Notes under the pieces: generated by a model
Told to the model about the DNA's origin: nothing
Database searches by the model: none
Seen by the model: only the letters and a program-made list of their open reading frames with translations
Program-made: the position numbers and the translations under genes
Shown: positions 1-48,081 of the stretch, one piece after another
How positions within the stretch are numbered: the stretch's first letter is position 1
Layout of the letters: every line of letters begins with the position of its first letter
DNA from: Escherichia phage AN_ECEAS
Length of the DNA: 48,081 nucleotides
Sequence record: PP944860.1
Reading direction: 5' to 3' (one strand)

Positions 1-75
1 TTACTTCCAGTGCTTGGTTTCTTAATCCCATTCATCACAACCGAGCAGGAATGGTCAGTTGAGTTTAACCCTCTA
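1..75. repeat. terminal direct repeat (identical to 48007-48081)
   Basis: Exact 75-bp identity of the two window ends. Confidence 0.95.
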
Positions 76-285
76 GCTCAGGAATCGAAAAAGGACCGAG
101 CTGAAATACTGAAGAATAACGTTGATTCAATAGCCGCCCTCATCACTAACGGCGTAATGGATGCTGATGAAGCACGAGATACCTTGCGCGCATTAGCCCC
201 AGAGGTTAAGATTGGTGAGGGTTCGATTGCAAATGAGCAGCCCGCTCAGGAAGAATCACCAAAAGAGGAGCCTGCAATTGAATAA
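1..285 (+). CDS. putative portal protein, C-terminal part (continues in frame from 47020..48081 across the window junction)
   Basis: Frame 1 from base 1 continues the ORF that is open at 48081; bases 1-75 duplicate 48007-48081; gene sits directly after the terminase genes. Confidence 0.5.
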   Translation, partial: LLPVLGFLIPFITTEQEWSVEFNPLAQESKKDRAEILKNNVDSIAALITNGVMDADEARDTLRALAPEVKIGEGSIANEQPAQEESPKEEPAIE

Positions 286-305
286 TAAAGGTGAGGAGAA
301 TTGGG

Positions 306-1421
306 ATGTATAAGAATCGCTTTGATACAGCAACATTCAAAGCCACTATCGACGAGAACGGATTTCTCGTTGATACACCAGTAGTGGCAAGGTTGGGTGT
401 TCAGGTTTATTACATGGAGGATGGCTCAGTCGTTCGCGAATTCAGGCCAGCAGAAGAGGTGTTTAAAGAGGAGTCTCTAGCCAGCTATCAGGGTAAGCCA
501 ATGACTCTGGACCACGTATTCGTAAACTCTGATAACGCTAAAGATGTGGTTGTTGGCTCGGTAACTGGTAAAGCGGAGGCACTTGGCAGTACAGTTATTG
601 CGCCAATTGTTGTTTACTCCCAAGAGGCAATCGACGAAGCTCGAGCTGGTAACGCCAAGGAATTATCCGTCGGTTACTCGGCAGTTCTTGATGAAACTCC
701 AGGTTGGGGCGACCCGGCAACTGGTAAGTACATTCTTAGGACTGACAACACGCAGGGTTTGGACATACCCGCTGACTGGCAAGAATTCGACGCAATACAG
801 CGAGACATTAAGGTAAACCATTTAGCTATGGTGTTCAGTGGTAGGGCTGGAATTGCTAAGCTAAATATGGACGGGCAGCAAGAAAACCCGTATACTGACA
901 ACGTTGATTTAAATACTAAGGAAAACAAAATGACAGTTAAGATTAAGATTGACTCTGTTGAAGTTGAAGTGTCTAAAGAAGTTGCAGACCATATCTCCAA
1001 GATTAACTCTGCTGTTGAAGCGCAGAAAGCCAAGGTCGACTCCATTGAAGCTGAGCGTGATGCGCTTAAGGCTAAAGTTGATGCAATGCCAGCAGAAATC
1101 GAGAAAGCAGTTGCTAAAGCGAAAGCAGACGCAGACGCGCTCGCAGCTTTGGTTGCTGTTGCTGCTGAAGCTGGTGTTAAAGCTGATGGCCTGGATGCTA
1201 AAGGCATTAAGGTAGCTTACGTTAAAGAAGTCTCTGGTCTTGATGTTTCTGAGAAGTCTGACGCATACATCGACGCAGCGTTCGACATTGCCAAAGAATC
1301 TGATAAAATGGCTGAAGTACGTAAAGCGACTACCGCTTCCGATAAATCTGACAAGTCCGACAAGGCTGATAATATCGCTGACCTTGACCCGCGTGCTTGC
1401 CTCAAGAAAATTAAAAAGTAA
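306..1421 (+). CDS. head morphogenesis protein, possibly prohead protease/scaffold (Ala/Lys-rich helical C-terminus)
   Basis: ATG 306 with RBS AAAGGTGAGGAG; position between portal and capsid genes; C-terminal coiled-coil-like low-complexity segment. Confidence 0.35.
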   Translation: MYKNRFDTATFKATIDENGFLVDTPVVARLGVQVYYMEDGSVVREFRPAEEVFKEESLASYQGKPMTLDHVFVNSDNAKDVVVGSVTGKAEALGSTVIAPIVVYSQEAIDEARAGNAKELSVGYSAVLDETPGWGDPATGKYILRTDNTQGLDIPADWQEFDAIQRDIKVNHLAMVFSGRAGIAKLNMDGQQENPYTDNVDLNTKENKMTVKIKIDSVEVEVSKEVADHISKINSAVEAQKAKVDSIEAERDALKAKVDAMPAEIEKAVAKAKADADALAALVAVAAEAGVKADGLDAKGIKVAYVKEVSGLDVSEKSDAYIDAAFDIAKESDKMAEVRKATTASDKSDKSDKADNIADLDPRACLKKIKK

Positions 1422-1432
1422 GGAGATAGATA

Positions 1433-1936
1433 ATGGCAATTCGTTCTGTAGCACTGGCAGGTATGGTAGCTGATACTTCCCTGTATAATATCGATGGCGC
1501 TTGTGTAGTTGGCGGCAATGCTCAGGCTCGCATTCAGGTTGGCACAGCAGTCACTGTCACTCCAGACCCGCTAATCGATGGTCATAAAGTTGTTATCGCA
1601 GGTGCTTCAGCAACTCTTCCGGCTTACGGCGTTGTAGTTCGCTCTAGCTATGAAACTCCTGATGGCGCAGCTCGCGGCCAGGAAGCAGTTAACGTCATGA
1701 GTCATGGCCGCATCTGGATGCGCACCAGCCTGGCAGCAAAGCCAGCTTTCGGCTCTGAGGTTTTTGTAAATGGCTCTGGCGTTGCAGTCGCTGGCCCTGC
1801 TAGCGATTCAGTCTTCGCAACTGGCTGGACCTATGCTGGCGGCTTCGCTACAGCTTACACACCTGGTTTACTTCCGATTACCGAAGAACAATCCGTTGAT
1901 GGCGCAATCGTAGAAGTTCAGGTTAAGCAAAAGTAA
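1433..1936 (+). CDS. putative head decoration/minor capsid protein
   Basis: 167-aa ORF in head module, followed by a rho-independent terminator. Confidence 0.3.
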   Translation: MAIRSVALAGMVADTSLYNIDGACVVGGNAQARIQVGTAVTVTPDPLIDGHKVVIAGASATLPAYGVVVRSSYETPDGAARGQEAVNVMSHGRIWMRTSLAAKPAFGSEVFVNGSGVAVAGPASDSVFATGWTYAGGFATAYTPGLLPITEEQSVDGAIVEVQVKQK

Positions 1937-1956
1937 AATATCAAAGCTAAATTAAA

Positions 1957-1977
1957 GCCTCCTTCGGGAGGTTTTTT
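1957..1977 (+). terminator. rho-independent terminator
   Basis: GCCTCC-TTCG-GGAGGT stem-loop followed by T6. Confidence 0.7.
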
Positions 1978-1990
1978 ATTGCCTTTTATC

Positions 1991-1999
1991 TGATAGAAT
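1991..1999 (+). promoter_or_regulatory. extended -10 promoter candidate TGATAGAAT
   Basis: TGnTAGAAT; predicted start lies after ATG 1998, supporting ATG 2031 as the collagen-gene start. Confidence 0.35.
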
Positions 2000-2030
2000 G
2001 GTAATCACCACAAATAGTCAGGAGATTCAA

Positions 2031-3491
2031 ATGGAGTTAGTTGAAATCGCTTCAAATAGCTGCGAAGGACTTGAGGCAAAAGCGAAGGCTTTAATGCCAT
2101 CATTTCAGCCTTATGACAGTATTATTCTGGTAGGTGACTTGCCAGTCAGGTGTTTAATGGCGTCTGGAACAGACCTAAGCATTACTGATATCAAGTTCCT
2201 AACTTTCGGTAGCCGAGCAAGGCTAATCACTGAAATTAACAAGATGATTGCTGATGGTTGGGAGATTTTCGGCGAGCCAAAGGCTGACGCAAACAGATTT
2301 GGCACAATTATGACCAAAGGCTTTCAGGGCGCTAAGGGTACGGCTGGTGTCGCTGGCCCGCAAGGTCCGCAGGGCGTTCAGGGTTTGCAGGGTCCAGAAG
2401 GCCCGCAAGGTCCAAAAGGTAATGATGGCGATGATGGTTCTCAAGGTGAGCGAGGACCACAAGGTCCGCAGGGTATCCGTGGCGAGCAAGGCGTTCAAGG
2501 TCCGCAGGGCATCCAGGGGCCAATCGGCTTAACTGGTGATACAGGTCAGCAGGGGCCAGCTGGTCCAACTGGTGCTACTGGTCCTCGTGGACCTCAAGGT
2601 GTGCAAGGTGAGGCTGGTCCTGCTGGCGCTACAGGTCTGGAATTTAAAGGCGCATGGGCTCCAGGTATCGAATACAAAGCAAACGACGCAGTGGCTTATA
2701 ACGGTTCAACATGGTTTGCTGTGACTGGAAATACAGACGAGACACCAGGGACGGGAACATCATGGCAGGTAATGGCATCACAAGGTTCTCGCGGACCAGC
2801 CGGACCAGAAGGCCCGCAAGGTGATGTTGGCCCGCAAGGTGAGCAAGGAATTCAAGGACCAATCGGAGCAACTGGACCATCTGGACCTCAGGGCGCAAAA
2901 GGTGATACAGGAGACACTGGACCAGCAGGACCAGAAGGACCACAAGGTTTAACTGGACCAGCCGGACCGCAAGGCATTCAAGGACCAGCTGGTGTTCGAG
3001 GTGCTACTGGTGCAACTGGTGTAAACGGAGCTAATGGCGCCACAGGACCGCAAGGGCCAGCTGGACCAAATGGTGATTCAGGTCTTAATTACACATATCA
3101 GAAATGGTCAAACGTAGCAAATGGCGTTGGGTATGTAACAATCCCCGGGATGCCTAATACACAAATAGGAGTTAACAGGAATTCTGCCGGAGCAATTGTG
3201 TACACTCTCTATAGTACTGGTGGAACCGTTAGGTATCTTGATTGGCGCGCTGAGATACCATCATATGATACAAATGCAATAACCACGGCTGCTGGCACGG
3301 CGACAACACCAAGCTCTGCTGGTGTAATAGCAACGATGAATACCGTTTTATATAATGGGTTAAGATCAGTCAAATTTATAATTAAGGATTGGGGCGCATC
3401 AAGGATTGCTGTAATTGAATGTTACCAACACGGAAGGGCTAACTCAGACGCGAGGCCTGTTACTATCGAGATGCGCTCATTCTCTTACTAA
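2031..3491 (+). CDS. collagen-like (Gly-X-Y) fibre protein with a CBM5/12-like insert between two triple-helix tracts
   Basis: Two long uninterrupted G-X-Y tracts (approx 2319-2636 and 2784-3083); ATG 2031 has RBS AGGAG whereas ATG 1998 has none; extended -10 upstream. Confidence 0.7.
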
Positions 3492-3516
3492 CTTCGACGC
3501 CTCAAGGAAGAGGCTA

Positions 3517-3544
3517 TTGCTACACCTGAAAACTCGTGTATAAT
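3517..3544 (+). promoter_or_regulatory. sigma70-type promoter candidate (TTGCTA - 16 bp - TATAAT) for the capsid gene
   Basis: -35 3517-3522, -10 3539-3544. Confidence 0.5.
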
Positions 3545-3581
3545 TAATCTCGTAATCTATTAACTAAAAGGAAGATACAGA

Positions 3582-4526
3582 ATGGCTATTAAGTTTGACG
3601 CTGAACAAGCGAAAATCACTGCTCACCTAGAGCAGATGGGCGTAGATAAAGCTGACGCCGCTGGCATCTGGACCGTCAAGCAACTGACACAGACCCTGAA
3701 GCGCAACTACGAGCGTGAATATACCGACAACTCTGTTGTTAATATCTTCCCGATCAGTAACGAAATCCCTGCTTCTGCTAAATACTTCGAGTACCCAGAA
3801 TTCGATGGCGTTTCAATCGCTCAGATTATCGCAGACTACTCCGATGACCTGCCGCTTGTTGACGCGTTCATGACTGAGAAACAAGGTAAAGTGTTCCGCT
3901 TCGGTAACGCATTCCTGATCTCCATCGATGAAATCGCAGCTGGTGCAGCAACTGGTCAATCTCTGTCTGCTCGTAAACAGGCTCTGGCTTTTGAAGCTCA
4001 CGACAACCTGCTTGACAAACTGGTATGGTTTGGCTCTGCTCCGCACGGTATTAACAGCGTATTTAATACCCCCAACGCAAGCCGCGTAACCCCGAACGCA
4101 TGGGTTGATGCCGCTGCTGCTGTTAACGATATCACTCGAATGATTGATGCTATCGAAACTAACACGCAGGGTATGCATACTGCTACTGATATCATTCTGC
4201 CAGCCTCCGCTCGCCGCTTGATGCAGCAACTGGTTCCTGGTACTACGATTAGCTATGCTCAGCTGTTCGCAACTAACAATACCAGCGTAAATATTCGCTA
4301 TTTGCAGTTCCTGGACGATATTGATGGCGCTGGCACTAAAGCAGCTCTGGCGTTTGAAAAAGACCCGCTGAACATGAGTATTGAAATTCCTGAGGCAACC
4401 CACGTATTGCCGGGTCAGCCGAAAGATTTGCATTTCAAATACCCTGTTACTTCCAAGTCTACAGGTCTGGTTGTTTACCGACCTCTGACTCTTGCTATCA
4501 TGTCTGGCATCGAAATTACCGCATAA
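3582..4526 (+). CDS. putative major capsid protein
   Basis: 314 aa; strong sigma70-like promoter upstream, RBS AAGGAAG, strong terminator directly downstream; position in head module. Confidence 0.5.
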   Translation: MAIKFDAEQAKITAHLEQMGVDKADAAGIWTVKQLTQTLKRNYEREYTDNSVVNIFPISNEIPASAKYFEYPEFDGVSIAQIIADYSDDLPLVDAFMTEKQGKVFRFGNAFLISIDEIAAGAATGQSLSARKQALAFEAHDNLLDKLVWFGSAPHGINSVFNTPNASRVTPNAWVDAAAAVNDITRMIDAIETNTQGMHTATDIILPASARRLMQQLVPGTTISYAQLFATNNTSVNIRYLQFLDDIDGAGTKAALAFEKDPLNMSIEIPEATHVLPGQPKDLHFKYPVTSKSTGLVVYRPLTLAIMSGIEITA

Positions 4527-4531
4527 TCACC

Positions 4532-4553
4532 GCCCTCTCCGGAGGGCTTTTTT
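4532..4553 (+). terminator. rho-independent terminator after capsid gene
   Basis: GCCCTC-TCCG-GAGGGC stem-loop plus T6. Confidence 0.75.
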
Positions 4554-4616
4554 ACGTCTGTACGAAGGCGTGTTTGTGCGATATAATTCACTCCTAAGAT
4601 AACAAAGGAGATTAAA

Positions 4617-4862
4617 ATGGTACGTTTAGAACACATTGGCGCATGCTCAGTTAACTACAAGGATAAATATTACCTTCCTGGTGATATCATTGAGGCTGAT
4701 GAAATCTGTACTGGCCTTAAAGCACTCATCGCTCAGGGTATTCTTGAGATTGAAGGTGACGGTAAGACTTCAAAGCAGATCGCGTTAGAGGTTAAGGCGA
4801 AATCTAGGCGCAAAGAACCGAAGACCATTGACGAAGCTCAGACTGGTCAGGAATATAAATAA
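4617..4862 (+). CDS. hypothetical protein (single-gene unit between two terminators)
   Basis: ORF with RBS AAAGGAG, flanked by terminators at 4532-4553 and 4869-4890. Confidence 0.5.
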   Translation: MVRLEHIGACSVNYKDKYYLPGDIIEADEICTGLKALIAQGILEIEGDGKTSKQIALEVKAKSRRKEPKTIDEAQTGQEYK

Positions 4863-4868
4863 CCAAAT

Positions 4869-4890
4869 GGGCGCTTCGGCGTCCGTTTTT
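4869..4890 (+). terminator. rho-independent terminator
   Basis: GGGCGC-TTCG-GCGTCC stem-loop plus T5. Confidence 0.6.
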
Positions 4891-4903
4891 GTATGGAGGT
4901 TTT

Positions 4904-5299
4904 ATGAACGAACAAGCATTGGCCTTTATGAGGTCACTAGTTCCAGCTTTGCGTAACGTGCAAGATGAAACGCTGGATGTATGGCTTGAACTTGCTAAAC
5001 TTTACATCTGCACCAGTAAATTTGGTGATGATGCTTACAAGGCGCTTGCACTGTACACTATGCACATCGCCTTTCTTGATGGTGCGCTTAAGCAGAATGA
5101 GTCTTTGGATGATTATGGCAAGAAGGTGACTAGTTACTCCCTGAGTGGTGAATTTTCCATTAGCTATGAATCAACATCTCAATCGCAGTCAGCACTAACA
5201 GCAACTCCGTGGGGCCGACTGTACTGGAATCTTCTACGTAAGAAAGGTGGTGGATTTGGCTTAATTACGTCCACTTGGCGTGGGTGTGGTTGCCTATGA
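4904..5299 (+). CDS. putative head-tail adaptor protein
   Basis: ORF with RBS GGAGG before ATG 4904; position between capsid and tail genes. Confidence 0.3.
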   Translation: MNEQALAFMRSLVPALRNVQDETLDVWLELAKLYICTSKFGDDAYKALALYTMHIAFLDGALKQNESLDDYGKKVTSYSLSGEFSISYESTSQSQSALTATPWGRLYWNLLRKKGGGFGLITSTWRGCGCL

Positions 5300-5667
5300 A
5301 TTACTCACAAGTCGAATCATTGATGCGAACTGGCATCAATATCTTTAGTGATGGTGACGGAATCTTTACCATGGAAACTGGCAAAGGCGGTGTAGAAATT
5401 GTTGATGGCGTAGAAGTTCCTGTATCTGGTGGCACTGCATTAATCAAGGGGCTGGTGAGGGGAATTAAAACCAGGGATATTGATGGTGAGTATATCCAGT
5501 TTGGTGATAAGCGAGGAATCTTTACTTCTGAAGTTCCAATCTTACAGGGGTGCAGGATTATTGTGGACGATGAAACTTACACGGTAGTTGACCCGAGGCC
5601 AGTTAAACCAACAGGTACTGTAGTCGCATATAGGCCAATCCTAAGGAGGGTTGCTACTTATGGCTAA
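5296..5667 (+). CDS. putative head closure/connector protein
   Basis: ATG 5296 overlaps upstream stop (ATGA); position. Confidence 0.3.
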   Translation: MNYSQVESLMRTGINIFSDGDGIFTMETGKGGVEIVDGVEVPVSGGTALIKGLVRGIKTRDIDGEYIQFGDKRGIFTSEVPILQGCRIIVDDETYTVVDPRPVKPTGTVVAYRPILRRVATYG

Positions 5668-6103
5668 GTTTGGTGGAAACCTCGAGGTTCAGACTTTCTA
5701 CAAAGACATTAACGGATGGATTGCGTTCGTTGAAGATTCCGTGAAGGATGTTGTTTATCTAACTGTTGAGAAGGCGTCTGAGGATATTGTAAAGCTATCC
5801 CCGGTTGACACAGGAAGATTTAAAGGCAACTGGCAGGTTACTGCGAACGCCCCAGCACAACAGGCACTTATCGACAGGGATGTTGCTGGCTCAGATACAA
5901 TAGCAAGGCTAAAGAGACAGGCGAGAGCTGTAGCTAATGCACAATCTACCAAGGTAATTTTCATATCTAACGTCGTTGATTATAGCGTTCATCTTGAGTA
6001 TGGTTCTTCATTGCAAGCGCCAAACGGGGTTCTTGGAGTGGTTGAGACAAGGTTAGGCAGGTATTTCTCTGAAGCGGTCGAGGAATCAAGGAGAAAACGA
6101 TAA
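5660..6103 (+). CDS. putative tail completion protein
   Basis: ATG 5660 with RBS AAGGAGG; position. Confidence 0.3.
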   Translation: MAKFGGNLEVQTFYKDINGWIAFVEDSVKDVVYLTVEKASEDIVKLSPVDTGRFKGNWQVTANAPAQQALIDRDVAGSDTIARLKRQARAVANAQSTKVIFISNVVDYSVHLEYGSSLQAPNGVLGVVETRLGRYFSEAVEESRRKR

Positions 6104-6501
6104 TGCAATATGAACTATCTTTAGCAGCAAGGAGGTTTGTAACTGATTTGGTTAAAACATTTCCAGTCAGGTATCCAATCTCCTACGAAAACGTAGCCTT
6201 TTCTCCACCAAGAAATGGTGGGATGTGGCTGAAATACGACTATACTGAGGCTGATACAGTAACCTATAGCTTGAGTCGAAAGTGCAAATACTATGTAGGC
6301 ATGGTTCAGTTATCTGTCTTTTTCTCCCCTGGTGATGGCGTTGATAAAGCGAGGAAACTAGCTAATCAATTGGCAGAATCAATGCTTGATGGTACAATGC
6401 TTGACACAGGCTACATTTATGAGGGCGGAGTAGTTCACCCGGTAGTGAAGTCAAAATCTGGCTGGTTTATTCCAGTTCGTTTCTATGTTCGTCTTGACTA
6501 A
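6103..6501 (+). CDS. putative tail terminator protein
   Basis: Translationally coupled ORF immediately upstream of the major tail gene. Confidence 0.3.
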   Translation: MQYELSLAARRFVTDLVKTFPVRYPISYENVAFSPPRNGGMWLKYDYTEADTVTYSLSRKCKYYVGMVQLSVFFSPGDGVDKARKLANQLAESMLDGTMLDTGYIYEGGVVHPVVKSKSGWFIPVRFYVRLD

Positions 6502-6512
6502 AAGGAAAATAT

Positions 6513-7172
6513 ATGGCCCATCTCAGCAATGGCACCCAGGTGTTCGTAGAAGGCACCAGGGGTGATACTATCGACGTAACGGCAATTTCCAACGCTGTTA
6601 CTCCTGTTTTAACTTTGTCCAGCGTGGCAGACATTGCACGCGGTGACTACCTGTTGTTTACCAGCTCTGCTTCAACTCTGCTTGCTGATAAGCAAGTTCG
6701 CGTTACCGCTGTAACTGGTTCCACTGTAACTGTTGAAGGTATTGATACCTCCAGCACCACTAAGTTCCCTGCTGGTTTAACTGGTGAAGTGGTTAAGATT
6801 CTTAGCTGGTTTGAGGTTCCTTGCGTTCAAGACGTATCCACTGACGGCGGCGAGCAGCAGTTCGTTAACTTCCAGTGTTTGTCCGATAACCGTGAGCAAC
6901 AGATTCCAACTTACAAGTCCGCGGTAACCAACACCTATACGTTCGCGCACGAATACACCAACCCGGTATATCCGATTCTGCGTAACTATGATGAGTCTGG
7001 CCAGGTTGTTGCAATTCGCCTGTTCGTACCTCGAGCCAGTGAAATGCGTCTTCAGTCAGGAACTATCGCTTTCAACGACACCCCGAGCATTGGTGTTAAC
7101 GAAATCGAAACGGTATCCATCGCTGTTTCTATTCGCGGAAGGCTAAGTTCCGTAGCTTCTGAGCTAGCATAA
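6513..7172 (+). CDS. putative major tail protein
   Basis: 219 aa, RBS AAAAGGAAA, strong terminator downstream, precedes chaperone and tape-measure genes. Confidence 0.5.
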   Translation: MAHLSNGTQVFVEGTRGDTIDVTAISNAVTPVLTLSSVADIARGDYLLFTSSASTLLADKQVRVTAVTGSTVTVEGIDTSSTTKFPAGLTGEVVKILSWFEVPCVQDVSTDGGEQQFVNFQCLSDNREQQIPTYKSAVTNTYTFAHEYTNPVYPILRNYDESGQVVAIRLFVPRASEMRLQSGTIAFNDTPSIGVNEIETVSIAVSIRGRLSSVASELA

Positions 7173-7177
7173 TAACC

Positions 7178-7200
7178 AACCCTCTTCGGAGGGTTTTTTA
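7178..7200 (+). terminator. rho-independent terminator after major tail gene
   Basis: CCCTC-TTCG-GAGGG stem-loop plus T6. Confidence 0.75.
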
Positions 7201-7203
7201 TTG

Positions 7204-7222
7204 ATAGCACTTTTTGTTAAAG
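7204..7222 (+). promoter_or_regulatory. dyad-motif promoter element ATAGCACTTTTTGTTAAAG
   Basis: TAGCA-N5-TGTTA; TATAGT 7242-7247; CATCGAAA start region; 27-nt leader to ATG 7281. Confidence 0.6.
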
Positions 7223-7280
7223 GCTAAGTCGCGGATTGCTGTATAGTTCATTCATCGAAAAGAAATGAGAGATTAATGAA

Positions 7281-7529
7281 ATGAACAACGTAAAAAACAT
7301 CATCAAACTTGCCGCTGCTCTTGGTGCTTTCTACCTGGCAATTCAGATTGTTAACCCAACTGGTAGCGCAACCGCAAACTCTGATGCAATAAAATATCAG
7401 ACCAAATTCAATAGCGCATATTCATACTGTGAAAAAGTTGCTGGCGATAAAGTTAATCAGATTATGACGCATGGTCGCGAAGTGTGCACCGAAGTTGCTC
7501 ACAACATTGTAAAAAACGAATCAAAGTAA
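7281..7529 (+). CDS. small protein with N-terminal signal/TM segment (moron inside tail module)
   Basis: Hydrophobic N-terminus KLAAALGAFYLAIQIV; own dyad-motif promoter at 7204-7222 placed right after a terminator. Confidence 0.5.
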   Translation: MNNVKNIIKLAAALGAFYLAIQIVNPTGSATANSDAIKYQTKFNSAYSYCEKVAGDKVNQIMTHGREVCTEVAHNIVKNESK

Positions 7530-7564
7530 TATAATAATTCAACATAAACAAAGGAGATAACGAG

Positions 7565-7879
7565 ATGGCAAAATTTAAACTTTCACTAAAGGCGCTGCCT
7601 GACTTTAAACTTCCAGTTAAGTTTCAGCTTGCGAATGGTGAAGATGCGGAAGTGGTACTGACGGTTAAGCACAAGAAATCATCCGAGTTGCAGGAGATTC
7701 TTAATCGTGAGAACTTCAGTACTAAAGAATTGATTAACGAAATCTGCTCTGATTGGGATTTAGAAGAGCCATTTAACGATGAGAACGTAGATGAGTTCAC
7801 CAACCTTTTTCCGGGCGCTGTGCCATCGTTGATGGATAGCTACATGAAAGCTCTGGCAGGTCAGCGAGTAAAAAACTAA
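7565..7879 (+). CDS. tail assembly chaperone (G-like)
   Basis: Small ORF immediately upstream of tape measure; ends in slippery heptamer A_AAA_AAC. Confidence 0.6.
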   Translation: MAKFKLSLKALPDFKLPVKFQLANGEDAEVVLTVKHKKSSELQEILNRENFSTKELINEICSDWDLEEPFNDENVDEFTNLFPGAVPSLMDSYMKALAGQRVKN

Positions 7880-8193
7880 AACGCGCAGTATACTTACAAT
7901 ACCAGTCACCGCCAACGGATGCTGAACTCGAAGCTATCGGAATGAAACGTTCCGATTATGAAGGTGATGAGCCTGAAGAGTTATACTTCGATGAAACAAT
8001 GATGCAAAGCTGGGATGTGTACTGTGCCATGTCAACTCAATGGCGAGTAGGGGCTTGCGGTGCCACAGGCCTTGATTATAATTGCCTTCCATTCTTGTTC
8101 AAAGTCTATAAAATAGATGATGACGAAATGGTACTTAACGACATCAGAATACTTGAGGCTAAAGCCTTAGATATGATGAACGCCAAGAAATAG
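7565..8193 (+). CDS. tail assembly chaperone -1 frameshift fusion product (G-T-like); slip at 7870-7876
   Basis: The -1 frame is open from 7840 to 8193 and overlaps the 3' end of the G-like ORF; heptamer AAAAAAC lies in the overlap. Confidence 0.55.
7870..7876 (+). other. programmed -1 ribosomal frameshift slippery heptamer A_AAA_AAC
   Basis: X_XXY_YYZ heptamer in zero frame of 7565..7879, two codons before its stop; -1 frame continues to 8193. Confidence 0.6.
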
Positions 8194-8216
8194 CCATCCT
8201 TCGGGGTGGCTTTTTT
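8193..8216 (+). terminator. rho-independent terminator-like hairpin before tape-measure gene (possibly attenuating)
   Basis: GCCATCC-TTCG-GGGTGGC stem-loop plus T6. Confidence 0.6.
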
Positions 8217-8230
8217 ATTATGGAGACAAC

Positions 8231-11203
8231 ATGGCAACTAACGAAATTGCTGGTATCACGCTAGCCGTCGACGTAGCTCAGGTCGATAAGGGTACGCAAT
8301 CCTTACAGAAATTCAGGCAAGCAAACGAGCAAGCTGCAACAGGCATTAATAGCTTCGTCAACGCCGAACTTGTAGCCAAGACTCAAGCAAGGGACACTGC
8401 AAGGCAGCTTGAGGAGCAGCGCAAATCTTTCGCATCACTTCAGCAAGCCATAGACCCAACCGCTGCTAAATTCCTGAAGTTGCAGAAAGCAGCAACAGAT
8501 TTGGACAAAGCATTTGAATCCGGGATAGTTCCTGATGATGAATTCTTCAGGCTTGGCTCTGTTATTGAAACTCAAATCAATAAGCTAAACAGGTCTAAAG
8601 CCGCTCTTAGCGAAGAAGGCAGGGCTGCACTACAGGCATCAATAGATAAAGAGAAAGCAACAACAGCAGCGCAAAAGTTCATTCAATCTCTTGAGAACGA
8701 GGCGAATGCAGCAAGCCTGACAAGGACTGAACTTCTTCAGCTTAAGGCTGCTCAGCTAGGAGTTAGTGACCAGGCTGCACCGATTATCGACAGGATTGGA
8801 AAGGCTGCCGAGGCATCTGCGGTACAATTGCAGAAGCAAAGCTCCGCTTTTGTTAAGTCTGGGCTTAGTGCCGGTCAATACAAGCAAGCAATACGACAGC
8901 TACCAGCTCAGATTACAGATATCGGAACATCTCTTGCTGGCGGCATCCCAATCTGGCTCATTGCAATTCAGCAGGGCGGTCAGATTAAGGATAGTTTTGG
9001 TGGCATTGGCAATACAGCAAGGTTTGCATTAGCAGCCATTAATCCATTAACGGCAGTTGTTGGGACTTTGGGATTGGCTCTTGGTGCTCTTGGTGTTGCA
9101 GCTTATCAGGCCGACAAGAATACTCGCGGACTAGCATCAACGATAACACTGGTTGGCAACTCAACTATTACATCAACAGCGCAGATAAATCAGGTTGTTG
9201 ATGGAATCGAGAGCTCAACGCTAGCCACGCGCGGACTTATCCAGGAGATAGCTAACAGCCTGGTAGCAAACGGCAATCTAACGCTTACACAGATAGACAA
9301 AATAACTAAGGCAACCGCGCAGTGGGCAACTGTAACATCAACTGACTCGAAAACTATTCTTGGGTACTTTGACCAGATTACAAAGGACCCAATTCAAGGT
9401 CTGATTGCACTCGATAAGCAGTTCAACTTCCTTCAGTCAGGGCAGTTAAAATACATTGAGAATATCAGGAAGACCGCTGGAGAAACGGAGGCTGTAACAG
9501 CAGCTACAGAGCTATTCGCTAACGTTATGGAAAACAGGCTCGCGGACGTTGCGCTAAGCCTTAACCCGCTTGAAAGTGCATGGAATAGCTTCAGGAAGTT
9601 TGTAAGTGAGATCTGGGATGATATAAGCAAAAGGACGCTTGGGGCGCTTAACTTAATAACTGACGTTGTTGCGGGTACGATTGAGCAGATAAGGTCGTTA
9701 ATAAACTCCGGTGATATCCTATTAGGCGAGTTTGCAATAGCCGCAACCAAGACTCTTCAGTCAATCCCTGGACTTGGGGATTTAGGCAATGAGGCAATCG
9801 CTGAACAGCAAAAGATTGTTGATGCAGCCAAGAAGCAAAATGAGGAGTTAGCAAAAAGCATAGCTGAGCGAGATGCTAGAATCAGGAAGGGTGAGCTTGG
9901 TTATGTTGAGAGTAACAATAACACCAACCCGAGCGGCAACAAAACATCAACTGATAAGGAGTTCGGAGCAAGGAAGAAGGCGCTAGCTGATGAGCTTGAT
10001 ACAATAAAGAAAGCAAGGAGCGAGAGGAATAAGGCAGTAAAAGAAGAGAGGGATTTAACTTTATCTTATGAATCTGGTGTTCTTGCTCTTCAGGCTCAGT
10101 TAAAGGTTTTACAAGAGCACAAGACGATAAACGATGTAATAAGTAACGAACGAAAGCAACTATTCCAGGAGGAAGCAAAGTTTGCAATACTTGAGCAAAG
10201 AAAGGCCGATGGCAGCTTAACTAAGTCCCAAGCTAAGCTACTTGCTCAGAAGAATATCATTCTTGAACAGGCTAAACAGAAGGCTGAGCTTGGTGACCAG
10301 ATTGTGCTTCAGGAGAGGTCAAACAAGTTACTTGATGACAACCTCAAGAAGACTGTGCAGATTAAGAATGAGGCAAATAATGTTTCGCTTGCTGCTAATT
10401 TATCTGACAGGGAGAAGCAGAGGGCAAAAGAGCTTCAGGCTCTACAGTCCAATCAGGTAAACAAAGGTGGCTCTGTTGATGATACTGACTTTCAGGCTTT
10501 ACTCGAAGCTAGGCGTAATTTCTATGCTCAAGAGGATGCGCTACGTGAAAACTGGCTCGCTGGTGTGCAGTCATCCTTCGCAAATTGGGCAGAGAGCGCG
10601 ACAGATGCTTTCTCAATTGCTGGTGAATTAACAACTTCTGTCTTTACAGGAATTACGGAGCAGATTACTAGCCTTGTGACAACTGGCACGGCAGACTTCA
10701 GGAGTTTTACCGTTGAAATCCTGAAACAGATTGCGAAGATTGCTACTCAGCTTCTGATTGTGAAGGCGATTGAGTCAAGCTTAAGTAGCTTTGGTGGCAC
10801 TGGCGGCGCAATTGGTTCAATTGGTAGCGCTCTTGGCTTTGCTGGCGGCGGTTATACTGGTGATGGTGGGAAGTATCAACCTGCCGGAACTGTGCACCGC
10901 GGTGAGTTTGTATTCACAAAAGAAGCAACAAGCAGAATTGGCGTTAAGAATCTGTATAAGCTAATGCGAGGTTATGCAAATGGCGGTGCTGTTGGTGGGC
11001 CTTCTGGATATGCTAATGGTGGAGTTGTTGGCGGTACTAATGTCAGTGTTGGTGGTGTGACGGTTAACGTAAGCTCTGGATTTAGTAGCGGTAATGATGC
11101 TAAGGCGATAGAATCTGGAGTCAAGGTTATCGTTGCTGAGGAAATCAGCAAGTCATTCCAGCAGGGCGGCAGAGCCTTTGCTTATCTGAGGGGTTACAAC
11201 TAA
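8231..11203 (+). CDS. tail tape measure protein
   Basis: 990 aa, long helical/coiled-coil regions, Gly-rich C-terminal part, canonical position after chaperones. Confidence 0.8.
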   Translation: MATNEIAGITLAVDVAQVDKGTQSLQKFRQANEQAATGINSFVNAELVAKTQARDTARQLEEQRKSFASLQQAIDPTAAKFLKLQKAATDLDKAFESGIVPDDEFFRLGSVIETQINKLNRSKAALSEEGRAALQASIDKEKATTAAQKFIQSLENEANAASLTRTELLQLKAAQLGVSDQAAPIIDRIGKAAEASAVQLQKQSSAFVKSGLSAGQYKQAIRQLPAQITDIGTSLAGGIPIWLIAIQQGGQIKDSFGGIGNTARFALAAINPLTAVVGTLGLALGALGVAAYQADKNTRGLASTITLVGNSTITSTAQINQVVDGIESSTLATRGLIQEIANSLVANGNLTLTQIDKITKATAQWATVTSTDSKTILGYFDQITKDPIQGLIALDKQFNFLQSGQLKYIENIRKTAGETEAVTAATELFANVMENRLADVALSLNPLESAWNSFRKFVSEIWDDISKRTLGALNLITDVVAGTIEQIRSLINSGDILLGEFAIAATKTLQSIPGLGDLGNEAIAEQQKIVDAAKKQNEELAKSIAERDARIRKGELGYVESNNNTNPSGNKTSTDKEFGARKKALADELDTIKKARSERNKAVKEERDLTLSYESGVLALQAQLKVLQEHKTINDVISNERKQLFQEEAKFAILEQRKADGSLTKSQAKLLAQKNIILEQAKQKAELGDQIVLQERSNKLLDDNLKKTVQIKNEANNVSLAANLSDREKQRAKELQALQSNQVNKGGSVDDTDFQALLEARRNFYAQEDALRENWLAGVQSSFANWAESATDAFSIAGELTTSVFTGITEQITSLVTTGTADFRSFTVEILKQIAKIATQLLIVKAIESSLSSFGGTGGAIGSIGSALGFAGGGYTGDGGKYQPAGTVHRGEFVFTKEATSRIGVKNLYKLMRGYANGGAVGGPSGYANGGVVGGTNVSVGGVTVNVSSGFSSGNDAKAIESGVKVIVAEEISKSFQQGGRAFAYLRGYN

Positions 11204-11234
11204 TTAACGGGGCTTCGGCCCCTAAGGATTTTAA

Positions 11235-11585
11235 ATGGCATTGCAAACATTTAACTGGTGCTTGAACGTTCTCAACGGTGGATCATTATTTAGTAACAAG
11301 AACAACGTTAGAATTGTATCCTTTGGCAACGGCTTTGAACAAAGGGGTACTGGAGGATACAGGACAAACAAAAGGACGTATACGGTTAGCTACGTTGGTC
11401 GTGAGTGGGAGGCAGTAATGAACTTCTGCTTTGATCACATTGTAAAACCTTTCGCATGGACTACGCCACAGGGTGAATTAAAGCTGTTTGTTATTCAGCA
11501 GGATAGTATCAGCGTCACTCCTAGCACAAAAGAAGTCCAGACTGTTAGCATGCAATTTACTGAAGTTTTTACTTCAATGAGTTAA
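11235..11585 (+). CDS. minor tail protein (lambda M-like)
   Basis: 116-aa ORF directly after tape measure; size and position. Confidence 0.5.
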   Translation: MALQTFNWCLNVLNGGSLFSNKNNVRIVSFGNGFEQRGTGGYRTNKRTYTVSYVGREWEAVMNFCFDHIVKPFAWTTPQGELKLFVIQQDSISVTPSTKEVQTVSMQFTEVFTSMS

Positions 11586-11590
11586 ACTAA

Positions 11591-11611
11591 GGCCCATAGA
11601 GGGCCTTTTTT
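11591..11611 (+). terminator. rho-independent terminator-like hairpin
   Basis: GGCCC-ATAGA-GGGCC stem-loop plus T6. Confidence 0.6.
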
Positions 11612-11623
11612 ATTGGAGAGAAT

Positions 11624-12379
11624 ATGGCAAGTTTAAAGTTTGAAAACCAGCTTCAATCACTTTTTCCTGGTGAAGTGGTTACGCTTATTGAGGTTGACGG
11701 AAGTAAATTCGGGGCAAGGGTTTACAGGTTTCATGGGGAGAACATCTCATACACGCCTGAAGAAATCATGCAAGCCCAAGCGTCCGGCCAGCCACTACCA
11801 TCCAAGACAATCACTTTCCGTGGAGAAGAGTATGGAGCCAGGCCTTTCGGTATTAGCGGCATTAATCTTACTTCTGACGGCAAAGCAAACAAGCTCACGC
11901 TAATTTTATCAAACGTAGACCAGGCTGTTTCCGCGCTAATACGTCAGTATAATGGCATGGTTCAGGCTAAGGTGACAATTTGGGTTACTATCAGGGATAA
12001 TATCAATGAGGACGGCAGCATTGCAGATGGTGATTATCGTAAGATGGTTTACTTTATTGAGCGCCCAAAGCAGGTTGACTACAAAACTGCCTCTTTTGAG
12101 TTATCTAGCCCAATTGATATGGATGGCATTTATATTCCAGCGAGGTTAGTCCAGTCAGTATGCTACTTCGCTTCTCGCGGCTGGTATCGCAGCGGTAACG
12201 GTTGTGATTATGCCGGGAATCGATACTTTGATAAAGACAATAATCCGGTTGATGACCCTGGCCTGGATTTCTGCGCCGGAACTGTTGATGCATGTAAGTT
12301 AAGGTTTGGTGAAAACAACCAGCTATCATTTGGAGGTTGTGCCTCTGCCAGTTTACAAGCTAAGAATAACCAGAACTAA
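11624..12379 (+). CDS. minor tail protein (lambda L-like)
   Basis: 251 aa with C-terminal Cys cluster (C..C....C..C) as in gpL; position. Confidence 0.6.
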   Translation: MASLKFENQLQSLFPGEVVTLIEVDGSKFGARVYRFHGENISYTPEEIMQAQASGQPLPSKTITFRGEEYGARPFGISGINLTSDGKANKLTLILSNVDQAVSALIRQYNGMVQAKVTIWVTIRDNINEDGSIADGDYRKMVYFIERPKQVDYKTASFELSSPIDMDGIYIPARLVQSVCYFASRGWYRSGNGCDYAGNRYFDKDNNPVDDPGLDFCAGTVDACKLRFGENNQLSFGGCASASLQAKNNQN

Positions 12380-12389
12380 GGGGAGTAAA

Positions 12390-13148
12390 GTGCTTACACC
12401 AAAAGTTAAATTAGAAATCATGCGCCACGCAAAAGAGGATTACCCAAACGAATGCTGCGGGGTTGTCACACAAAAGGGCATGGCCCAGAAGTATCACAGA
12501 ATCACTAACGCATCAAAAGACCCCGAGAGTGAATTCATTCTTAATGCCAATGAGTATGCCGATATTGTCTTTAGTCTTGGCTACAGCGAATCAATTGTCT
12601 ATATCGCTCACTCACACACCGGAGATGGAGCCACCACTCGACCAAGCCCAGCAGATATATGCAGTTGCAATGAGTGTGAGATTCCTTATGTGATTGTTAG
12701 CTACCCTGAGGGGGATATGCGAATCCTTGAGCCTGAGGATATGCCGTTAGCAGGAAGGCCGTGGGGGCTTGGTAGCTTCGATTGTTGGGGGTTGATAATG
12801 GCGTTCCACGCAAAACACGGCGTTAAACTGGCTGATTACCGCGTTAATTATCCATGGTGGAACAAGGAGTATGGCGAAAATATCTATGACGAGAATTGGA
12901 TTAAGGAAGGATTTGAGCTAGTAGAAACTGATGATATTCCAGTTGGCTCCATGATTATGATGCAGGTTCAAAGTGAGACGACAAACCACGCAGGAATCTA
13001 CATTGGAGATAACAAGTTCCTGCATCACCTTTACGGAAAGATGAGTAAAGTAGATACTTATAGCGATTACTGGCGCGAGCGCACGGTTCGCATTGTTCGC
13101 CACAAAGATTTACCAGAAGGAGTAAACTACAATGCAGAGACTGATTAA
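12390..13148 (+). CDS. tail assembly protein (lambda K-like; JAB/MPN plus NlpC/P60 motifs)
   Basis: GTG 12390 with RBS AAGGGGAG just after upstream stop; JAMM-like HSHTGDGATTRPSPAD and Cys/His pair CWGL...H. Confidence 0.65.
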   Translation: MLTPKVKLEIMRHAKEDYPNECCGVVTQKGMAQKYHRITNASKDPESEFILNANEYADIVFSLGYSESIVYIAHSHTGDGATTRPSPADICSCNECEIPYVIVSYPEGDMRILEPEDMPLAGRPWGLGSFDCWGLIMAFHAKHGVKLADYRVNYPWWNKEYGENIYDENWIKEGFELVETDDIPVGSMIMMQVQSETTNHAGIYIGDNKFLHHLYGKMSKVDTYSDYWRERTVRIVRHKDLPEGVNYNAETD

Positions 13149-13707
13149 AATTAAACTTGGATTATCCCTCGGCAGGAAGTACGGAAAGATTCACGAACTT
13201 TGCGTTGAGTCAGTGCCCGAGGCGCTAAGGGCCCTATCTGTTAACATCCCAGCGTTCAAGGAATTTATGCAAAGCCATGCCGGGCAGAACACAAGGTTTG
13301 CAATCTTCGCGGATGGTAAGAACCTTAATGAACATCGCATTAAAGACTTCAAGGCAGTTAAAGAGATTCGCATCATGCCAATCCCTCAGGGTCGAAAGAG
13401 TGGTGGGTTGTTCCAGACTGTTTTGGGGGCTGCACTAATAGGTGCCAGCTTCTTTCTTACTGGTGGTATTGCAACCGCTGTTCTTGGTGCTGGTATCTCA
13501 CTAGCTGCTGGCGGTGTAGCTCAACTGCTTTCTCCACAGGCAGCTGGATTAAAGACACAGGAGTCAGCGCAAAACAGGGCTTCATATGCCTTTGGTTCTG
13601 CCGTAAATACTGTAGCGGCTGGTTATCCTGTGTGTTTGCCATATGGGTACAGGTCTGTTGGTGGCTCAGTATTTAGCGCAGGCAGTTACTCAGAGGATAT
13701 TAGTTAA
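13132..13707 (+). CDS. tail assembly protein (lambda I-like)
   Basis: 191 aa with Gly-rich hydrophobic C-terminal half; position between K-like and J-like genes. Confidence 0.5.
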   Translation: MQRLIKIKLGLSLGRKYGKIHELCVESVPEALRALSVNIPAFKEFMQSHAGQNTRFAIFADGKNLNEHRIKDFKAVKEIRIMPIPQGRKSGGLFQTVLGAALIGASFFLTGGIATAVLGAGISLAAGGVAQLLSPQAAGLKTQESAQNRASYAFGSAVNTVAAGYPVCLPYGYRSVGGSVFSAGSYSEDIS

Positions 13708-13714
13708 AAACAAA

Positions 13715-13737
13715 GCCCGCCTAGTGCGGGTTTTTTA
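13715..13737 (+). terminator. rho-independent terminator-like hairpin
   Basis: CCCGC-CTAGT-GCGGG stem-loop plus T6. Confidence 0.6.
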
Positions 13738-13787
13738 TTTAGTGTAGAATGGCACAAATGGTCAAAACAAATACGGAGCTATGTGAT

Positions 13788-16700
13788 ATGGCACAAGATA
13801 TTAAGATTTATGGGAGTAAGGGCGGTAGCCAGAAACAGAGACAGCCTGTTGAGCAACCTGACAACCTGGTATCTGTAAACAAGGTTAAAGTACTTTTGGC
13901 GGTAGCGGATGGTGAGGTTGATAGTTCTTTTTCACTTCGTGATTTGTACCTGGCTGATGTTCCCGTTCAGAATGCAGATGGTACTTTAAACTACGAAGGA
14001 GTCACGGCTGAATTTAGGCCGGGAACTCAAGATCAGGATTATATTCCTGGACTTGACGGTGCTAACTCGGAGGTTCAGGTTAGCCGAGAAATCACCAACA
14101 GCACTCCTTACATTATTGCCGTTAACAACAGTCAGCTATCGGCAATTAGGGTTAAGTTGTTTTGGCCAAGACTGATTAGCCAAGAAAGTAATGGCGACCT
14201 TAATGGCACTACGTGCGAGTACGCGATTGACTTATCTGTTGATGGCGCAACTTACACTGAATACACGCGCGGCGTAGCTAATGGCAAGACAACTAGCGGA
14301 TACGACAGAAGTATCAGGGTTAACCTTCCAGCGGAGTTCTCTAGCGCACTGGTAAGGATTCGAAAGATTACGGCAGATTCAGAAAGTTCTACGCTGGTTA
14401 ACGACATGCAAATTACGACCTATCAGGAAGTAATTGATGCTAAATTCCGCTACCCACTTACAGCGCTGGTTTACGTTGAGTTCAGTTCTGACCTCTTCCC
14501 TAACGGAATCCCGACGATTTCAATCAAGAAGAAGTGGAAGTTGATTCGCGTTCCAACTAACTACAACCCAGAGACAAGGACTTACAGCGGAACCTGGAAC
14601 GGCACCTTTAAGATGGCGTATTCCAATAACCCGGCGTGGGTTCTTTACGACTTGGTGACGAATCAGCGTTACGGACTTGACCAGCGAGAGCTTGGCATTA
14701 CTATTGATAAGTGGGGTCTGTATGAGGCGGCGCAATTCTGTGACCAGATGGTTCCAGATGGTAAGGGTGGAGTTGAGCCGCGCTACCTGTGTGATGTTGT
14801 CATTCAGCAGAAAGTTGAAGCATATCAGGTAATCCGTGATATTTGCTCTATCTTCCGTGGGCTGACATTCTATGACGGCGAGCAGATAGGGATTGTTGTC
14901 GATAAGCCGCGTCAACCATCGTACGTATTCACCAATGACAACGTTGTTGATGGATTGTTCAACCGTACATTTGGTAGCGATAAGTCACTTTACACGGTTG
15001 CCAACGTTCAGTTTGATGACGTTGAAAACTCATACCAACAGGATGTTGAGCCAGTATTCGAGTTAGAGGCAACAAGGCGTTTTGGTTACAACCCGGTCGA
15101 CCTTACAGCTATTGGATGTACTCGCAGGAGTGAGGCAAACCGCCGCGGGCGCTGGTTATTAAAGACGAACATTCGCAGCGAGACTATTAGTTTCACTACT
15201 GGTCTGGAAGGTATGATTCCAATGATTGGTGAGGTTATTGCAGTTAATGACCAGGCATGGTCTAGCAACTACACCCTTAACCTTTCTGGTCGTATCGAGT
15301 CAGTAAGTGGGTTGCAAGTTTTTGTGCCATTTAAGATTGATGCTACTGCTGGCGACAGGATTCTAATAAACAAGCCTGATGGAATGCCAGAGTACAGGAC
15401 CATTGCATCTGTATCTGAAGATGGTATGACGCTGCAACTTAATACAGCGTTTAGCTTTACTCCTCAGCCTGACACAGTATTTGCGATTGATAAGGAAAAT
15501 CTTGCTCTTCAGCAATATGTTGTGACCGGGATTCAAAAAGCAGACAGCGATGGAGACGATGCGTTCGGTTACAGCATTACGGCAGTCGAGTACGACCCGA
15601 ATAAATACGACGAAATTGATTACGGCGTAAACATTCAGGATAGGCCATCGTCAATCGTTGAACCTGACACGCTACTTGCCCCAGAAAATGTTCAGGTGAG
15701 CAGCTACAGCAAGGTTGTGCAGGGTTTATCAGTTGAAACAATGGTAATCACCTGGGACAAAGTTCAGTACGCCAAGACTTACACGGTACAGTGGCGTAAG
15801 GAGAACGGAAACTGGATTAACGTACCGCGCACAGCAAACACAGAAGTTGATATTGAAGGTATTTATGCTGGTATTTATCAGGTTCGCGTGAGGGCTGTTT
15901 CTGATACTGAAAACGTATCCGCATGGTCTGACATTGTTTCAGCAAGCCTAACTGGTAAAATTGGAACGCCGTCTGAGCCTACGGTAATCACAGCTTCAGA
16001 TGATGAAATATTCGGCATTAGGGTTAAGTGGGGATTTCCTGAAAACTCAGCCGATACGTCATACACTGAATTGCAGCAAGTAGCCGACAATGGTGATGGT
16101 ACTTACTCACCAGAGAACGCCAGTTTGTTAACGCTAGTTCCTTACCCGGGTTACGAGTATTGGCACACTACATTGCCGGCAGGAAAGGTTATCTGGTACA
16201 GGGCGCGACTGATTGACAAGATTGGTAACGTCTCACCATGGACTGATTTTGTAAGGGGTATGGCAAGCGATGATGTGTCGTCAATCATTGGTGATATTAA
16301 GGTTGATATAGAAAACTCAGATGGGTTCAAGTATCTCCAACAGAATGCCATTGAGTCAAACGGAGCTATTCAGGCGCAAGCGGAATCAATAATTGAGAAC
16401 GCCCTGGCTAATGATGGTGACGTGCGTAGAATGACGAAGGAAAACGGCAAGAGGAAGGCCGAATTTGTTCAGGCTGTGAATCTTATCGCCGATGAAGAAA
16501 GGGCTCGCGTAGAGGCTCTGACGCAGCTTAAAGCGCAGATTGATGATGAGATTGTGGCTTCGTTGACAAGGATTGATACGGCGCTAGCGGAAGAAACGCA
16601 AGCAAGGACCACTGCGGACACTGCTTTATCTGCAAGGCTCGGTGAGAATGAAGCTGCTTTAAATGAGAAGCTGGATACTTACGTTACAGCTGATTCAATT

Positions 16701-17174
16701 GGTGCGCAGTACGGCATTAAGCTGGGTCTTACTTACAATGGGGTTGAGTACAATTCAGGGATGAGCATGGAACTAACCGGATCTGGTGGCAATGTTCGCA
16801 GTCAGGTCATATTTGATGCTAACAGGTTCGCAATCAGTAATGGGGTTAGTTCTGGCTCCGGTCAGTGGTCATTGCCTTTCGTGGTTGAGAATAATCAGGT
16901 ATTCATTCAAAGCGCAGTGATTCAGGATGGTTCAATCACTAACGCGAAGATTGGTAACCGGATTCAATCTAATAACTACGTGGCTGGTTCTCAGGGTTGG
17001 GCCATTGATAAGTCAGGCAGTGCGGAACTTAACAATGCAACTGTAAGGGGTAGTCTGTACGCAAGTAACGGCAACTTTGCGTTTAACGGAACCAACAACA
17101 CTGTTCAGATTAACAATAATGGAATTACAGTTAATTTACCGAATGGTGGAAGGGTTGTAGTTGGAGTGTGGTAA
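13788..17174 (+). CDS. central tail fibre/host specificity protein (lambda J-like)
   Basis: ~1130 aa ORF after the I-like gene; ATG 13788 has RBS ACGGAG (alternative ATG 13749 lacks one). Confidence 0.7.
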   Translation: MAQDIKIYGSKGGSQKQRQPVEQPDNLVSVNKVKVLLAVADGEVDSSFSLRDLYLADVPVQNADGTLNYEGVTAEFRPGTQDQDYIPGLDGANSEVQVSREITNSTPYIIAVNNSQLSAIRVKLFWPRLISQESNGDLNGTTCEYAIDLSVDGATYTEYTRGVANGKTTSGYDRSIRVNLPAEFSSALVRIRKITADSESSTLVNDMQITTYQEVIDAKFRYPLTALVYVEFSSDLFPNGIPTISIKKKWKLIRVPTNYNPETRTYSGTWNGTFKMAYSNNPAWVLYDLVTNQRYGLDQRELGITIDKWGLYEAAQFCDQMVPDGKGGVEPRYLCDVVIQQKVEAYQVIRDICSIFRGLTFYDGEQIGIVVDKPRQPSYVFTNDNVVDGLFNRTFGSDKSLYTVANVQFDDVENSYQQDVEPVFELEATRRFGYNPVDLTAIGCTRRSEANRRGRWLLKTNIRSETISFTTGLEGMIPMIGEVIAVNDQAWSSNYTLNLSGRIESVSGLQVFVPFKIDATAGDRILINKPDGMPEYRTIASVSEDGMTLQLNTAFSFTPQPDTVFAIDKENLALQQYVVTGIQKADSDGDDAFGYSITAVEYDPNKYDEIDYGVNIQDRPSSIVEPDTLLAPENVQVSSYSKVVQGLSVETMVITWDKVQYAKTYTVQWRKENGNWINVPRTANTEVDIEGIYAGIYQVRVRAVSDTENVSAWSDIVSASLTGKIGTPSEPTVITASDDEIFGIRVKWGFPENSADTSYTELQQVADNGDGTYSPENASLLTLVPYPGYEYWHTTLPAGKVIWYRARLIDKIGNVSPWTDFVRGMASDDVSSIIGDIKVDIENSDGFKYLQQNAIESNGAIQAQAESIIENALANDGDVRRMTKENGKRKAEFVQAVNLIADEERARVEALTQLKAQIDDEIVASLTRIDTALAEETQARTTADTALSARLGENEAALNEKLDTYVTADSIGAQYGIKLGLTYNGVEYNSGMSMELTGSGGNVRSQVIFDANRFAISNGVSSGSGQWSLPFVVENNQVFIQSAVIQDGSITNAKIGNRIQSNNYVAGSQGWAIDKSGSAELNNATVRGSLYASNGNFAFNGTNNTVQINNNGITVNLPNGGRVVVGVW

Positions 17175-17181
17175 ATGATTA

Positions 17182-17205
17182 GGCCCCTTTCGGGGCCTTT
17201 TCTTT
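17182..17205. terminator. terminator between convergent J-like gene and minus-strand gene
   Basis: GGCCCC-TTTC-GGGGCC stem-loop plus T-run. Confidence 0.7.
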
Positions 17206-18167
17206 TAGTAGAAGTTTGGTATGAATGGTAGAGCCATTGATATGTTTGTGTCGAATGGGAATTGGGCTCCCGTCTGCGTTGAGTAGTTCCCTATCACAGT
17301 GCCTGGAACTGCCCTTACGGCACCACCAGACATGCATATTCCCTTGTACCTTAAGTTGTTATACCCTCCAGTAACTCTTGTTGTAGCGCCGCACCTGAGC
17401 AGTGGGAAGAACCCTCCATTTATTGACTGGAAACCGTTAGTCATTTGTATAAAGCCACCAAGCACAAACGGTCGCCTAACGCTGGAAAAGACAATCTGTC
17501 CAGAACTATTAGACATTGTGAGTCCTGGGCCAGCTACTGGAGGGTCATTCCTGAATATCACTAACTGTACGTAAGTACTTGCTGCAACGTCATCTATGCC
17601 GCTGTAGTTTATGTTGCGGCACCAAATTGTATTACCGTCGCTCTCCAGAGAAACGTTTGGGTTATCCCATTTACCAAATGGAATCCCACTGACTGGTAGT
17701 GAGGCGGCGCCGTTAACCTGTATTCCACCAACCCATGCCGCAGACATTAACCGCGAATTGCTTGAAATTGCCAAAAAGTCAGTTGAGTTCTCAACCAGTA
17801 TTCCTGGGCTTGATGAAGACGAGGCTGGGAGTATTTCAAAGCAATTTCCAGCAAAGTCAATTATACGACCTCTTGCGCCATTGAAGTCACTAAGCGTTAT
17901 CCTGCCAGTTCCGTCATTTACCTTCTGGAACCCGTTCATATAATAAACTTCAGGTACAACATCATAAGCGTCAACGTGCACAGCCTTTGTTGGAAGGCAG
18001 AATGCTGTTGATCCTGGGGACATGGTTAAACCAAAATCCCATGATGATGCTGGCGTCGAAAGTCCATTGGTATTTATTGAGCCAGTCACAGCGGGCGCTC
18101 TTAATCCTGCCGTTATTTCCATAGGTGGCCTTCCGTCGTTGAGGTCTATCAATATACCCTGTGGCAT
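17205..18167 (-). CDS. hypothetical protein co-transcribed with lipoprotein (possible tail fibre/receptor-binding accessory)
   Basis: ATG 18167 with RBS AAGGAG; start overlaps lipoprotein stop (TAATG). Confidence 0.4.
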   Translation of the reverse strand: MPQGILIDLNDGRPPMEITAGLRAPAVTGSINTNGLSTPASSWDFGLTMSPGSTAFCLPTKAVHVDAYDVVPEVYYMNGFQKVNDGTGRITLSDFNGARGRIIDFAGNCFEILPASSSSSPGILVENSTDFLAISSNSRLMSAAWVGGIQVNGAASLPVSGIPFGKWDNPNVSLESDGNTIWCRNINYSGIDDVAASTYVQLVIFRNDPPVAGPGLTMSNSSGQIVFSSVRRPFVLGGFIQMTNGFQSINGGFFPLLRCGATTRVTGGYNNLRYKGICMSGGAVRAVPGTVIGNYSTQTGAQFPFDTNISMALPFIPNFY

Positions 18168-18412
18168 TATTTCCACTCCTTAGACCCGTGATCTGCAACT
18201 GAACCGCCATAACCTCCACCAGCCTTGCTCTCAATACCAGCGTAGCGCACATCAACTTCACCAGCCGGTACAATCACGCCACCTTTCCATTTAGCCACGC
18301 ATACACCGTTTGCTTTCGTTGCACACCATCCGTCAGGACGCGGAGCAGAAGAGCAACCCACCATTATGATTGCTGCTGCTGCGATGATTGAAAGTTTGAT
18401 TAAGTTAGTCAT
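18167..18412 (-). CDS. small lipoprotein (Cor-like superinfection-exclusion candidate)
   Basis: N-terminus [20 protein letters not shown] with lipobox-like MVGC; RBS AAGGAA; own dyad-motif promoter. Confidence 0.6.
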
Positions 18413-18473
18413 TTTCGTATTCCTTGTGAGGTTCGTTTCGATGGAGTAATCATACATCATCTATAATCTTTGT

Positions 18474-18492
18474 CTTTAGCAATTCGTGCTAT
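18474..18492 (-). promoter_or_regulatory. dyad-motif promoter element (minus strand)
   Basis: Reverse complement of ATAGCACGAATTGCTAAAG; TATGAT and CATCGAAAC follow on minus strand before lipoprotein gene. Confidence 0.6.
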
Positions 18493-18493
18493 T

Positions 18494-18507
18494 GGTTACG
18501 CGTAACC
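18494..18507. repeat. 14-bp perfect palindrome GGTTACGCGTAACC adjacent to leftward promoter
   Basis: Self-complementary sequence 2 bp from dyad motif 18474-18492. Confidence 0.6.
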
Positions 18508-18544
18508 GATGTAACTCGATGTATACCATATGCATCCGCGGGAA

Positions 18545-18860
18545 ATCGTATACACCTATTTACGCCTCGATACGCCATAGTTACATTAAAATATCTATAT
18601 ATATCAACCCTTTACTCTTATTATTATTATTATATATATTACTGTGTATATCATGTAACTACTATTCTGTAGTGTTCCGGTTATAATTTTTATATCATGT
18701 GATTTTATACAGTATTGCGAGGCACCCATACCTATGCACCATCCGCCAAGATCGGTATACACGATATACGCACCATTTACATTGAGCTATAGCTGGGCTC
18801 AGGCAGTGAAAAACGTAACCAATAGAAATGTCTACACGTAGTTACGGATTTATACGCGTA
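18545..18860. repeat. control region A: AT-rich (ATT)n block, 10-bp palindrome AGCTATAGCT, conserved CGTAACCAAT and ACGCGTATA boxes; paralogous to region B
   Basis: Blocks 18591-18650 and 18781-18860 align by eye with 38701-38760 and 38891-38970. Confidence 0.7.
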
Positions 18861-18957
18861 TACTTGATTAATTAATCGGTGATACCAATTGGACTGTGTG
18901 TCTTGCGTGCGGCATCATTACATCATCGAAATCACGCAACCAAAGAGAGATAAAGAA

Positions 18958-19152
18958 ATGCCATACTTCATCATCAAAGAGAAAAACAACGCACTGTTCG
19001 ACGACTGCTACTTTGGTGGCCCGGCTGGATACACAATTCATAAATCTGAAGCCGATCGATTCGAGACTAAGGAAGAAGCTAAGTCTATTCTGACCGGATA
19101 TTTCACTGAGGAAGATTTGAAAGCCGTTAAGATTGTTAAAGTTAAGGATTGA
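18958..19152 (+). CDS. hypothetical early protein
   Basis: ATG 18958 with RBS AAAGAGAGA; first gene right of control region A. Confidence 0.5.
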   Translation: MPYFIIKEKNNALFDDCYFGGPAGYTIHKSEADRFETKEEAKSILTGYFTEEDLKAVKIVKVKD

Positions 19153-19155
19153 ATC

Positions 19156-20127
19156 ATGACATTCAAAGTTTATTTAAATAACGAACTTAGCAACGAAGCC
19201 TATCACGAAGAGCAGGACCACATCTCTGGCTCTTCACTGGCTGAGATTCTTGCTACCTCACCAGCTAAATGGAAGTTTAAGCAGCGCAATAACTCTAGCG
19301 CAGCACTTAAGTTTGGCACACTAAGTCACTGCATGATGCTAGAGCGCGAGGTGTTTGACTCAACATACATGCGAGCTACTGACTTTGACGAAGTGGAAGG
19401 ATTGATTACTAGCCAAACGGCTTTATCCGCAGCGCTTAAAAAAGTTGGAGTTTCAGGCACGTCAGGGAAGGGTTATAACGAGCTTGTAGAGATGATGTAT
19501 AAGTGTGGTGAGGATTGGCCTGTTAAATGGTTAATTGAGCAGCAGGAGAGCGCTCATGCGCTAATTAGTGGCAAAGAGCTAGTTGCTGCGAAAGATTACG
19601 ATAAAGTAATTCAAATGCGAGAGGTTCTAACTAATATTCCGGCATATGATTCGGTAATTAATTCACCATCAGCGCAGAAAGAACTATCAATATTTGGTGA
19701 GATTCTCGGTTGTGGTGTTAAGGTTCGTCTTGACCATGTGGATGTTGTTGATGGTATTGTCTACATTACTGACTATAAAACTACGTCAGACGCAAGCCCG
19801 AGGGGGTTTGGGAAGTCAGCTTATGACCATGGATACCTGTGCAAGATGGCACTTCAGCGAGATCTGTTTGTGAAAGCCTTTAATGAGAAACGTAAGGTTG
19901 TAGTTCGCCTTCTGGCGCAGGAGAAAACAGAGCCTTACTTACCAATGAGCTACACTCTTACGGATGAACAGCTTAGAATTGGACGTTTACAATATTGTGA
20001 GGCACTGTCAATTTACAAGAATTGCAAGGAAACAAACATGTGGCCCGGATACTCAAACGGAGCAACGGAACAGGAGTTAATGATACCTGAATGGGTAATT
20101 AACAGTTATAAGGATATTATAAAGTGA
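19156..20127 (+). CDS. putative PD-(D/E)XK-family exonuclease (recombination partner of ERF)
   Basis: Motif ITDYKT consistent with D-x-K nuclease core; position upstream of ERF/SSB. Confidence 0.45.
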   Translation: MTFKVYLNNELSNEAYHEEQDHISGSSLAEILATSPAKWKFKQRNNSSAALKFGTLSHCMMLEREVFDSTYMRATDFDEVEGLITSQTALSAALKKVGVSGTSGKGYNELVEMMYKCGEDWPVKWLIEQQESAHALISGKELVAAKDYDKVIQMREVLTNIPAYDSVINSPSAQKELSIFGEILGCGVKVRLDHVDVVDGIVYITDYKTTSDASPRGFGKSAYDHGYLCKMALQRDLFVKAFNEKRKVVVRLLAQEKTEPYLPMSYTLTDEQLRIGRLQYCEALSIYKNCKETNMWPGYSNGATEQELMIPEWVINSYKDIIK

Positions 20128-20608
20128 TTGATAAATTTAATGATATCTTTAGATATGATGGTGAAAAGCTGTACTATAAAAACTGGGTAAACGGTAGAAG
20201 TAAGTCTCTTGGACTAGAGGCTGGTAGCAAACAGAATGGTTACTTGAAAGTTACAATTGGCGGCAGAAATTATAAAGTTCATAGAATTATATGGGAAATG
20301 GTTAATGGTGAAATACCTGATGGAATGGAATAGATCACATAAATCACGTAAAGGATGATAATAGGATTGAGAATCTAAGGCTGGTAACTCACAAGGAAAA
20401 CTCAAGAAATAGGAAAAAGAGGTCAGATAACTCTTCAGCAACACAGGGCGTTTCTCTGCATAAGATTACAAGGAAGTGGCAATCTTATTGCTCTGATAAT
20501 GATGGAAAAATTATGTACCTTGGATTATTTGAGGATATTAATGATGCTATTGATGCTAGGGTTAAGTTCGCCTCACAATGTGACTTCCATGAGAATCATG
20601 GTAAATAG
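20124..20608 (+). pseudogene. HNH homing endonuclease, frameshifted (N-terminal part in frame 0 to 20333, HNH core in -1 frame 20321-20608)
   Basis: Frame 0 ends ...IPDGME*; -1 frame continues IDHINHVKDDNRIENLRLV..., matching the intact paralogue at 36850..37347. Confidence 0.5.
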
Positions 20609-20623
20609 CAATAATTGCTAAAG
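20605..20623 (+). promoter_or_regulatory. dyad-motif promoter element, variant ATAGCAATAATTGCTAAAG
   Basis: Overlaps HNH pseudogene stop; upstream of ERF gene. Confidence 0.45.
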
Positions 20624-20678
20624 ACAAATCTTATAGGTGGGGTATCATTACCCCATAGAAACTAAAGAGAGATAGGTA

Positions 20679-21329
20679 ATGAAAACTTCAGAACAAAACA
20701 AGCAGGTATTGAAAGCGTTATTTGAGGCTAAATCAAAGTTTGCAAAGGCTGAAAAGTCAAAGCAGAACTCGCACCTCAAGAACAAGTACGCGACCCTTGA
20801 AGACGTTTTGGCGGCTGTAGAGCCAGGACTCGCAGATAGCGGCCTTGTCATGTTTCAAGGCATGATTGATGATGAAGCCACAACTAGAATTAAGGTTGAA
20901 ACAACTGTCTATCATGCAGAATCTGGAGAGTGGGTCAGCTTCCTGACAATCGTCCCAATCAGCAAGCAAGATGCTCAAGGTTATGGGTCATCACTTACAT
21001 ACGCTCGCCGTTACGCAATCACAGCGGCGTTAGGTTTAAGCCAGGCAGATGATGATGGTCAGTTAGCAGTTAAAGGCATCAACTCATTTAAGAAAGATTT
21101 AGCTAAGTGCAACACTCTTGATGACCTGCGAGATGTATACAAAGAAGCTAAGCAGTCTCTTGATTCAGCTGGTTGGCTGGTGATTGAACCTCACATTATT
21201 GAGCGTAAGGCAGAGATTCAGGCTAATGCAACTAACGGCTTCAATCCTGCAAAACCTAAACAGGTTGCACAAAAGTCTGTTCAAGAAGAAAAAGTTGAAG
21301 TACAATCTCAAGAAATCGACACATTCTAA
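20679..21329 (+). CDS. ERF-family single-strand annealing protein
   Basis: Motif GSSLTYARRYAITAALGL typical of ERF; adjacent to SSB. Confidence 0.7.
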   Translation: MKTSEQNKQVLKALFEAKSKFAKAEKSKQNSHLKNKYATLEDVLAAVEPGLADSGLVMFQGMIDDEATTRIKVETTVYHAESGEWVSFLTIVPISKQDAQGYGSSLTYARRYAITAALGLSQADDDGQLAVKGINSFKKDLAKCNTLDDLRDVYKEAKQSLDSAGWLVIEPHIIERKAEIQANATNGFNPAKPKQVAQKSVQEEKVEVQSQEIDTF

Positions 21330-21335
21330 TTTAAC

Positions 21336-21349
21336 GGGGCTGCGGCCCC
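21336..21349 (+). other. GC stem-loop without T-tract between ERF and SSB genes
   Basis: GGGGC-TGCG-GCCCC hairpin followed by AACATT. Confidence 0.35.
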
Positions 21350-21369
21350 AACATTAAGAGAGAAAGAAA

Positions 21370-21807
21370 ATGAGTCATGTAATTACTGGTGTTATCCGTC
21401 GCGCTCCGTTCACCAAAGAAGGTCAGAATGCTAACGGAACCTGGAAAATGTATGCAGTTGATTTAAGCGAGCGCTACAAGGACAAGGATGGTCAGGTACA
21501 TTACAGTAACTATCGAGCTGTCTTCTTCGCAAAAGAATCAATGCTTGCATGGTACGATGAGGCTTTTCAGGAAGGAAAAATTGTTAGCGTAAGCTGCGAA
21601 ACTCTTGCTGTAGATGTTCGTGATAAAGATGGTAAGACGTATGTAACCATTAACATGAACAACCCGCGACTTGAGTTTAGTCAGCGCGGTGATGGTATTC
21701 AGCAACAACAGCGCCAGCAGCCACAGCAGCAACAAAGCCAACAACCACAGCAGAACCATCAGCAACCTAAGCAGCAGCAGAACTTCGACGATGACATCCC
21801 ATTCTGA
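21370..21807 (+). CDS. ssb: single-stranded DNA-binding protein
   Basis: 145 aa, Gln/Pro-rich linker and acidic C-terminal tail ...DDDIPF. Confidence 0.8.
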   Translation: MSHVITGVIRRAPFTKEGQNANGTWKMYAVDLSERYKDKDGQVHYSNYRAVFFAKESMLAWYDEAFQEGKIVSVSCETLAVDVRDKDGKTYVTINMNNPRLEFSQRGDGIQQQQRQQPQQQQSQQPQQNHQQPKQQQNFDDDIPF

Positions 21808-21817
21808 TAAAAGATAA

Positions 21818-21839
21818 AGCCCCTTTCGGGGCTTTTTTT
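21818..21839. terminator. bidirectional terminator between SSB and tailspike genes
   Basis: AGCCCC-TTTC-GGGGCT stem-loop flanked by A-run and T7. Confidence 0.7.
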
Positions 21840-24372
21840 ATGCGAGAGAAACTCTTGAATTTGCAAATATCATGGCATCCCTTTGGTTATCAAACTGCAC
21901 AACAAAGTAATCAGCAAGACTTAACACCATACCAGTTAGTCCATCAAGGTTGATATGCAGGTTTGCAGTGCCAGATACTGAAGCCTGAGCAACTCCAAAT
22001 GTATGAACCCACTTACCGCCCTCAGTGAACACTTTCCCTAAAGATGCAGTACCAAAAATACTGATAGCACCATCTGCACCACCTTGAATCCTGTTTGCAG
22101 AGATACCCCAAACGTACCATTTGCCGGAAGTTATATTAAAGCCACCATTTATCAATTCGTACTGAGCCGCACCAGCCAATTCGTAGTATCCAGATGATTG
22201 CGAGTGTATACCCCTTGTATCAGAACCTTCACTTGCCGACCCTGTTCCACCAAAGTTGTTCCCACCAGTACCAAAAGGCCTCCTGACTAAAACAGTTCCG
22301 GAATCGGGATTAAAAACTCGACCCTTAGTAACATATCCTCTAACAGATAAGTCAGATGTACCCGTTATCTTGGCTGTCTGTGATACCAGTGACTCAACTA
22401 TAACGTTTGATGTTGAAGAGCCATTCAGGTATGCATCCTTAGCAAAAATAATACTGTTCGAATCAAGAGAGAAACTTTGATGCCCATCAGCGTTATCAAA
22501 CCTGCAACCGTAAGTAACAAGGTTTGAGTTAGACAACTCAATGTTATTAATGTAGGAGTGCTCAGCAAAGAAAACAGACGTATCAATAAGCTTCAAAACC
22601 CTTGGTAGCTCAGCACCCTCACCTACGTTAATTGCCCCACCAGTCGCTATTGCTTCAAACCATACATTTGACAAACCACAAGGCGAGGTCGGGCAATCTC
22701 CAGGTTTATTCTTTAACCTTATACCACCTCCAGCAGAGGCCTCCATTATTGAATCCCTAATCCACCATCCACCAATCCCTCCAGCACCAGGGTTAGTTGC
22801 ACTACTTGTGCTTGTCGCATCTAGCATTACTGAATATTGAGAGATTGTATCTGAGTGGTACCCGTATAAAGTGTCCGCTCCTATATGCATTTCGTCATGA
22901 GCTTTGGCTCGATACCCGTAATTCGCATTTCTAATACTTACGTTTCTGTAGGTATTTCCAATGTTGCCAGCATTTTTCCTTATACCAACATCCAGGTCAT
23001 TGAAGTAAAGCCTATCCAATACAACCCTTCCAGCATAAGGGTCATCCGGGAATTGAAAGCCGTTATTACCTTGTATTGCAGTACCTGTAAACTGCAAATC
23101 CGATAAATGCTTTTGCCTCCAGTGCGGAACCGATAGCGTTGAGGTGAGTCCGGTTTCAAAAGGTTTAACACTTATTACGGTATTATATCCAGAGCCTGAT
23201 ATGTTCCTGCCAGCAAAGGAGTAGTTATTACTCTCATAAGTTCCCGGGCTTATAACTACCGACCCGCCATCGCCAGCGGCTTCTATTGCTGAAGATATTG
23301 AGCCGCTATAGCTTGATGTGCTTTTTGAATCTGTATTTAAAATTGATGACACCTCACCCTTTGAGTAAACATCAAGGTTGGTTCTTGCCACGGACTTATC
23401 TGCAATGTCTGAAAGATTCAATGATTTTTGAAACGTCTCGGATTTTGAGTAAACATCAAGCAACCCCCTAACCCTTGACGCGCTTGATCCACCAGTTGCA
23501 GCATCACCGCCAGGCAAGCTTAGTACTTCCCTTACATAAAAAACCCTAGATCCAGTCGCACCAGAAATTGTGACATCTGCAATCCTAAAATTTGAGTTTG
23601 ACCCAGTAGACGGAGATAACCTTAATACATTAGCCGAATTAACACCCCTAGTTGCAATAACATCAATACAAATAGGAGTTGTTGAAACCGGAAACATTGA
23701 ACTAATTTCTTTTGGGGTGTTTAACATATTCCCAGGTGTGCACTGATAACGACCTCCGGAATAAAATTGCATTGTTTGCCAATCTAAAGAGGTAAGTAAT
23801 GGCGTTGTCGTGCTACCTATTCCGTGATTAGCAAAGTAAGCAACAGCCGCTGTATTTCCAGCCGCATTTATTGCTTCAACCGTCCTGTTATATGAATTTT
23901 GTGCGTTAGTGCTTGCACCAACTGCGGTCGCTGCACTTTCAGCAGCAGCAATCTGACTAGCTAACGCCTCCGCAGCTCCGGTAGTTGACTGAGTTGCCAG
24001 TTGTTCAAAACGAGGCCAATCAAAAGTATCTTGACCAATAAATTGCAGTAGACTTTCAATAGAAGTCTCTTTTGACTGGTAGTAACGCAATGTTTCCGCA
24101 ACATCCTGTGCCAACCCCTGAACAGTAATTCCATCATGAGCAAGAATTGCGTAACCAGTACCAGCGGGAACAGTTTCAGAACTTGGATTATAAACATTAA
24201 CCTGAGTATCGCTGATGATTTCAGAGATGGTGTAAATTTTCAGAGGGCTGGTTTTGAAAATGATAGTAGCACCTACACGAATCAGCGTAAGCGGCGCTTT
24301 CCATGTTGTACCGACACCAGTTACCTCTCCATTCGCGGCCAGTGACGCTGTTCCTAAGTCATAAATTGCCAT
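21838..24372 (-). CDS. tailspike/tail fibre protein with beta-helix (pectate-lyase-like) domain
   Basis: ~845 aa, Gly/Ser/Asn-rich repetitive beta-strand pattern; ATG 24372 with RBS GGAG. Confidence 0.5.
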   Translation of the reverse strand: MAIYDLGTASLAANGEVTGVGTTWKAPLTLIRVGATIIFKTSPLKIYTISEIISDTQVNVYNPSSETVPAGTGYAILAHDGITVQGLAQDVAETLRYYQSKETSIESLLQFIGQDTFDWPRFEQLATQSTTGAAEALASQIAAAESAATAVGASTNAQNSYNRTVEAINAAGNTAAVAYFANHGIGSTTTPLLTSLDWQTMQFYSGGRYQCTPGNMLNTPKEISSMFPVSTTPICIDVIATRGVNSANVLRLSPSTGSNSNFRIADVTISGATGSRVFYVREVLSLPGGDAATGGSSASRVRGLLDVYSKSETFQKSLNLSDIADKSVARTNLDVYSKGEVSSILNTDSKSTSSYSGSISSAIEAAGDGGSVVISPGTYESNNYSFAGRNISGSGYNTVISVKPFETGLTSTLSVPHWRQKHLSDLQFTGTAIQGNNGFQFPDDPYAGRVVLDRLYFNDLDVGIRKNAGNIGNTYRNVSIRNANYGYRAKAHDEMHIGADTLYGYHSDTISQYSVMLDATSTSSATNPGAGGIGGWWIRDSIMEASAGGGIRLKNKPGDCPTSPCGLSNVWFEAIATGGAINVGEGAELPRVLKLIDTSVFFAEHSYINNIELSNSNLVTYGCRFDNADGHQSFSLDSNSIIFAKDAYLNGSSTSNVIVESLVSQTAKITGTSDLSVRGYVTKGRVFNPDSGTVLVRRPFGTGGNNFGGTGSASEGSDTRGIHSQSSGYYELAGAAQYELINGGFNITSGKWYVWGISANRIQGGADGAISIFGTASLGKVFTEGGKWVHTFGVAQASVSGTANLHINLDGLTGMVLSLADYFVVQFDNQRDAMIFANSRVSLA

Positions 24373-24395
24373 TGTGTAAAGTCTCCATTTGTAAA

Positions 24396-24414
24396 ATAGC
24401 ACGAATTGCTAAAG
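24396..24414 (+). promoter_or_regulatory. dyad-motif element with no + strand gene downstream (lies in leader of the minus-strand tailspike gene)
   Basis: Perfect ATAGCACGAATTGCTAAAG; a degenerate reverse copy at about 24462-24480. Confidence 0.35.
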
Positions 24415-24438
24415 TTGATTGTAGCATCTTTGAGTCAT

Positions 24439-24459
24439 AAAAAAACCTCCCTTAGGAGG
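24439..24459 (-). terminator. rho-independent terminator (minus strand) after primase gene
   Basis: CCTCC-CTTA-GGAGG stem-loop with T7 on minus strand. Confidence 0.6.
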
Positions 24460-25383
24460 TTAGTCTAGCAATTCGCTTGCCTTGTATATTCGCTTTCTTA
24501 TGCCTGACTTGAAAAAATTATCATCATTTGGCATTACCACATCAAGATCGCGATCGTCAGCAACGGCGAGTAAATCAAAAGCGTGGCGAGTGCAAGCGAT
24601 GCGTAACTTGTATTTTCTAAGCGCGTAAGCAACCATTTCCATGTTGTAGCTGGAGTAGCAAACAATCACGCAGCGGTTGCCAGTAGCAAGATGAACGCGA
24701 ATACCATCAATCCAATTATCGACAAGATAAGCGTACTCATCATCTTTAAGGGAGCCAATAACAGACACTGACTGTCGAGTATAATCTTTTGCAGCATAGC
24801 TAACATCTCCTTCCTCATTGATAAACATTACATTGCACATTTCTTCTGATATGCCGTCACTATAAGCCATAAAGCACGGGACAGCATGGATTAATTCACC
24901 TGATTTTGTTCTACCAACATCAAATCCAAACTCGCTATAAATACCCTCGTATGTACTGAGTGGAGTTGATTCTACTCTTTCCGTCCTTTCCATTATCTCC
25001 AGGCATCTTTCGTGGTCAATCTGTGCTCCCATTTTGTAGAGCTGGGCTCTTGATGCTTGCTTGTTTGCCTTGTTAACAACTTCAACCGGGATGAGGTTCA
25101 GCCACTCACCTAGAGTGTCAATACATTCACTGAATGACTCACCCCGCATCTTCATGACCCAAATAATCCCATCACCTGACCCGCACTGGTTGCAGATAAT
25201 CCCACCGTCACCATCCTCACTAACCTTGTTTGTCCAGCGAGCGCGGTCAACTCCTCCACAATAAATACATGGCTTATGCTTTTTTGTCTGGAAGAATTTT
25301 GGGTCTGCGCCGCAAATGTTTATAAGCGCCTTATCCCACAGTCCGCGCATTCTTGGTAAAACTTCTTTCTTGTCGTAGTGCAT
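24460..25383 (-). CDS. putative DNA primase (zinc-ribbon plus TOPRIM-like region)
   Basis: CIYCGG...CNQCG zinc motif; acidic DxD cluster; divergent from helicase gene. Confidence 0.45.
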   Translation of the reverse strand: MHYDKKEVLPRMRGLWDKALINICGADPKFFQTKKHKPCIYCGGVDRARWTNKVSEDGDGGIICNQCGSGDGIIWVMKMRGESFSECIDTLGEWLNLIPVEVVNKANKQASRAQLYKMGAQIDHERCLEIMERTERVESTPLSTYEGIYSEFGFDVGRTKSGELIHAVPCFMAYSDGISEEMCNVMFINEEGDVSYAAKDYTRQSVSVIGSLKDDEYAYLVDNWIDGIRVHLATGNRCVIVCYSSYNMEMVAYALRKYKLRIACTRHAFDLLAVADDRDLDVVMPNDDNFFKSGIRKRIYKASELLD

Positions 25384-25441
25384 ATCAATCTACCTCTTAA
25401 CAAATAAAAAAGGATGTACCGATTATGGCACATCCAATCCT

Positions 25442-25915
25442 TTACTCTTTAGCTTTTCGTGCTGCTTCGTTAGCGGCCTTAATCTTGCGCCATGATCGAC
25501 ACTCTGGCTTGGTGGCTAGCTCTGCTTCAGTAACTACGCGAAGCATATGACGCTTCTTACATCGAAGTGTTAGCGGCTTACCGTTTCCGTCGAATTGCAG
25601 GTCTGGTCGGCAGAACGTAGCTCGAAATCCTTCCTTATTTCTCTTATACGCATTGTGAGCTTTCTGCGCTCCTCGAGCCGAAATCATCCCGCGATCAAAC
25701 CATTGCTCTACAGTCTGGTGAGATACGTTTAACTGCTTTGCGATGTTCGCCTTTGTTCCATAGAAATCAAGAACCATCTCCAGGCGAGCACGTAGCCCAG
25801 CCTTTACCTCATCTTTCAATACGTAGTAGCCTGACGGTCGTTTGCGTTGCTTCTTGTCTTGTGTGCGTACCGTTCCGTTATTGCCGTTAATAGTTCGTTT
25901 GTCAATTTCACACAT
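25442..25915 (-). CDS. HTH DNA-binding protein (candidate transcription regulator)
   Basis: Basic protein with HTH-like segment IAKQLNVSHQTVEQWF; its RBS region abuts dyad motif 25928-25946. Confidence 0.4.
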   Translation of the reverse strand: MCEIDKRTINGNNGTVRTQDKKQRKRPSGYYVLKDEVKAGLRARLEMVLDFYGTKANIAKQLNVSHQTVEQWFDRGMISARGAQKAHNAYKRNKEGFRATFCRPDLQFDGNGKPLTLRCKKRHMLRVVTEAELATKPECRSWRKIKAANEAARKAKE

Positions 25916-25927
25916 CTCATTACCTCA

Positions 25928-25946
25928 ATAGCACTTTTTGTTAAAC
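25928..25946 (+). promoter_or_regulatory. dyad-motif promoter element ATAGCACTTTTTGTTAAAC
   Basis: Upstream of helicase gene; TATTAT-like hexamer ~20 bp downstream; 12 bp from start of divergent HTH gene. Confidence 0.55.
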
Positions 25947-26011
25947 AATAGGTTCGATAATTGATATTATACAGCAATGCAACGAACTAACAAACTGTCA
26001 GGATACTTAAA

Positions 26012-29000
26012 ATGCTTCCAGTAGAGCGCTTAGTGGCAAACTTTGATCAAGAGAAAATCAAACAGATTCAGAAAGATTACCAGTTTGGAGACATAACTCC
26101 TTACGAATTCCAGTGTGTAACATTTGACGCAATTGGTAAGGCTATTGGTAAGTACGAGGCTCCATTCATCGCAGACCTGTCTGTATCTGCTGGTAAAACA
26201 ATAATTCTTGCCATGATTGGGAAAAGAATGGAGCAACTTGGACTTCCTTATATGGTACTGTCTCGCCAGTCAGAGATTATCAGCCAGAACGCAGAGGAAC
26301 TCCGTAACTTCGGTATCCGTAATAGCGTCTATTGCGCTGGACTTAACGTTAAATCAGTTTACTACCCAACCATAGTGGCTAGTGAGGGTACAGCTGCCAA
26401 TGGCCTGTTTAAGGGGCTTGGTGACTATGTTCCTGCTGTTATCGCGATAGATGAGTGCTTAACTGGAGACACGATGATAACCACCGATTCAGGGATGATG
26501 AGGATTGATAGCGAAGACCTTATCAATCATAAAATAAAATGCATAAACGAAAGCACTGGTGATTACTTCTATCATAAGCCAAAAAGAGTTTTTACTAATG
26601 GTGTAAGACATGTATCATCAATTAAATTAGAAAGCGGAGAGGAAATAAAATGCACGAGTACACACAAACTTTATTCGAACGGCTGCTGGGTAGGAGCGGG
26701 AAAACTTCGTATTGGGATGAATCTGTCGCTAGACGGCTCGCAGGACAAATTTACGAAAAAGCTCCTGCGTGCAAGTGTGGCTGTGGTGAAAAAGTTATGC
26801 CGCATTCAAGCAAGGGGTTAGGCGTACTTCTTAAGAACCCTTTCGATTTCTATTTGGATTACAGAACGGGGCATCATAATTCAACCGTCAACCCATCAAT
26901 GGAGGTTGATGACTTTTTACATCAAAACATTCTTGCGGCAATGGCTGGTGATGGTTGCTTGATTAAAAATACAGAAAAAGGAACGCATAGGCTATCTTGG
27001 AATATGGGAAATAAGGAGCACGCACTAAGCAAGGTTGAAAGGTTTGCAAAACTAAACCCTAGATACAGGGAGAAGAAAAACCCTGGATTTGGCGACAACT
27101 GGTTTTGCGTATCAACATCATGTACGAAAGTTCTGGATTCATATGCTGATAAGTACGGAAATTCTAAGGATGGTTACGATATTGGAAAGATATGCAGAGA
27201 GCTTGATCCAGTTGGTTGGGCTGCTTACTTTGGTGATGATGGTCATTGCACTGTAAGCTCAGGGAAGAGGGTTGTAGAAATCCACACCGAATCATTTAGC
27301 AGGCGTGAAGTTCAATCAGTAGTTGATGCGCTAATAGCATTTATTGCTAATGACGGAGTTAATGTTAGAAGCTATATTGGCGGCAAGAAAAAGAGAGAGC
27401 TTTACTCAGTATCAATAACAACGAGGTCGGCACAAGATGAGTTTTTTAAGAGAATTAGTAAGCACATGGAAAATGGCGTGGAATACAAAATCAAGCAAAA
27501 TTAAAGACATCTCACCCATTGGCAAGGAACTTGTTTGGGATATAGAGATGCCTGAGCACCATAATTTCATTGCTGACGGGGTCGTGGCACATAATTGCCA
27601 CATGGTGGACCATATGGATATCGTAGAAGCTGAAGAGAATGAGGAAACATTCGAGCAGATGAGCACGAAGAAGGGTGAGATGGTCTTTAAGGATGGTGTG
27701 AATACCGGGCTTCTTGGCACTGGTCGCGCGCAATACACGTTAATCATTACCGAAATGAAGCGTCGATGCAAGGAGAAGTACGGTCGCGAACTTCGTATCT
27801 TTGGGTTAACTGGTAGCCCGTACCGTAACAACGACCACATTGTAGTTAGTAACCCAAATGTCCGTGGATTCTGGCGCAAAACTGTAATGCAAGTGCCAAC
27901 CAGCTACCTTGTTGACTTGGGGTTCGTTGTTCCTACTGTCTACGGTGAAGTTGGTGATTTGGGCTACGACCTTAGTGAGTTCACTCCTGATGGAAGTGAT
28001 GGGGTTAAGGACTTCAGCAAGAAAGAAATGGATGCGATGGCTGCAAAGATTCACGAAAACCAAACGATGACACAAAAGATAATGGGATTTGCTGCTAGGT
28101 TTATGGAAACAAGGAATGCTGCATTGGTAACTTGCGCTGGCAAACAGCATTGCGAGGAGGCGGCAGCCGCACTTCCAGAAGGTGTTACTTGGGCGATAGT
28201 TACCAACTCCACTGGTGATAAGAAGCGTAGAGAGATACTTGAGAAGGCAGCCAGCGGAGAATATAAGTTCATATTTCAGATTGGTTGCCTCACAACTGGC
28301 GTAAACTGCCCCCCGTGGGATACAAGCATTATCCTGAGGAAGGTTGGTAGCATTACTCTACTCATTCAGTTGCTTGGTCGTGGTATGCGTATCCTTAAGA
28401 AGAAGCACAAAGAAGCTGGAATGGTAAAAGATGACCATGTTGTTCTTGATTTTGCCGGGACGCTTGACGATATGGCAGAACTCTACTTCGACCCAATTAT
28501 AGAAGAGGTTCAGGACCAGAAGTTTAAGTCATCCAGGAAAGGGGGTGATGAACCAAGAATTTGCCCAGCATGTTCTTATGAGAATTCTCCTTTCGCACGG
28601 CGCTGTAATAATGTGATTGACGGTAAACGATGCGAGCATTTTTTTCAGTTCCGTCTTTGCGAAGATATTGAGGACCCGCAGACGAAAGTTATCGTTAAGA
28701 AAGGTTGCGGAGAGAAAAATGACGTTGCAGCAAAGAACTGCCGCTGCTGCGGAGAGATGCTGATAGACCCAAATGCAAAGCTATCTGGAAAAATGTATCG
28801 GAAAGGGGACTGGTTGAGAGTTTATGACTTCAAGATTGGGTTGACAAAAAACCAGTCAGGGATCGTTGCTTCATATGAGGTAATGGCTCATAGTGGAGAT
28901 AAGTTCCGAGCTTATGAAACATTCTTCCCGGAGTCAGACCATCGTGTTTGTTCTGTCAAATGGAAGGCGTTTTGCTCAACTCACATCGAGAACAGGACTG

Positions 29001-29146
29001 AGGCTTTTAGGATTGGCAGATTGCGTAATGCTAAAATGATTATGACAAATGCACATCTTTTCCGTGCGCCGCTAAGGATTACGCACCGCAAGAATCAGAA
29101 GTCGCAAGATATTATCGCCAACAAATCATTTACGATGGAGGATTGA
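26012..29146 (+). CDS. SF2 DNA helicase interrupted by an intein in motif II (exteins 26012-26455 and 27596-29146)
   Basis: Walker A SVSAGKT; DE|CH box restored on splicing; motif VI QLLGRGMR; C-terminal zinc ribbons; reading frame is not continuous through the intein. Confidence 0.7.
26456..27595 (+). mobile_element. intein with LAGLIDADG homing-endonuclease domain (endonuclease domain in a different frame)
   Basis: N-terminal CLTGDT and block B TSTH; C-terminal ...HNFIADGVVAHN followed by Cys; two LAGLIDADG-like motifs ILAAMAGDGCL and WAAYFGDDGHC in ORF 26650..27504. Confidence 0.75.
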
Positions 29147-29147
29147 T

Positions 29148-29567
29148 ATGAAAATCACAGACAAAGGTGATTACCTCGAGTTCTATGGCGGACCGGTGAA
29201 GTCATGCCCAAAGGAAGACGATGAACAAATCTTCTGCTCTGATTGGGTGAAATACAACTATCCGCAGATTGTTTACTGGCACACGATTAACGAAAATAAA
29301 AAGAGCATTGGTCAAGCAATAAAAGACCAAGCCAAGGGGCTTCTCAAAGGTGTGTCAGACTGCTTATTTCTGATACCTGAGTCATTGCGTGGCGGTTATC
29401 CATTTGGCGCCATAGAGTTAAAGAGGGCTGGTAAAACGCAAGCAAGCCCAGTTAGCAATGAGCAAAAGTCATTCCTAAAAAGCGTAAGGGAATCAGGCGG
29501 TTTCGCAGCGGTGGCTTATGGAAGAGAGGGTTTTCTTGCGGCATTCGCAGAGATGATAAGAAAATAG
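29148..29567 (+). CDS. putative VRR-NUC-type nuclease
   Basis: 139 aa with ...GAIELKRAG... motif; coupled to helicase stop. Confidence 0.4.
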   Translation: MKITDKGDYLEFYGGPVKSCPKEDDEQIFCSDWVKYNYPQIVYWHTINENKKSIGQAIKDQAKGLLKGVSDCLFLIPESLRGGYPFGAIELKRAGKTQASPVSNEQKSFLKSVRESGGFAAVAYGREGFLAAFAEMIRK

Positions 29568-29582
29568 CACGAATTGCTAAAG
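29564..29582 (+). promoter_or_regulatory. dyad-motif promoter element ATAGCACGAATTGCTAAAG
   Basis: Overlaps stop of 29148..29567; TATTAT and CATCGAAACG follow; upstream of 29646. Confidence 0.6.
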
Positions 29583-29645
29583 ACGAATTGGTGAGTTGGT
29601 GTATTATCAACTCATCGAAACGAAACAAAGAGAGAGATAAATAAA

Positions 29646-29834
29646 ATGAAAGACATTATTACTAAAGAATCCCAAAGCTACTACGCCTCATACTATGAGA
29701 CAGTTAATGGTTTTAAATTTATTGATATAGAGCAAGGTGGAAACGCCGTTACGCTAACTAGCGAAAAAGATTTAAATGACATGATTTCGTTCTTAGAAAA
29801 AGTGAAAGAGCATTTAAATAGCACGAATTGCTAA
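29646..29834 (+). CDS. hypothetical protein
   Basis: Own dyad-motif promoter; RBS AGAGAGA; C-terminus NSTNC encoded by the next promoter motif. Confidence 0.45.
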   Translation: MKDIITKESQSYYASYYETVNGFKFIDIEQGGNAVTLTSEKDLNDMISFLEKVKEHLNSTNC

Positions 29835-29836
29835 AG
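29818..29836 (+). promoter_or_regulatory. dyad-motif promoter element ATAGCACGAATTGCTAAAG
   Basis: TATAGT 29856-29861, CATCGAAAC with predicted +1 near 29868; motif also encodes NSTNC* of upstream ORF. Confidence 0.6.
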
Positions 29837-29895
29837 AGATTTCGCAGGGACGCGATATAGTTACTCCATCGAAACAAAACGCAGAGAGAAAGAAA

Positions 29896-30084
29896 ATGGC
29901 TACTATCTATACTGGTAAATTCTACGAATCACGCAAGACTGGTTACGAATATGAATTAGTAATTACAGATGACGGTTATGCTCTTGATGATGGTGAAGGA
30001 TACGCATTTGAAGTTAGCCCAACTTACAAATATGATCTGGAAACTGTTAAAAACGAATTCGGCGAAAAATTTGATGAGGTATAA
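29896..30084 (+). CDS. hypothetical protein
   Basis: Own dyad-motif promoter; RBS AGAGAGAAAG. Confidence 0.45.
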   Translation: MATIYTGKFYESRKTGYEYELVITDDGYALDDGEGYAFEVSPTYKYDLETVKNEFGEKFDEV

Positions 30085-30089
30085 GAGTA

Positions 30090-30311
30090 ATGGCAATTTT
30101 AACATTTGACAAACAATGGGAACTATTTCAGGCAATGGGGGTTCAGGAGCTACACAATGCTGGTTATAAAGGTAACTCATGGTTTTTAGCAGGATGCCTT
30201 GATTACAGCTTTGAAGAAGATTACTTGCGAACGGACATCGAAACATGGCGCGAACGCATGGTTGCAGACATTGCGGAAATGAAAAAAGATTGCCCGGAGG
30301 ATTTTGAATAA
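30090..30311 (+). CDS. hypothetical protein
   Basis: ORF in tightly packed operon. Confidence 0.4.
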   Translation: MAILTFDKQWELFQAMGVQELHNAGYKGNSWFLAGCLDYSFEEDYLRTDIETWRERMVADIAEMKKDCPEDFE

Positions 30312-30436
30312 TGAAAATCTTAGATAAGGAGATGTTCGAAATTGCACAGACTTATGCAAATGAAGCAGTTAAAACCGGATCAGAATATTGTTGGATGTGT
30401 GCTAAAGAATATCTGAAAATGGCTTATGACTTATGA
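30311..30436 (+). CDS. hypothetical small protein (41 aa)
   Basis: ATG 30311 with RBS GGAGG; overlaps both neighbours by 1-4 nt. Confidence 0.3.
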   Translation: MKILDKEMFEIAQTYANEAVKTGSEYCWMCAKEYLKMAYDL

Positions 30437-30681
30437 TAGTTGAAACCGGACGCGCCGCAGTTTGGGCGCATTGCGGAGAGGCGGGATTGCAGGATGACAT
30501 CAAGAAAATATCTAAATACTTCGATATTCAAGAAATCAGCGTTGTCTACGGCGGTAAGTTTTCATATATACAAGATCGTCCAAGGAAATATGTAAGAGTT
30601 AAACCAGGTGCCAGGATTGATGTTAACGAGTTCCTTAAATCTGAGGGATTCAAGTTTAAGATAACGAAGCATAAGGATTAA
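30433..30681 (+). CDS. hypothetical protein
   Basis: ORF, translationally coupled. Confidence 0.4.
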   Translation: MIVETGRAAVWAHCGEAGLQDDIKKISKYFDIQEISVVYGGKFSYIQDRPRKYVRVKPGARIDVNEFLKSEGFKFKITKHKD

Positions 30682-30683
30682 TC

Positions 30684-30830
30684 ATGAAGCCACACGAATA
30701 TTCAGCATTGGTTAACGGGTTACTTGAGGTTTCTATAAAATTCAAGGATACGCAGCAGTTAAGGGAGCAGCTATCACGAGAACTCTCAAGGCATGGTATT
30801 AGACCGAGTCATAAGATGGAAAAGGATTGA
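30684..30830 (+). CDS. hypothetical small protein (48 aa)
   Basis: ATG 30684 after RBS AAGGA; fills gap between flanking genes. Confidence 0.3.
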   Translation: MKPHEYSALVNGLLEVSIKFKDTQQLREQLSRELSRHGIRPSHKMEKD

Positions 30831-30832
30831 GC

Positions 30833-31084
30833 ATGTTGGGTTTAGATTTTCAGCCGGAGCATTACGATTTAGTATATGGTCAAAGTGGTGCGAAGTTTAG
30901 AGCGATACCTATTTCTGACTGGTTTCCTCCTGACTACGTGGATGTTAATGCGAAGACGAAGGATGGTAAATGGGTACAGATTTACTATTCCCCAGCGTGC
31001 GGGAATCTCTGCATGACAGACCTGGACCAGAAATTAGAAATTAGTGCAGATTTAATTGATTACTGGTTGAAAGAGGTTGTATGA
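30833..31084 (+). CDS. hypothetical protein
   Basis: ATG 30833 with RBS AAAGGA. Confidence 0.4.
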   Translation: MLGLDFQPEHYDLVYGQSGAKFRAIPISDWFPPDYVDVNAKTKDGKWVQIYYSPACGNLCMTDLDQKLEISADLIDYWLKEVV

Positions 31085-31155
31085 AGTACACAGCCCTAGT
31101 AGCATTAGTACCACTGTTTAGCTTTACTATCTTATATTTTATTGTGATGAACTAA
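31081..31155 (+). CDS. possible 24-aa hydrophobic peptide
   Basis: ATGA overlap with upstream gene; entirely hydrophobic; speculative. Confidence 0.2.
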   Translation: MKYTALVALVPLFSFTILYFIVMN

Positions 31156-31165
31156 GGACTTAAAA

Positions 31166-32299
31166 ATGGCAGCATCAAAGATTACAAATGAACAGCTTAT
31201 CGAAGAGCTGAAAAGCGGCCTGACTAACAAGGCAATTGCAGAGAAGTACGGCATGAATATTCGCAACGTTGAGCTTCGTCGCAGTAAGTTGGCTAAGAGT
31301 GGTATTGGGCATGGTAATGAAGGTATCAAGAAGCTAGTTCCTGACGGTTATTTAGTCAAGGGCACCTCAACAATGATTGATGCGGAAGGGAATGAGAAGC
31401 TGCGTTGGGTTAAGACTTCGATTGATGCTGAGAAGCAAGAAGAGATGCTTCAGCAGATTGTTAAGGCTCTTACAGACGAGGTTCCTCGCGAGACTCCAAA
31501 GCCACTCAGTGAATCAAGCTATGAAGATACATTGAGTCTCTACCCTGTATTTGATATGCACATTGGCGCAATGGCTCACCATGCAGAGTGTGGGGAGAAC
31601 TACAGTACAGAAATTGCAGAGCGAGTGCTTAACCAATACTTTGATTATGCAGTTGCTAAGGCCCCGAATTCATCAAAAGCCGTATTACTGATTGGTGGAG
31701 ACTTCCTTCACTCGGATGGAATGGAAGCTGTAACTCCAACCAGCAAGCACGTACTTGATCAAGATAGCCGTTATCATAAACTTGTCTACGTAGCTGTTCG
31801 TGCAACTCGCCGCGCCGTCAGTAAGATGCTTGACAAGCATAAAGAGGTTGAGGTTCAGATTATACCAGGCAACCACGACCTTTCTGGGATGATTTGGCTT
31901 CGAGCTGCAATGGCTGCCTTCTACATGGATGAGCCTCGTGTAAATGTTGATGCCTCACCAGCCGCTCTTCACGTGACGGAGTTTGGTAAAACATTGTTGG
32001 GTTACTGCCATGGTCATGAATTGCGAAAGCCTGACACTCGTCTTTCAACTCTTGCGCGCGACCATCGCAAAGCATTTGGTAATGCTGAATACGTTTATAC
32101 ACATAGTGGCCATTATCATCATCAGACGGTTACTGAGGGTAATCTTGGAATTGATGAGTCACACGGTCAGTTGGGTGCTAAAGATGCGTACAGCGCAAAC
32201 GGAGGGTATCGCTCTTATCGTCAGGCCTCAGTAATTATCTATAGCTCAGAGTACGGTGAAGTTGGTCGATTCACTTGCCGACCTGAAATGTTTAAGTAA
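31166..32299 (+). CDS. HTH domain fused to calcineurin-like metallophosphoesterase
   Basis: N-terminal LTNKAIAEKYGMNIRNVELRRSKL; phosphoesterase motifs DMH, GGDFLHSD, GNHD, GHE, GHYHH. Confidence 0.55.
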   Translation: MAASKITNEQLIEELKSGLTNKAIAEKYGMNIRNVELRRSKLAKSGIGHGNEGIKKLVPDGYLVKGTSTMIDAEGNEKLRWVKTSIDAEKQEEMLQQIVKALTDEVPRETPKPLSESSYEDTLSLYPVFDMHIGAMAHHAECGENYSTEIAERVLNQYFDYAVAKAPNSSKAVLLIGGDFLHSDGMEAVTPTSKHVLDQDSRYHKLVYVAVRATRRAVSKMLDKHKEVEVQIIPGNHDLSGMIWLRAAMAAFYMDEPRVNVDASPAALHVTEFGKTLLGYCHGHELRKPDTRLSTLARDHRKAFGNAEYVYTHSGHYHHQTVTEGNLGIDESHGQLGAKDAYSANGGYRSYRQASVIIYSSEYGEVGRFTCRPEMFK

Positions 32300-32317
32300 T
32301 AGCACTTTTTGTTAATA
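32299..32317 (+). promoter_or_regulatory. dyad-motif promoter element ATAGCACTTTTTGTTAATA
   Basis: Between metallophosphoesterase and HAD phosphatase genes. Confidence 0.5.
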
Positions 32318-32372
32318 AAGCCTCAAAGGATTGAGGCAAAATGAATAAACGATAACGATATGAGGAGTTGTA

Positions 32373-32846
32373 ATGATTTACGTGTTTGATATTGATGGAA
32401 CTGTTGCTAACAATGAACATAGAAGCCACCTCTTACCATCTAGTGACCTTCACTTGACTTCAAGTTGGAGTGATTACAATAGAGCCTGTTCTGGAGATTC
32501 ACCGATAATCCCAATGATAAACATGATGAATGCGTTAGCTGAGTTATCGCCAGTTTACATCATGACTTCAAGAAGTGACGAAGTCGAATGTATGACGCTT
32601 GAATGGCTTCAGTATAATAATATTAATTATGATGGAATATATATGAGGAGTAGATTGGATAACAGAAATGACTATATCATTAAAGAGATGTGGCTAAATG
32701 ATTTGTGTAATGGTGACAAAGCAAGTGTGATAATCTTTGAGGATAATCCTAATGTTATCAGTCACCTAAGGAATTGCGGATATACTGTAATGTCAGTTTG
32801 TGAATATAAAGAATTACCAAAAGACTGCGAATCTCACGGAGAATAA
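32373..32846 (+). CDS. HAD-family phosphatase
   Basis: N-terminal FDIDGT (DxDGT); AT-rich composition; RBS GAGGAG. Confidence 0.5.
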   Translation: MIYVFDIDGTVANNEHRSHLLPSSDLHLTSSWSDYNRACSGDSPIIPMINMMNALAELSPVYIMTSRSDEVECMTLEWLQYNNINYDGIYMRSRLDNRNDYIIKEMWLNDLCNGDKASVIIFEDNPNVISHLRNCGYTVMSVCEYKELPKDCESHGE

Positions 32847-32847
32847 A

Positions 32848-33402
32848 ATGAAAAAGTTAATCATCCTTAATGCACCCCCTGGTGCTGGAAAAGATACAGT
32901 TGCAGATATCATTGTTAATCTTGGAATTTGCAAGGATAAGGTTTCATTCAAGTCACCAATGTTTAATGTTGCAAAAGGAATACTATCAAGTGATGAGTTT
33001 GATGGATTTATTAATAATTACGATGACCGAGAGTACAAAGAATCACCACACGAATTTCTTGGTGGAATGACTGTTCGTGAATTTATGATTTGGATTAGCG
33101 AATCAGTTATGAAGCCAGTCTTTGGTGATGATGTTTTCGGCAAAAGGCTCACACAATCACTTGGTGATGGATGCTACATTTGTTCAGACGGTGGATTTGC
33201 GAGTGAAATCGAACCACTGATTGGCAACGGCGTTGAGGTTACATTGATTAGGCTTCACAGGCCTGGTTATACTTTCGAAGGAGATAGTAGGTCATACCTT
33301 AGTTGCGTCTGCGCAAGAGAGATTGATGTTGATGTTATTGAAGGTGATATTAAAAGAACTACAGAAAAAGTAATTAGTGCAATCAATAGCACGAATTGCT
33401 AA
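32848..33402 (+). CDS. P-loop kinase, probably deoxynucleoside monophosphate kinase
   Basis: N-terminal KKLIILNAPPGAGKDTVADII resembling T4 gp1-type dNMP kinase P-loop; RBS GGAG. Confidence 0.5.
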   Translation: MKKLIILNAPPGAGKDTVADIIVNLGICKDKVSFKSPMFNVAKGILSSDEFDGFINNYDDREYKESPHEFLGGMTVREFMIWISESVMKPVFGDDVFGKRLTQSLGDGCYICSDGGFASEIEPLIGNGVEVTLIRLHRPGYTFEGDSRSYLSCVCAREIDVDVIEGDIKRTTEKVISAINSTNC

Positions 33403-33404
33403 AC
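33386..33404 (+). promoter_or_regulatory. dyad-motif promoter element ATAGCACGAATTGCTAAAC
   Basis: AATAAT hexamer and CATCGAAAAC follow; upstream of 33461. Confidence 0.6.
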
Positions 33405-33460
33405 AATCACCTTAGAGATGCGGAATAATCAACACATCGAAAACAAGAGAGGATTCAAAA

Positions 33461-33634
33461 ATGACTAAATTATACTGCGTTAAAAACAACTCCAAGACAC
33501 TGCCTTTTACCGAGAGCCAACCTTATAGCGGAGAGTCGCTTGGAGATGGTTACTACAAGATTTACGGAGACGATATGACTCACATCCTTGCGCCGATTGA
33601 TGGCTCTTTGGTGGAATTTATTATCGCAGATTAA
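33461..33634 (+). CDS. hypothetical small protein (57 aa)
   Basis: Below track cutoff; dyad-motif promoter, RBS AGAGAGGA, terminator downstream; preferred over antisense ORF 33470..33703. Confidence 0.45.
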   Translation: MTKLYCVKNNSKTLPFTESQPYSGESLGDGYYKIYGDDMTHILAPIDGSLVEFIIAD

Positions 33635-33661
33635 CACATCAAAAACATAGATTTGCATGCG

Positions 33662-33687
33662 GGGGGCCTTTTGGCTCCCTTTTTTTT
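33662..33687 (+). terminator. rho-independent terminator upstream of lysis cassette
   Basis: GGGGGCC-TTTT-GGCTCCC stem-loop plus T8. Confidence 0.65.
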
Positions 33688-33761
33688 GCTTATAATTTGC
33701 CACCGCCTAATGTATGATATTTGCACTATGTATTGACAAATTAGGATTTAAAGGTGATCAC

Positions 33762-33977
33762 ATGAGGGAAGTAATTAACGCCGCCACGGCATCAACCGGC
33801 GGAGCCGCTGTAACTGGTGCCGCAACTGGTCAAATGACTATAGCAATAATCAGCCTTGTGGCTCTTGTTGTTTTCGGGCTGTGGGGAGCATATTGGAAGT
33901 TTAAGGACAGTCAGGCAATCAGGAAGGCTCTAGAGTCGGGTGATTTAAAGACAGCTATCAATATTAGGAGTAAGTAA
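33762..33977 (+). CDS. putative holin (single TM segment)
   Basis: TM segment MTIAIISLVALVVFGLWGAYW with charged C-terminus; directly upstream of endolysin. Confidence 0.5.
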   Translation: MREVINAATASTGGAAVTGAATGQMTIAIISLVALVVFGLWGAYWKFKDSQAIRKALESGDLKTAINIRSK

Positions 33978-34462
33978 TGAAGCAGAAGCTGGTAATTAGT
34001 GCAGCGACGGCTGTGGCAATATACATCGCAGCGCCGATTATTGAGCTAGTAGAAGGTGTGGAATACAAGCCTTACATGGACATTGCAGGCATTCCTACGG
34101 TTTGTTCAGGTATCACTGGTCCTGATGTGGTGTGGGGTAAAAAGTACAGTGCAAGGGAGTGCAGGAACTTACTGGAGAAACACATCCAGATTCATGGAAA
34201 GTATGTGCAGGATGCAGTAACTTACCCAATCTCTCCACAGACAAGGGCGGCGTTAATCAGCTTTAGCTACAACGTTGGTGGCGCTGCAATGAGGAAGTCA
34301 ACGGCAGTAAGGCTGATTAATCAGGGCAAGATTGAAGAGGGTTGTAATGCTCTCGCCTCCTGGAATAAAGCTCGAGTAAATGGCAAGCTAAAAGTTGTTA
34401 AAGGCCTCGTTAACAGGCGCAACGAGGAGATTAAATTATGCTTAAGTGGGGTGGGTAAATGA
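33977..34462 (+). CDS. endolysin, lysozyme-type with N-terminal signal-anchor (SAR-like)
   Basis: Catalytic spacing E-x8-D-x5-T (ELVEGVEYKPYMDIAGIPTV); hydrophobic N-terminus ISAATAVAIYIAAPII. Confidence 0.7.
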   Translation: MKQKLVISAATAVAIYIAAPIIELVEGVEYKPYMDIAGIPTVCSGITGPDVVWGKKYSARECRNLLEKHIQIHGKYVQDAVTYPISPQTRAALISFSYNVGGAAMRKSTAVRLINQGKIEEGCNALASWNKARVNGKLKVVKGLVNRRNEEIKLCLSGVGK

Positions 34463-34845
34463 AGGCTGCGTTAATTGCTGCGGTAATTATACTTTCTGGT
34501 TGCTCGGCAACATCTGCGCTGACCGGGTTGATTGGTAGTAAGCCAGAGATTAGCGCTCAAGCAGGTGCGGAGAATAACAAGGTTGGAGTAGGGCTAACTA
34601 ATAAGGTTGATTCAAGTTCCAGCGCAAAGGCTGAAGTGAAGAACTCTAAGGTTGACACTCTTGATAGTTCAAGCGGTAAAAAGACTTCTGATAACTCAAT
34701 CAAGGCATCAACAATCACGGCTGAGAAGATTGAAATCACCAACAATGACTCGTCTGCAATCCCGTGGATTGGGAGTGGAATCATGTTTTGCGTCATCATC
34801 ATTCTGCTCTTAATGATATTCAGGAAAAACAAAAAAGCCCCGTAA
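34459..34845 (+). CDS. unimolecular spanin (lipoprotein signal plus C-terminal TM segment)
   Basis: N-terminal lipobox LSGC and C-terminal TM FCVIIILLLMIF in one polypeptide; last gene of lysis cassette. Confidence 0.6.
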   Translation: MKAALIAAVIILSGCSATSALTGLIGSKPEISAQAGAENNKVGVGLTNKVDSSSSAKAEVKNSKVDTLDSSSGKKTSDNSIKASTITAEKIEITNNDSSAIPWIGSGIMFCVIIILLLMIFRKNKKAP

Positions 34846-34859
34846 TGGGGCTATTTTTA
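34836..34859. terminator. bidirectional terminator between spanin gene and convergent minus-strand operon
   Basis: AGCCCC-GTAAT-GGGGCT stem-loop with A-run upstream and T-run downstream; includes spanin stop codon. Confidence 0.7.
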
Positions 34860-35192
34860 TGCAAACAATTCGTCATCACTCATGTTGGCTATGTTCATCA
34901 TCTCACTGACGTAATCACTGGACCTACCTTCAAGGCTCATGAATTCAAACTGAAATGGTCGCTTAATTGAACCCTTACACCAGTACACTCCATTAACTCC
35001 ATCAAGATAACCAGCCGTAAGCATTCTCGCCATAAACTCCTTCGAGCAACTTGAGGCAAAATACCTTTCATCAACCCCGGCAGCCTTGGCCATCCTTGCG
35101 CAATCCTTGTGCTTATAGATGAATCTTGCCAGGTGCTGGCGGTTGAAGTTCTTGTATCCTTCGCAGAAATTATACAGGTCGAGCAGGTACAT
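34857..35192 (-). CDS. hypothetical protein
   Basis: Last gene of leftward operon; convergent terminator shared with spanin. Confidence 0.45.
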   Translation of the reverse strand: MYLLDLYNFCEGYKNFNRQHLARFIYKHKDCARMAKAAGVDERYFASSCSKEFMARMLTAGYLDGVNGVYWCKGSIKRPFQFEFMSLEGRSSDYVSEMMNIANMSDDELFA

Positions 35193-35195
35193 AAA

Positions 35196-36779
35196 TTACC
35201 CCAGCAATCGTGGATTAATGTAAATTTTATCACCAATCAGGCATGTGTAGTTTTTCTCATCAAGCATAGGAATCAAGTGGTCCTTAATGCGAGTCATAAT
35301 TCCAGCCTGAGCTTCAAAAGGTTTAACCTTGCGTGCAGCCTCATACAACGAGCGAACACCAACAACACCTTTACCATTCTTGCCCTGCTTAATCAGGATA
35401 TCAACCAGCTTGTTCATCTCGGCATTGTCACCAGCATGACCAGCAGCACTAGCTGATGACAAATACGTCTTGCTTAGCTCGTTGAAAATCATAACTGCCT
35501 CCTGCATTGTCTCCAGTTCAATCTCTCTGGACTTCTGCGGGCTAGAGCCAGTTTGTGAGGACCAGTTACGAATAACGTGAAGTACGGAAGCGATGCGGAT
35601 TGCTTGCTTATCAAACTTACCAAGAGCACCGCGCAACATTGTGTGAGAATACTTGCCACCATCACCAAGATGAGGCTCCATCTCCTGACGTGCTCGGTTA
35701 AGGTAACGCATTGATGATGCGCTTACTGTTAGCTTAACCTCTACTTCATTCATAATCTCATGAACAAGACGGAAGTAGTCCGCTTTCAGGCCGCCATCAA
35801 TAGCCTCGTATGTTGAATCACCATTAGCATCAACAAATACGCGGTCGCCAAGGAATGACTTTTCGCGCACCAGAAGGAAACGCTCAGATACACCAATACC
35901 ACGCGCACCAGCATTCATAATGGCATTGATTGTTTCATCCTGAGCAATTACGGAGATGCATCCCATAGCCACAAAGCTCATGTTATTTTCTGCGTTCGCA
36001 CGGGCAATTGACACATTACCTGCATCCCATGCTTTCAGCACGAGCTCGCTGTTCGTTTTCTTAGAGCCATTACCATATGTCATACCCAACAATGAGTTGA
36101 CGCTAGTTGCCTCATCCGAGATTACCGAGAAGTTACCCTGGCGGTTGTTGATTCGCGCAAGGCCTTCTGGTGTAGTATCGGAGACAGGGAATACGATATC
36201 GCACAGCTTCTCAAGTTTTTCCTCCAGGTCTTCTTTATCTTCAAACAATGAAGCCATTTCAGAAGGTGATTTCTCCTGCTTCATCTCTTTAGCCAGGGCG
36301 GACAGTTTAGCCATAATCTTTTTTCGATCACGTTTACGTACTTCATTCAACCGCTCAGTCTCAGCAATCATTGGCGCGATTGCCAGTGAGTTAATGGCTG
36401 ACTTACCAGTTGAAGGAGGCTGGCTCGTCACGACATAAAGAGATGTCGGCTGCTGGGTTCCGTGATACTCAACAGTGAAGCGCCCAAGCATTGCAGCGGA
36501 CACGCAGCCCAGAAAGTGCATATAAGCAGATGACTCAGGGAACTGAACTGAGCGAGCGATGTTGGCTGACAGCTTGCCAACAATATCAATGTCATTACCG
36601 AGTGAGATTACTGGATATTTGTCATTCCCAGCATCAATCTCGACAGGTGCTTTCCAGAATGATTGAGACTGGCGATAACCATTTGCATTAATTGCTACGC
36701 GAAGTGGTGGAAGGTTGTCTGTAGCTGCAATTGCCATAACTTGTTCAACAGATAGTTTATCTTCGTTGAAATCAAACAT
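35196..36779 (-). CDS. P-loop NTPase of unknown function
   Basis: 527 aa with Walker-A-like PPSTGKSA; own dyad-motif promoter. Confidence 0.45.
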   Translation of the reverse strand: MFDFNEDKLSVEQVMAIAATDNLPPLRVAINANGYRQSQSFWKAPVEIDAGNDKYPVISLGNDIDIVGKLSANIARSVQFPESSAYMHFLGCVSAAMLGRFTVEYHGTQQPTSLYVVTSQPPSTGKSAINSLAIAPMIAETERLNEVRKRDRKKIMAKLSALAKEMKQEKSPSEMASLFEDKEDLEEKLEKLCDIVFPVSDTTPEGLARINNRQGNFSVISDEATSVNSLLGMTYGNGSKKTNSELVLKAWDAGNVSIARANAENNMSFVAMGCISVIAQDETINAIMNAGARGIGVSERFLLVREKSFLGDRVFVDANGDSTYEAIDGGLKADYFRLVHEIMNEVEVKLTVSASSMRYLNRARQEMEPHLGDGGKYSHTMLRGALGKFDKQAIRIASVLHVIRNWSSQTGSSPQKSREIELETMQEAVMIFNELSKTYLSSASAAGHAGDNAEMNKLVDILIKQGKNGKGVVGVRSLYEAARKVKPFEAQAGIMTRIKDHLIPMLDEKNYTCLIGDKIYINPRLLG

Positions 36780-36834
36780 TACTTCTCTCCGTATTGTTTC
36801 TGAGCGGATATTATATCAACAGCCGCTTATAATA

Positions 36835-36853
36835 CATTATCAATTTGTGCTAT
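36835..36853 (-). promoter_or_regulatory. dyad-motif promoter element, variant ATAGCACAAATTGATAATG (minus strand)
   Basis: TATAAT follows 22 nt after the TTGATA arm; upstream of 35196..36779. Confidence 0.5.
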
Positions 36854-37347
36854 TTGCCATGATTTGGGTGATAACCCAGCCTCACCTCTGCAACAATTCT
36901 TGCCTCACATGCAGAGATAAAGTCATCAAAAAAACCAAGGTGAACAGTCTTTCCACCACTCTGTATTGAGGCCCTCCACTTACCTGTTCTTTTGTATATG
37001 GCGACTCCAGTTACACCACTTTTATTATCAAACCTTAATGATGAGTTCATTGAATTCACTTTTTGGGTAACAAGCCTTAGATTTTCAATCCTATTGTCAC
37101 GCCTATTTCCATTTATGTGGTCTATGAATAGACAATCAGGTATGTCTCCATTAGTCATCTCCCATATAATTCTGTGAGCCATTGTGTAGCCGATTCCCTT
37201 ATTGCTAACCCTAACGTACCCGCTTGTTGTAACCTCCGTGTTAACTGGCTTATTTGCATATTTTGTATTCCAAGATTGAGTTCTATCTGACCTCTCCTTT
37301 CTGTACAAAACTGAATCTTTTATATAAAAAATTTCATTCCAGTTCAT
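36850..37347 (-). CDS. HNH homing endonuclease
   Basis: Motif IDHINGNRRDNRIENLRLV plus C-terminal AP2-like region; ATG 37347 overlaps upstream stop. Confidence 0.65.
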   Translation of the reverse strand: MNWNEIFYIKDSVLYRKERSDRTQSWNTKYANKPVNTEVTTSGYVRVSNKGIGYTMAHRIIWEMTNGDIPDCLFIDHINGNRRDNRIENLRLVTQKVNSMNSSLRFDNKSGVTGVAIYKRTGKWRASIQSGGKTVHLGFFDDFISACEARIVAEVRLGYHPNHGK

Positions 37348-37730
37348 GAGTATTTTGCTTCCATTTTGTATGTGCCACACAATGTTTTAAAGCCAACGTC
37401 ATCCCTGTACAGCTGCCATGCAAAGCCACCCTCATCATAGATGTACCCCGCTTGCTGGCCCAGTCCAGAGTGAAGGTTTACGATATATCTCTTGCCTTCT
37501 TTGAAGTCTTTCTTAACTCCTGACTTATGGTTAACATTAGTGCAGTAAAGCGTCTTCGTCTTAATGTATTTCCCACGCTCTTCAAGATTAATCCACTTGC
37601 CATTTTTCTTGATTTGCTCAAATTCAACTTCCTCAGCGACACCGTTAACCCACTGGTGAATCTTTTTAACGCGAGCTTTAAACAGTTTGTTATCGTTGCT
37701 AATCCAATTTTTGGTTATCGTAGTAGTCAT
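37344..37730 (-). CDS. hypothetical protein
   Basis: ATG 37730 preceded by RBS GAAGAGAG and a complete dyad-motif promoter. Confidence 0.45.
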   Translation of the reverse strand: MTTTITKNWISNDNKLFKARVKKIHQWVNGVAEEVEFEQIKKNGKWINLEERGKYIKTKTLYCTNVNHKSGVKKDFKEGKRYIVNLHSGLGQQAGYIYDEGGFAWQLYRDDVGFKTLCGTYKMEAKYS

Positions 37731-37780
37731 TATTTTACTCTCTTCGTTGTTTCATTTCGATGAAATAACTATACAGGAAA

Positions 37781-37794
37781 AGCCCCGAAGGGCT
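37781..37794 (-). terminator. terminator-like hairpin embedded in a promoter spacer (minus strand)
   Basis: AGCCC-CGAA-GGGCT stem; T4 on minus strand; sits between dyad motif and -10 hexamer. Confidence 0.4.
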
Positions 37795-37811
37795 TTAGCA
37801 ATTCGTGCTAT
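37793..37811 (-). promoter_or_regulatory. dyad-motif promoter element (minus strand) with terminator hairpin in its spacer
   Basis: Minus strand reads motif, GC hairpin plus T-run, TATAGT, CATCGAAATG, RBS, ATG 37730. Confidence 0.6.
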
Positions 37812-37956
37812 TTCGTGCCTTCTCAATCGCCTTCAGCATAATCTCGTGAGACTCAAGCAAGTCCTCGTTGAACCAGTCTCCGCAAGGCCACCCCTTCCCA
37901 CTGTAAGCGGCAACAACGCTCAAGTCGTAATAGTTAATGTCAGATGGTAGAAGCAT
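37795..37956 (-). CDS. hypothetical small protein (53 aa)
   Basis: Below track cutoff; RBS AAGGTGA; ends ...NSTNC* inside the downstream promoter motif. Confidence 0.3.
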   Translation of the reverse strand: MLLPSDINYYDLSVVAAYSGKGWPCGDWFNEDLLESHEIMLKAIEKARNSTNC

Positions 37957-38159
37957 TATTCAGTCACCTTAAAAGTTGCAATTCCTGGGATGACTACGTA
38001 ATCAAGGCATTTAAGCGCCTGGAACGTATCGTGGTTCTTGTGCGGACGATCTCCGGTAATAAGGCACATGTCATTTTTAAACTCAGTAGCGTTGTATTCA
38101 GAACCCTTATTGAAGGCATCGTTAAAGTCTTTAATTACGTTCGTGCAAATTAGCTTCAT
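37956..38159 (-). CDS. hypothetical small protein
   Basis: ATG 38159 with RBS AAGGAA; antisense + ORFs rejected. Confidence 0.35.
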   Translation of the reverse strand: MKLICTNVIKDFNDAFNKGSEYNATEFKNDMCLITGDRPHKNHDTFQALKCLDYVVIPGIATFKVTE

Positions 38160-38170
38160 TATCTCATTCC

Positions 38171-38356
38171 TTACCAGGGTAAACATTCGTCGCAGCCGAG
38201 GCCATCGCAGCACAGATAATAATCTTCTGACTGGAATTGCTTAGCCAGGTCGATATCGATGCGTCCGCGTAAAACCATATCAGTATAGTCACTGTTCAAT
38301 CCAATCAGCGCACATTCCTGCTTTAATTGCTCAAATGCTTCGTCTTTAAGTTTCAT
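38171..38356 (-). CDS. hypothetical small Cys-rich protein
   Basis: RBS AGGAGAGGG and dyad-motif promoter 38410-38428; C-terminal CCDGLGCDEC. Confidence 0.45.
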   Translation of the reverse strand: MKLKDEAFEQLKQECALIGLNSDYTDMVLRGRIDIDLAKQFQSEDYYLCCDGLGCDECLPW

Positions 38357-38409
38357 ATCCCTCTCCTCGTTGTTGATGGATTCATTATGGCCTCGTCGCC
38401 AGTTTTTGT

Positions 38410-38428
38410 CATTAGCAAAAAGTGCTAT
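38410..38428 (-). promoter_or_regulatory. dyad-motif promoter element (minus strand), ATAGCACTTTTTGCTAATG
   Basis: Upstream of 38171..38356; iteron block immediately upstream. Confidence 0.55.
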
Positions 38429-38443
38429 TCGTTGGATTTATCT

Positions 38444-38544
38444 ATTGTTGCAGCTATTGCAATGATTATCATGATTATTGCACATATAGCAATATTGCAT
38501 GGAATGCAATGATGTTTTTGATTGTTGCAGAATTTGCAATGATT
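38444..38544. repeat. iteron-like array: ATTGTTGCAG-N3-TTGCAATGATT twice (38444-38467, 38521-38544) plus palindrome GCAATATTGC and ATGCAATGATG between
   Basis: Direct 24-bp repeats ~77 bp apart and TGCAAT-containing dyads. Confidence 0.6.
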
Positions 38545-38664
38545 GATGTGGGGTGAATGAATAGTGGATGAACTACCATACAAGTTGATTTTGATTCTTG
38601 CTGAGCCAATTTGGATATACACGTTATCGAAGTTATGGTGTGTATATGAGGTGCGCTTCCGAAG

Positions 38665-38975
38665 AATCATACACGCCTACCACGCGAGATTACGCAATGG
38701 TTACATAATAATATCTATATATATCAACCTTTTACTATATTATTATTATTATTATATATATGTATGTATATGGTGTAGATTGGTCGTATGGATGGGTCGA
38801 TAGTTTTTCTATGAAAACTACTAATTTTATCTATATAGATACATATGCATACCCCCGGCGAATCCGCGTAAAATCTTACACAGGGTAATTACACCAGCTA
38901 TAGCTGGGCTGAGAGGTCAAAAAGCGTAACCAATGCAGATATAAACACAACATAACACTTGATAACGCGTATATT
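38665..38975. repeat. control region B: paralogue of region A
   Basis: Shares AT-rich (ATT)n block, palindrome CCAGCTATAGCTGG (38894-38907), AAAGCGTAACCAATG and AACGCGTATA boxes. Confidence 0.7.
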
Positions 38976-39028
38976 CATGATACCATGGTTTCATCTTAAC
39001 GAAGAGCAACCAATCAGGAGTAACGAAT

Positions 39029-39550
39029 ATGTCAGAACATAAAGAAGCAGTAAGTTTGGGTGAAATCATTCGATACATGGCGAGTCAGGCGCTCAAGTCA
39101 GAAGACAAAGTGTGCACAGTCCCTGTGACCATGATTGCTCGTCAATACTTCGGCATGAGTCGTGAGACGTTCGTATCGCTAAGTGGTGAGGAGGTTCTAC
39201 CTGGTGGTGAATACCACATGCCAAAACTAAAAGCGTCATACGTTTCAAACACCGTAAGCCGAATGCCTGAGATTAAGGCGGCTGACGTGCGCTCAAGGTT
39301 CTCACTTAGTTTTACCGACTTTGAGGGCGAGAGTGAGACATACTGCGCATCACTTAGCCTGGTTCCTGGCGCTGTAAAATCCGGCTCAAGAAGCAAAGCA
39401 GAGCAAGAGAAGGAGGCGGCTACCATTGAAAGGTTCAAGGCTCGATTGTTGAAACTATCACCAAGCGTCGCTGGTCTTGAAGGTGATGAACTTAAGGGTG
39501 CAGTATCAATGATTAACGCATACCAGGAAATGATTAAGGAGACTAAATAG
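39029..39550 (+). CDS. hypothetical early protein (first gene right of control region B)
   Basis: ATG 39029 with RBS AGGAG. Confidence 0.5.
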   Translation: MSEHKEAVSLGEIIRYMASQALKSEDKVCTVPVTMIARQYFGMSRETFVSLSGEEVLPGGEYHMPKLKASYVSNTVSRMPEIKAADVRSRFSLSFTDFEGESETYCASLSLVPGAVKSGSRSKAEQEKEAATIERFKARLLKLSPSVAGLEGDELKGAVSMINAYQEMIKETK

Positions 39551-39651
39551 TAGGTATCCTAGTAGACTACCATACCACTTTCGGTACGGTGAGGAGGAGG
39601 TTGAGGCGGCTATGGAGTTTTATCGGAAAGCTAAGTCACTCCTGAATGGAA

Positions 39652-39670
39652 ATAGCACTTTTTGCCTAAC
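39652..39670 (+). promoter_or_regulatory. dyad-motif promoter element ATAGCACTTTTTGCCTAAC
   Basis: CATAAT-like hexamer and CATCGAAACG follow; upstream of 39733. Confidence 0.55.
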
Positions 39671-39732
39671 GCAATAATGCCATGGATGGCATAATTATCT
39701 CATCGAAACGAGAGGCACAAAGGAAAACGAAA

Positions 39733-39921
39733 ATGGCTAAGCGCATCACTAAAGAACTTAAAGTCCTGAATAAAGAAAACGTAATCACCATCCTGACAAT
39801 GTTCGGATACAACGAAGAGTCAGCGATTGCAAAGGTTGAGGCTGGTTACGATGTTGCAGTACGTAGTATGCCGGAAGCAACCTCAAAAGGTATCGCCGAC
39901 TTCCTGGCTACCTGCTACTGA
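39733..39921 (+). CDS. hypothetical protein
   Basis: ATG 39733 with RBS AAAGGAAAA; dyad-motif promoter 39652-39670. Confidence 0.45.
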   Translation: MAKRITKELKVLNKENVITILTMFGYNEESAIAKVEAGYDVAVRSMPEATSKGIADFLATCY

Positions 39922-39976
39922 GTTATCTTACAAGGCATCTCGCGGGGTGCCTCAATAAGACAACTGGAGAAACAGC

Positions 39977-40162
39977 ATGAAAACTAAAATGGTACATAAG
40001 AGCGAAGTTAAGATTGGCGATACTGTTATCCATCGTGGCTATCTTAGAACTGTAAATGCCAACACTTTTAGTAAGGATGAGTTTATGGGACTACTTCTTT
40101 GGGGCGACTCCTACCGGCTTGGGCAGGAGATGGTTGAAGTTATAATTGATGTTAAGTTTTGA
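39977..40162 (+). CDS. hypothetical protein
   Basis: RBS CTGGAGAAA. Confidence 0.45.
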   Translation: MKTKMVHKSEVKIGDTVIHRGYLRTVNANTFSKDEFMGLLLWGDSYRLGQEMVEVIIDVKF

Positions 40163-40181
40163 ATAGCACAAATTGTTAAAC
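40163..40181 (+). promoter_or_regulatory. dyad-motif promoter element ATAGCACAAATTGTTAAAC
   Basis: TATAGT ~20 bp downstream; upstream of 40239. Confidence 0.55.
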
Positions 40182-40238
40182 CTTCCGCAAGGCCATTTGA
40201 TATAGTGGCCTTATTAAAGCAAAGCAAGAGAGGGTGGG

Positions 40239-40469
40239 ATGGATAGGAACAAATATGAAAGAGAGATTACTGGGCTTAATGGCGAGCGGGCTGTTGTTGA
40301 TGTGTATCGCACGCTATCAGCGTTCAACGTTACAGACCCAGCATGTCAGCATGCAATCAAAAAGCTGCTCTGCATGGGTTTACGAGGTCACAAGGATGTT
40401 ATCACAGACCTTGATGACGCAATAGACTCACTGAACAAGATGAAAACTTACCTGGAACAAACGAAATGA
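40239..40469 (+). CDS. hypothetical protein
   Basis: RBS AGAGGGTGGG; dyad-motif promoter 40163-40181. Confidence 0.45.
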   Translation: MDRNKYEREITGLNGERAVVDVYRTLSAFNVTDPACQHAIKKLLCMGLRGHKDVITDLDDAIDSLNKMKTYLEQTK

Positions 40470-40699
40470 TTACAATTAACCTGTCAGAGAAAGATGCAGC
40501 AATCCTTAAATCGATCATAATGAAGCCGATGTACTCTACGCTCACCTTTGAGCAGATGCGTGTCGTAAAAGAGACTAGCGCGCAAATCAACAATCAGCAG
40601 TTCGACGTATCAGACTTCGAGTCATCTCGCCAGTACGAGCAGCTAAGCGTGCAGAATGCTGGCTACCTCACTAACTGGGATAAGGCGACAAAGAGATGA
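40466..40699 (+). CDS. hypothetical protein
   Basis: ATGA-coupled ORF. Confidence 0.4.
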   Translation: MITINLSEKDAAILKSIIMKPMYSTLTFEQMRVVKETSAQINNQQFDVSDFESSRQYEQLSVQNAGYLTNWDKATKR

Positions 40700-40842
40700 T
40701 TTACATTCACACTTACTATACAGGAAAGTTTAACAGCGTTAAGCACGTGCGTGTGCATGAAACATACGAATCGGCACATAGTCAGCTTAGAGTTCTTGGT
40801 GGAACAATTACAATGTGTGAAATTGTTGAAGAATACAGATAG
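40696..40842 (+). CDS. hypothetical small protein (48 aa)
   Basis: ATGA-coupled; stop TAG lies inside promoter motif 40839-40857. Confidence 0.3.
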   Translation: MIYIHTYYTGKFNSVKHVRVHETYESAHSQLRVLGGTITMCEIVEEYR

Positions 40843-40857
40843 CACGAATTGCTAAAC
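40839..40857 (+). promoter_or_regulatory. dyad-motif promoter element ATAGCACGAATTGCTAAAC
   Basis: Hairpin in spacer, CATAAT-like hexamer, CATCGACAACG; upstream of 40915. Confidence 0.55.
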
Positions 40858-40914
40858 AATCGCCGGAGTAATCCGGCATAATTACTACATCGACAACGAA
40901 CGAGTAAATGAAGA

Positions 40915-41127
40915 ATGAAAATTAAAATTATCGACGTGAACCACATACCAGAAGAAGGCGTTCTGACACTTGAAGAATGCGGGTTTAAGGTTGGTGACGT
41001 ATTAGAAGTAACCGGTCGGTTCGGGTGTGGTAGCTTATCAGCTCGAGAGATTCGTGATACTGAGTTAGTATCAATAGGACAGATGGTTAGTTTTGAAGAA
41101 GGCGAGTACAAGGTGGTCGAAGAATGA
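40915..41127 (+). CDS. hypothetical protein
   Basis: Dyad-motif promoter upstream. Confidence 0.45.
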   Translation: MKIKIIDVNHIPEEGVLTLEECGFKVGDVLEVTGRFGCGSLSAREIRDTELVSIGQMVSFEEGEYKVVEE

Positions 41128-41303
41128 AATTCCAGAAAAGTAACCCTAAGCTCCAGGCTAACAACTTCGATGGTTACACAACATTTATCATCGCCCAGGC
41201 TTTCGGTTTGCATGATGAACCTAAGGTTCATACTATCCACTTAAATGAAGAGCAAGCTCGAGAACTGGCTTTCGAGATTCTTGATCAATTGAATAAAATT
41301 TAA
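41124..41303 (+). CDS. hypothetical small protein (59 aa)
   Basis: ATGA-coupled; below track cutoff. Confidence 0.35.
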   Translation: MKFQKSNPKLQANNFDGYTTFIIAQAFGLHDEPKVHTIHLNEEQARELAFEILDQLNKI

Positions 41304-41313
41304 GGTTTATAAA

Positions 41314-41736
41314 ATGAAATTAAGCAAATCTCAAAGGGAAGAGTTGAAGGGCAAGTTCGGTGGTCGCTGCGCTTATTGTGGGTGTGAACTACCTGAGAAA
41401 GGCTGGCATGCTGACCATGTTGAACCGGTGCTACGTAAATCTGAGGTATGCATGAAGGCAGCGGAGAAAGGAACTTTCAAGCTGAAGGCGACAGGTGAGT
41501 TTAATCGACCACAAGCTGATCGAATGGAAAACCTTTACCCTGCATGTGCTCCATGCAACCTCATGAAAACTTGCTATTCCCTTGAAATGTTCAGGGAACA
41601 GGTGTCTCTTCAAGTCGCTCGCGGGCGTAAGAGCAGCATGAATTTTCGCACGGCAGAGCGGTTCGGCCTCATCTCCATAGTGGAGGATCCAGTTGTTTTC
41701 TGGTTTGAGAAGTTTGAGCAAATTAACAAAATCTGA
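41314..41736 (+). CDS. HNH nuclease (zinc-binding, McrA-like)
   Basis: CAYCG...HADHVEP...NLYPACAPCN motif set. Confidence 0.6.
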   Translation: MKLSKSQREELKGKFGGRCAYCGCELPEKGWHADHVEPVLRKSEVCMKAAEKGTFKLKATGEFNRPQADRMENLYPACAPCNLMKTCYSLEMFREQVSLQVARGRKSSMNFRTAERFGLISIVEDPVVFWFEKFEQINKI

Positions 41737-41746
41737 GGATAGAGAA

Positions 41747-41881
41747 ATGCATACTGGGTTAATGATGGATGAAGTTCTGGTTGAAGCATTGCCATGGTTA
41801 CTCTGGTCATTGGGCTTCATGATTATTTACATGATTTCAGCAGCCGTAGATGACGCTAAAAGCGATTCTAACGAACTATAA
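41747..41881 (+). CDS. small membrane protein
   Basis: ATG 41747 with RBS GAGGATAGAGAA; TM segment LPWLLWSLGFMIIYMISAAV. Confidence 0.35.
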   Translation: MHTGLMMDEVLVEALPWLLWSLGFMIIYMISAAVDDAKSDSNEL

Positions 41882-41899
41882 TTTAAGTGAGGTGATTGC

Positions 41900-42061
41900 A
41901 TGATTAAGATCGTATACATTGGTCAGGATGATTATATGGCGCGCTTAAAGCATGGCGACGTATTCTATGCAGAGCCTAGCGAAGATGGCAATGGGTACTT
42001 CATTAAAAACAAGCACGATGAGGAGCTTTACATAGCAAACCACGAGGCTCTTGTTTACTAA
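41900..42061 (+). CDS. hypothetical small protein (53 aa)
   Basis: RBS AGTGAGGTGA; below track cutoff. Confidence 0.3.
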   Translation: MIKIVYIGQDDYMARLKHGDVFYAEPSEDGNGYFIKNKHDEELYIANHEALVY

Positions 42062-42201
42062 TGGATAACTACGAAACACCAAGCCAGTGGGCTAAACGGA
42101 TGATGGATGAGGCTAAGACTGGCGAGGTTGCCATGATGTACTTCGAGCTGATGAATCTATGGAAGGAGCGTGAAGATAAAATAAACAGCACGAATAGCTA
42201 A
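42061..42201 (+). CDS. hypothetical small protein (46 aa)
   Basis: Coupled ORF ending ...NSTNS* within promoter motif 42185-42203. Confidence 0.3.
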   Translation: MDNYETPSQWAKRMMDEAKTGEVAMMYFELMNLWKEREDKINSTNS

Positions 42202-42203
42202 AC
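42185..42203 (+). promoter_or_regulatory. dyad-motif promoter element, variant ACAGCACGAATAGCTAAAC
   Basis: TATAAT 20 bp downstream; upstream of 42258. Confidence 0.5.
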
Positions 42204-42257
42204 ACCAAAGGCATGGATGCCATATAATTTATATATCAAACAGCGAGAGGTTAGAAA

Positions 42258-42494
42258 ATGTTCGGATTAGAAGACGCATACTTTAACGCAGTCAAGCGAC
42301 AGGCTGACAAGCTGAATGAAGAGTACGGCAAGCTGGGTGTAAAGAAGAAAGATGATAAGGTTGTGGCGGCACTGATTACCCAGGTTTGGGGGCCAGTTTC
42401 GACATTAATTGCTCGTGATAAGTTTGTGTGGATTGCTGGCTATCGAAAAGGTCGAGTGGGTCATGATGAGAATGGGAATAGCCTTTATGAGTAA
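42258..42494 (+). CDS. hypothetical protein
   Basis: RBS GAGAGG; dyad-motif promoter 42185-42203. Confidence 0.45.
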   Translation: MFGLEDAYFNAVKRQADKLNEEYGKLGVKKKDDKVVAALITQVWGPVSTLIARDKFVWIAGYRKGRVGHDENGNSLYE

Positions 42495-42576
42495 AGATTT
42501 TCAGGAATTTTTAGAAAGCATAGCGATAGGTATCTTTATTGGTTTTGTGTTCATGGCGGTCCTGACGGTGGTATGA
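42487..42576 (+). CDS. possible 29-aa hydrophobic peptide
   Basis: Overlaps upstream stop; single TM-like segment; speculative. Confidence 0.2.
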   Translation: MSKDFQEFLESIAIGIFIGFVFMAVLTVV

Positions 42577-42606
42577 TGAGTGTACTAATCTAGTGGTGGT
42601 CTAAGT

Positions 42607-42708
42607 ATGAATGATATTATTATTGATTTAGTGTTAACTTTGATTGCTGTTGTTCTTGCTATTGCTACAGGTGCAGGGATGCTTTTACTTGTAATGAGAC
42701 TTTCTTAA
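42607..42708 (+). CDS. possible 33-aa hydrophobic peptide
   Basis: Single TM-like segment; speculative. Confidence 0.2.
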   Translation: MNDIIIDLVLTLIAVVLAIATGAGMLLLVMRLS

Positions 42709-42738
42709 TGGATGTTGATAAGAACAGGAGCCATATGT

Positions 42739-42930
42739 ATGAATGAAAACGACAATAACCACAAGCATCGCTACGTTTACGTGTTCACATCAAATATTAA
42801 CGATTTTGACATTAAAGCGCTAAACGACAAGTACCATGAGTCAACAAAACAAAGTCTATTTGTTGGTGAAAGCTGTTCATTCTACGAGTGCAAAGATTGT
42901 GGCAAGATGCTTATAACTGAGGAGTTTTGA
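42739..42930 (+). CDS. hypothetical protein with C-terminal Cys cluster
   Basis: ATG 42739 with RBS AGGAG. Confidence 0.4.
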   Translation: MNENDNNHKHRYVYVFTSNINDFDIKALNDKYHESTKQSLFVGESCSFYECKDCGKMLITEEF

Positions 42931-43127
42931 TGAATAAAATTATTAAGAAAGGCGATGCTATCAAGTGCACAAAGGCAGTATCGGATGACTTCATGGATGG
43001 ATGCGATTACCAGGTCGAAAAGGTATCGAAGACTGGCCACGTATTCTGCTACAGCGATAATGGCGAATTGGTGAGCATTGACTACCCGTATGACCAGAAT
43101 TATGGGAAATTCGAAAGAGTAAGTTGA
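42927..43127 (+). CDS. hypothetical protein
   Basis: ATGA-coupled ORF. Confidence 0.4.
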   Translation: MMNKIIKKGDAIKCTKAVSDDFMDGCDYQVEKVSKTGHVFCYSDNGELVSIDYPYDQNYGKFERVS

Positions 43128-43315
43128 CACATCTAACCCTGACTGGTACATTAACAACTGTAGACAGACGAGGCCACCAAGTGGCAACGGCGCACGGAGC
43201 GCAACACAAAGTCCATAGCTCACTAAGCAGCGTATATGGCGAAATCGGTCGAGAAACTCGACGCTGGAAGCGTAACCAGCAATCCTTCAATAGCGCAATC
43301 GCTACTCAAGGATTT

Positions 43316-43391
43316 GTTCTGCTGGCGTAACAGGATAACGCAAAGACCTCCTAAGTCTTAGTTACTGGTTCGAGTCCAGTGCGGAACACCA
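43316..43391 (+). tRNA. tRNA-Arg (anticodon CCU), CCA encoded
   Basis: Hand-folded cloverleaf: 7-bp acceptor stem, U8, D-arm GCGT/ACGC, anticodon stem AAGAC/GTCTT with loop CTCCTAA, T-arm ACTGG-TTCGAGT-CCAGT, discriminator A. Confidence 0.8.
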
Positions 43392-43422
43392 AATTAAGAA
43401 ACCAATAATCCTGGGGGATTAA

Positions 43423-43635
43423 ATGAAAAAAGTAACAATCATCGTAAAAGATATTGAAAGCGGCACTTCCCAAAAATTCAACGCAACACTTGACCGTGAA
43501 CATAAATGCTTAAAGGGTGTGATTGGCGGGGTTTCAGTTAGCGCGGATATTAAAGGTTATCTCGAGCTTGAAAGAGAAATTCAAAACTATAGCAATCAGA
43601 GCGGGAAGATAAAAAATGCAGCTCTGGGATGTTAA
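43423..43635 (+). CDS. hypothetical protein
   Basis: RBS GGGGGA. Confidence 0.4.
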   Translation: MKKVTIIVKDIESGTSQKFNATLDREHKCLKGVIGGVSVSADIKGYLELEREIQNYSNQSGKIKNAALGC

Positions 43636-43804
43636 GCTTTCAATCCGATTAATGGGTCGTAGTTGCAAAAGTTGCACTCAAGAATTTATCGCGTCGGTTA
43701 CTGCTAAGTCCTCAGAGGAAGCAGTAGCGAAAGTTAAGGTAATGTCTGGTGCCGACCCGGATTACCACAAATTCCTAGTAGCTTACGTTCGTGAGCGAAA
43801 GTAA
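43616..43804 (+). CDS. hypothetical protein
   Basis: Overlapping ORF; terminator downstream. Confidence 0.35.
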   Translation: MQLWDVKLSIRLMGRSCKSCTQEFIASVTAKSSEEAVAKVKVMSGADPDYHKFLVAYVRERK

Positions 43805-43857
43805 AAGAAGTTCTACTCTCTGTTTGTTTCATATCTCTCGTTGTTGTTCGATACTTC

Positions 43858-43881
43858 GCCCTCTTCTTGAGGGCTTTTTTT
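43858..43881 (+). terminator. rho-independent terminator before packaging module
   Basis: GCCCTC-TTCTT-GAGGGC stem-loop plus T7. Confidence 0.7.
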
Positions 43882-43892
43882 CGTTTGCTATA

Positions 43893-43901
43893 TGATATAA
43901 T
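43893..43901 (+). promoter_or_regulatory. extended -10 promoter candidate TGATATAAT upstream of the TerS gene
   Basis: Exact TGnTATAAT just downstream of terminator 43858-43881. Confidence 0.4.
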
Positions 43902-43928
43902 GCATCTCTAAACAAAGGAGGTAACAAA

Positions 43929-44453
43929 ATGAAAGACGAAAACTTCACCAGTCAGGCGCAGGAAAAGGTCAGCTCTGGCAACTTTAAAGCCATGTACAAT
44001 AAAAAGTACTCAGACATTACAACGCTAGCCAAAAACCGAAGCATGACACCCGAACAGCTATTTGAATTCGCCGTGAAATACTTCTCATGGGCTGAGGACC
44101 AGGCAATCAAGGCAATCGAGACAGCCAGCTTCCAGGGTGTGGTAAAAGAGAGCCTGGTGCACAAACCACGAGTCTTCACGCTAACCGGATTCTGCCTTTA
44201 CTGCGGCGTCACCCATAGCGCCATCGAGAAATGGAGGAAGTCGGCTGGTTACGATGAGGTGATGGCATTCATTGATTCCGTGATTCGCGAGCAAAAGTAC
44301 CAGTTAGCAGCGTCCGGCATCATTAACCCTGGCATGATTTCTAAAGAGCTCGGTATCGACAAGCCGCAGGAGATTAACATCACCAGCACATCTTCAGCCA
44401 ACGACGTCGATACGATGAAAGAGGCGCTCGAATCGGTTATTAGCAAGTTGTAG
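43929..44453 (+). CDS. putative terminase small subunit
   Basis: 174 aa, RBS AAGGAGG, immediately upstream of HNH and TerL. Confidence 0.5.
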   Translation: MKDENFTSQAQEKVSSGNFKAMYNKKYSDITTLAKNRSMTPEQLFEFAVKYFSWAEDQAIKAIETASFQGVVKESLVHKPRVFTLTGFCLYCGVTHSAIEKWRKSAGYDEVMAFIDSVIREQKYQLAASGIINPGMISKELGIDKPQEINITSTSSANDVDTMKEALESVISKL

Positions 44454-44468
44454 CACTTTTTGTTAAAA
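44450..44468 (+). promoter_or_regulatory. dyad-motif promoter element GTAGCACTTTTTGTTAAAA
   Basis: GATAAT hexamer downstream; upstream of HNH gene 44521. Confidence 0.5.
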
Positions 44469-44520
44469 ATAGCGAACCAATCAGTGGGATAATGGGTCAC
44501 TAAATAAACAAGGAGAATAT

Positions 44521-44997
44521 ATGGATTGGGGTGATTTCTTCTATCTTAGTGATGATTCCGTTTCTGGTATAAAGTGGAAGGTTAATAAGGGTCGGTCAAT
44601 GGCTGGTGACGACGCTTTAACATCTGTTGGTAATGGATATTACAAAGGCAGACTCAACCAGAAGACAACGTACGCCCACAGGGTCGTTTACTTTCTTAAC
44701 TATGGCGTAATCCCTGATGTTATAGATCATATGGATGGTAATGGGCTTAACAACTCAATAGAAAACCTAAGGGATGGCACCACAGCCAAGAATATGCAAA
44801 ACAAGCTATGTAAGGGTTACAGCTACAATAAGAGGGATGACGTTTATTATGCTCAGGTAACTACAAATGGGGTGACTAAACATGTAGGTTCTTTTGCAAG
44901 CAAGGAATTGGCTATTGCTGCTTACCTAAAGGAGAAGGAATTGCAGCATGATTTCTATAACAAAGAGAGGAAGATATGCTTGTTTGGGAAAGTATGA
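44521..44997 (+). CDS. HNH homing endonuclease (terminase-associated position)
   Basis: Motif VIDHMDGNGLNNSIENLR plus AP2-like C-terminus; RBS AAGGAGAA; overlaps TerL start. Confidence 0.65.
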   Translation: MDWGDFFYLSDDSVSGIKWKVNKGRSMAGDDALTSVGNGYYKGRLNQKTTYAHRVVYFLNYGVIPDVIDHMDGNGLNNSIENLRDGTTAKNMQNKLCKGYSYNKRDDVYYAQVTTNGVTKHVGSFASKELAIAAYLKEKELQHDFYNKERKICLFGKV

Positions 44998-46538
44998 GCC
45001 AGCAGGAAAAGCTGGCTGTAAAACTTATATCAGAGAATAGTTTTGAGGGATTTTTAAGGTGCTGGTTTTCCATTACTCAGGGTGAGAGATACATCCCTAA
45101 CTGGCACCACAAGTATCTTTGCAGAATCATCGATGAGATTATCGCAGGTGAGCGTAAGGACACAATCATCAACATAGCACCCGGGAGTGGGAAGACAGAG
45201 ATAGCATCAATTCACTTCCCAGCCTACTCCATGGTTAAGTTGAAGAAGGTAAGGAACCTTAACATCTCGTTTGCCGACTCACTTGTTAAGCGTAACTCTA
45301 AGCGAGTGCGTGACCTGATTAAGTCGGTTGAGTTCCAGGAGTTGTGGCCCTGCAAGTTTGGCACATGTAAGGATGATGAGCTACAGATTCTGGATGAGTC
45401 TGGTAAGGTTCGGTTTGAGTCAATATCTAAGGCTGCTGGAGGCCAAATAACCGGCGCAAGGGGTGGATATATAACGGATTCATATAGCGGAGCGGTTCTG
45501 TTAGATGATTTTGACAAACCAGCCGACATGCTTTCTGCTGTTTTTCGCGCTAACAATCACGTGATGCTAAAGAATACAATACGCTCTCGTAGGGCGAGCT
45601 CCGTAAAAGGAAAGGCGACGCCGATTATCTCTATCCAACAGCGCCTTCATGTGAATGATAGTACGTGGTTCATGATGAATGGCGGTATGGGTATTAGCTT
45701 CGACTTGATTAAGATACCGGCGCTCGTAACTGAGGATTACGTCGAAACGCTTCCTGACTGGATTAAGCAGCAATTCATTGATGACGTTCTATCAAGCGAA
45801 TATATTGAGCGTGATGGTGTTAGGTACTATAGCTATTTCCCTGGCAAGGAATCTGTTCACGACCTAGTTGCAATGTGGGATTCTGATAGCTATACATTCC
45901 TTAGCCAGTATCAGCAAGAACCAGTAGCACTTGGCGGCAACCTGATTAACGTAGACTGGCTTCAACGCATTAGCGACACTCTGCGACCGCCAGCTAAGTA
46001 CGATTACAGGTTTATGGTCCTTGATACTGCGATGACAACCAAAAGTTACAGCGACTTTAGTGTCATGCAGCTATGGGGTTATAAGGATGGGAAGATTTAT
46101 CTGCTTGACCAGCGGCGCGGTAAATTTGAAGCTCCTGAGCTCGAGGCTGAGTTATTGAATTTCGAGAAGATGGCTAGGGCATCCAATCAGATAGATGGCA
46201 TCCTTCGTAAAATCATCATCGAGAAGAAAGCCTCTGGTATTGGCCTGATTCAATCAGCCGGAAGGGTTATGCGAACGCCTATCGAGCCGTACGTTCCTGA
46301 TAACGATAAGCTGACTCGCGTAATGAGTGCATTGCCGCAGATTAAAGCTGGTAACGTAATCCTTCCGGAGTCTGCTACTTGGCTTAATGGCTTGCTAACG
46401 GAGATTGCGGCATTCACGGCAGATGATTCACATGTTCACGATGACCAGATAGACTGTTTGACAATGGCTGTCAACCTGGTACTGAACATTGCAGAAGACC
46501 CTAAATCGAGGATGATGCGCCTCGCTGGCATCAAATAG
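44976..46538 (+). CDS. terminase large subunit
   Basis: Walker A IAPGSGKT, Walker B VLLDD, C-terminal nuclease acidic motifs; RBS AGAGAGGAAG. Confidence 0.8.
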   Translation: MLVWESMSQQEKLAVKLISENSFEGFLRCWFSITQGERYIPNWHHKYLCRIIDEIIAGERKDTIINIAPGSGKTEIASIHFPAYSMVKLKKVRNLNISFADSLVKRNSKRVRDLIKSVEFQELWPCKFGTCKDDELQILDESGKVRFESISKAAGGQITGARGGYITDSYSGAVLLDDFDKPADMLSAVFRANNHVMLKNTIRSRRASSVKGKATPIISIQQRLHVNDSTWFMMNGGMGISFDLIKIPALVTEDYVETLPDWIKQQFIDDVLSSEYIERDGVRYYSYFPGKESVHDLVAMWDSDSYTFLSQYQQEPVALGGNLINVDWLQRISDTLRPPAKYDYRFMVLDTAMTTKSYSDFSVMQLWGYKDGKIYLLDQRRGKFEAPELEAELLNFEKMARASNQIDGILRKIIIEKKASGIGLIQSAGRVMRTPIEPYVPDNDKLTRVMSALPQIKAGNVILPESATWLNGLLTEIAAFTADDSHVHDDQIDCLTMAVNLVLNIAEDPKSRMMRLAGIK

Positions 46539-46553
46539 CACGTTTTGCTAAAG
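46535..46553 (+). promoter_or_regulatory. dyad-motif promoter element ATAGCACGTTTTGCTAAAG
   Basis: Overlaps TerL stop; TATAGT 46574-46579; upstream of moron 46608. Confidence 0.55.
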
Positions 46554-46607
46554 ACGCGCCGCCAAGGATGGCTTATAGTTACTTCACGCAAACGAGAGGA
46601 GTAAAAA

Positions 46608-46961
46608 ATGAAAGCAGTATTTAAAGGGTATAAAAAAGCTGGTTATTTTGATTTTACCGTTGGTAAGATTTATGACTTATCAAGAACGCCTGGAAGTAAT
46701 AATGAATACGTCAAAGTTAAGGATGATAAAGGCTATTTGGGCGTAATTAATCTTAGTGTTTATGATTTCGAAGTTATAGAGCCTACCGATTTTGTCGTTA
46801 AAGGTGATAATTTTAAAGTTGAAAAGGCTGGGATTAAATACTTCATCAACAAAGACATAGTAACTAAAGAGGCATTTTATGAAGTCAGAAGGGAGGTTCG
46901 CCAGTTAACACTTAATGGAGTGAAAACATCATCAATCAAGTTCGAAGTAAAATTCGAGTAA
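46608..46961 (+). CDS. hypothetical protein (AT-rich moron between TerL and portal)
   Basis: Own dyad-motif promoter 46535-46553 and own terminator; RBS GAGAGGAG. Confidence 0.5.
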   Translation: MKAVFKGYKKAGYFDFTVGKIYDLSRTPGSNNEYVKVKDDKGYLGVINLSVYDFEVIEPTDFVVKGDNFKVEKAGIKYFINKDIVTKEAFYEVRREVRQLTLNGVKTSSIKFEVKFE

Positions 46962-46983
46962 CCATAAAAGCTATGCTAAACTA

Positions 46984-47005
46984 AGCCCCTAAATGGGGCT
47001 TTTTA
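46984..47005 (+). terminator. rho-independent terminator after moron 46608..46961
   Basis: AGCCCC-TAAAT-GGGGCT stem-loop plus T4. Confidence 0.6.
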
Positions 47006-47019
47006 TTGGAGCAAATAAA

Positions 47020-48081
47020 ATGGTAAAAGCAGATTCATACGCCACGCAATTTCTTGGTGGCTCCAGTGATGGTAGCGAGATTTACGGGCACTTTGGCAAC
47101 ACGTATCTTACACCTCCTTTCGCTGATTCACTGTACGCATCAAACTCAATTGTACGCCGCATCGTCGACACCATACCGGAGACAGCAATCGCCGCAGGTT
47201 TCCATATCGATGGTATTGATAACGAAGGTGAATTCTGGTCCAGGTGGGATTACCTGAAGGTTAACGAGTCAATCTCTGACGCATGGTCATGGGCGAGGTT
47301 ATTTGGCGGCTCTGCAATTGTGGCTATCGTTAAGGACAATCGTGCGCTAACTAGCCCGGTACGTGAAGGCGCGGAACTTGAATCACTTCGCGTTTATGAG
47401 CGTAGCCAGGTAAGAGTTCAGACTAAGGAGGAAAACCCTCGCAATGTGCGATTCGGTAAGCCATTAACGTATCGCATCACGCCAGAAGGTGGCGCCATGT
47501 TTTATGATGTGCACTACTCGCGAGTTCACATTATTGATGGCGAGAAGATTCCTAGTTCATTGCGTCGCGGTAATGACGGGTGGGGTGCTAGCGTTCTGGT
47601 TCCTGACCTGCTTGAATCAATCAAGGATTATCAGACGTGTGAGAAACTGGCAACTCAGTTATTGCGCCGCAAGCAGCAGGCGGTGTGGAAGGCTAAAGGC
47701 CTTGCTGAACTGTGTGACGACGCGGAAGGTTTTGGTGCGGCGAGGTTGAGGCTTGCCCAGGTTGATGATAACTCTGGCGTTGGTCGCGCGATTGGTATCG
47801 ACGCTGAAGCTGAAGAGTACAGCGTTCTTAACTCGGATATTGGTGGGATTGATGGATTCCTCGATAAGAAGTTCGACAGAATTGTTGCTCTGAGCGGTAT
47901 CCATGAAATCATTCTCAAAGGTCGTAACGTTGGCGGGTTGTCATCAAGCCAGAATACAGCGCTAGAGACTTTCCACAAGCTAATCGACCGCAAGCGCAAT
48001 GAGGAGTTACTTCCAGTGCTTGGTTTCTTAATCCCATTCATCACAACCGAGCAGGAATGGTCAGTTGAGTTTAACCCTCTA
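47020..48081 (+). CDS. putative portal protein, N-terminal part (ORF open at window end, continues at 1..285)
   Basis: ATG 47020 with RBS GGAG; no stop before window end; position after terminase. Confidence 0.5.
   Translation, partial: MVKADSYATQFLGGSSDGSEIYGHFGNTYLTPPFADSLYASNSIVRRIVDTIPETAIAAGFHIDGIDNEGEFWSRWDYLKVNESISDAWSWARLFGGSAIVAIVKDNRALTSPVREGAELESLRVYERSQVRVQTKEENPRNVRFGKPLTYRITPEGGAMFYDVHYSRVHIIDGEKIPSSLRRGNDGWGASVLVPDLLESIKDYQTCEKLATQLLRRKQQAVWKAKGLAELCDDAEGFGAARLRLAQVDDNSGVGRAIGIDAEAEEYSVLNSDIGGIDGFLDKKFDRIVALSGIHEIILKGRNVGGLSSSQNTALETFHKLIDRKRNEELLPVLGFLIPFITTEQEWSVEFNPL
48007..48081. repeat. terminal direct repeat (identical to 1-75)
   Basis: Exact 75-bp identity of the two window ends. 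Confidence 0.95.

Follow-up and report, generated by a model that had tools for sequence, protein, structure and literature searches.

A frameshifted HNH homing endonuclease gene at the exonuclease–erf junction of Escherichia phage ES, probably a pseudogene through the loss of a single A

We have analyzed a stretch of 48,081 nucleotides from Escherichia phage AN_ECEAS (PP944860.1; in the following, the window) and find that the HNH gene at 20124–20608 consists of two open reading frames, the second of them in the −1 frame, which jointly encode an HNH_3 endonuclease of 161 aa. This is probably a free-standing homing endonuclease gene which has become a real frameshift pseudogene by the loss of a single A. 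The window is a circular permutation of the genome of Escherichia phage ES (ES10; OR466728.1; Drexlerviridae, Braunvirinae), whose source is hospital waste water in Pakistan. The features of the locus and the paralogues of the gene are collected in Table 1.

Table 1. Coordinates in the window of the split HNH gene, its surroundings and its two paralogues
Feature	Position	Strand	Remarks
Upstream gene, PD-(D/E)XK exonuclease (DUF3799)	19156..20127	+	323 aa, length as in phiA2-1
Shine-Dalgarno-like AAGGA	20110..20114	+	9 nt upstream of the GTG start
HNH gene, 5′ part	20124..20333	+	69-aa ORF, GTG start, premature TAG at 20331–20333
Inserted cassette, approximate	20125..20605	+	about 480 nt, by comparison with relatives without the gene
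Lesion	20329..20330	+	AA where the ancestor would have had AAA; GAA ATA to GAATA, between codons 69 and 70
HNH gene, 3′ part	20330..20608	+	−1 frame, 92 codons plus TAG, IDHINH...FHENHGK, stop
His72 codon CAC	20336..20338	+	first His of the HNH motif, now out of frame
Palindrome TAGCAATAATTGCTA and sigma-70-like erf promoter	20606..20648	+	AAGACA, 16 nt, TATCAT
Downstream gene, Erf-family single-strand annealing protein	20679..21329	+	identical Erf in contig ERZ27253577 k141_46313
Paralogue, HNH_3, intact	36850..37347	−	165 aa, 41% identical to the joined HNH protein
Paralogue, HNH, intact, more distant	44521..44997	+	158 aa, just upstream of terL

Starting from the GTG codon, frame 0 reads VIDKF...YKVHRIIWEMVNGEIPDGME, and after 69 codons its translation ends with ...HRIIWEMVNGEIPDGME at the premature TAG. 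The −1 frame is open from 20321 onwards, following a TGA at 20318–20320; its translation is WNGIDHINHVKDDNRIENLRLV...FHENHGK, reads WNG-IDHINHVKDDNRIENLRLV...FHENHGK across the junction and ends at the TAG at 20606–20608. When the joined 161-aa protein was compared with the window by tblastn, two abutting HSPs were obtained, one in frame +3 (20124–20330) and one in frame +2 (20330–20605), with a summed E value of 3e-88. On the joined frames the Pfam HNH_3 match extends over residues 50–95 and runs across the junction at residues 69/70 (9e-24), which is far beyond chance. The enzyme is not encoded in one uninterrupted frame, the frame changing at 20330/20331. A preliminary description of this DNA had placed the N-terminal part in frame 0 and the HNH core in the −1 frame up to 20608; translation, tblastn and Pfam all bear this out. 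Both paralogues that it had listed exist and are uninterrupted, and we add that the one at 36850–37347 lies on the minus strand, a detail absent from that description.

The 5′ part comprises the beta-sheet region at the N-terminus and reaches one third into the HNH_3 domain but includes none of the catalytic residues, and its N-terminus aligns with the homologues from residue 1. The predicted catalytic residues D71 and H72, the invariant residues N84 and N93 and a putative AP2-like C-terminal domain are all located in the 3′ part. His72 aligns with the DH of I-HmuI (1U3E) and is invariant among the homologues. We looked for an ATG, GTG or TTG start in the −1 frame and found none before 20513; on this ground we discard the idea that the catalytic half is translated by itself. 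Within the HNH_3 family the gene is to be entered as a pseudogene and not as an active member.

To locate the lesion we turned to the homologues. A protein search covering 5.8 billion proteins returned 443 relatives, the closest being 71% identical and most of them near 45–50%, and 61 of the 443 were taken into an alignment of the junction. In all 61 the spacing at the junction is ungapped and the sequence is read in a single frame, typically as IP(D/E)GM(E/Q)IDHINH and mostly as ...GMEIDHINH. The closest DNA relative, contig L006, has GGGATGGAGATAGAT where ES has GGAATGGA-ATAGAT, that is, one extra base exactly at this place, and over a longer stretch GGGATGGAGATAGATCAT is found opposite GGAATGGA-ATAGATCAC. 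Because the homologues are ungapped and L006 has one extra base there, the ES gene appears to have lost one A of GAA-ATA, two codons before the catalytic His72. Since the break precedes His72 by two codons, the predicted product has 69 aa and lacks any catalytic residue. Position and nature of the lesion can thus be read from the alignments. A one-base deletion near 20328–20332, turning GAAATAGAT into GAATAGAT, had been proposed before; it is supported by 61 of 61 homologues and by L006, which put the deletion at the very place named earlier.

The joined protein matches the HNH_3 profile (PF13392) with 83.3 bits (cut-off 24.8) over the whole of its 46 positions, and it also matches PHROG 99 (HNH endonuclease) at 1e-58. 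Judged by these profile matches it belongs to the HNH_3 family. In the homologue alignment D71, H72, N80, N84, L85, R86, N93 and N96 fall into invariant or near-invariant columns. I-HmuI is the only solved structure that was matched by sequence (1U3E; E value 2.6e-4, residues 39–110). Our evidence on the fold comes from the AlphaFold model of a homologue, P0003 (51% identical to the ES protein; pLDDT 89.5), which serves as a proxy. The best PDB match of this model is again I-HmuI, with 92 columns of the N-terminal and HNH part superimposed at an rmsd of 3.3 Å (probability 1.00), and the next matches, now to the C-terminal part, are the plant AP2 domains of WRINKLED1, TEM1 and AtERF1, with an rmsd of 1.3–1.4 Å over about 48 columns. 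Pfam AP2 was not detected in the ES C-terminus alone, and in the homologues P0008 and P0020 it stays below threshold (25–26 bits vs 33.3). Because the P0003 model matches first I-HmuI and then AP2 domains, and AP2 is found below threshold in homologues, the predicted architecture is of a type already known among phage homing endonucleases, HNH plus an AP2-like domain. The most probable reading is a free-standing gene of the HNH_3/I-HmuI-like class, in which a beta-sheet at the N-terminus is followed by the HNH nuclease core and a putative AP2-like DNA-binding domain at the C-terminus.

The start of the HNH gene overlaps the stop of the exonuclease gene in the sequence GTGA (20124–20127). In phage phiA2-1 the exonuclease gene is followed after 70 nt by erf, with no HNH gene between them, and the same arrangement (exonuclease gene, 70 nt, erf) recurs without an HNH gene in ERZ27253577 k141_46313, a metagenome contig with the same Erf protein as ES. 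In relatives without the HNH gene the exonuclease gene ends with ...AAATAG directly on the palindrome, and the junction of the phiA2-1 type reads ...GAATTGCTGAAATAGCACTAATTGCTAAAG.... The right end of the cassette in ES corresponds to this AAATAG, which closes the exonuclease gene in relatives without the insert; the ES exonuclease nevertheless still has 323 aa, and the boundaries of the insertion are precise, between ...AA(A/G) and TAG. Among close relatives the gene is hence either present or absent at a fixed site between two recombination genes, the exonuclease gene and erf. TR2 (Braunvirinae) and Opt-719 (Rogunavirinae) have other HNH genes at this site, with 46% and 43% identity to the ES gene, and in L006 an ES-type HNH gene adjoins a TR2-type erf, i.e., a different backbone. 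One site therefore harbors divergent endonuclease genes, and one gene occurs in different backbones. Because the gene is absent from two close relatives and different HNH genes occupy the site elsewhere, we regard it as a probable free-standing homing endonuclease gene.

The flanks of the insert have also diverged. Compared with a close relative without the HNH gene (L008), ES is 52–63% identical over the final ~130 nt of the exonuclease gene, as against 80–100% farther upstream; in the first ~120 nt downstream of the insert the identity is 85–88% and farther out it is 93–100%, the whole region being mosaic. In window 20000–20127 compared with L008 2800–2930 the end of the exonuclease gene has diverged, while the protein has kept its length and is similar. 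This pattern beside the insert could fit a co-conversion tract or a recoding of the target site, or the drop in identity could be ordinary phage mosaicism instead. The endonuclease content varies among Braunvirinae at other loci, too: phiA2-1 has HNH-type ‘endonuclease’ genes at 10670–11140, 14275–14763 and 25955–26434, in the tail module and beside the primase gene. At the corresponding positions ES lacks an HNH homologue; besides the gene described here it carries only the two paralogues at 36850–37347 and 44521–44997.

The TAG of the palindrome at 20606 is at the same time the stop codon of the HNH gene. The palindrome, TAGCA-N5-TGCTA, is 15 nt long and occurs 11 times in the window, with 0.08 copies expected; the copies start at 18477, 20606, 24397, 27335, 29565, 29819, 33387, 37796, 38413, 40840 and 46536. 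Most of them are followed by a −35 sequence of the AAGAC type, a spacer of 16–17 nt, a −10 sequence TATnAT and a conserved leader CCCATCGAAAC...AGAGAGA, and the arrangement of palindrome and promoter is also kept in phiA2-1, TR2 and L006. From their sequence context the palindromes look like parts of a phage promoter family with a common operator or activator site just upstream of the −35 sequence.

The gene seems to be broken in relatives as well. L006 (P0001; ENA MUNK18 scaffold_82982), the closest relative with 71% protein identity, has its HNH gene upstream of erf as in ES, and this gene contains an in-frame TGA (85–87) at the near-invariant Gly39, which probably makes it another pseudogene. 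The gene caller had placed the start of the L006 gene at the Met of WEM. The contig L047 (IMGVR_UViG_3300045988_020202) carries at 1495–1973 an HNH_3 gene which is 40–50% identical to that of ES and has a 1-nt deletion of its own in the Pro codon preceding DGMEIDH of the IPDGMEIDH motif, 12 nt upstream of the ES lesion; its downstream ORF begins at the Met of GMEIDH. Among 86 matched loci a split in the HNH gene was found only in L047, and there at another nucleotide. For two random events in a gene of 480 nt, breaks as close as 12 nt would coincide in roughly 5% of cases, and we do not consider this proximity significant. The comparisons indicate that the gene was inactivated independently in these two relatives. 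The synonymous sites between ES and L006 are saturated and dN/dS is not computable, and pN and pS are given instead (pN 0.18, pS 0.83). Because pN is low compared with pS, purifying selection has acted on the lineage of the gene over the greater part of its history. All invariant residues are kept in the ES gene and there is no second defect; since the rest of the gene is without such a defect, the lesion would be recent.

Whether the deletion is real depends on the quality of the available sequences. According to the ES10 paper the genome was assembled with SPAdes from Illumina paired-end reads; HNH genes are not mentioned there (PMC10957765). Window 1–43645 corresponds to OR466728.1 4361–48005 with four substitutions and no indel, and window 43647–48081 corresponds to OR466728.1 1–4435, the window having a terminal overlap of 75 nt. 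Because of the four SNPs and the differing ends, the two records represent separate assemblies of one phage or of two that are nearly identical. The single-base differences are located at 5276, 23629, 36071 and 36623; they may represent polymorphism in the population or another assembly or polishing of the same phage. In OR466728.1 the product names are scrambled, the exonuclease being listed as ‘capsid maturation protease’, Erf as ‘head morphogenesis protein’ and SSB as ‘terminase small subunit’; intact genes are left unannotated (e.g., window 12306–13707), of the 498-nt HNH paralogue only 201 nt are annotated, and the 3′ end (47992–48315) consists of an inverted duplication and a poly-G tract of about 150 nt. 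The ORFs of the tail assembly genes, which fall into a gap of the GenBank annotation, are intact.

The most serious alternative is a sequencing or assembly artefact, or a consensus from a mixed stock, in which case the phage would have GAA ATA (GAAATAGAT) and an intact HNH gene of 161 aa. We think this improbable, though well worth considering: the change concerns one base in a short run of A, the remainder of the gene is flawless, and OR466728.1 has been carelessly finished, as its poly-G tail, terminal inverted duplication and product names indicate. Furthermore the differences at four positions between the two assemblies point to some uncertainty or heterogeneity, both assemblies may stem from the same reads, and the gene comes from one isolate only, with no independent sample among the databases searched. 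Searches for the exonuclease and for the 69-aa ORF yielded only OR466728.1, the junction 26-mer was absent from IMG/VR, and in IMG/VR and the JGI metagenomes we found no relatives above about 52% identity. Against an artefact stands that in Illumina consensus sequences, here assembled from paired-end reads with SPAdes, indels in runs of three bases are rare. The deletion leading to GAATAGAT is moreover identical in both assemblies, which are four SNPs apart and show no indel differences over 43.6 kb. A poor consensus should betray itself by an excess of frameshifts throughout the genome; a tblastn scan of the window with the full set of phiA2-1 ORFs revealed no further genuine frameshift in a coding sequence, and we rejected this possibility. 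Additional flags of the scan at 24375, 38550 and 18530 were rejected as indels in non-coding leader or regulatory DNA which had come in by way of spurious stop-to-stop ORFs. Finally, breakage is confined to a single gene, which is selfish and dispensable and is also broken in relatives. The preliminary description had left the choice between a decaying selfish element and a sequencing error; the Illumina/SPAdes data, the two assemblies, the phiA2-1 scan and the two broken relatives favor decay and make a true mutation likelier than an error of sequencing. We infer that the deletion is in the DNA of the phage itself and not merely in the consensus.

A programmed or tolerated recoding is very unlikely. 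Here the ribosome would slip by −1 at G-GAA-TAG or hop from the GGA at 20322 to the GGA at 20327 and so produce a low dose of full-length nuclease; that the low dose serves to limit the expression of a toxic enzyme is just as hard to credit. It is true that the stop follows directly on the sole window in which a shift is possible (20321–20333), that the tandem GGAAT-GGAAT provides sites for re-pairing and that a second member of the family, L047, is broken 12 nt upstream. The overlap window of 13 nt, TGGAATGGAATAG, however, contains no slippery heptamer of the type X-XXY-YYZ, the RNA of 20334–20420 folds with −5.4 kcal/mol (z = +0.91 compared with shuffled sequences) and so has no extra structure, and the frame change is not conserved, 61 of 61 homologues being read in a single frame. 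L047 is broken at a different nucleotide and has no slippery motif in common with ES, and GGAATGGAA simply represents the codons of the ancestral Gly-Met-Glu. Programmed frameshifting and hopping were rejected as there is no slippery heptamer, no downstream structure and no conservation. We give equally little credence to the more general idea that the breaks in ES and in the unrelated contig L047, both close before the codon of the catalytic His, are selected or used and do not reflect neutral decay, be it by a low-efficiency recoding which throttles a toxic nuclease or by retention of the N-terminal fragment; in the latter variant a catalytically dead N-terminal DNA-binding piece of 69–71 aa might protect or mark the target site. 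Least probable of all is that the frame change was made not by a one-base deletion but by a 5-bp tandem duplication (GGAAT GGAAT) in an ancestor of the type IPDG-IDHINH: there is a perfect 5-nt tandem repeat at 20322–20331 and one distant paralogue has a shorter linker (IPDVIDH), but we rejected this explanation because it implies a linker shortened by two residues relative to all 61 closer homologues, which have the longer linker GM(E/Q) without a gap, and L006 aligns with a single 1-nt gap.

Returning to the loss of a single A, we envisage the following history. In a Braunvirinae phage the HNH gene would have inserted itself into the 3′ end of the exonuclease gene, immediately before the erf promoter. 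It would have shared a transcript with the exonuclease gene, and the GTGA overlap would have coupled its translation to that of the exonuclease. Later one A would have been lost from GAA-ATA at codons 69/70, and translation from the GTG would since then end after 69 residues. The codons of His72, of the metal-binding Asn residues and of the DNA-binding domain would be stranded in a frame without a usable start codon, and because the catalytic and DNA-binding parts are both in this frame no active nuclease would be made. We infer an active homing enzyme as the ancestor, and the 69-aa product presumably has no function. Homing endonuclease genes typically degenerate once they have become fixed, a textbook course of events (the Goddard–Burt cycle), and the state found in ES would be the step of degeneration in a cycle of invasion, fixation, decay and loss, with a recent inactivation. 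The frameshifted gene is an ordinary case at an ordinary stage in the life of homing elements.

For the annotation this means that OR466728.1 24488–25038, which is blank in GenBank, should be labeled as an HNH homing endonuclease pseudogene. The exonuclease–erf junction of T1-like phages offers a tidy example of homing-endonuclease turnover by invasion, decay and replacement, and ES could be used as a natural knock-out for tests of the role of the HNH nuclease in phage fitness or marker exclusion. There is no consequence for the therapeutic use of phage ES10, and beyond annotation the finding is of little importance.

The HNH genes of two other Drexlerviridae, TR2 (UXQ90365.1) and vB_EcoD_Opt-719 (UGO52666.1), share insertion site, orientation and family with the ES gene, and they have in common with it a C-terminal FH(E/K)NHGK whose stop lies on the promoter palindrome. 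Unlike the ES gene both are intact, and at 46% and 43% identity they are only distantly similar to it; the TR2 gene moreover has a leader of its own of 75 nt where the ES gene has the GTGA overlap. L006 differs from ES by the nature of the defect, a TGA at Gly39 instead of a frameshift, and by its backbone, which is TR2-like and not ES-like. With I-HmuI of the Bacillus phage SPO1 (1U3E) the ES protein shares the core HRxxxE..G...DH..G/H..DN...NLR and, by prediction, the N-terminal sheet and the Asn-rich metal site; the sequence identity is only about 21–25%. I-HmuI is, however, encoded in an intron, and its C-terminal domain is of the helix-turn-helix kind. The ES gene is free-standing and frameshifted, and its predicted C-terminal domain is AP2-like.

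A frameshift-inactivated homing gene of the HNH-AP2 type has been described in a phage before, namely gp115–gp116 of ICP1 (Barth et al. 2023, PMC10448857), and the ES locus is a new, so far unannotated example of such genes. In both cases an N-terminal HNH part is combined with a C-terminal AP2 part (a predicted one in ES), the gene is free-standing beside core phage genes, and a frameshift has split it into two ORFs. The ICP1 genes have diverged too far to be matched by the HNH_3 profile, but the ES gene belongs to HNH_3 as a canonical member, and the split in ICP1 lies between the two domains, whereas in ES it runs through the nuclease domain itself.

Follow-up and report, generated by a model that had tools for sequence, protein, structure and literature searches.

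A modular lateral tail fibre gene in a Drexlerviridae phage and a predicted leader promoter that overlaps the family's promoter dyad

The window analysed here, a 48,081-nt stretch from Escherichia phage AN_ECEAS (PP944860.1), carries a large tailspike-like gene between the genes for SSB and DNA primase, which raises the questions of what this gene is, whether it was inserted there recently, and how it is transcribed behind the primase terminator. A minus-strand open reading frame spans 21838-24402, and its ATG at 24372 opens a protein of 844 aa, close to the ~845 aa of the first-pass annotation, whose naming of both neighbours was confirmed by profile matches. The features discussed below are collected in Table 1.

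Table 1. Features of the fibre locus and of the upstream regulator region (coordinates are those of the window).
Feature	Position	Strand	Remarks
Bidirectional terminator hairpin AAAGCCCCTTTCGGGGCTTT	21816..21835	.	T-runs on both strands; common to the convergent SSB and fibre genes
SSB gene	21370-21807	+	phrog_44
Lateral tail fibre / tailspike gene, 844 aa	21838..24372	-	ATG at 24372, stop 21838-21840; ORF and translation
Exchangeable C-terminal module (aa 345-844): predicted right-handed parallel beta-helix and C-terminal beta domain	21841..23340	-	
N-terminal attachment domain and start of helical bundle (aa 1-174)	23851..24372	-	Conserved across Drexlerviridae
Shine-Dalgarno GGAG	24383..24386	-	10 nt 5' of ATG; read from sequence
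Perfect dyad TAGCACGAATTGCTA, orphan, inverted relative to the fibre gene	24397..24411	+	~+1 to +15 of the predicted fibre transcript
Predicted extended -10 of the fibre gene, TGcTACAAT	24426-24418	-	Predicted start near 24411
Primase intrinsic terminator AACCTCC TAAG GGAGGTT and T-run	24461-24439	-	7-bp stem, 4-nt loop
DNA primase gene	24460..25383	-	Upstream of the fibre gene, same strand; PF08273 (Zn_Ribbon_Prim) and phrog_510
"Degenerate dyad" GCAAGCGAATTGCTA	24466..24480	-	Last primase codons (K-A-S-E-L-L-D-stop); judged incidental
Cro-like helix-turn-helix regulator, 157 aa	25442..25915	-	Candidate dyad-binding protein
Divergent regulator/helicase control region	25929..25993	.	Same layout in T1-like and Braunvirinae-like loci
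Variant dyad TAGCACTTTTTGTTA	25929-25943	.	~+17 to +31 of the regulator promoter
Helicase -10 TATTAT	25965-25970	+	Overlaps regulator -10
Regulator -10 TATAAT	25971-25966	-	Overlaps helicase -10
Regulator -35 TTGTTA	25993-25988	-	

Identity, position and modular structure of the fibre gene

The phage belongs to the Drexlerviridae, Braunvirinae, and the gene is the lateral tail fibre gene of that family, here in a tailspike form, because its N-terminus is homologous to those of the depolymerases DpK2 and Depo32, tail-fibre profiles match the protein and the locus is syntenic. In phmmer searches fibre aa 1-174 aligned with residues 1-171 of the depolymerases 7lzj, 7vyv and 7vz3 (E 1e-32), and PHROG tail-fibre families matched both halves of the protein (phrog_24092 at aa 1-373, E 4e-130; phrog_27367 at aa 344-844). 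The syntenic gene of phage JeanPiccard is annotated as a "lateral tail fiber protein", and the order SSB, fibre, primase, regulator, helicase is common to T1, JeanPiccard, BEK6 and most of the 46 IMG/VR loci. The fibre locus has also been reported as a fully syntenic feature of Drexlerviridae (PMC8594841, S1C Fig). Its position between SSB and primase is thus the ancestral arrangement of the family, and a recent insertion, as proposed in the first-pass annotation, is rejected by this shared gene order and by a GC content equal to that of the genome. Nor is the gene far from the tail cluster, as had been written, since the gpJ gene ends ~4.7 kb away; the description of the gene as lying on the opposite strand holds for SSB, with which it is convergent, but not for the primase and regulator genes upstream, which share its strand.

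The fibre is built of three parts: an N-terminal attachment domain found across the family, a shaft that occurs in two alleles or more, and an exchangeable C-terminal module. Over residues 1-100, 13 of 14 compared relatives showed 90-99% identity and P0103 showed 75%, whereas the C-termini of most relatives were unrelated. The search found 750 homologues with the N-terminus in common and varied C-terminal Pfam domains; among the matches listed, only 7 of 120 covered the full length, and the remainder carried PF12708, PF13229, PF13884 or PF27114 at the C-terminus. Conversely, some relatives matched residues 341-844 at 96-100% identity although their shaft (residues 101-340) reached only 41-68%, and the module breakpoints fall inside the gene, at ~aa 100 and ~aa 340. 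Shuffling is limited to the C-terminal module only, and the idea of a host-range cassette therefore survives at the sub-gene level and not as acquisition of the whole gene.

The C-terminal 500 aa were predicted with high confidence to form a right-handed parallel beta-helix (pLDDT 93.9 for a monomer model of aa 345-844), and the best structural matches of this model were phage tailspikes and depolymerases, in agreement with the fold first proposed from the sequence. The search for a glycan-cleaving domain gave no Pfam match in the fibre protein. Four candidate active-site residues, E573, H496, R449 and N470 (full-length numbering), are invariant or near-invariant. The most likely function of the module is to bind and cleave a surface polysaccharide, probably an O-antigen. 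That a modular tailspike stands at the known fibre locus of Drexlerviridae is to be expected, and the gene itself is ordinary; it provides a new allele related to fibres from phages employed against ST131 E. coli, and may serve host-range engineering.

The family promoter cassette and the fibre leader

The regulatory detail of the fibre leader appears to be undescribed. As read from the sequence, TAGCACGAATTGCTA is the upstream element of the standard promoter cassette of Drexlerviridae, composed of the dyad, 22 nt, a putative -10 and a conserved "CATCGAAAC" start. The window has 7 exact copies of the 15-mer and 23 copies when up to 3 mismatches are allowed (1.4 expected), and ~17 dyad sites are spread over the genome. 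Its arms are TAGCA and TGCTA, and by the geometry of the cassette its centre lies near -42. Among 120 distinct 17-mer instances a -10 was found at an offset of 21-23 in 107 for the forward orientation and in 8 for the reverse, and the offset was exactly 22 in 82 of 88 strong cassettes (those whose -10 matches at 5 or 6 of 6 positions), so that the dyad-symmetric site holds a constant place relative to the -10. Conservation extends over the entire 15-mer, with CGAAT as its asymmetric centre, and the 15-mer has a fixed orientation to the -10. A sigma-54 promoter (TGGCAC-N5-TTGCW) was considered for this element and rejected, given that TAGCACGAATTGCTA has AG in place of GG, that the two elements would be 2 bp too close, and that a sigma-70 type -10 lies 22 nt downstream.

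In the fibre leader the dyad lacks a -10 of its own; the 19-mer at 24396-24414 fits the extended consensus (A...AAG context). In 21 distinct leaders, among them that of T1 (34903-34917), a dyad with 0-2 mismatches lies 21-25 nt 5' of the fibre ATG, and in all 21, which come from two subfamilies, the sequence TGnTAnAAT ends 6-7 nt 5' of the dyad while the flanks diverge. The leader motif noticed in the first-pass annotation is thus a real site, enriched in the window and conserved across both subfamilies. At the fibre gene TGn directly precedes a TATAAT-like hexamer, as in an extended -10, and related leaders have a Shine-Dalgarno-like purine run at a similar distance from the ATG. The primase terminator reported earlier is also present, with its T-run, and a hairpin with a T-run occupies the same place in most related loci, with differing stem sequences. 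The authors of the paper on phage SU57 asked whether the tail spike gene, which follows the primase terminator, is transcribed at all (PMC7718038); the predicted promoter, conserved directly after that terminator, bears on this doubt.

A proposed role for the dyad and its alternatives

Beyond these observations, we infer a promoter assignment, a binding protein and a sign of regulation. The best explanation overall, to which we give a probability of about 0.5, is that of a family fibre gene with its own promoter, at which the dyad acts as an operator for a dyad-binding factor. According to this proposal, the fibre gene would be a transcription unit of its own: the primase terminator would stop most upstream transcription, the extended -10 would restart it near 24411, and the terminator at 21816-21835 would end the transcript. 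The dyad-binding factor would activate the cassette promoters from -42 and repress or limit the fibre promoter, where the dyad covers ~+1 to +15; at the regulator's own promoter it would likewise be limiting, through the variant dyad.

The factor would most likely be the Cro-like regulator encoded at 25442-25915, two genes upstream of the fibre gene, which is probably also the factor acting at the fibre promoter. A Cro-like fold was obtained in its model; proteins of this kind bind as dimers to dyads of 14-18 bp, and for activation of PRM, lambda cI uses a site with its centre at -42. The regulator gene has a canonical sigma-70 promoter with a dyad 3' of the start and a -10 that overlaps that of the dyad-dependent helicase promoter, and it is, as far as the sequence can be read, a second example of a downstream dyad in the same leftward operon as the fibre gene. 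The regulator was found in all clades, including those lacking the dyad in the fibre leader, and its co-occurrence with the dyad consequently gives no support to the assignment.

Against the operator reading stand the fixed orientation and the asymmetric, conserved centre of the dyad, which agree with a directional recognition element no less well than with a symmetric site for a dimer. A regulator that activates almost every promoter would also have to be synthesized before early transcription could begin, and early or repressed expression is unusual for a structural protein. In the literature searched we found transcript-start, binding or expression data for no Drexlerviridae promoter.

Extended to T1-like phages in general, the proposal becomes tentative, and we regard it as possible but doubtful: one 15-bp element would activate ~17 promoters per genome from -42 and, placed over the start, hold down two promoters that fire independently of it, those of the regulator and the fibre. 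If so, almost the whole T1-like transcription programme would run through a single 15-bp element, and the fibre, as the host-range determinant, would follow a schedule or reach a level different from that of every other virion protein. No description of such a one-element activation/repression circuit was found in the literature searched. Transcription control in T1, a classic phage, has received very little study, and the dyad grammar, which appears undescribed, is directly testable.

An unlikely alternative is that a host protein, such as Lrp or another dimeric regulator of E. coli, binds the dyad and ties fibre expression to host physiology. This would explain how the very first promoters fire, and the regulator model is Cro-like without any specific tie to the dyad sequence. 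The E. coli Lrp consensus is yAGhAwATTwTdCTr (PMC5554404). The TAGCA...TGCTA arms fit it with the same 5-bp spacing, matching 11 of 15 positions and all 10 arm positions, although this match was judged by eye and not by scores against real Lrp sites. The centre CGAAT, however, mismatches 4 of the 5 central positions, including the strongly conserved A7, T8 and T9, and activation by Lrp usually involves several upstream sites, in contrast to the one site at -42 here.

It is rather improbable that the dyad and the gene's conserved 5' end serve mainly as homology arms for the recombinational exchange of fibre modules, in the manner of the mobile promoter/stem-loop cassettes of T4-type phages, with little regulatory role for the dyad. 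The first 100 codons are indeed 90-99% identical and the leader near-identical despite unrelated sequence downstream, and the fibre locus is the main variable spot of Drexlerviridae (PMC8594841). In divergent comparisons (L012, L014, T1-like), however, only the extended -10 and the dyad are kept in the leader, which implies site-specific selection and not a homology tract; furthermore, the breakpoints lie within the gene and not at the dyad.

Recognition at the RNA level is quite improbable. With a start at ~24411 the dyad would form the first 15 nt of the mRNA, and a 5'-terminal hairpin (UAGCA-AUUCG-UGCUA) could stabilize it, or provide a site for an RNA-binding protein; 5'-terminal stem-loops can protect E. 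coli mRNAs, and T1 has another inverted dyad 22 nt before the ATG of the tape-measure chaperone. The 58-nt leader nevertheless folded no better than shuffled sequences (z 0.30), the 5-bp hairpin was absent from the minimum-energy structure, and the leader dyad, its loop included, is identical to promoter dyads that are not transcribed, which points to DNA as the level of recognition.

Very unlikely, too, is a normal cassette promoter reading rightward from the + oriented dyad, producing an antisense RNA over the primase terminator and 3' end. The orientation and the 19-mer, with the full cassette consensus, would suit it, as would a TATAAA or CATAAA hexamer 24 nt 3' of the dyad in Braunvirinae relatives, but this hexamer is 2 nt off the register kept by the strong cassettes and does not end in the invariant T, nothing resembling a -10 stands at that place in T1-like leaders, and the conserved "CATCGAAAC" start is absent.

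The weakest alternative, hardly tenable, is that of the first-pass annotation, in which the fibre gene is driven by a degenerate cassette (a half dyad at 24466-24480, the terminator as spacer and a weak -10) and the perfect dyad is a modulating site: it can point to the contiguous 10-mer CGAATTGCTA at 24466-24475 and to true cassettes with the upstream gene's terminator between dyad and -10 (37796 and 40164 in the window, 39977 and 41957 in T1), but the match is confined to the right 10 of 15 bases, which are primase coding sequence, no -10-like hexamer was seen in register 22 nt 3' of the motif, where positions 23-28 are a T-run, and the nearest candidate, TATGAC, is 4 nt off register and lacks the final T. 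The motif is not conserved as a site, because relatives show synonymous changes in it (TTG to TTA and AGC to AGT, so that TTGCTA reads TTACTA in close relatives) and it differs in T1-like phages. The conserved extended -10 between terminator and dyad, 13 nt further on, is the much better promoter candidate.

Comparison with known systems

The gene has the same position and strand as other Drexlerviridae fibre genes (JeanPiccard bas02_0034, the BEK6 "tail fibers protein" and T1 orf26; PMC8594841). Braunvirinae fibres are 80-90% identical to it over the first ~340 aa and variable in the 3' part, where the JeanPiccard and BEK6 C-termini are <20% identical to the different C-terminal module of the window phage. 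The capsule depolymerases DpK2 (phage RAD2, PDB 7lzj) and Depo32 (7vz3) of Klebsiella Drexlerviridae have a homologous N-terminal attachment region and the same plan of N-domain with helical bundle, beta-helix and C-terminal domain. Their beta-helix modules align with that of the window fibre at the fold level only (~11% identity), and they come from phages of capsulated Klebsiella whereas the window phage infects E. coli. Immunogold labelling showed that DpK2 forms the tail appendages of RAD2 (PMC8552709), and it is only by homology with DpK2 that the window fibre is taken as a putative part of the virion tail.

The closest annotated relatives of the C-terminal module are those of the ST131-targeting coliphages LM33_P1 (Kayfunavirus), ES17, myPSH1131, Golestan and fFiEco03, with 46-49% identity over 94-95% of the 500 aa. 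The module is thus common to podoviruses and siphoviruses, on N-terminal adaptors unrelated to that of the window fibre. Identity below 50% leaves room for a different specificity.

In its proposed regulation the locus resembles lambda cI at OR2/PRM and Cro-type operators, where a dimeric helix-turn-helix protein on a dyad site activates from -42 and represses when the site overlaps a promoter. Here a 15-bp dyad is centred near -42 of most promoters, and in the operon of the Cro-fold regulator two promoters have it 3' of the start. Unlike in lambda, there is no lysogeny switch, ~17 scattered sites take the place of one tripartite operator, the dyad has a fixed orientation and an asymmetric but conserved centre, and the binding protein is a candidate only. 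Middle promoters of T4 consist of a MotA box and a -10, and T4-type phages carry mobile promoter/stem-loop cassettes. The likeness would lie in a phage-specific box that replaces the -35 and a good, often TG-extended -10, and in compact, repeated cassettes that often include the terminator hairpin of the preceding gene; the T4 box, however, lies at ~-30, and that of the window phage at -49 to -35.

The fibre protein and its neighbourhood

Because the public annotation of Escherichia phage ES (OR466728.1; Drexlerviridae, Braunvirinae; 48,315 bp), which is 100% identical to the region, is unreliable, gene functions were re-derived from profiles and are listed in the table. Product names in that record are displaced: the SSB appears as "terminase small subunit", Erf as "head morphogenesis protein" and the fibre as "hypothetical protein", while the N- and C-terminal pieces of the helicase are called "minor tail protein" and "putative single-stranded DNA binding protein", respectively. 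The first-pass annotation had described the fibre gene as lying on the strand opposite to the replication module; this holds for the SSB gene, the only one with which it is convergent, and not for the primase and regulator genes, with which it is co-directional.

Features of the fibre locus and of the promoter cassette in ES
Feature	Coordinates	Strand	Basis or remark
DUF6453 protein and PF24052 lipoprotein	17205-18460	minus	
PDDEXK exonuclease	19156-20127		profile
Erf recombinase	20679-21329		profile
SSB	21370-21807		profile
Fibre ORF	21838-24402	minus	ATG at 24372, giving 844 aa
GGAG ahead of fibre ATG	24386-24383	minus	
Perfect motif in fibre leader	24397-24411	+	orphan copy
Extended -10, TGcTACAAT	24426-24418	minus	fibre strand
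Primase terminator	24461-24439	minus	
Primase	24460-25383	minus	profile
Helix-turn-helix regulator	25442-25915	minus	profile
Regulator promoter, TTGTTA-16-TATAAT	25993-25966	minus	canonical
Helicase	26012-29146		profile
LAGLIDADG domain	26650-27504		other frame of the helicase gene
Cassette layout			TAGCAC-N4-TTGYTA plus AA; 22 nt; TATAGT-like -10, often TG-extended; conserved CATCGAAAC at expected start
Cassette sites	7205, 18477, 20606, 25929, 29565, 29819, 32300, 33387, 36838, 37796, 38413, 40164, 40840, 42186, 44451, 46536		
Core variant TAGCACTTTTTGTTA, exact repeats	7205-7219, 25929-25943, 32300-32314, 44451-44465		

The fibre protein gave no match to Pfam, and in a PDB sequence search its N-terminus alone found partners, with residues 1-174 matching the same end of three "Depolymerase" chains of solved structure (7lzj, 7vyv and 7vz3; E about 1e-32). 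The first of these is DpK2 of the Klebsiella siphovirus RAD2, located on the tail appendages by immunogold labelling (PMC8552709). As these matches were limited to the N-terminus, the beta-helix was tested by structure prediction. When 1.8 billion representative proteins were searched, 203 proved to be related to the C-terminal 500 aa; an AlphaFold2 model that drew on 65 of these was all-beta (pLDDT 93.9, pTM 0.92), so that the prediction supports the proposed beta-helix. PHROG profiles assigned residues 1-373 and 344-844 to two tail-fibre families, and the gene had been correctly recognised as a tailspike from its sequence. Residues E573, H496, R449 and N470 (full-length numbering) are invariant or nearly so and are only candidate catalytic residues.

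Two other loci deserve mention. Compared with that of JeanPiccard, the helicase gene is longer by about 1.1 kb; its frame carries matches to intein splicing domains and the LAGLIDADG endonuclease domain lies in another frame, a split due to two frameshifts that reflect either errors in sequencing or decay. Of 50,697 phage records, only that of ES contains this insertion. The gpJ gene is directly followed, on the opposite strand, by those of the DUF6453 protein (323 aa) and the phage lipoprotein, which presumably constitute the terminal receptor-binding protein/superinfection-exclusion pair described for small siphoviruses. Since a perfect cassette promoter (18477-18491) overlaps the start assigned to the lipoprotein ORF, that assignment is probably wrong.

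An old locus with an exchangeable module

The proposal that the fibre gene is a recently acquired host-range cassette did not survive comparison with relatives. The order SSB-fibre-primase-regulator-helicase recurs in JeanPiccard, where the counterpart is annotated as "lateral tail fiber protein", in BEK6 and in phage T1, and the primase and regulator lie upstream of the fibre gene in 38 of the 46 IMG/VR loci fetched by its N-terminal domain. Maffei et al. likewise found the flanks fully syntenic and the fibre gene conserved at its 5' end only (PMC8594841, S1C Fig). In GC content the module (0.432) matches the genome (0.441), a comparison that revealed no compositional signature of recent transfer.

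Within the protein, residues 1-100 share 90-99% identity with 13 of the 14 relatives compared (75% in P0103), and residues 101-340, the shaft, occur as at least two alleles among them. Across residues 341-844, six relatives show 96-100% identity whatever their shaft allele, and most others carry unrelated sequence. To judge from these alignments, the mobile unit is part of the gene and not the locus. Among annotated proteins, the module comes closest to the fibres of LM33_P1, ES17, myPSH1131, Golestan and fFiEco03, with 46-49% identity, a set that includes podoviruses and siphoviruses targeting ST131 strains. The gene, its location and its modularity are already known for the family, to which the ES module adds a new allele of a familiar kind; the fibre gene is an ordinary family feature with a modestly interesting, testable regulatory detail.

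A promoter cassette shared by most transcription units

The perfect motif TAGCACGAATTGCTA is present in seven copies in the window, and 23 copies are found when up to three mismatches are allowed, versus 1.4 expected. It is not specific to the fibre gene, being found upstream of most transcription units in ES, T1 and JeanPiccard within a fixed cassette. Across 120 distinct 17-mer instances in IMG/VR contigs, a -10-like hexamer occurs at offset 21-23 in 107 in the forward direction versus 8 in the reverse, and an offset of exactly 22, seen in 82 of 88 strong cases, places the centre of the dyad near -42; the cassette has no -35. The 22-nt spacer often holds the terminator hairpin of the preceding gene, so that terminator and promoter overlap in one compact unit; GC-rich examples lie between dyad and -10 at 37796-37850 (minus), 40164-40215 and 32300-32345. 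The leader following the conserved start is short and carries an SD.

Copies of the second core variant lie upstream of the helicase gene and after the major tail gene, the 31166-32299 gene and the 43929-44453 gene. This core may define a promoter class separate from that of the copies with a CGAAT core, found ahead of small early-type genes.

The fibre leader and a possible operator

The perfect motif reported in the fibre leader is present, as is the primase terminator, and this copy is inverted relative to the gene and has no -10 belonging to it. The extended -10 of the fibre strand precedes it by 6 nt, and the predicted start, about 7 nt past the hexamer, falls on the first base of the dyad. 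The same pair was found in all 21 distinct dyad-bearing leaders, T1 included (dyad at 34903-34917), as TGnTACAAT or TGaTAAAAT, 6-7 nt, a dyad with 0-2 mismatches, and 21-25 nt to the ATG, with the rest of the intergenic sequence diverging. Clades without the dyad mostly keep an extended -10 or a -35/-10 pair past the primase terminator. Given this conservation, it is very probable that the fibre gene is transcribed from a promoter of its own, and such a promoter after the primase terminator answers the doubt of the SU57 authors, who were unsure that the gene is transcribed given the upstream terminator (PMC7718038).

The degenerate cassette promoter suggested at 24466-24480 was rejected on conservation and register. 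Only its right ten bases match, and the stretch encodes the primase C-terminus (…KASELLD-stop), with synonymous changes in relatives (e.g. TTGCTA to TTACTA); we regard the resemblance as incidental. A 10-bp inverted repeat, CGAATTGCTA/TAGCAATTCG (24402-24411 and 24466-24475), brackets the terminator and could pair in read-through RNA; synonymous changes break the pairing in close relatives. In T1, orf25 (34791-34934) is probably not genuine, as it overlaps the leader, dyad and extended -10; the most likely start of the fibre is that of orf26 (ATG 34881). T1 also has two further inverted variant dyads in its structural module, one just upstream of the major capsid gene (15071-15085) and one 22 nt before the tape-measure chaperone ATG (18835-18849). 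For the latter, the antisense strand offers a TG-extended -10 in register.

In open-access text, no phage paper was found with the motif sequence (the original T1 and Rtp genome papers lay outside this search), nor were mapped promoters or transcript data for Drexlerviridae or T1; the SU57 promoters are BPROM predictions (PMC7718038), and the phages treated in PMC13250531 are T5-like and not Drexlerviridae. Neither the cassette nor the putative orphan operator thus seems to have been described before.

A dyad over +1 to +15 occupies a classic operator position. We put the probability that the leader copy serves as operator for some dyad-binding factor at about 0.4. Such a factor might come from the host: both arms and their spacing, here as in the other dyads, fit the consensus of E. 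coli Lrp, yAGhAwATTwTdCTr, at 11 of 15 positions (PMC5554404), although the centre does not. The dyad, being + oriented, might instead drive an antisense promoter, a reading rejected on account of the -10, which lies out of register and in T1 is lacking. An RNA hairpin in the leader is disfavoured by a folding z-score of 0.30, and a sigma-54 promoter was discarded on spacing.

Returning to the operator, a phage-encoded candidate is the 157-aa regulator. In this leftward operon, which also includes the fibre gene, a second dyad downstream of a start is present: a variant dyad lies at about +17 to +31 of the regulator promoter and at -42 of the rightward helicase promoter, whose -10 (TATTAT, plus strand) overlaps the regulator -10 (TATAAT, minus strand) by 5 bp to form one shared -10 region. 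The variant dyad sits between this region and the regulator ATG, an arrangement that resembles an autoregulatory switch and that T1-like and Braunvirinae-like loci also conserve. From the dyads at the fibre start and past the regulator start we infer that the regulator, the leading candidate, may bind them, with somewhat less confidence than in an operator role as such. An Lrp-like phage regulator was rejected, as the protein models as a Cro-like helical domain and not as a helix-turn-helix plus RAM fold. Its co-occurrence with the fibre-leader dyad is uninformative because it is present in all clades. In the proposed circuit, the regulator would bind the dyad, repress or limit its own promoter and that of the fibre gene, and activate the cassette promoters from -42, much as lambda cI activates from -42 at PRM.

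Follow-up and report, generated by a model that had tools for sequence, protein, structure and literature searches.

Phages of the Drexlerviridae, the family of the T1-like phages, carry a 22-bp repeat with the consensus VWATAGCAYKWWTTGYTAAAAV or aaATAGCACnnnTTGnTAAAA in 16-21 copies per genome, which are intergenic, oriented with transcription and placed ~76 nt before start codons. Twenty copies were reported in T1 (Roberts 2004, as cited in the Stevie paper, PMC4319613), 16 in Stevie (PMC4319613) and 21 in TLS, where A, T and G subtypes were described (PMC11447400). The role of the repeat was called unknown, with a stoperator, an enhancer site or a UP element as suggestions, and an analogy to the stoperators of L5 was proposed (PMC4319613, PMC11447400). 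In a separate line of work, T1 Orf23 was renamed Pir (Laganenka et al. 2019, mBio, PMC6737242). In GFP reporters, plasmid-borne T1 Pir activated Phol and Pdam and repressed Ppir and PrecE; Ppir was also repressed by Orf65 and cAMP-CRP, and Porf65 was independent of Pir and activated by Orf65 instead (PMC6737242). The Pir paper defines no operator and makes no mention of the repeat, and the helicase promoter is not among its reporters. The TLS paper does not mention Pir, and the searchable texts of the repeat papers do not state a fixed spacing to a -10, a missing -35, a universal copy between pir and helicase or a link to Pir. Our literature search found no later paper joining the repeat and Pir.

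Here, we describe a locus where the two meet. It lies in a stretch of 48,081 nucleotides from Escherichia phage AN_ECEAS (PP944860.1), referred to as the window. Positions 24400-30000 match Escherichia phage ES (OR466728; Drexlerviridae, Braunvirinae) at 100% identity and many T1-like phages at ~80%. The window is not a simple rotation of OR466728, as the coordinate offsets differ by part (-4360, +43646). The ES record lacks an annotation for pir, leaves 29743-30372 empty and evidently has scrambled product names (e.g., 'minor tail protein' on pieces of the helicase). The genes and sites of the locus are listed in Table 1. The primase gene is followed by the HTH gene, which is divergent from the helicase gene, and this gene order is the same in relatives. 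The T1 pir locus is similarly placed between primase and helicase, with a T-type copy of the repeat 13 nt from the ATG and a shared -10. Unlike the window, T1 has a second regulator, Orf65. The absence of an Orf65 homolog from the window, Rogue1 and KPN N141 led us to reject this protein as a universal reader of the repeat.

Table 1. Features of the pir/helicase locus, of further sites in the window and of the T1 reporter fragments. Positions are those of the window unless T1 is named.
Feature	Position	Strand	Remarks
Primase gene	24460..25383	-	Tail-spike gene also on the minus strand near the locus
HTH gene (pir ortholog), 157 aa	25442..25915	-	ATG 25915-25913; list of open reading frames
Helicase gene	26012..29146	+	ATG 26012; driven by predicted P_hel; followed by a VRR-NUC nuclease gene on the plus strand
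Intein-like insert in the helicase gene, ~1.1 kb	~26459-27562		With LAGLIDADG ORF
Insert, piece 1	end of ORF 26012..26821		N-terminal Hint/intein splicing segment, then stop
Insert, piece 2	ORF 26650..27504		LAGLIDADG endonuclease, different frame
Insert, piece 3	beginning of ORF 27437..29146		C-terminal intein segment
Intrinsic terminator 3' of pir	25412..25435	-	Loop holds CATAAT -10 (25427..25422) of the primase promoter
Degenerate box CAGCACGAAAAGCTA for the primase promoter	25464..25450	-	Within the 3' end of pir; CATAAT at canonical distance
T-type copy of the 22-bp repeat (box), AATAGCACTTTTTGTTAAAC	25927..25946	+	Sequence match to consensus
RBS GAGG of the HTH (pir) gene	25923..25926	-	2 nt from the box core; conserved as tTGAGGt / tGAGGg
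P_hel extended -10 (TGaTATTAT)	25962..25970	+	TG 25962-25963, TATTAT 25965-25970; promoter scan
Predicted rightward start	25977 (±~1 nt)	+	Aligned to the conserved cCATCGAAAC start region of other box promoters
P_pir -10, TATAAT	25966..25971	-	Scan; overlaps the rightward -10 in 5/6 bp
P_pir -35, TTGTTA	25988..25993	-	Scan; 16-bp spacer
Perfect dyad without its own promoter, TAGCACGAATTGCTA	24397-24411		~+1..+15 of the leftward tail-spike promoter
Tail-spike promoter, extended -10 TGcTACAAT	24426..24418	-	Just before ATG 24372
Sigma-70-type promoter with true -35	18893-18930		TTGGAC-18-CATCAT
T1 PrecE promoter with true -35	T1 30310-30360		TTGACT-17-TATAAT
Pdam fragment	T1 38824-39041		Co-oriented T-type box promoter; Pir activates
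Ppir fragment	T1 36589..36409		Sigma-70 TTGAAT-17-TATAAT and reversed T-type box in leader; Pir represses
Porf65 fragment	T1 4335-4435		Starts 9 nt before a perfect G-type box; Pir-independent
PrecE fragment	T1 30178-30394		TTGACT-17-TATAAT, no box; Pir represses
Phol fragment	T1 42678-42899		Left half of the box only; Pir activates

Two features of the neighbouring genes stand apart from the regulatory question. The helicase gene is interrupted by an insert flanked by pieces of the helicase in a kept frame (residues 4-154 of the Rogue1 helicase correspond to 26009-26458, and residues 143-647 to 27563-29131). Its appearance is that of a split ('fractured') intein accompanied by a free-standing homing endonuclease, or else of a frameshifted intein. 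On the other side of pir, a terminator and a promoter are combined in one module ahead of the primase gene, and the same combined arrangement is found in Stevie at 26438.

The HTH protein is an ortholog of T1 Pir (54% identity, E 2e-48). It matches PHROG 2856 'transcriptional regulator' (E 8e-84), and Pfam yields weak matches to the P22_Cro and YdaS HTH families. In the AlphaFold model (pLDDT 88.5), residues 1-29 are predicted to form a disordered N-terminal arm and about residues 35-93 an all-alpha Cro/XRE HTH core, which is followed by a small C-terminal module. An earlier reading, made from the sequence only, had called a minus-strand HTH gene here, and the open reading frame together with Pfam, PHROG and AlphaFold bears this out. 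In fold searches, the core matched Xfaso-1 Cro, P22 Cro, N15 Cro and controller proteins of restriction-modification (R-M) systems, and searches for the N-terminal arm and the C-terminal module matched nothing beyond this Cro/XRE core. Across 78 homologs with 47-97% identity, the invariant or nearly invariant parts are the basic arm (DKRTxNGNNGTxRGxDKKxRK), the motif RGMIS and the C-terminal GFRAxFCRPDLxFDxNGKPL..RC. The surface of HTH helix 3 is variable (SHQTVEQW, TPQAVEEW, SIQVVQQW, TTKVVTGW, CCVRLTNAY).

The motif that the sequence-only reading had pointed out, 25928-25946 (ATAGCACTTTTTGTTAAAC), is part of a T-type copy of the Drexlerviridae repeat, hereafter the box. Its core, TAGCActtttTGtTA, is found at 25929-25943 (centre 25936), 12-13 nt from the HTH ATG. 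The motif does point towards the helicase gene, with 68 nt between the end of the dyad and the helicase ATG, and the gap of 12 bp to the HTH start codon is exact for the motif as it was then bounded (25916-25927). As for the dyad that had been described, its arms are present, but in this copy they are imperfect: TAGCA (25929-25933) and TGTTA (25939-25943) are complementary at 4/5 positions across a 5-nt spacer. As the RBS of the HTH gene abuts the motif, the HTH promoter must lie beyond it and the leader must cross it.

The motif is not confined to this locus and is the upstream element of a genome-wide promoter family. With up to three mismatches, the motif has 8 matches in the window, where 0.03 are expected. 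The core TAGCACNNNNNGNTAA has 24 matches with up to one mismatch (3.2 expected), a number that none of 100 shuffled sequences reached. About 17 copies of the published repeat aaATAGCACnnnTTGnTAAAA, including the one at the locus, are found in the window, mostly intergenic and co-oriented with the gene that follows. Ten other copies contain the perfect dyad TAGCA-N5-TGCTA. From the end of the dyad to the start codon, copies ahead of a co-oriented gene span 55-68 nt, after four gene starts had been corrected by hand against the list of open reading frames and the box sequences.

Our description of this family draws on 105 oriented copies, taken from the window and five other genomes (T1, Rogue1, Klebsiella phage KPN N141, Citrobacter phage Stevie and Vibrio phage Vc1). 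The rebuilt consensus is aAATAGCACtttTTGcTAAAac-N16-tGgTAtaaT-N5-cAtcgaaa. The best match to a -10 starts 23 nt past the core in 72 of the 105 copies and 22-24 nt past it in 88, and the conserved start region cAtcgaaa follows 6-7 nt past the -10. A G is found at -14 in 84/105 copies (80%), and TG at -15/-14 in 44/105 (42%). The best TTGACA matches at a spacing of 16-18 bp to the -10 were distributed as at random positions in these 105 copies, so we conclude that box promoters have no -35. The fixed distance from box to -10, the frequent G at -14 and the lack of a -35 indicate that the box copies are promoters with the box centre near -41. Judging by this pattern, each member of the family lacks a -35 and combines a 20-22-bp box, a conserved start region and, at a fixed distance, a good -10 that is often extended; the box occupies approximately -52 to -30 of these predicted promoters in T1-like phages. 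Furthermore, spacer and arm are coupled: the T-type spacer (CTTTT) goes with TGTTA in 30/49 copies and the G-type spacer (CGAAT) with TGCTA in 26/33. The site thus seems to come in two distinct versions and not to vary freely.

Several known elements that resemble parts of the box were considered and rejected. TTGCTA does not serve as a -35, because the spacer to the -10 would be 22 nt. The sigma-54 consensus is TGGCAC-N5-TTGCW, with its GG and GC elements 12 nt apart and no -10; the look-alike in the box, TAGCAC-N4-TTGC, has AG instead of GG and a spacing of 10 instead of 12, and is followed by a fixed -10. IHF sites, the lambda CII site (TTGC-N6-TTGC) and the T4 MotA box, compared by eye as consensus sequences, do not fit in spacing or position.

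The sequences around the box promoters show further regularities. The 38 nt past the box fold more stably than shuffled sequences (-10.2 vs -4.6 kcal/mol; n=105; Wilcoxon p=4e-16). Pairing is lower at the -10 itself, so that a GC-rich inverted repeat usually straddles the -10 hexamer (e.g., AAGGCCAtttgatatagTGGCCTT, GAGTTGgtgtattatCAACTC); examples in the window are 29580-29620 and 40179-40215. This inverted repeat might serve to terminate or process read-through RNA, or it might form a cruciform. The perfect dyad at the start of the tail-spike promoter lacks a promoter of its own, and T1 has the same layout, TGaTAAAAT followed by a dyad at 34903. This dyad may serve as an operator for the tail-fibre gene. 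The start region CATCGAAA(T/C) is common to the box promoters and to two promoters that bear a -35, one at 18893-18930 of the window and T1 PrecE (Table 1). Two classes of promoter thus differ in their upstream halves and agree in -10 and start context. The window at 18500-18900 is AT-rich and non-coding, with ATATAT runs and several short repeats of the GTAAC/GTTAC type. It resembles the 530-bp region upstream of T1 recE (29850-30378; repeated GTGTAACAG, GTTACAA) and might serve as a replication origin or hold an array of regulator sites.

At the pir/helicase locus, the box faces two divergent promoters that are predicted to overlap. Rightwards, P_hel would be an extended -10 promoter, as its TGn precedes a TATAAT-like hexamer that begins 22 nt after the box core, where 23 is the mode of the family. 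An independent scan also returned P_hel as TAAACA-17-TATTAT with TG, TAAACA being a 4/6 match to a -35. Alignment to the start region of other box promoters places the rightward start near 25977, and relative to this predicted start the box centre (25936) lies at -41; sites of class II activators lie near -41.5. Leftwards, TTGTTA-16-TATAAT (25993..25966) is the best minus-strand sigma-70 match in the region (10/12). With a leftward start predicted near 25959, the box would be located at about +17..+31 of the HTH transcript. As the -10 hexamers of the two promoters have 5/6 bp in common, RNA polymerase could occupy only one orientation at a time. The sequence-only reading had proposed that a protein at the dyad would activate rightward transcription and occlude the promoter or leader of the HTH gene. 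The position of the box near -41 of the rightward promoter and inside the HTH leader agrees with this, but the motif does not overlap the HTH promoter, and the common -10 hexamers would offer a more direct route to occlusion. The interpretation of that reading is partly supported: its logic is largely right and agrees with the published reporter data on the ortholog, and its details need correcting.

This layout is conserved. The box is next to the HTH gene also in T1, Rogue1, KPN N141, Stevie and Vc1. In an alignment of the Ppir regions of 14 phages, the order is leftward -35, leftward -10, box and RBS, and the box is the sole conserved element besides the other three. The leftward -10 in these phages is TATAAT, TACAAT or TATCAT, and the equivalents of the P_pir -35 include TTGAAT (T1), TTGACT (Stevie) and TTGTCA (KPN N141). 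We also drew 55 distinct upstream regions from 80 IMG/VR loci that encode an HTH homolog, and 54 of the 55 show the same arrangement, always with a T-type box. A juxtaposition retained across so many upstream sequences is not due to chance. The exact G-type box has at least 120 matches in IMG/VR; among the matches listed, all are on contigs of up to ~53 kb, which fits Drexlerviridae genomes or fragments. Protein and profile searches found homologs of the HTH protein only on Drexlerviridae-type contigs of 45-53 kb, the sole exception being one weak partial match in a Pantoea myophage. As these searches, among the matches listed, placed both box and Pir on contigs of the family's type, their co-occurrence is not separable from shared ancestry.

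To relate the box to the published activity of Pir, we mapped the reporter primers onto the T1 sequence (Table 1). Two of the three reporters that bear a box respond to Pir as the geometry predicts, and both boxes are T-type; the G-type box does not respond. For the T1 ortholog, repression of Ppir and activation of Pdam have thus been demonstrated in the literature, so the behaviour of this circuit is on record, and the locus in the window is one more ordinary ortholog of it. The autoregulation that the sequence-only reading had suggested for the HTH gene is therefore probably right, though not new. What we add is an explicit promoter architecture and the proposal that Pir is linked to the T-type box.

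We consider it somewhat more probable than the alternatives together that the box is the upstream recognition element of the helicase promoter, back-to-back with the sigma-70 promoter of pir, and that the pair forms a switch driven by Pir. Early in infection, host polymerase alone would fire leftwards and Pir would be made. Pir would then act at the box, recruiting or stabilising the rightward polymerase in the manner of a class II activator. The same event would shut off pir, because the shared -10 would be occluded and Pir would occupy +17..+31 of the pir leader. That Pir binds the box directly and that it activates P_hel is what we infer, together with the transcription start positions. Some observations count against such a switch. 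The perfect G-type box promoter T1 Porf65 is Pir-independent, and 42% of boxes precede a TGn extended -10 that is perhaps active without an activator. Pir also changes two reporters without a full box, the box-less PrecE and the half-box Phol, so its effects could be on RNA polymerase and not on the box. Our confidence is not higher mainly because helix 3 varies and the box does not: Vc1 has a quite different helix 3 and the same box. Such a pattern speaks against a recognition helix that simply reads the box, and covariation of helix and box was accordingly dropped as a line of support. If Pir reads the box, it would do so largely via the invariant N-terminal arm or C-terminal module.

A broader form of the Pir-driven switch can be offered only tentatively, and we regard it as rather less probable than its negation. 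The repeat would be a Pir-responsive element that defines a class of middle promoters in all T1-like phages, with T-type boxes read by Pir and G-type boxes independent of it. The copy between pir and helicase, always T-type, would then make a minimal toggle: a single bound regulator would turn RNA polymerase from one orientation to the other on the shared -10. T-type boxes, with their CTTTTTG spacer, would be the targets of Pir, perhaps by way of its invariant basic N-terminal arm in the narrow minor groove.

An unlikely alternative, and the one that survives best, is that Pir targets RNA polymerase, like AsiA/MotA of T4, disabling promoters with a -35 and favouring those without one, the class with a box or an extended -10. 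The box would then be read by the polymerase or another factor, and autoregulation would not need the dyad in the leader. Both T1 promoters that are repressed by Pir indeed bear a -35 (TTGAAT-17-TATAAT and TTGACT-17-TATAAT), one of them, PrecE, without a box, and box promoters lack a -35. The conservation of Pir in its N-terminal arm and C-terminal module, and not in the recognition helix, points the same way. However, Porf65, with a box and without a -35, should be favoured by such a mechanism, yet it was reported to be Pir-independent. The central domain of Pir is modelled as a classical DNA-binding fold of the Cro/XRE type, and an invariant 20-bp box needs a sequence-specific reader.

It is also quite unlikely that the box is a negative element, i.e., a stoperator, a roadblock or a repressor operator that shuts off constitutive extended -10 promoters and silences helicase and pir. 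This would agree with the orientation of the copies with transcription, the frequent G at -14, the promoter-less perfect dyad at about +1 of the leftward tail-spike promoter in both the window and T1, and the reversed copy in the pir leader, which coincides with repression. Against this, the fixed distance of 22-24 nt to the -10 and the lack of a -35 mark promoter elements and not elongation blocks, T1 Pdam is a typical box promoter that Pir activates, and 58% of copies have neither TG nor a -35 and would be weak unaided. Stoperators of the L5 type are asymmetric repressor sites that block elongation within transcribed regions and bear no fixed relation to promoter elements; this type was rejected, as 88/105 copies lie 22-24 nt upstream of a -10, which places them upstream of starts. 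Where a copy is reversed, in the leaders of pir and of the tail-spike gene, it could nevertheless act as a roadblock.

Little credence can be given to a host protein, e.g., Lrp or another nucleoid-associated or global regulator, as the factor that binds the box; the box would then stand next to the HTH gene simply because the helicase promoter lies there. Phages of Escherichia, Klebsiella, Citrobacter and Vibrio share an invariant box and differ in the HTH helix, as expected for a host factor. The box also matches the Lrp consensus (yAGhAwATTwTdCTr; PMC5554404) at 11-13 of 15 positions, with the same arms and spacing. However, matches to Lrp at 12 or more of 15 positions are at chance level, with 85 in the window against ~101 expected, and a host Lrp site was therefore rejected. 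In addition, the invariant C at position 6 and the flanks aAA and TAAAAc are absent from the Lrp consensus, and the exact G-type box was found, among the matches listed, only on contigs of Drexlerviridae size or smaller. Pir alone alters the box reporters in uninfected E. coli (PMC6737242), which also speaks against a host protein. Finally, an effect at the level of RNA, in which the motif, present as its reverse complement in the 5' leader of pir, folds into a structure that controls translation or stability, is highly improbable even though the motif abuts the RBS, as the leader folds at -3.5 kcal/mol (z = +0.86; 165/200 shuffles fold at least as well) and the same box is found upstream of starts at ~100 other promoters.

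The Pir-driven switch, if correct, has counterparts in well-studied phages. Like the lambda OR region with PRM, PR and cI, it would use one regulator with a Cro/cI-type DNA-binding fold on two divergent promoters, with a site near -42 that activates one and represses the other, and with autoregulation of the regulator gene. It differs in having a single site instead of three operators and overlapping -10 hexamers that make polymerase occupancy mutually exclusive. Moreover, the regulator's own gene is on the repressed side, and the phage is virulent. The box promoters also resemble the middle promoters of T4 (MotA/AsiA) and the Mor and C promoters of Mu, which have no -35, a good or extended -10 and a conserved upstream box recognised by a phage activator whose gene has an early promoter of the host type. 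Unlike the MotA box, which is centred at -30, the box described here lies near -41, and MotA and Mor have different folds. We know of no AsiA-like partner in T1-like phages. With respect to the R-M controller (C) proteins, C operators differ from the box in sequence and sit upstream of the C gene's own promoter, whereas the box is used genome-wide and Pir has an additional N-terminal arm and C-terminal module.

T1-like phages occur widely and find therapeutic use, and laboratories know them as notorious contaminants. To our knowledge, their transcription programme is essentially undescribed. For twenty years the repeat has been reported with its 'role unknown', and Pir has been a regulator without an operator, as two disconnected observations. 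A promoter box without a -35, a T-type copy at the Pir promoter in 54/55 loci and a box in Pir-responsive reporters join them into one testable model of the early-to-middle switch. The shared -10 arrangement would also be a very compact natural bidirectional switch, which could serve as a part for synthetic biology.

Follow-up and report, generated by a model that had tools for sequence, protein, structure and literature searches.

The window analysed here is the whole stretch of 48,081 nucleotides from Escherichia phage AN_ECEAS (sequence record PP944860.1). Within it a cassette of 1140 bp (26456–27595) interrupts an SF2 helicase gene at its DE|CH codons (Walker B / motif II), and three open reading frames (ORFs), all on the + strand, cover the locus: helicase-N plus IntN (26012–26821), a predicted LAGLIDADG endonuclease gene (26650–27504) and IntC plus helicase-C (27437–29146). 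The N-extein (26012–26455) encodes residues 1–148 of a RadD-like SF2 (DExH) helicase, ends in ...AIDE and has PHROG DNA helicase and ResIII matches. IntN (26456–26821) is 121 aa long, followed by TAG, and includes Cys1 (CLTGDT), the block B sequence TSTH (26654–26665), a Hint core reaching to about residue 93 and a basic tail of 28 aa. The endonuclease gene encodes 284 aa and ends in a stop; its frame is -1 with respect to that of the helicase, and its ATG falls within block B. IntC (27437–27595; 53 aa) has a head of 13–14 aa (MSFLRELVSTWKM) and then a Hint C-core ending ...HHNFIADGVVAHN, while the C-extein (27596–29146; 516 aa plus a stop) starts from the +1 Cys of DE|CH and matches Helicase_C (PF00271; E value 5.5e-9) and a RadD-like model (150 bits). 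The record itself labels the N fragment "minor tail protein" and the C fragment "putative single-stranded DNA binding protein", and the locus thus flags wrong database annotation of both helicase fragments.

The helicase frame meets a TAG stop at 26819–26821, is closed between 26821 and 27419, and re-opens at 27419 only six codons upstream of the ATG at 27437; over the length of the cassette this frame contains ten stops. In the middle frame an uninterrupted stop-to-stop stretch extends over 26626–27504, and the offsets between the frames are exactly -1 and then +1. Two segments are consequently read twice, a 5’ overlap of 172 nt (26650–26821) that encodes IntN residues 65–121 and endonuclease residues 1–57, and a 3’ overlap of 68 nt (27437–27504) that encodes the C-terminus of the endonuclease and the IntC head. 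The first-pass annotation had placed Cys1 at 26456, block B at TSTH, the stop at 26819–26821, the open middle frame at 26626–27504, the re-opening at 27419 and the end of VVAHN at 27595. All of these positions hold, and the ORF map confirms its observation that the LAGLIDADG domain is out of frame with both splicing regions.

Homology to helicase alleles that lack the intein stops at about 26457. When 26456–27595 is removed, the remaining sequence encodes a protein of 664 aa that aligns without a gap to the 664-aa intein-free P818 helicase with 92% identity; the exteins are collinear and the insertion site is conserved. The joined exteins rebuild DECH, with the junction AIDE|CHMVDH.

Based on sequence analysis, the element that separates E from C in the helicase DECH box is a class-1 intein, as the first-pass annotation had proposed. 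IntN scores 33.0 bits against TIGR01445 (intein N-terminal region; cutoff 24.5), and IntC scores 26.9 bits against TIGR01443 (intein C-terminal region; cutoff 15.6). The N-terminal Cys and the T-x-x-H of block B are present, as are blocks F and G, which end in HN before Cys+1 (...WDIEMPEHHNFIADGVVAHN|C; the ...VVAHN ends at 27595). IntN aligns to residues 3–90 and IntC to residues 98–137 of the Spl DnaX mini-intein (PDB: 7cfv), which places the split point between 7cfv residues 90 and 98, i.e., in the canonical endonuclease-insertion loop. It is at this loop that the IntN ORF ends in a stop and that IntC has its own start. Neither the 28-aa tail of IntN nor the 13–14-aa head of IntC is found in mini-inteins. 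The residues C1, T67, H70, H173, N174 and C+1 (C175) are invariant in 6 lineages, and block F is also kept, across lineages with an intein identity of about 50–70%.

The middle ORF is predicted, from its sequence and its modelled structure, to be a free-standing I-SceI-like LAGLIDADG homing endonuclease gene. Its product matches LAGLIDADG_2 (PF03161) with 29.2 bits (gathering score 25), and also PHROG 11023. Like the two intein-model scores, the LAGLIDADG_2 score clearly exceeds what chance would give. It contains two acidic LAGLIDADG motifs, ILAAMAGDGCL (26929–26961) and WAAYFGDDGHC (27217–27249), whose G100-D101-G102 and G195-D196-D197-G198 residues (GDG and GDDG) show no variation among 19 homologues, while the CKCGCG motif at 26770–26787 represents a C-x-C-G-C-G sequence invariant in the family. 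All homologues (n = 20) are 167–294 aa long. A phmmer search against PDB sequences returned nothing significant, so a fold search was needed. The AF2 model (mean pLDDT 85.3; pTM 0.75) has the pseudo-dimeric alpha-beta-beta-alpha-beta-beta-alpha fold, and its best matches, with TMt values of 0.68–0.70, were I-WcaI (PDB: 6x1j; E value 8e-10, TMt 0.70) and I-SceI. A frame-shifted remnant of an intein-type endonuclease domain is disfavoured, because LAGLIDADG_2 rather than LAGLIDADG_3 was matched and because the fold is that of I-SceI and I-WcaI (TMt 0.70), with PI-SceI reaching a TMt of only 0.33. The start given in GenBank, at 26797, was rejected for two reasons: the ATG does not occur in the contigs L005–L007, which encode VFP and not VMP at this position, and the invariant CKCGCG would fall upstream of it.

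The comparison with intein-containing and intein-free alleles that the first-pass annotation had recommended was carried out, and besides the collinear P818 helicase it revealed that the three-ORF layout recurs. The same arrangement, with unchanged relative frames, was found in six other phage lineages whose endonucleases share only 42–69% identity. The carriers are the Pectobacterium phages Amona and Abuela, the IMG/VR contigs L005–L007 and the Logan contigs L008–L010. Over the lineages IntN measures 118–123 aa, the endonuclease 283–293 aa and IntC 53–56 aa; the 5’ overlap spans 166–178 nt and the 3’ overlap 68–92 nt. In no lineage do the frames agree as they would in a canonical contiguous intein with an in-frame LAGLIDADG domain, and the helicase frame contains 6–13 stops per cassette. 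The close relatives of IntN are all C-terminal ends of proteins of 236–313 aa, i.e., split N-fragments. A contiguous or endonuclease-less helicase intein was sought in protein sets of 5.8 billion and 1.84 billion sequences and in phage records, and none was found. The intein occurs in only 6 of 50,697 phage records, and from lineage to lineage the identity of the intein does not follow that of the exteins. Such a sporadic and incongruent distribution is indirect evidence that the element is mobile.

Each internal ORF is preceded by a ribosome-binding signal. The Shine-Dalgarno sequence GGAGAGG (26636–26642) lies 7 nt upstream of the endonuclease ATG, within the intein codons S-G-E, and an SD-like element (GGAG/GGTGAGG) is present at the same distance in all seven lineages, the weakest being that of L009 (GGAGATA). 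An SD-like GAGG (27423–27426) stands 10 nt upstream of the IntC ATG, which is itself conserved and is preceded in all lineages by comparable elements (GAGG, AAGGA, GAGGAAG, AGAGG, TAAGGA). The ATG at 26650 with its GGAGAGG, the ATG at 27437 with its GAGG, and the overlaps at 26650–26821 and 27437–27504 had gone unremarked in the first-pass annotation. Initiation of the endonuclease within a translated ORF may possibly be of low efficiency.

Codon-position variability shows which frame is under constraint. Over IntN residues 1–92 it is the intein frame, whose variation is concentrated at wobble positions, and over residues 93–112 it is the endonuclease frame, so that within the 5’ overlap the constraint is handed over from the former to the latter at about IntN residue 93. 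Variation in the body of the endonuclease is likewise wobble-biased. The 3’ overlap is frozen in both frames, with all three codon positions near-invariant over TWKMAWNTK / HMENGVEYK. This is real dual coding, and conservation of an overlap cannot by itself single out the tail residues that matter. A candidate sigma-70-like promoter (TTTACT-N16-TATCAT; 26591–26618), located by a consensus scan within the IntN coding sequence, ends about 31 nt upstream of the endonuclease ATG; the block GTGTATCAT(C/T)AAT(T/C)AAA does not vary between lineages even at synonymous sites, and it is the consensus match together with this synonymous-site conservation that suggests an embedded promoter. However, a promoter and terminator scan of the region returned counts not above those of shuffles, so that no firm case for separate transcription units can be made.

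Taken together, these features indicate that the helicase gene has very probably become two genes through a naturally split intein, whose halves flank a LAGLIDADG gene that is read in another frame and overlaps each of them. The frame break is real, and it is the defining feature of a split intein. In the proposed scheme three proteins would be translated separately, probably off one transcript. The first, Helicase-N (148 aa)-IntN (121 aa), would terminate at the TAG at 26819–26821; the second, the endonuclease of 284 aa, would be initiated in the -1 frame from its own GGAGAGG-N7-ATG inside block B; and the third, IntC (53 aa)-helicase-C (516 aa), would employ a separate SD and ATG that lie within the 3’ end of the endonuclease gene. 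The two intein halves would then associate and trans-splice to yield the 664-aa helicase with DECH restored. The endonuclease, in turn, might cut the intein-free helicase alleles of co-infecting relatives at GATGAG|TGCCA, and repair of the cut would copy the whole cassette in (homing). We infer trans-splicing from the conserved catalytic residues and from selection. The activity and the target of the endonuclease are predictions, as are the start sites in use.

The best surviving of the other explanations, though an improbable one, is that the cassette is a decaying remnant which no longer splices, so that the helicase either is inactive and dispensable or works as a two-piece enzyme whose parts are joined non-covalently by the intein halves. 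There is a precedent in phage Aeh1 NrdA, where the fragments of a gene split by an endonuclease gene are reported to be assembled non-covalently via domains derived from a mobile element (PMC3045599), and the additional tails at the split site could serve association alone. Against this, C1, the T and H of block B, block F, the terminal HN and Cys+1 are all invariant in lineages whose inteins share about 50–70% identity, the wobble-biased variation points to purifying selection on the Hint frame, and the helicase is kept in all relatives. Moreover, the insertion lies within the catalytic DECH box, where an unspliced Hint domain of about 170 residues would part the Walker B residues. Decay, which the first-pass annotation had considered, is also unlikely because both LAGLIDADG motifs, the starts and the SD sequences are retained and each frame is under purifying selection.

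Less probable still is recoding, in which a programmed -1 shift within 26740–26821 and a +1 shift within 27437–27504 would produce a single cis-splicing polyprotein with the endonuclease in frame. In its favour, the relative frames (-1, then +1) are conserved, and in the helicase frame the Escherichia phage has a canonical heptamer, G_GGA_AAA, at 26698–26704 and a G_AAA_AAG-like site at 26788–26794. The heptamer is not conserved, however: GGGAAAA is present in the Escherichia phage, L005, L006 and L008, and the 5’ overlaps of L003, L009 and L010 contain none. The canonical-heptamer scan of the 5’ overlap returned no slippery site shared by all lineages. GGGAAAA also precedes the point at which the Hint core ends, and a shift there would therefore truncate the splicing domain. 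RNAalifold, applied at one site (the endonuclease start), gave -3 kcal/mol with neither covariation nor a conserved structure. In addition, an essential protein would depend on two efficient shifts, and the fold of the endonuclease is of the intron-type/free-standing (I-SceI-like) rather than the intein-embedded kind. The first-pass annotation had held that two compensating frame changes are needed and had named recoding among the possible causes. That need is not supported, since a conserved SD and ATG are present for every one of the ORFs, and separate initiation at both internal ORFs is the simpler account. The remaining explanation raised there, that two compensating sequencing or assembly indels disguise a contiguous intein with an in-frame LAGLIDADG domain, would fit offsets of exactly -1 and then +1 in a single record of the Escherichia phage that is identical to the window, but can be set aside with near certainty, given that the six other independently sequenced lineages share the frame layout at an endonuclease identity of 42–69%, that the overlaps extend over 166–178 nt and 68–92 nt and are not point events, that an SD and an ATG are conserved at each ORF, and that neither the set of 5.8 billion proteins nor that of 1.84 billion yielded a contiguous relative.

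With the split intein as the preferred reading, the overlaps themselves invite a further, tentative proposal, namely that they act as an evolutionary lock. The candidate promoter, the SD, the ATG and the first ~57 codons of the endonuclease would sit in essential intein sequence, while the SD, the ATG and the first ~20 codons of IntC would sit in the endonuclease gene. Through this mutual embedding neither partner could be deleted or degraded without loss of helicase reconstitution, and the family would therefore be known only in its split-plus-endonuclease form. Among about 40 protein clusters of the family there are indeed 0 mini-intein, endonuclease-less or contiguous forms. If the lock is true, the element escapes the homing cycle in which endonucleases usually decay and are lost. 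Equally tentative is the suggestion that the intein moved between DnaX and the phage SF2 helicase via IDE|CHM, in which case two non-homologous host genes, the cyanobacterial DnaX and a phage SF2 helicase, would be bridged by a shared Walker-B sequence.

Several consequences follow from the split-intein reading. An apparent anomaly is removed, for the frame breaks become the normal signature of a split intein and recoding is unneeded. The long, conserved out-of-frame overlaps would be a clean natural case of overprinting, in which a selfish gene shares nucleotides with the splicing element that harbours it, and they bear on the origin and persistence of split inteins. Because the host phage grows on E. 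coli, trans-splicing, start-site use and homing are open to direct genetics. For practical purposes, the locus would offer a new natural split-intein pair (IntN 121 aa, IntC 53 aa, Cys+1), as predicted here, and an I-SceI-like nuclease with a predictable target.

The paper on the Ymer genus (PMC11445585) mentions neither the intein nor the endonuclease, and a literature search brought up no previous account of split-intein halves flanking a LAGLIDADG gene, which, given the incomplete coverage of the search, is absence of evidence only. The endonuclease itself resembles I-SceI and I-WcaI in its double alpha-beta-beta-alpha-beta-beta-alpha core (E values down to 8e-10) and in its two LAGLIDADG motifs with their acidic residues. 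Sequence identity to these enzymes is nevertheless only 16–18%, the phage protein has an extra N-terminal region of about 90 aa with the C-x-C-G-C-G motif, and I-SceI and I-WcaI are encoded in mitochondrial group I introns, whereas the present gene lies inside a phage split intein.

Outside the family, the closest Hint sequences are those of the cyanobacterial DnaX inteins (7cfv, E value 1.8e-21; 37–39% identity in the IntN region). They employ the same Cys1, ...HN and Cys+1 chemistry, and their insertion site, IIDE|CHML, is locally near-identical to the AIDE|CHMV of the helicase. The DnaX inteins (P0079, P0083, P0087, P0104 and P0109) are, however, contiguous, being either mini-inteins or inteins with long in-frame inserts, and they sit in a cyanobacterial clamp-loader gene with no separate endonuclease ORF, in contrast to the split intein of the phage helicase.

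Contiguous actinophage inteins with out-of-frame or antisense endonuclease ORFs were described by Gosselin, Arsenault and Gogarten (bioRxiv 10.1101/2025.01.02.630785), who proposed that they originated when a free-standing endonuclease gene invaded an intein and pointed out that annotation pipelines easily miss such loci. The present locus is similar in that the frame of the endonuclease differs from that of the splicing domains. It differs in that the actinophage intein frame is open and cis-splicing, while the lineages described here have 6–13 stops and are split. In addition, the out-of-frame case in that study is endonuclease-VII-like and its LAGLIDADG cases are antisense, whereas the LAGLIDADG gene of the Escherichia phage is on the sense strand.

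The nearest counterparts are the "fractured genes" of Dassa, London, Stoddard, Schueler-Furman and Pietrokovski (Dassa et al. 2009; PMC2677866), in which split intein halves surround a free-standing endonuclease gene, as in gp41-1, NrdJ-1 and IMPDH-1. The shared features are the order N-extein-IntN, same-strand endonuclease gene, IntC-C-extein, the phage hosts, a host enzyme of DNA metabolism, the split at the canonical endonuclease-insertion loop, and a 3’ end of the endonuclease gene that runs over the IntC start, by 68–92 nt here and by 6–69 bp there. The endonucleases of the fractured genes are, however, GIY-YIG or Vsr-like/EDxHD enzymes, and the word LAGLIDADG appears nowhere in that paper, so that LAGLIDADG, the most common intein-associated endonuclease family, now joins the arrangement. 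Their non-coding spacer of 27–51 nt between IntN and the endonuclease gene, a trait that describes the 2009 loci and is not needed for function, is absent here; instead, the endonuclease start lies 172 nt upstream of the IntN stop (166–178 nt in all lineages), with the SD, the ATG and the first ~57 codons overprinted on IntN. The host gene is also different, a RadD-like SF2 helicase interrupted at DE|CH, as is the source, a cultured coliphage and Pectobacterium phages rather than ocean metagenomes only. The locus represents a variant, conserved across lineages, of the "fractured gene" layout already known, in which the endonuclease family is new and the start within block B is unusual.

The window is identical to the genome of Escherichia phage ES (OR466728.1; Drexlerviridae, Braunvirinae). 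The helicase-frame ORF (26012-26821) reads ...AIDE and continues through CLTGDT (Cys1 at 26456) and TSTH (26654-26665) to a TAG stop at 26819-26821. A second frame, open at 26626-27504, contains ILAAMAGDGCL and WAAYFGDDGHC, and the helicase frame re-opens from 27419 to 29146, reading ...HHNFIADGVVAHN to 27595 and then Cys+1. Every position stated in the first-pass annotation proved accurate. The middle ORF starts at ATG 26650 with GGAGAGG-N7 upstream, and the downstream ORF at ATG 27437, preceded by GAGG, its frame opening only six codons earlier. Since both have their own Shine-Dalgarno (SD) sequence and ATG, the locus is three overlapping genes and not a single broken gene. Matches were obtained to the N-terminal (TIGR01445; 33.0 bits, cutoff 24.5) and C-terminal (TIGR01443; 26.9 bits, cutoff 15.6) intein regions, to Pfam LAGLIDADG_2 in the middle ORF (29.2 versus 25), and to Helicase_C in the downstream part. 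The earlier reading is supported in part: the intein and the out-of-frame endonuclease are both present, but no frame correction is required.

DNA-level homology to about 45 related phages that have an uninterrupted helicase gene ends at about 26457. Joining the exteins (26012-26455 and 27596-29143) yields a 664-aa protein; its alignment with the phage P818 helicase, also 664 aa, is gap-free (92% identity), the junction reading AIDECHMVDH. The OR466728.1 record has three CDSs at the locus, with no intein annotated and unrelated names: "minor tail protein" (26012-26821; helicase-N/IntN), "hypothetical protein" (26797-27504) and "putative single-stranded DNA binding protein" (27614-29146). The second and third differ from ours in their starts, the C fragment being begun at 27614, within the C-extein. 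In Pectobacterium phage records, too, the N fragment is a hypothetical protein.

A profile of the joined halves matches solved mini-inteins, the top match being the Spl DnaX mini-intein (PDB: 7cfv; E value 1.8e-21). IntN residues 2-90 correspond to 7cfv residues 3-90, and IntC from AWNTK... to residues 98-137; this alignment places the split point exactly at the loop which normally holds intein endonuclease domains. C1, T67, H70, the block F residues, H173, N174 and Cys+1 are invariant. In all lineages the IntN tail (26735-26818; 25-30 aa) is basic, with a net charge of +2 to +7, and the IntC core (27437-27595) is acidic (-2 to -6). We infer that these opposite charges could aid association of the halves; alternatively, the basic tail could be a mere by-product of the overlapping endonuclease codons. 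In DnaE split inteins the charge polarity is opposite to that of the basic IntN and acidic IntC seen here.

With the middle ORF as query, tblastn identified five Ymer-group Pectobacterium phages (42% identity over residues 1-281), with the same three ORFs and similar overlaps, N and C being in frame f and the endonuclease in f-1. Three contigs from IMG/VR, with endonucleases 68-69% identical, and three from Logan (43-56%) share this layout. Across all seven lineages, IntN has 118-123 aa, the endonuclease 283-293 aa and IntC 53-56 aa, the 5' and 3' overlaps are 166-178 and 68-92 nt, and the cassette measures 1140-1155 nt with 6-13 helicase-frame stops. In every case the endonuclease frame can be read without a stop from a conserved MH(E/G/Q)Y(T/S)Q start within block B; gene callers sometimes picked later starts. 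The GenBank start at ATG 26797 was rejected for the middle ORF, being missing in the three IMG/VR contigs (L005-L007).

Recoding, also raised in the first-pass annotation, would link the frames by frameshifting. A canonical -1 slippery heptamer, G_GGA_AAA (26698-26704), does lie in the helicase frame within the 5' overlap. However, GGGAAAA occurs in ES, L005, L006 and the Logan contig L008 and is absent from lineage L003 and the Logan contigs L009 and L010, no canonical -1 heptamer being conserved among the lineages compared; moreover, the site is upstream of the Hint-core end. The heptamer is probably incidental, and since a conserved SD and ATG accompany both internal genes, there is no need for frameshifting. 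At the endonuclease start, the search for a conserved RNA structure was negative. A sigma-70-like element, TTTACT-N16-TATCAT (26591-26618), is embedded in the sequence that encodes IntN, with the endonuclease ATG about 31 nt downstream. The block at 26610-26626, GTGTATCAT(C/T)AAT(T/C)AAA, is nucleotide-invariant among lineages with about 50% protein identity, and of the ten third positions that are invariant among the 45 upstream codons, a single run of 11 codons contains eight. Element and block may together act as an embedded promoter or as an initiation region from which the endonuclease gene is expressed.

Codon-position variability was computed across six lineages. Over IntN residues 1-92, including the first ~28 codons of the 5' overlap, most variation is at the intein-frame wobble position, while over residues 93-112, which span the invariant AP-x-CKCGCG motif, it is at the endonuclease-frame wobble position. 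The endonuclease body is wobble-biased (0.60 at position 3 versus 0.42 and 0.34 at positions 1 and 2). In the 3' overlap, encoding TWKMAWNTK (IntC frame) and HMENGVEYK (endonuclease frame), all three codon positions are almost frozen. These patterns indicate purifying selection on all three reading frames, which argues against the decaying intein entertained earlier. Two sequencing indels, a further early suggestion, are ruled out by the layout, relative frames and endonuclease start shared by all seven lineages.

The AF2 model of the endonuclease (mean pLDDT 85.3; core >90) is closest to the intron-encoded monomeric I-WcaI and I-SceI (TMt 0.68-0.70), the intein-embedded PI-SceI being much more distant (TMt 0.33), and neither catalytic motif varies among 19 homologues. 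The predicted fold and these motifs favour an origin in which a gene of free-standing or intron type invaded a mini-intein, rather than one in which an in-frame domain lost its frame by decay. Such an invasion by an endonuclease gene is step II of the model of Dassa et al. 2009 (PMC2677866). The ~90-aa N-terminal extension includes, after A-P-x, a C-K-C-G-C-G motif (26770-26787; residues 41-46) where the gene overlaps the IntN tail. The seven phage lineages compared all have the motif unchanged, the full-length homologues all keep C-x-C-G-C-G, and it may serve as a small element that binds metal or DNA, AF2 confidence there being only 55-80.

All 20 endonuclease homologues in a 5.8-billion-protein set have 167-294 aa. 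Strong Hint-profile matches (37/37) were proteins of 237-310 aa covering the IntN part only, and when 1.84 billion representatives were searched exhaustively with HMMER, about 25 clusters (236-313 aa) were obtained, with IntN and tail at the extreme C-terminus. No contiguous or endonuclease-less form in the helicase was found in either set. Next in similarity, at 37-39% identity, come contiguous inteins of cyanobacterial DnaX (P0079, P0083, P0087, P0104, P0109). Their near-identical insertion site (IIDE|CHML versus AIDE|CHMV) may reflect a past switch between host genes via the shared Walker-B sequence. One 232-aa protein, P0129, resembles a DnaX N-fragment ending just past the Hint N-domain; the DnaX intein could be split there, or the contig could be truncated.

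Only 6 of 50,697 phage records carry the intein. Between ES and L005 the exteins are 40-48% and the cassette 67-70% identical; between L005 and L008 the values are 76-79% and 58-66%. Such incongruent module identities are as expected of a mobile element, and the reconstituted site keeps a GATGA(G/A)|TGCCA core between divergent flanks. Relatives have further homing-endonuclease genes beside this helicase module. In P818 (L002 459-989) an annotated HNH gene is directly upstream of the primase/helicase block. In L007 an HNH-like ORF (6331-6915), absent in its close relatives L005 and L006, lies between the helicase and a downstream VRR-NUC-like gene. The replication module looks like a hotspot for homing-endonuclease genes.

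Alongside the anatomy, conservation and selection observed here, we propose that three polypeptides would be made from the locus, with predicted starts and transcription pattern. IntN and IntC would associate and trans-splice to restore the DECH helicase, and the endonuclease would cut intein-free alleles, allowing the cassette to home. Rather than the recoding oddity suspected earlier, the locus holds a split intein that lends itself to experiment and whose interlocked dual coding is unusual. We found no prior report of a split intein with a LAGLIDADG gene in this configuration in the searchable literature, which does not prove absence. Dassa et al. 2009 (PMC2677866) described the same arrangement as "fractured genes", in which the 3' end of the endonuclease gene likewise overlaps IntC. 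However, those authors reported GIY-YIG and Vsr-like endonucleases, whereas ours is LAGLIDADG; their loci have a 27-51 nt spacer in place of a long out-of-frame 5' overlap; host gene and insertion site differ; and, unlike their loci, the present one resides in cultured enterobacterial phages.

Follow-up and report, generated by a model that had tools for sequence, protein, structure and literature searches.

Gene ends pressed against a repeated promoter element in T1-like phages and its likeness to the MarA/SoxS/Rob site of the host

The sequence analysed here (Escherichia phage AN_ECEAS, PP944860.1; 48,081 nucleotides, the whole of which we call the window) is that of a T1-like phage (Drexlerviridae, Braunvirinae) and a rotated copy of Escherichia phage ES (OR466728.1), by whose name it goes below; a 6-kb window segment matches OR466728.1 with 100% identity. 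At the locus under study, an open reading frame whose translation closes with ...KEHLNSTNC-stop ends on the 18-mer AATAGCACGAATTGCTAA (29817-29834). Fourteen copies of this 18-mer with at most three mismatches are present in the window, compared with 0.04 expected from shuffles, and a relaxed search brings the number of motif copies to about 19. The copy at 27333 is doubtful, since it lies within a helicase intein, reads GCAT instead of GCAC and has no equivalent in ACG-M12. The genomes used for comparison were those of ACG-M12, Rtp, T1 and OzMSK, which together with ES make up the five phages referred to throughout; at up to two mismatches Rtp holds 20 copies, T1 23 and OzMSK 18, where about 1.5 would be expected.

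The motif is the published direct repeat of T1 and TLS. The re-annotation of phage TLS published in 2024 lists 21 copies of a 21-nt direct repeat, aaATAGCACnnnTTGnTAAAA, that are oriented with transcription, lie about 76 nt from start codons and fall into A, T and G subgroups; similar repeats are stated for T1, Rtp and Rogue1, and the function is left open by the authors, with a stoperator, an enhancer site or an UP element as options (PMC11447400). The window motif agrees with this description in its consensus, aaATAGCACnnnTTGnTAAAA-type sequences being multicopy in the window, in the A/T/G subgroups of the central triplet, in its orientation with transcription (18 of 19 window copies face the downstream gene) and in its distance from the start codon, which is 72-85 nt from the 18-mer to the ATG. 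The main text of the TLS paper makes no mention of an overlap with stop codons, of a fixed 18-bp distance to a -10 hexamer or of a match to the marbox (PMC11447400). The fixed relation to the -10 hexamer and the close fit to class II marboxes are what the present analysis adds.

A sequence-only reading of the window had proposed that the motif doubles as coding sequence at several gene ends, and all of its coordinates and gene ends were correct on re-check. NSTNC closes 32848..33402 and 37795..37956(-), NSTNS closes 42061..42201, NSTFCL is read in the 21-aa ORF 39612..39677 (MEFYRKAKSLLNGNSTFCLTQ, then stop), and the stops at 29567, 40842, 44453 and 46538 are the TAG of aTAGcac. The motif thus lies over real gene ends, and relatives have conserved versions of the genes. 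The overlap is also wider than had been described, extending to 36850..37380(-) and 38425..38670(-), which stop at a motif TAG, to 31166..32299 (tAA) and to 39977..40162 (an abutting TGA). Tallied from the coordinates, a stop lies inside or touches the motif in 12 of the 15 window copies that have a co-directional upstream gene (four TAA at the motif end, six TAG, one tAA over the first two bases and one abutting TGA). The exceptions are the copies at 7203, 39651 and 20604 (Table 1), and at 7203 there is no overlap because a terminator separates the stop codon from the motif.

Table 1 Copies of the repeat in the window, parts of the focal cassette and the candidate phage-encoded binder
Feature	Position	Strand	Context
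Focal 18-mer AATAGCACGAATTGCTAA	29817..29834	+	In-frame N-S-T-N-C-stop of gene 29646..29834
20-bp marbox-equivalent ATAGCACGAATTGCTAAAGA	29818..29837	+	1 mismatch to AYnGCACnnWnnRYYAAAY, 0 to gcannwwntgnnaaa
-10 hexamer TATAGT	29856..29861	+	18 bp past the 20-bp box; next gene ATG 29896
Predicted start site	~29868	+	A of CCATCGAAAC
62-aa ORFan, NSTNC-stop end	29646..29834	+	Perfect cassettes on both sides (29563, 29817)
Motif copy	29563..29580	+	Its TAG stops VRR-NUC gene 29148..29567
Motif copy	33385..33402	+	Gene 32848..33402 (T1 gp62 homologue) ends INSTNC-stop
Motif copy	37795..37812	-	53-aa gene 37795..37956(-) ends NSTNC-stop; terminator-like hairpin in spacer
Motif variant AACAGCACGAATAGCTAA	42184..42201	+	46-aa gene 42061..42201 ends NSTNS-stop
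Motif copy GATAGCAC...	40838..40855	+	Its TAG stops gene 40696..40842; leading G from last codon AGA
T-group copy TGTAGCACTTTTTGTTAA	44449..44466	+	Its TAG stops small terminase gene 43929..44453; cassette is the predicted driver of HNH gene 44521..44997
Motif copy AATAGCACGTTTTGCTAA	46534..46551	+	Its TAG stops large terminase gene 44976..46538
Motif copy	36837..36854	-	Its TAG stops HNH_3 gene 36850..37380(-)
Motif copy	38412..38429	-	Its TAG stops 81-aa ORF 38425..38670(-)
T-group copy	32298..32315	+	Stop of gene 31166..32299 is tAA over motif bases 1-2
Motif copy	40162..40179	+	Gene 39977..40162 stops with TGA, its A being motif base 1; open frame
Variant AATAGCACTTTTTGCCTA	39651..39668	+	NSTFCL in 21-aa ORF 39612..39677
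Forward copy	7203..7220	+	After major-tail-protein homologue gene; stop codon 7172, terminator between
Copy AATAGCAATAATTGCTAA	20604..20621	+	Upstream of Erf-homologue gene 20679..21329; only an unannotated, broken HNH_3 remnant ends at the motif TAG
Perfect copy	18476..18493	-	Divergent intergenic region, no upstream gene; predicted driver of lipoprotein gene
T-group copy	25927..25944	+	Divergent region between regulator gene and helicase gene, forward for helicase; adjoins the regulator's ribosome-binding site on the opposite strand
Perfect copy, reversed	24395..24412	+	Runs counter to both neighbouring genes; conserved without a mismatch in the five phages
Cro-like helix-turn-helix protein, T1 gp23 homologue	25442..25915	-	Candidate motif binder

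Depending on the frame in which it is entered, the motif reads AAT AGC ACG AAT TGC TAA (frame a), xAA TAG (frame c) or an open ATA GCA CGA ATT GCT AAa (frame b), and the TAG at motif bases 3-5, which adds no tail, is the commonest stop. When motifs were matched by hand to the annotated gene ends of ACG-M12, Rtp, T1 and OzMSK, about 61 of 72 coincided, divided between frames a, c and b at roughly 16:34:10. An automated pass over the four reference phages and 120 IMG/VR stretches containing the exact 19-mer collected 540 copies, of which 404 are reached by an ORF of at least 45 codons; orthologous sites are included, so these are not independent. All but eight of the 404, which stop beyond the motif, end at offsets of -3 to +17 from the first motif base (396 ORFs), with clusters at -2 (43), -1 (39), +2 (241) and +15 (54) and smaller numbers at -3 (4), +8 (11) and +12 (4).

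Some of this overlap follows mechanically from the stop codons that two of the three motif frames contain. What is not forced is that open-frame ORFs end exactly at the motif edge in 43 of 51 cases and that the TAG/tAA frame is strongly preferred (291 of 404); in ES, five of the eight annotated TAG stops are motif TAGs. In the mechanism that we propose, a motif with AA at its start, TAG in bases 3-5 and TAA in bases 16-18 would receive the stop of the upstream gene in or against itself because, in a compact genome, the gene runs right up to the promoter. The commonest frame would then supply a TAG or tAA stop and no tail, the open frame would place an xxA codon against the motif, and the third frame would run to the TAA at the motif end and append x-S-T-(N/F)-(C/S). 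The dual coding is ordinary genome compaction, in which a stop-rich promoter element is pressed on gene ends.

The sequence-only reading had gone further in holding that dual coding constrains the protein tails as well as the regulatory site. A functional role of this kind would mean either that the tail peptides are selected, for instance as a shared tag, or that stops within the motif couple the end of translation to the promoter or to a terminator. It could draw on the exact abutment of most open-frame ORFs, on the hairpins found in several spacers just past the stop codon, and on the 53-aa protein, whose tail is identical in the orthologues of all four Braunvirinae. That protein is alone in keeping NSTNC throughout, and the motif is kept there too. 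Elsewhere the alignment of orthologues shows a tail that follows the motif and not the protein: where the motif is missing, displaced or altered by mutation, the tail is lost or changes as well. In ES and ACG-M12 the gp62-like protein closes with INSTNC; in OzMSK, whose variant TTGATAA brings in a TGA, it closes with INSTN, and in T1, whose gene enters the motif in the TAG frame, with INK-stop. ES and ACG-M12 also have NSTNS at the end of the 46-aa protein; the Rtp orthologue is five residues shorter at this end, and the tail is absent in Rtp12. In Rtp another gene lies between the 46-aa orthologue and the motif. The Cro-like regulator has four different C-termini in the five phages (KAKE, KKSTI, EQGK and NSIFS), according to how the motif abuts.

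In an enlarged sample, 61 frame-a tails belong to 30 ORF clusters unrelated by BLASTP, some of the ORFs being probably spurious, and the types of tail (NSTNC, NSTFC, NSTNS, NSTN and others) go with the motif subgroup. That some 30 unrelated clusters bear the tail, that most overlaps leave none, and that motif copies without a preceding gene (18476, 25927) are no less conserved all count against selection on the peptide, and we found no tail conserved independently of the DNA signal. A functional role for the dual coding is accordingly very improbable in our judgement, and its peptide version is largely refuted. Judged from these sequence comparisons, the NSTNC-type tails are by-products, passive read-outs of regulatory sequence and not functional peptides. 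Motif variants do track the frame of the upstream gene, with TG in place of AA at 44449 where the last codon is TTG, with TTGATAA giving NSTN-stop or KSTI-stop, and with T1 ST8 reading through a motif copy that has AAA in place of TAA. The proposed constraint on the regulatory site stands for its two outermost 5' bases only.

The motif had also been taken for a promoter element, and this is supported by its fixed orientation, by the 18 bp that separate it from a -10 hexamer and by a distance of 72-85 nt to the ATG that follows. An alignment of 96 copies from the five phages, 89 of them forward, has high information at ATAGCAC, TTG and TAAA, is variable at positions 8 and 14 and is strictly A/T at positions 9-10. 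The best -10 hexamer falls 17-19 bp past the 20-bp box in 82 of the 89 forward copies, compared with 12% in the shuffled control, and the gap is exactly 18 bp in 67. In those 82 copies A2 and T6 of the hexamer are invariant, and a conserved CATCGAAAC stands at the expected start site; transcription is predicted to begin at its A, for example near 29868, 29614, 33436 and 37761(-). The cassettes have no proper -35 element. Two-hexamer sigma-70 sites are not enriched (39 vs 42.2 expected), and only three cassettes are flagged as such sites, via TAAACA; TTGCTA was rejected as a -35 hexamer at 22 bp from the -10 hexamer. All cassettes share one order of parts: the motif is followed by a free spacer of 18 bp and a sigma-70 -10 hexamer, then by the CATCGAAAC start region, and last by the ribosome-binding site of the next gene and that gene itself. 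As a whole, we regard it as highly probable that the motif is the upstream element of a -35-less promoter cassette, with stops of the preceding gene in the motif and the tails as by-products.

The cassette model predicts two gene starts better than the record annotation does. In 18167..18460(-) and 39682..39921 the Pfam domain opens only at residue 17 or 18, which corresponds to internal ATGs past the predicted start sites, and from the variant at 39651 the start of the next gene is predicted at ATG 39733 and not at the annotated 39682. Both annotated starts, mis-called on this model, lie upstream of the predicted start site. The model also explains how so many ES TAG stops come to lie in one motif and how NSTNC endings come to stand on unrelated small proteins.

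Other known classes of site fit the motif less well. A sigma-54 promoter is suggested by the resemblance of TAGCACGAATTGC to TGGCAC-N5-TTGC, but the motif has AG and not GG and its spacing is 2 bp short; at up to two mismatches to TGGCACGNNNNTTGCW, none of the full motif copies was recovered and the window gave 11 matches vs 7.7 expected, the sole related match being a truncated motif-like sequence at 24467-24482(-). For Lrp, whose consensus is YAGHAWATTWTDCTR, the fit is limited to the palindromic ends and does not extend to the centre or to the invariant C7; motif copies match the consensus only with 2-3 mismatches, and the window contains 94 matches vs 109.5 expected. The middle promoters of T4, read with MotA and AsiA, are closer in principle, as they too lack a -35 element and consist of an upstream box and a -10 hexamer that define a phage class read by the host polymerase. 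The MotA box, however, has its centre near -30 and leaves about 12 bp to the -10 hexamer, whereas the gap here is 18-21 bp, and a scan of 30 small or uncharacterised proteins showed none with a MotA, AsiA or sigma-like domain; a MotA-type promoter was rejected on both grounds. The stoperators of mycobacteriophage L5, a comparison made by the TLS authors (PMC11447400), are likewise many, short, asymmetric, oriented with transcription and set in tight intergenic spaces. They differ in that they bind a prophage repressor and block elongation, whereas T1-like phages are virulent and their motif stands at a fixed activating distance from a -10 hexamer.

A close match is with the site of the host regulators MarA, SoxS and Rob, which in its classical form is AYnGCACnnWnnRYYAAAY and in its ChIP-derived form gcannwwntgnnaaa. 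The ChIP-derived form occurs exactly 13 times in the window (0.89 expected) and the classical form, within one mismatch, 15 times (1.07 expected), and nearly all of these matches are motif copies. The conservation profile of the 89 forward copies follows the degeneracy of the marbox and fits every specified position except 19, at which most copies fail the Y; the motif is additionally constrained at positions 3, 11 and 12, and both departures count against the marbox reading. The likeness extends to single promoters, as the box of the mar promoter, ATGCCACGTTTTGCTAAATC, and the copy at 46534 share 14 contiguous identical nucleotides, and the G and T subgroups have the layouts CACG-N7-AAA of mar and CACT-N7-AAA of micF.

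Position agrees as well. In class II marbox promoters a forward box lies over the -35 position with its centre between -36 and -55, the micF marbox being at about -41; in the E. coli K-12 sequence the micF box ACAGCACTGAATGTCAAAAC is separated by a 19-bp gap from the hexamer TAGAAT, which gives a centre at -41.5. Martin et al. reportedly put the class II spacing at 18-19 bp in 1999. The phage cassettes have the micF-like orientation, a gap of 18 bp and a centre near -40.5 if transcription starts 7 nt past the -10 hexamer, which places the box within the class II range for this inferred start, and a -35 hexamer is weak or absent. Apart from the 1-bp difference from micF in the gap, the phage promoters depart from the class II promoters of E. 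coli in that the motif sits on a phage genome in some 19 copies per 48 kb, is much nearer to the consensus than the chromosomal sites and is fixed also at positions 3, 11 and 12.

That the motif is a near-consensus class II marbox bound by host MarA, SoxS or Rob is in our view about an even bet on these sequence grounds. One of the three would recruit RNA polymerase in place of a -35 contact, and these host regulators are the likeliest activators because no AraC-type protein was found in the phage. When the six frames of the window were searched for a MarA-like protein with a profile of MarA, SoxS and Rob, the best E-value was 0.27, and among 30 small or uncharacterised window proteins Pfam scans returned no domain of the AraC, MotA, AsiA or sigma kind. 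For the T1-like phage LL5, a single-gene screen of the Keio collection yielded only LPS genes, TolC, PpiB and SecB, and not rob, marA or soxS; this argues against dependence on any one of these genes and lends the marbox reading no support, though it would agree with redundancy among them. Unstressed cells contain little MarA or SoxS, and much of the Rob is probably inactive, which counts against the marbox reading, as does the phage's own helix-turn-helix regulator with a motif copy in its promoter region.

This Cro-like protein is the only recognisable DNA-binding candidate in the phage, with a single helix-turn-helix and a Pfam score below threshold, and the motif could instead be its operator or activator site, bound by a dimer on TAGCA-N5-TGCTA, with the likeness to the marbox coincidental. 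In its favour, the protein is conserved from T1 to ES (53-89% identity across the five phages), helix-turn-helix included; each of the five has a copy of the motif in the divergent promoter region of the regulator gene; 10 bp separate the half-sites; the + early arm opens with an ordinary sigma-70-like promoter (38959-38986), so that an early phage factor is possible; and the LL5 screen produced no host regulator. The conservation of the motif is nevertheless not that of a palindromic operator. It is asymmetric, G4 being kept in 99% of copies and its partner C14 in 62%, the conserved pairs C7/T11 and A17-A18/A0-A1 are non-complementary, and 89 of 96 copies have one orientation to the -10 hexamer, whereas a symmetric dimer site would not usually show such a preference. 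That some 21 bits of marbox consensus, with class II orientation and spacing besides, should be matched by chance is moreover improbable. We consider binding by the Cro-like regulator less likely than not, though it is the main rival.

The motif may also act directly on RNA polymerase without a protein factor, as an UP-like element or a displaced substitute for the -35, an option raised by the TLS authors (PMC11447400). It spans about -51 to -34, overlapping the UP-element zone, and its 3' end, TAAACA or TAAAGA, makes a weak -35-like hexamer at 18-bp spacing. The conserved core, GCAC...TTG...TAAA, is however not made of the A/T tracts of an UP element, TTGCTA is too far from the -10 hexamer for a -35, and perfect reversed copies lie at about +1 to +20, or in the spacer, of sigma-70-like promoters of structural-gene homologues. 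Direct contact is for us an improbable account.

The reversed copies bear on this choice. On the - strand, the copy at 24395-24412 follows just after TGcTACAAT and just precedes the ribosome-binding site of the tail-fibre-homologue gene. T1, with reversed copies at 15070 and 18834, has one inside the spacer of TTGACG-16-TATTAT upstream of its major head gene and another similarly placed upstream of the tape-measure chaperone gene. Perfect reversed copies over core promoters make sense only for the site of a separate protein, and they fit one that would activate from -40 and may repress when placed over a core promoter. Under the marbox reading, the same host factor would hold back the tail-fibre gene and, in T1, also the major head and tape-measure chaperone genes.

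The suggestion that promoter cassettes were inserted next to pre-existing genes gained support from genome comparison. The focal ORFan is found only in ES, where it lies between two cassettes, and neither 50,697 phage records nor IMG/VR yielded a homologue. In OzMSK two cassettes occupy this site and enclose an unrelated insert, which includes a 28-aa ORF ending NSTNC, and ACG-M12 and Rtp have a single cassette. A cassette with an HNH gene lies directly after the tape-measure gene in ACG-M12 and directly after the small terminase gene in ES; in both insertions the upstream C-terminus is unchanged and the stop codon coincides with the 5' edge of the motif. Inserted genes, whether HNH endonucleases or ORFans, would join at the boundary between motif and gene end, often bringing or duplicating a cassette. 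The PeSL of T4-type phages are mobile promoter-stem-loop units that flank variable genes, and there too repeated promoter units bracket lineage-specific genes, as the paired cassettes do in ES and OzMSK. The sequence and the phage family are unrelated, and recombination at the T1-like cassettes is inferred from genome comparison only.

We tentatively propose the following picture of transcription in this family. With hardly any canonical promoters and, on this view, neither a sigma factor nor an RNA polymerase of phage origin, T1-like phages could drive most of their transcription in the early and middle phases through near-consensus class II marboxes, some 20 to a genome, hijacking MarA, SoxS and Rob, with reversed copies holding structural genes back; to this full scenario we give somewhat less than an even chance. 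Repression of the structural genes would last until the host factor is titrated by replicating genomes or inactivated. In the literature searched, which took in few subscription journals, we found no paper that ties marboxes or MarA, SoxS or Rob to T1-like phages. The marbox match gives the T1/TLS direct repeats a specific and testable mechanism. If the scenario is true, phage development would be wired to antibiotic, oxidative and bile-salt stress signals, and the T1-like phages would be, within the literature searched, the first virulent coliphage family dependent on the antibiotic and oxidative stress regulon. It would then bear on the combination of phage and antibiotic therapy, on phage behaviour in the bile-rich gut, and on the control of T1 contamination in laboratories and fermenters.

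The HNH_3 remnant in the window is broken by an in-frame stop and is unannotated in the record, and the TAG of the motif copy at 20604 forms its end. The copy read through by the T1 gene ST8 carries AAA in place of the terminal TAA (TTGCAAA), and coding therefore appears to have altered the motif at this site. The helicase gene carries an intein that includes a LAGLIDADG endonuclease. Its coding sequence is distributed over three ORFs, at 26012..26821, 26650..27504 and 27437..29146, which occupy two reading frames; the cause is either sequencing errors or a pair of genuine frameshifts. The helicase of ACG-M12 and Rtp is a single uninterrupted gene of 664 aa.

Features associated with the motif and its cassettes, and the intein-bearing helicase gene
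Feature	Genome	Coordinates	Strand	Context
Helicase gene with intein and LAGLIDADG endonuclease	Window	26012-29146		
HNH_3 endonuclease remnant	Window	20124-20608		Between exonuclease VIII homologue and Erf homologue genes
Motif copy read through by HNH gene ST8	T1	46142-46159	-	NST frame (the N-S-T-N-C-stop frame)
Perfect motif copy	Window	24395-24412	+	Points against both flanking - strand genes
Reversed motif copies	T1	15070-15086, 18834-18850	-	Upstream of major head and tape-measure chaperone genes
G+C-rich spacer hairpins	Window	37774-37787 (-), 40861-40878, 32320-32337, 29842-29855		Occupy the 18-bp spacer between motif and -10 hexamer

Motif copies are also found in reversed orientation at sigma-70-like promoters of structural-gene homologues. 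The perfect copy in the window is conserved, without mismatch, in all five phages. Read along the - strand, it follows an extended -10 element (TGcTACAAT) and precedes the tail-fibre-homologue gene's ribosome-binding site, an operator-like arrangement. Both reversed copies in T1 lie within or abut sigma-70-like core promoters (TTGACG-16-TATTAT); downstream of the first, the 5' leader contains a hairpin that resembles a terminator.

Nearly all cassettes share a start region, CATCGAAAC(G)AAAC, about 12 nt past the -10 hexamer (e.g., 29866-29880) and followed by GAGAG-type ribosome-binding sites. The same start region occurs at a sigma-70-like early promoter (38959-38986), and it could have a role in mRNA stability or translation. 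Two genes, 18167-18460 (-) and 39682-39921 (+), have annotated start codons that precede both the -10 hexamer and the start site predicted for their cassettes; these starts are probably over-extended, since the Pfam domains, which begin at residue 17 or 18, agree with internal ATGs at 18412 and 39733.

Certain product names are misplaced in the phage ES record, OR466728.1. For instance, the gene that occupies the place of the single-stranded DNA-binding protein bears the label ‘terminase small subunit’, and the real small terminase (window 43929..44453; Pfam GP3_package) is entered as ‘hypothetical’. This record exceeds the window in length by 234 nt, and the coordinate offset between them shifts near the record ends. 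In the window, the divergent region separating the two early gene arms includes a stretch at 38700-38830 that is very rich in A+T and contains simple repeats (tatatata, attattattatt). In OzMSK, the insert that lies between two cassettes (35386-35595) holds two copies of a 21-nt direct repeat, GTTGCAAACGTAGGCCGGAGC, together with an unannotated 28-aa ORF with the C terminus NSTNC*.

The spacer itself is occupied by G+C-rich hairpins at four cassettes, and that of the - strand cassette at 37795 looks like an intrinsic terminator. The annotated T1 terminators at 38973, 39998 and 41980 are located 3 to 7 nt past the motif and extend across the -10 hexamer. At the spacer-hairpin cassettes and at these T1 terminators, the terminator is interleaved with both the stop codon and the promoter.

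Follow-up and report, generated by a model that had tools for sequence, protein, structure and literature searches.

The closest described systems are the lysis cassette of phage T1 (genes 13, 12 and 11) and, for the endolysin, phage 21 R21 (3HDE/3HDF) and DLP12 RrrD (4ZPU), the prototype SAR endolysins. The T1-type lysis module is already well known and, as lysis modules go, ordinary. T1 endolysin expressed alone lyses E. coli and the cytoplasmic T7 endolysin does not (PMC10954549), as expected for a self-exporting SAR enzyme, and T1 holin expressed alone is barely toxic, with an MIC above 3.2% arabinose (PMC10954549). T1 gene 11 complements lambda RzRz1, and LSGC is the functional lipobox of its product (PMC6139136). 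The definition of the gp11 family includes a short periplasmic helix followed by at least four beta strands (PMC6139136), and disruption of the outer membrane has been demonstrated for T1 gp11 only (PMC6139136, PMC10954549).

The window, by which we mean the whole stretch of 48,081 nucleotides that was analysed (Escherichia phage AN_ECEAS, PP944860.1), carries the sequence of Escherichia phage ES/ES10 (OR466728; family Drexlerviridae, subfamily Braunvirinae) in circularly permuted order, with 100% nucleotide identity to phage ES. In the OR466728 record all three lysis genes are labelled "hypothetical protein", and in relatives at 83–87% identity the same genes are annotated as holin, lysozyme and (unimolecular) spanin. 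The features discussed below are as follows.

33461–33634, + strand: gene for a DUF7244 (standalone SH3-like) protein of 57 aa, homologue of T1 gp14 (PF23896)
33661–33680, + strand: rho-independent terminator upstream of the cassette, GGGGGGCC-TTTT-GGCTCCCT followed by T8 (terminator scan)
33762–33977, + strand: holin gene, T1 gp13 family, 71 aa (PHROG 2877; similarity to T1 gp13)
33977–34462, + strand: SAR-type endolysin gene, GH24 'true lysozyme' (muramidase) of the R21 type, 161 aa (PF00959, PHROG 7)
33989–34042, + strand: codons of the predicted SAR domain, residues 5–22 (LVISAATAVAIYIAAPII; uncharged run of 18 residues)
34052–34099, + strand: codons of the catalytic triad E26, D35 and T41 (E-x8-D-x5-T; regular expression search)
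34459–34845, + strand: unimolecular spanin gene, T1 gp11 family, 128 aa (PHROG 1804 'Rz-like spanin', E=1.9e-46)
34459–34503, + strand: lipoprotein signal sequence (MKAALIAAVIILSG, then the Cys) with lipobox L12-S13-G14-C15 (regular expression and sequence)
34765–34821, + strand: C-terminal inner-membrane helix of the spanin, residues 103–121 (WIGSGIMFCVIIILLLMIF; best 19-residue window, mean Kyte–Doolittle (KD) 2.74)
34836–34852, both strands: bidirectional rho-independent terminator between the spanin gene and a convergent gp10-like gene (scan of both strands)

The ORF list gave the three lysis genes as same-strand ORFs at exactly these coordinates, each preceded by a Shine–Dalgarno-like element read from the letters (AAAGGTGA, AGGAG and GGGGTGGG, in gene order). 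The holin and endolysin genes overlap at TAATG and the endolysin and spanin genes at ATGA, and such overlap of stop and start codons points to translational coupling. All three proteins gave significant family matches (PHROG 2877, E=6e-37; PF00959, E=4e-35; PHROG 1804, E=2e-46), far above chance in strength, and the holin gene lies immediately 5' of the endolysin gene in 9/9 loci examined. In alignments, neither the catalytic residues nor the lipobox Cys varied among the Drexlerviridae subfamilies. Gene order, motifs, homology to T1 gp13/gp12/gp11 and R21, and the terminators are read directly from the sequence. At this locus the phage, a member of the Drexlerviridae, thus very probably carries the canonical lysis cassette of the T1 type, made up of three genes. 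A lysis cassette of three genes at 33762–34845 had been proposed in a preliminary description of this DNA, and the ORFs, the family matches and the T1 homology bear it out. T1 similarity, a signal-anchor and a lipobox, whose joint absence would have spoken against that proposal, were each looked for and all were found.

Comparison with T1 by BLASTP gave similarity to gp11, gp12 and gp13 (E=3e-24, 1e-46 and 5e-30 respectively). The two cassettes share the gene order, the catalytic triad and the LSGC lipobox, their proteins are nearly the same in size (71/71, 161/162 and 128/133 aa, here/T1), and they have the same surroundings, with a gp14 (DUF7244) gene and an exonuclease gene upstream and convergent gp10 and helicase genes downstream. 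However, the lysis proteins are only 54% (gp13), 48% (gp12) and 38% (gp11) identical, and megablast found no match to T1 at the DNA level. T1- and TLS-type endolysins carry a YY-NPKTGK insertion that is absent here (the closest endolysin is a Rogunavirinae enzyme, at 57%), and ES has PNKP-phosphatase and kinase-like genes at the site of the T1 HNH endonuclease. The source phage belongs to the subfamily Braunvirinae, and T1 to Tunavirinae. The cassette had been put forward as the main sequence-level argument for a T1-like affiliation, a role that it does not fill, as the neighbouring homologues of exonuclease, helicase and gp10 are closer to T1 (65%, 57% and 54% identity) and spanins of the gp11 type are likewise present in Drulisvirus (Autographivirales) and in Pectobacterium phages. 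The u-spanins of KP34-like Klebsiella podophages (Drulisvirus) are of the same family, with 47–55% identity over 80–96% of the length, although these phages belong to a different viral order. The presence of this spanin family in Autographivirales indicates that the gene is passed from one phage lineage to another and cannot serve as a marker of T1-like phages.

The endolysin matched PF00959 (E=4.3e-35) and PHROG 7 (E=1e-49), and is 48% identical to T1 gp12 and 43% identical to R21; in the PDB it matched 4ZPU (RrrD) and 3HDE/3HDF (R21), with E of about 1e-27. A single-sequence AlphaFold2 model of the protein was unusable (mean pLDDT 39.9, pTM 0.31). The E-x8-D-x5-T triad that had been described was found as E26, D35 and T41; it is invariant in 10 sequences and aligned to that of R21 (LEGVSYIPYKDIVGVWT). 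The predicted SAR segment (residues 5–22) is preceded by MKQK and followed by E23 and E26, and has a mean KD hydropathy of 2.28, with 44% Gly/Ala/Ser/Thr and neither Cys nor Gly. On an insertion-energy scale applied without position weighting, its best 17-residue window (6–22) gave a sum of 1.3 (KD 2.19), comparable to R21 (0.15, KD 2.29) and T1 gp12 (2.7, KD 1.68). In 10/10 aligned endolysins there was a corresponding stretch without charges and, close to its end, a Pro. On sequence criteria, these results uphold the reading of the protein as a SAR-type lysozyme with an N-terminal hydrophobic signal-anchor.

Relative to R21 and RrrD, the identity of 43% extends across the whole catalytic domain, with identical triad residues, four conserved Cys residues (43, 62, 123 and 155, the only ones in the protein) and an uncharged, Cys-free N-terminal anchor. 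On the other hand, the N-terminal region is 9 residues shorter here, and the SAR domain is Ala-rich without Gly, whereas that of R21 is Gly-rich. The rest of the cassette also differs from phage 21, as the holin is unrelated and a u-spanin takes the place of the Rz/Rz1-type two-component spanin. With no Cys in the SAR segment and an Asp (D35) as second catalytic residue, the enzyme is predicted to be activated as R21 is and not by disulfide caging as in P1 Lyz. Spontaneous release from the membrane is presumed; as points against it, the segment lacks Gly and somewhat exceeds that of T1 gp12 in hydrophobicity. The basic N-terminus of the protein, with an Ala-rich hydrophobic core behind it, is also signal-peptide-like, and the segment could in principle be a cleavable Sec signal peptide, or else a permanent anchor, in place of a releasable SAR domain. 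However, the best small-x-small site (I-A-A), the sole AxA-like site, is followed at +1 by Pro20. Pro at +1 blocks signal peptidase I. Furthermore, the protein is homologous to R21, whose uncleaved SAR domain joins the active fold, and the catalytic Glu (E26) lies only 4 residues past the hydrophobic run, as in SAR enzymes. A signal peptide or permanent anchor is therefore very improbable, and the segment is best read as a SAR domain.

The spanin is 35–38% identical to T1 gp11 (38% by BLASTP), and homologues were present in 1175 phage records, many of them annotated as u-spanin. As previously described, it combines a lipobox with a C-terminal transmembrane helix in one protein, in the manner of T1 gp11. 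It has exactly the LSGC box of T1 gp11, neither Cys15 nor Ser16 varies in 10 relatives, and Ser16 at position +2 predicts sorting to the outer membrane. The C-terminal helix (insertion-energy sum −3.9, unweighted as above) lies within a hydrophobic run that spans residues 98–121 and is followed by the tail RKNKKAP, predicted to be cytoplasmic; a hydrophobic C-terminal segment and a basic tail were also seen in the aligned relatives. Cys residues occur only at position 15, the lipoylation site, and at position 111, inside the transmembrane domain, and thus none is periplasmic. A sole internal ORF on the + strand of the spanin gene (34652–34813) was considered as an embedded Rz1-like lipoprotein gene and rejected, as it has no lipobox. 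Pfam gave sub-threshold noise only for the spanin, and in a PDB sequence search the best match was no lower than E=0.27, with no solved relative.

Kongari et al. (2018, PMC6139136) placed a protein in the gp11 family if it shared 40% identity or more with a member across 40% or more of the length. The spanin is 54% identical to that of LF82-40 and 49% to that of Pocis76, both of which share 41% identity with T1 gp11; from its sequence it would thus belong to the family by linkage through LF82-40 and Pocis76 only, its direct identity to T1 lying just below 40%. The further published features of the family were found as well, namely a lipobox without Asp at +2, a C-terminal transmembrane domain with a basic tail, and no periplasmic Cys.

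The holin matched the PHROG 2877 'holin' profile over 1–71 of its 71 residues (E=5.9e-37) and aligned with T1 gp13 at 54% identity without gaps; homologues were present in 824 phage records. A Pfam search gave sub-threshold noise only and matched no holin family. The start at 33762 is backed by the AAAGGTGA Shine–Dalgarno element and by the conserved M-R/K-E/D N-terminus. A longer ORF of 87 aa from 33714 was rejected, as its ATG is ATT in phiA2-1 and the conserved N-terminus starts at M-R/K-E/D. A script found one strongly hydrophobic segment, residues 25–45 (nucleotides 33834–33896; KD 2.0–2.3). It is preceded by a Gly/Ala/Thr-rich N-terminal segment (about residues 4–23) and followed by a basic C-terminal tail (7 K/R versus 3 D/E) that is predicted to be cytoplasmic.

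The single strong segment agrees with a holin that crosses the membrane once (N-out/C-in), and the T1 GenBank record notes a 'single transmembrane domain' for its holin. The competing interpretation, which concerns topology only and not the role of the gene, is a class II pinholin with two helices (N-in/C-in), in which about residues 4–22 would form a labile TMD1, SAR-like and able to leave the membrane as that of S21-68 does. T1-family cassettes have been listed as 'pinholin and SAR-endolysin' (PMC6139136), and two putative transmembrane segments and class II pinholin status have been stated (PMC11447400). Holin residues 4–20 gave an insertion-energy sum of 6.1 (KD 0.95) versus 6.2 (KD 0.49) for the membrane-inserting TMD1 of S21-68, on the same unweighted scale. 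Moreover, the N-terminal segment is conserved, with G14 invariant and G13, G19 and G23 nearly so, and in 10/10 relatives it has charged or polar residues on either side. Against two helices, the spacer between the segments is only 1–2 residues (G-Q), compared with a loop of ~8 residues in S21, and profile comparison with S21-68 revealed no homology (hhalign probability 0.3%, E=0.24). The two proteins are alike in size (71 versus 68 aa), in the basic cytoplasmic C-tail, in the place directly 5' of a SAR endolysin gene, and in a Gly/Ala/Ser/Thr-rich N-terminal segment of equal hydrophobicity, but the gp13-type holin has almost no loop, no sequence or profile similarity to S21-68 and, at the N-terminus here, no dual-start (antiholin) motif. 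Weighing these points, we regard the two-helix pinholin as a tentative alternative, with somewhat less than even support, to the single-pass topology.

The preliminary description had called the holin single-TM and pinholin-like. The one strong segment is compatible with the first part; as to the second, homology to S21 was not found, although the N-terminal segment scores like the TMD1 of S21-68. It had also taken the SAR endolysin to imply a pinholin, which does not follow, as a SAR endolysin alone does not imply one. In the literature found on the gp13 family there was no demonstration of pinholin or small-hole function. It is conceivable, but unlikely, that the gp13-family holin is either a convergent pinholin with a releasable TMD1 unrelated to that of S21, or a timing or regulatory factor triggered via another protein, for example the DUF7244/SH3 protein; the latter is considered because of the weak toxicity of T1 holin alone.

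The DUF7244 gene lies between the exonuclease and holin genes, upstream of the first terminator. Its product matched PF23896 over 1–57 of 57 residues (E=7.4e-27; 93.6 bits versus a cut-off of 27) and is 41% identical to T1 gp14. A role of this gene in the lysis module has recently been proposed (PMC13164509), and the cassette might on that model be a four-gene module in which the DUF7244/SH3 protein works with the endolysin, as has been suggested for KanT1 and T1. The PF23896 match and the gp14 homology fit this model, as does the occurrence of the gene in 188/522 Drexlerviridae, always beside the lysis cassette when present (PMC13164509). However, most Drexlerviridae lack the gene (PMC13164509), an intrinsic terminator, itself conserved, stands between it and the holin gene, and the protein has no signal sequence or transmembrane domain, so that it is predicted to be cytoplasmic, with murein out of reach before lysis. 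We consider a four-gene module rather improbable and retain the cassette of three genes.

The terminator at 33661–33680 (RNA fold −17.2 kcal/mol, z=−2.9) closes the upstream transcription unit, and 8 Drexlerviridae phages, T1 among them, have a hairpin with a T-run at this position. At the other end, the terminator at 34836–34852 folds with −12.2 and −14.4 kcal/mol (z=−3.2 and −3.4), and the TAA stop codon of the spanin gene lies within its hairpin loop; similarly, in the T1 record a terminator is annotated across the end of gene 11. The cassette is probably one transcription unit between these two terminators. A scan for sigma-70 promoters from the upstream terminator to the holin start gave no convincing candidate, with a hit count equal to the shuffle expectation. 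The conserved TATTGACA at 33731–33738 was rejected as a promoter, as it has no usable −10 element and leaves no room for a Shine–Dalgarno element. Rfam gave no match over the region.

From homology and established knowledge of phage 21 and T1, lysis would proceed as follows. The host Sec system would export the 161-aa GH24 muramidase, whose weakly hydrophobic SAR helix would tether the restrained enzyme in the inner membrane. The 71-aa gp13-family holin would meanwhile build up in the inner membrane, trigger at a set time and collapse the membrane potential. Depolarization would then free the SAR helix, and the endolysin would refold to its active form, as R21 does, and degrade the peptidoglycan. 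The 128-aa u-spanin would receive its lipid at Cys15 and go to the outer membrane, with its C-terminal helix staying in the inner membrane, so that it threads the murein meshwork; with the wall removed, it would be free to draw the two membranes together and disrupt the outer one.

The finding is of little import beyond the naming of genes. It provides functional names for three genes and one neighbour that carry "hypothetical protein" or "tail tip protein" in the ES/ES10 record, and ES10 is a candidate for phage therapy against uropathogenic E. coli. As antibacterial payloads, the u-spanin and SAR endolysin of T1 are already under exploration, so the close variants described here may serve as comparators. 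The wider questions that the locus touches are family-wide, namely the topology and hole size of gp13-type holins and the part of the DUF7244/SH3 protein in lysis.

ORF calling recovered three lysis genes on the plus strand exactly where the preliminary description had placed them, and the observation of a three-gene lysis cassette was thus confirmed. The cassette region shares 100% identity with Escherichia phage ES (OR466728), a phage of the Drexlerviridae (Braunvirinae) from sewage in Pakistan, and, as found by a terminator scan, is flanked by two intrinsic terminators.

Features of the lysis region
32373–33402, + strand: PNKP-phosphatase-domain ORF (PF25109, E=6e-15) and overlapping 200-aa P-loop kinase-like ORF
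33461–33634, + strand: DUF7244 ORF, 57 aa, standalone SH3-like (PF23896, E=7.4e-27, full-length)
33661–33680: upstream intrinsic terminator
33762–33977, + strand: holin ORF, 71 aa
33977–34462, + strand: endolysin ORF, 161 aa
34459–34845, + strand: unimolecular spanin (u-spanin) ORF, 128 aa
34836–34852: downstream bidirectional intrinsic terminator, its loop holding the spanin stop codon

In the raw sequence, the holin stop codon overlaps the endolysin start (TAATG) and the endolysin stop overlaps the spanin start (ATGA), with a Shine–Dalgarno-like element before all three starts (AAAGGTGA, AGGAG and GGGGTGGG). RNA fold prediction gave −17.2, −12.2 and −14.4 kcal/mol for the terminator folds, with z between −2.9 and −3.4. 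Just 5′ of the holin ribosome-binding site lies an octamer, TATTGACA (33731–33738, +), which is kept in ES, phiA2-1, LF82-40 and Pocis76 and missing from T1. No acceptable −10 element was seen 3′ of this octamer, and the search for a sigma-70 promoter serving the cassette gave no candidate.

The endolysin matched PF00959 (E=4.3e-35), and its nearest solved structures were the signal-anchor-release (SAR) endolysins RrrD (4ZPU) and R21 of phage 21 (3HDE/3HDF) at E ~1e-27. A motif search found E26-x8-D35-x5-T41, whose residues line up with the catalytic ones of R21 and do not vary among ten sequences covering five Drexlerviridae subgroups plus R21. Residues 5–22 (LVISAATAVAIYIAAPII), which come after MKQK and end four residues before E26, are uncharged and Cys-free; these sequence features support the SAR-type lysozyme of the preliminary description. 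According to the signal-peptidase I rule, a proline after the site argues against cleavage; the sole AxA-like site in the anchor is directly followed by Pro, which argues against removal of the N-terminus. The best 17-residue window (residues 6–22) had an insertion-energy sum of 1.3 compared with 0.15 for the R21 SAR domain (per-residue values after Hessa et al. 2005, without position weighting, for comparison only) and a Kyte–Doolittle hydropathy of 2.19 compared with 2.29, so that on two scales the predicted anchor resembles that of R21. The enzyme is about equally distant from T1 gp12 (about 46–48% identity) and R21 (about 42–43%), and its best relative is a Rogunavirinae enzyme (57%), suggesting that the endolysin gene may have been exchanged inside an otherwise syntenic cassette. 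The YY-NPKTGK insertion seen in the T1, TLS and Webervirus enzymes is missing from the ES endolysin.

The spanin matched PHROG 1804 'Rz-like spanin' (E=1.9e-46) and combines, as the preliminary description had proposed, a lipobox and a C-terminal helix in one protein. The lipobox LSGC (Cys15, Ser16) is the same as that of T1, with Cys and Ser invariant, and the helix (residues 103–121) is followed by RKNKKAP. The periplasmic part of 85 residues is Ser/Ala/Lys/Thr-rich with zero Cys, and periplasmic Cys is likewise missing in all 58 surveyed u-spanins (PMC6139136). Identity to T1 gp11 was 38% (E=3e-24), or 35% in the multiple alignment, and falls under the 40% threshold for the gp11 family (PMC6139136); the ES spanin is 54% identical to that of LF82-40 and 49% to that of Pocis76, both of which are 41% identical to gp11.

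The holin matched PHROG 2877 'holin' along its entire length (E=5.9e-37) and no Pfam family, had homologues in 824 phage records, and aligned gaplessly with T1 gp13 over all 71 residues (54% identity). Its basic C-tail holds 7 K/R and 3 D/E. The single-TM topology first assigned to it agrees with one strongly hydrophobic segment (residues 25–45) and with the note in the T1 GenBank record. The conserved, Gly/Ala/Thr-rich N-terminal segment AATASTGGAAVTGAATG is as weakly hydrophobic (insertion energy 6.1 for ES, 5.0 for T1) as TMD1 of the phage 21 pinholin S21-68 (6.2). The latter inserts into the membrane and later exits, and thus hydropathy cannot settle one versus two helices. A two-TM class II pinholin, as described in PMC11447400 and in keeping with the 'pinholin and SAR-endolysin' given for T1-family cassettes (PMC6139136), is possible but somewhat doubtful, as merely Gly-Gln separates the two segments and homology to S21 was not detectable. 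Nor could a pinholin-like holin be deduced from the SAR endolysin, which does not require one; u-spanins function with either type of holin–endolysin system (PMC6139136). Since the T1 holin by itself is hardly toxic on expression (PMC10954549), the holin function of the gp13 family rests mainly on gene position.

Upstream, the DUF7244 ORF is 41% identical to T1 gp14 and is named 'tail tip protein' in the ES record. A 2026 paper linked this standalone SH3 family with the Drexlerviridae lysis module and proposed an accessory role (PMC13164509). However, the terminator that sets the gene apart from the holin is kept in 8/8 aligned phages, and the protein has no export signal and would therefore be cytoplasmic; these points call for caution, and we consider membership of a four-gene lysis module unlikely. 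The ES phosphatase and kinase-like ORFs sit between the exonuclease and DUF7244 genes; such kinase genes occur together with SH3 in only 7/522 Drexlerviridae genomes (PMC13164509).

Comparison with T1 gp13, gp12 and gp11 did reveal similarity (up to 54%, 48% and 38% identity respectively), yet the cassette, previously taken as the main argument for T1 affiliation, is on sequence comparison not its best marker. The flanking exonuclease (65%), helicase (57%) and gp10 (54%) homologues are at least as T1-like, and members of the spanin family are also present in Pectobacterium phages and in Drulisvirus, podophages that belong to a different order.

On the phage 21 and T1 paradigms, Sec would export the lysozyme, which the SAR helix would keep inactive in the inner membrane until the accumulated holin depolarises it; the helix would then be let go, and the enzyme would refold in the R21 manner and degrade murein. 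Disulfide caging as in P1 Lyz is unlikely, given a Cys-free SAR segment and Asp as second catalytic residue. The u-spanin, anchored by lipid at Cys15 in the outer and by its C-terminal helix in the inner membrane, would be freed by murein loss to pull the two membranes towards each other and break open the outer one. Experiments on T1 orthologues agree with this scheme: gene 11 complements lambda RzRz1, with the lipobox required (PMC6139136), and E. coli is lysed on expression of just the T1 endolysin but not of the T7 enzyme, which is cytoplasmic (PMC10954549).

Relative to OR466728 the window is circularly permuted, beginning at record position 4361; its identical ends (1–75 and 48007–48081) look like an assembly overlap rather than a biological terminal repeat. 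Phage ES was published as ES10 in a paper that says nothing of a holin, an endolysin or a spanin (PMC10957765), and all three lysis genes are labelled 'hypothetical protein' in its record. In OR466728 33960–43360, the exonuclease homologue and a 527-aa protein homologous to gp9, the annotated 'DNA helicase' of T1, bear the same label, while ORFs of 61–67 aa are tagged 'DNA helicase' and one of 73 aa 'tail assembly protein'; the deposited annotation of this locus appears unreliable. Rfam (58.9 bits) and ARAGORN agree on a single tRNA-Arg gene (anticodon CCU; 43316–43391, +).

Taken together, our results support a holin, a SAR endolysin and a T1-type u-spanin, with caveats on topology, pinholin and T1 affiliation. 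This is an already known kind of system in a genome already deposited, and in the relatives TR1-3, phiA2-1 and IME542 (83–87% nucleotide identity) the same genes are labelled holin, lysozyme and (unimolecular) spanin; the value of the result lies in the corrected annotation of the ES genes.
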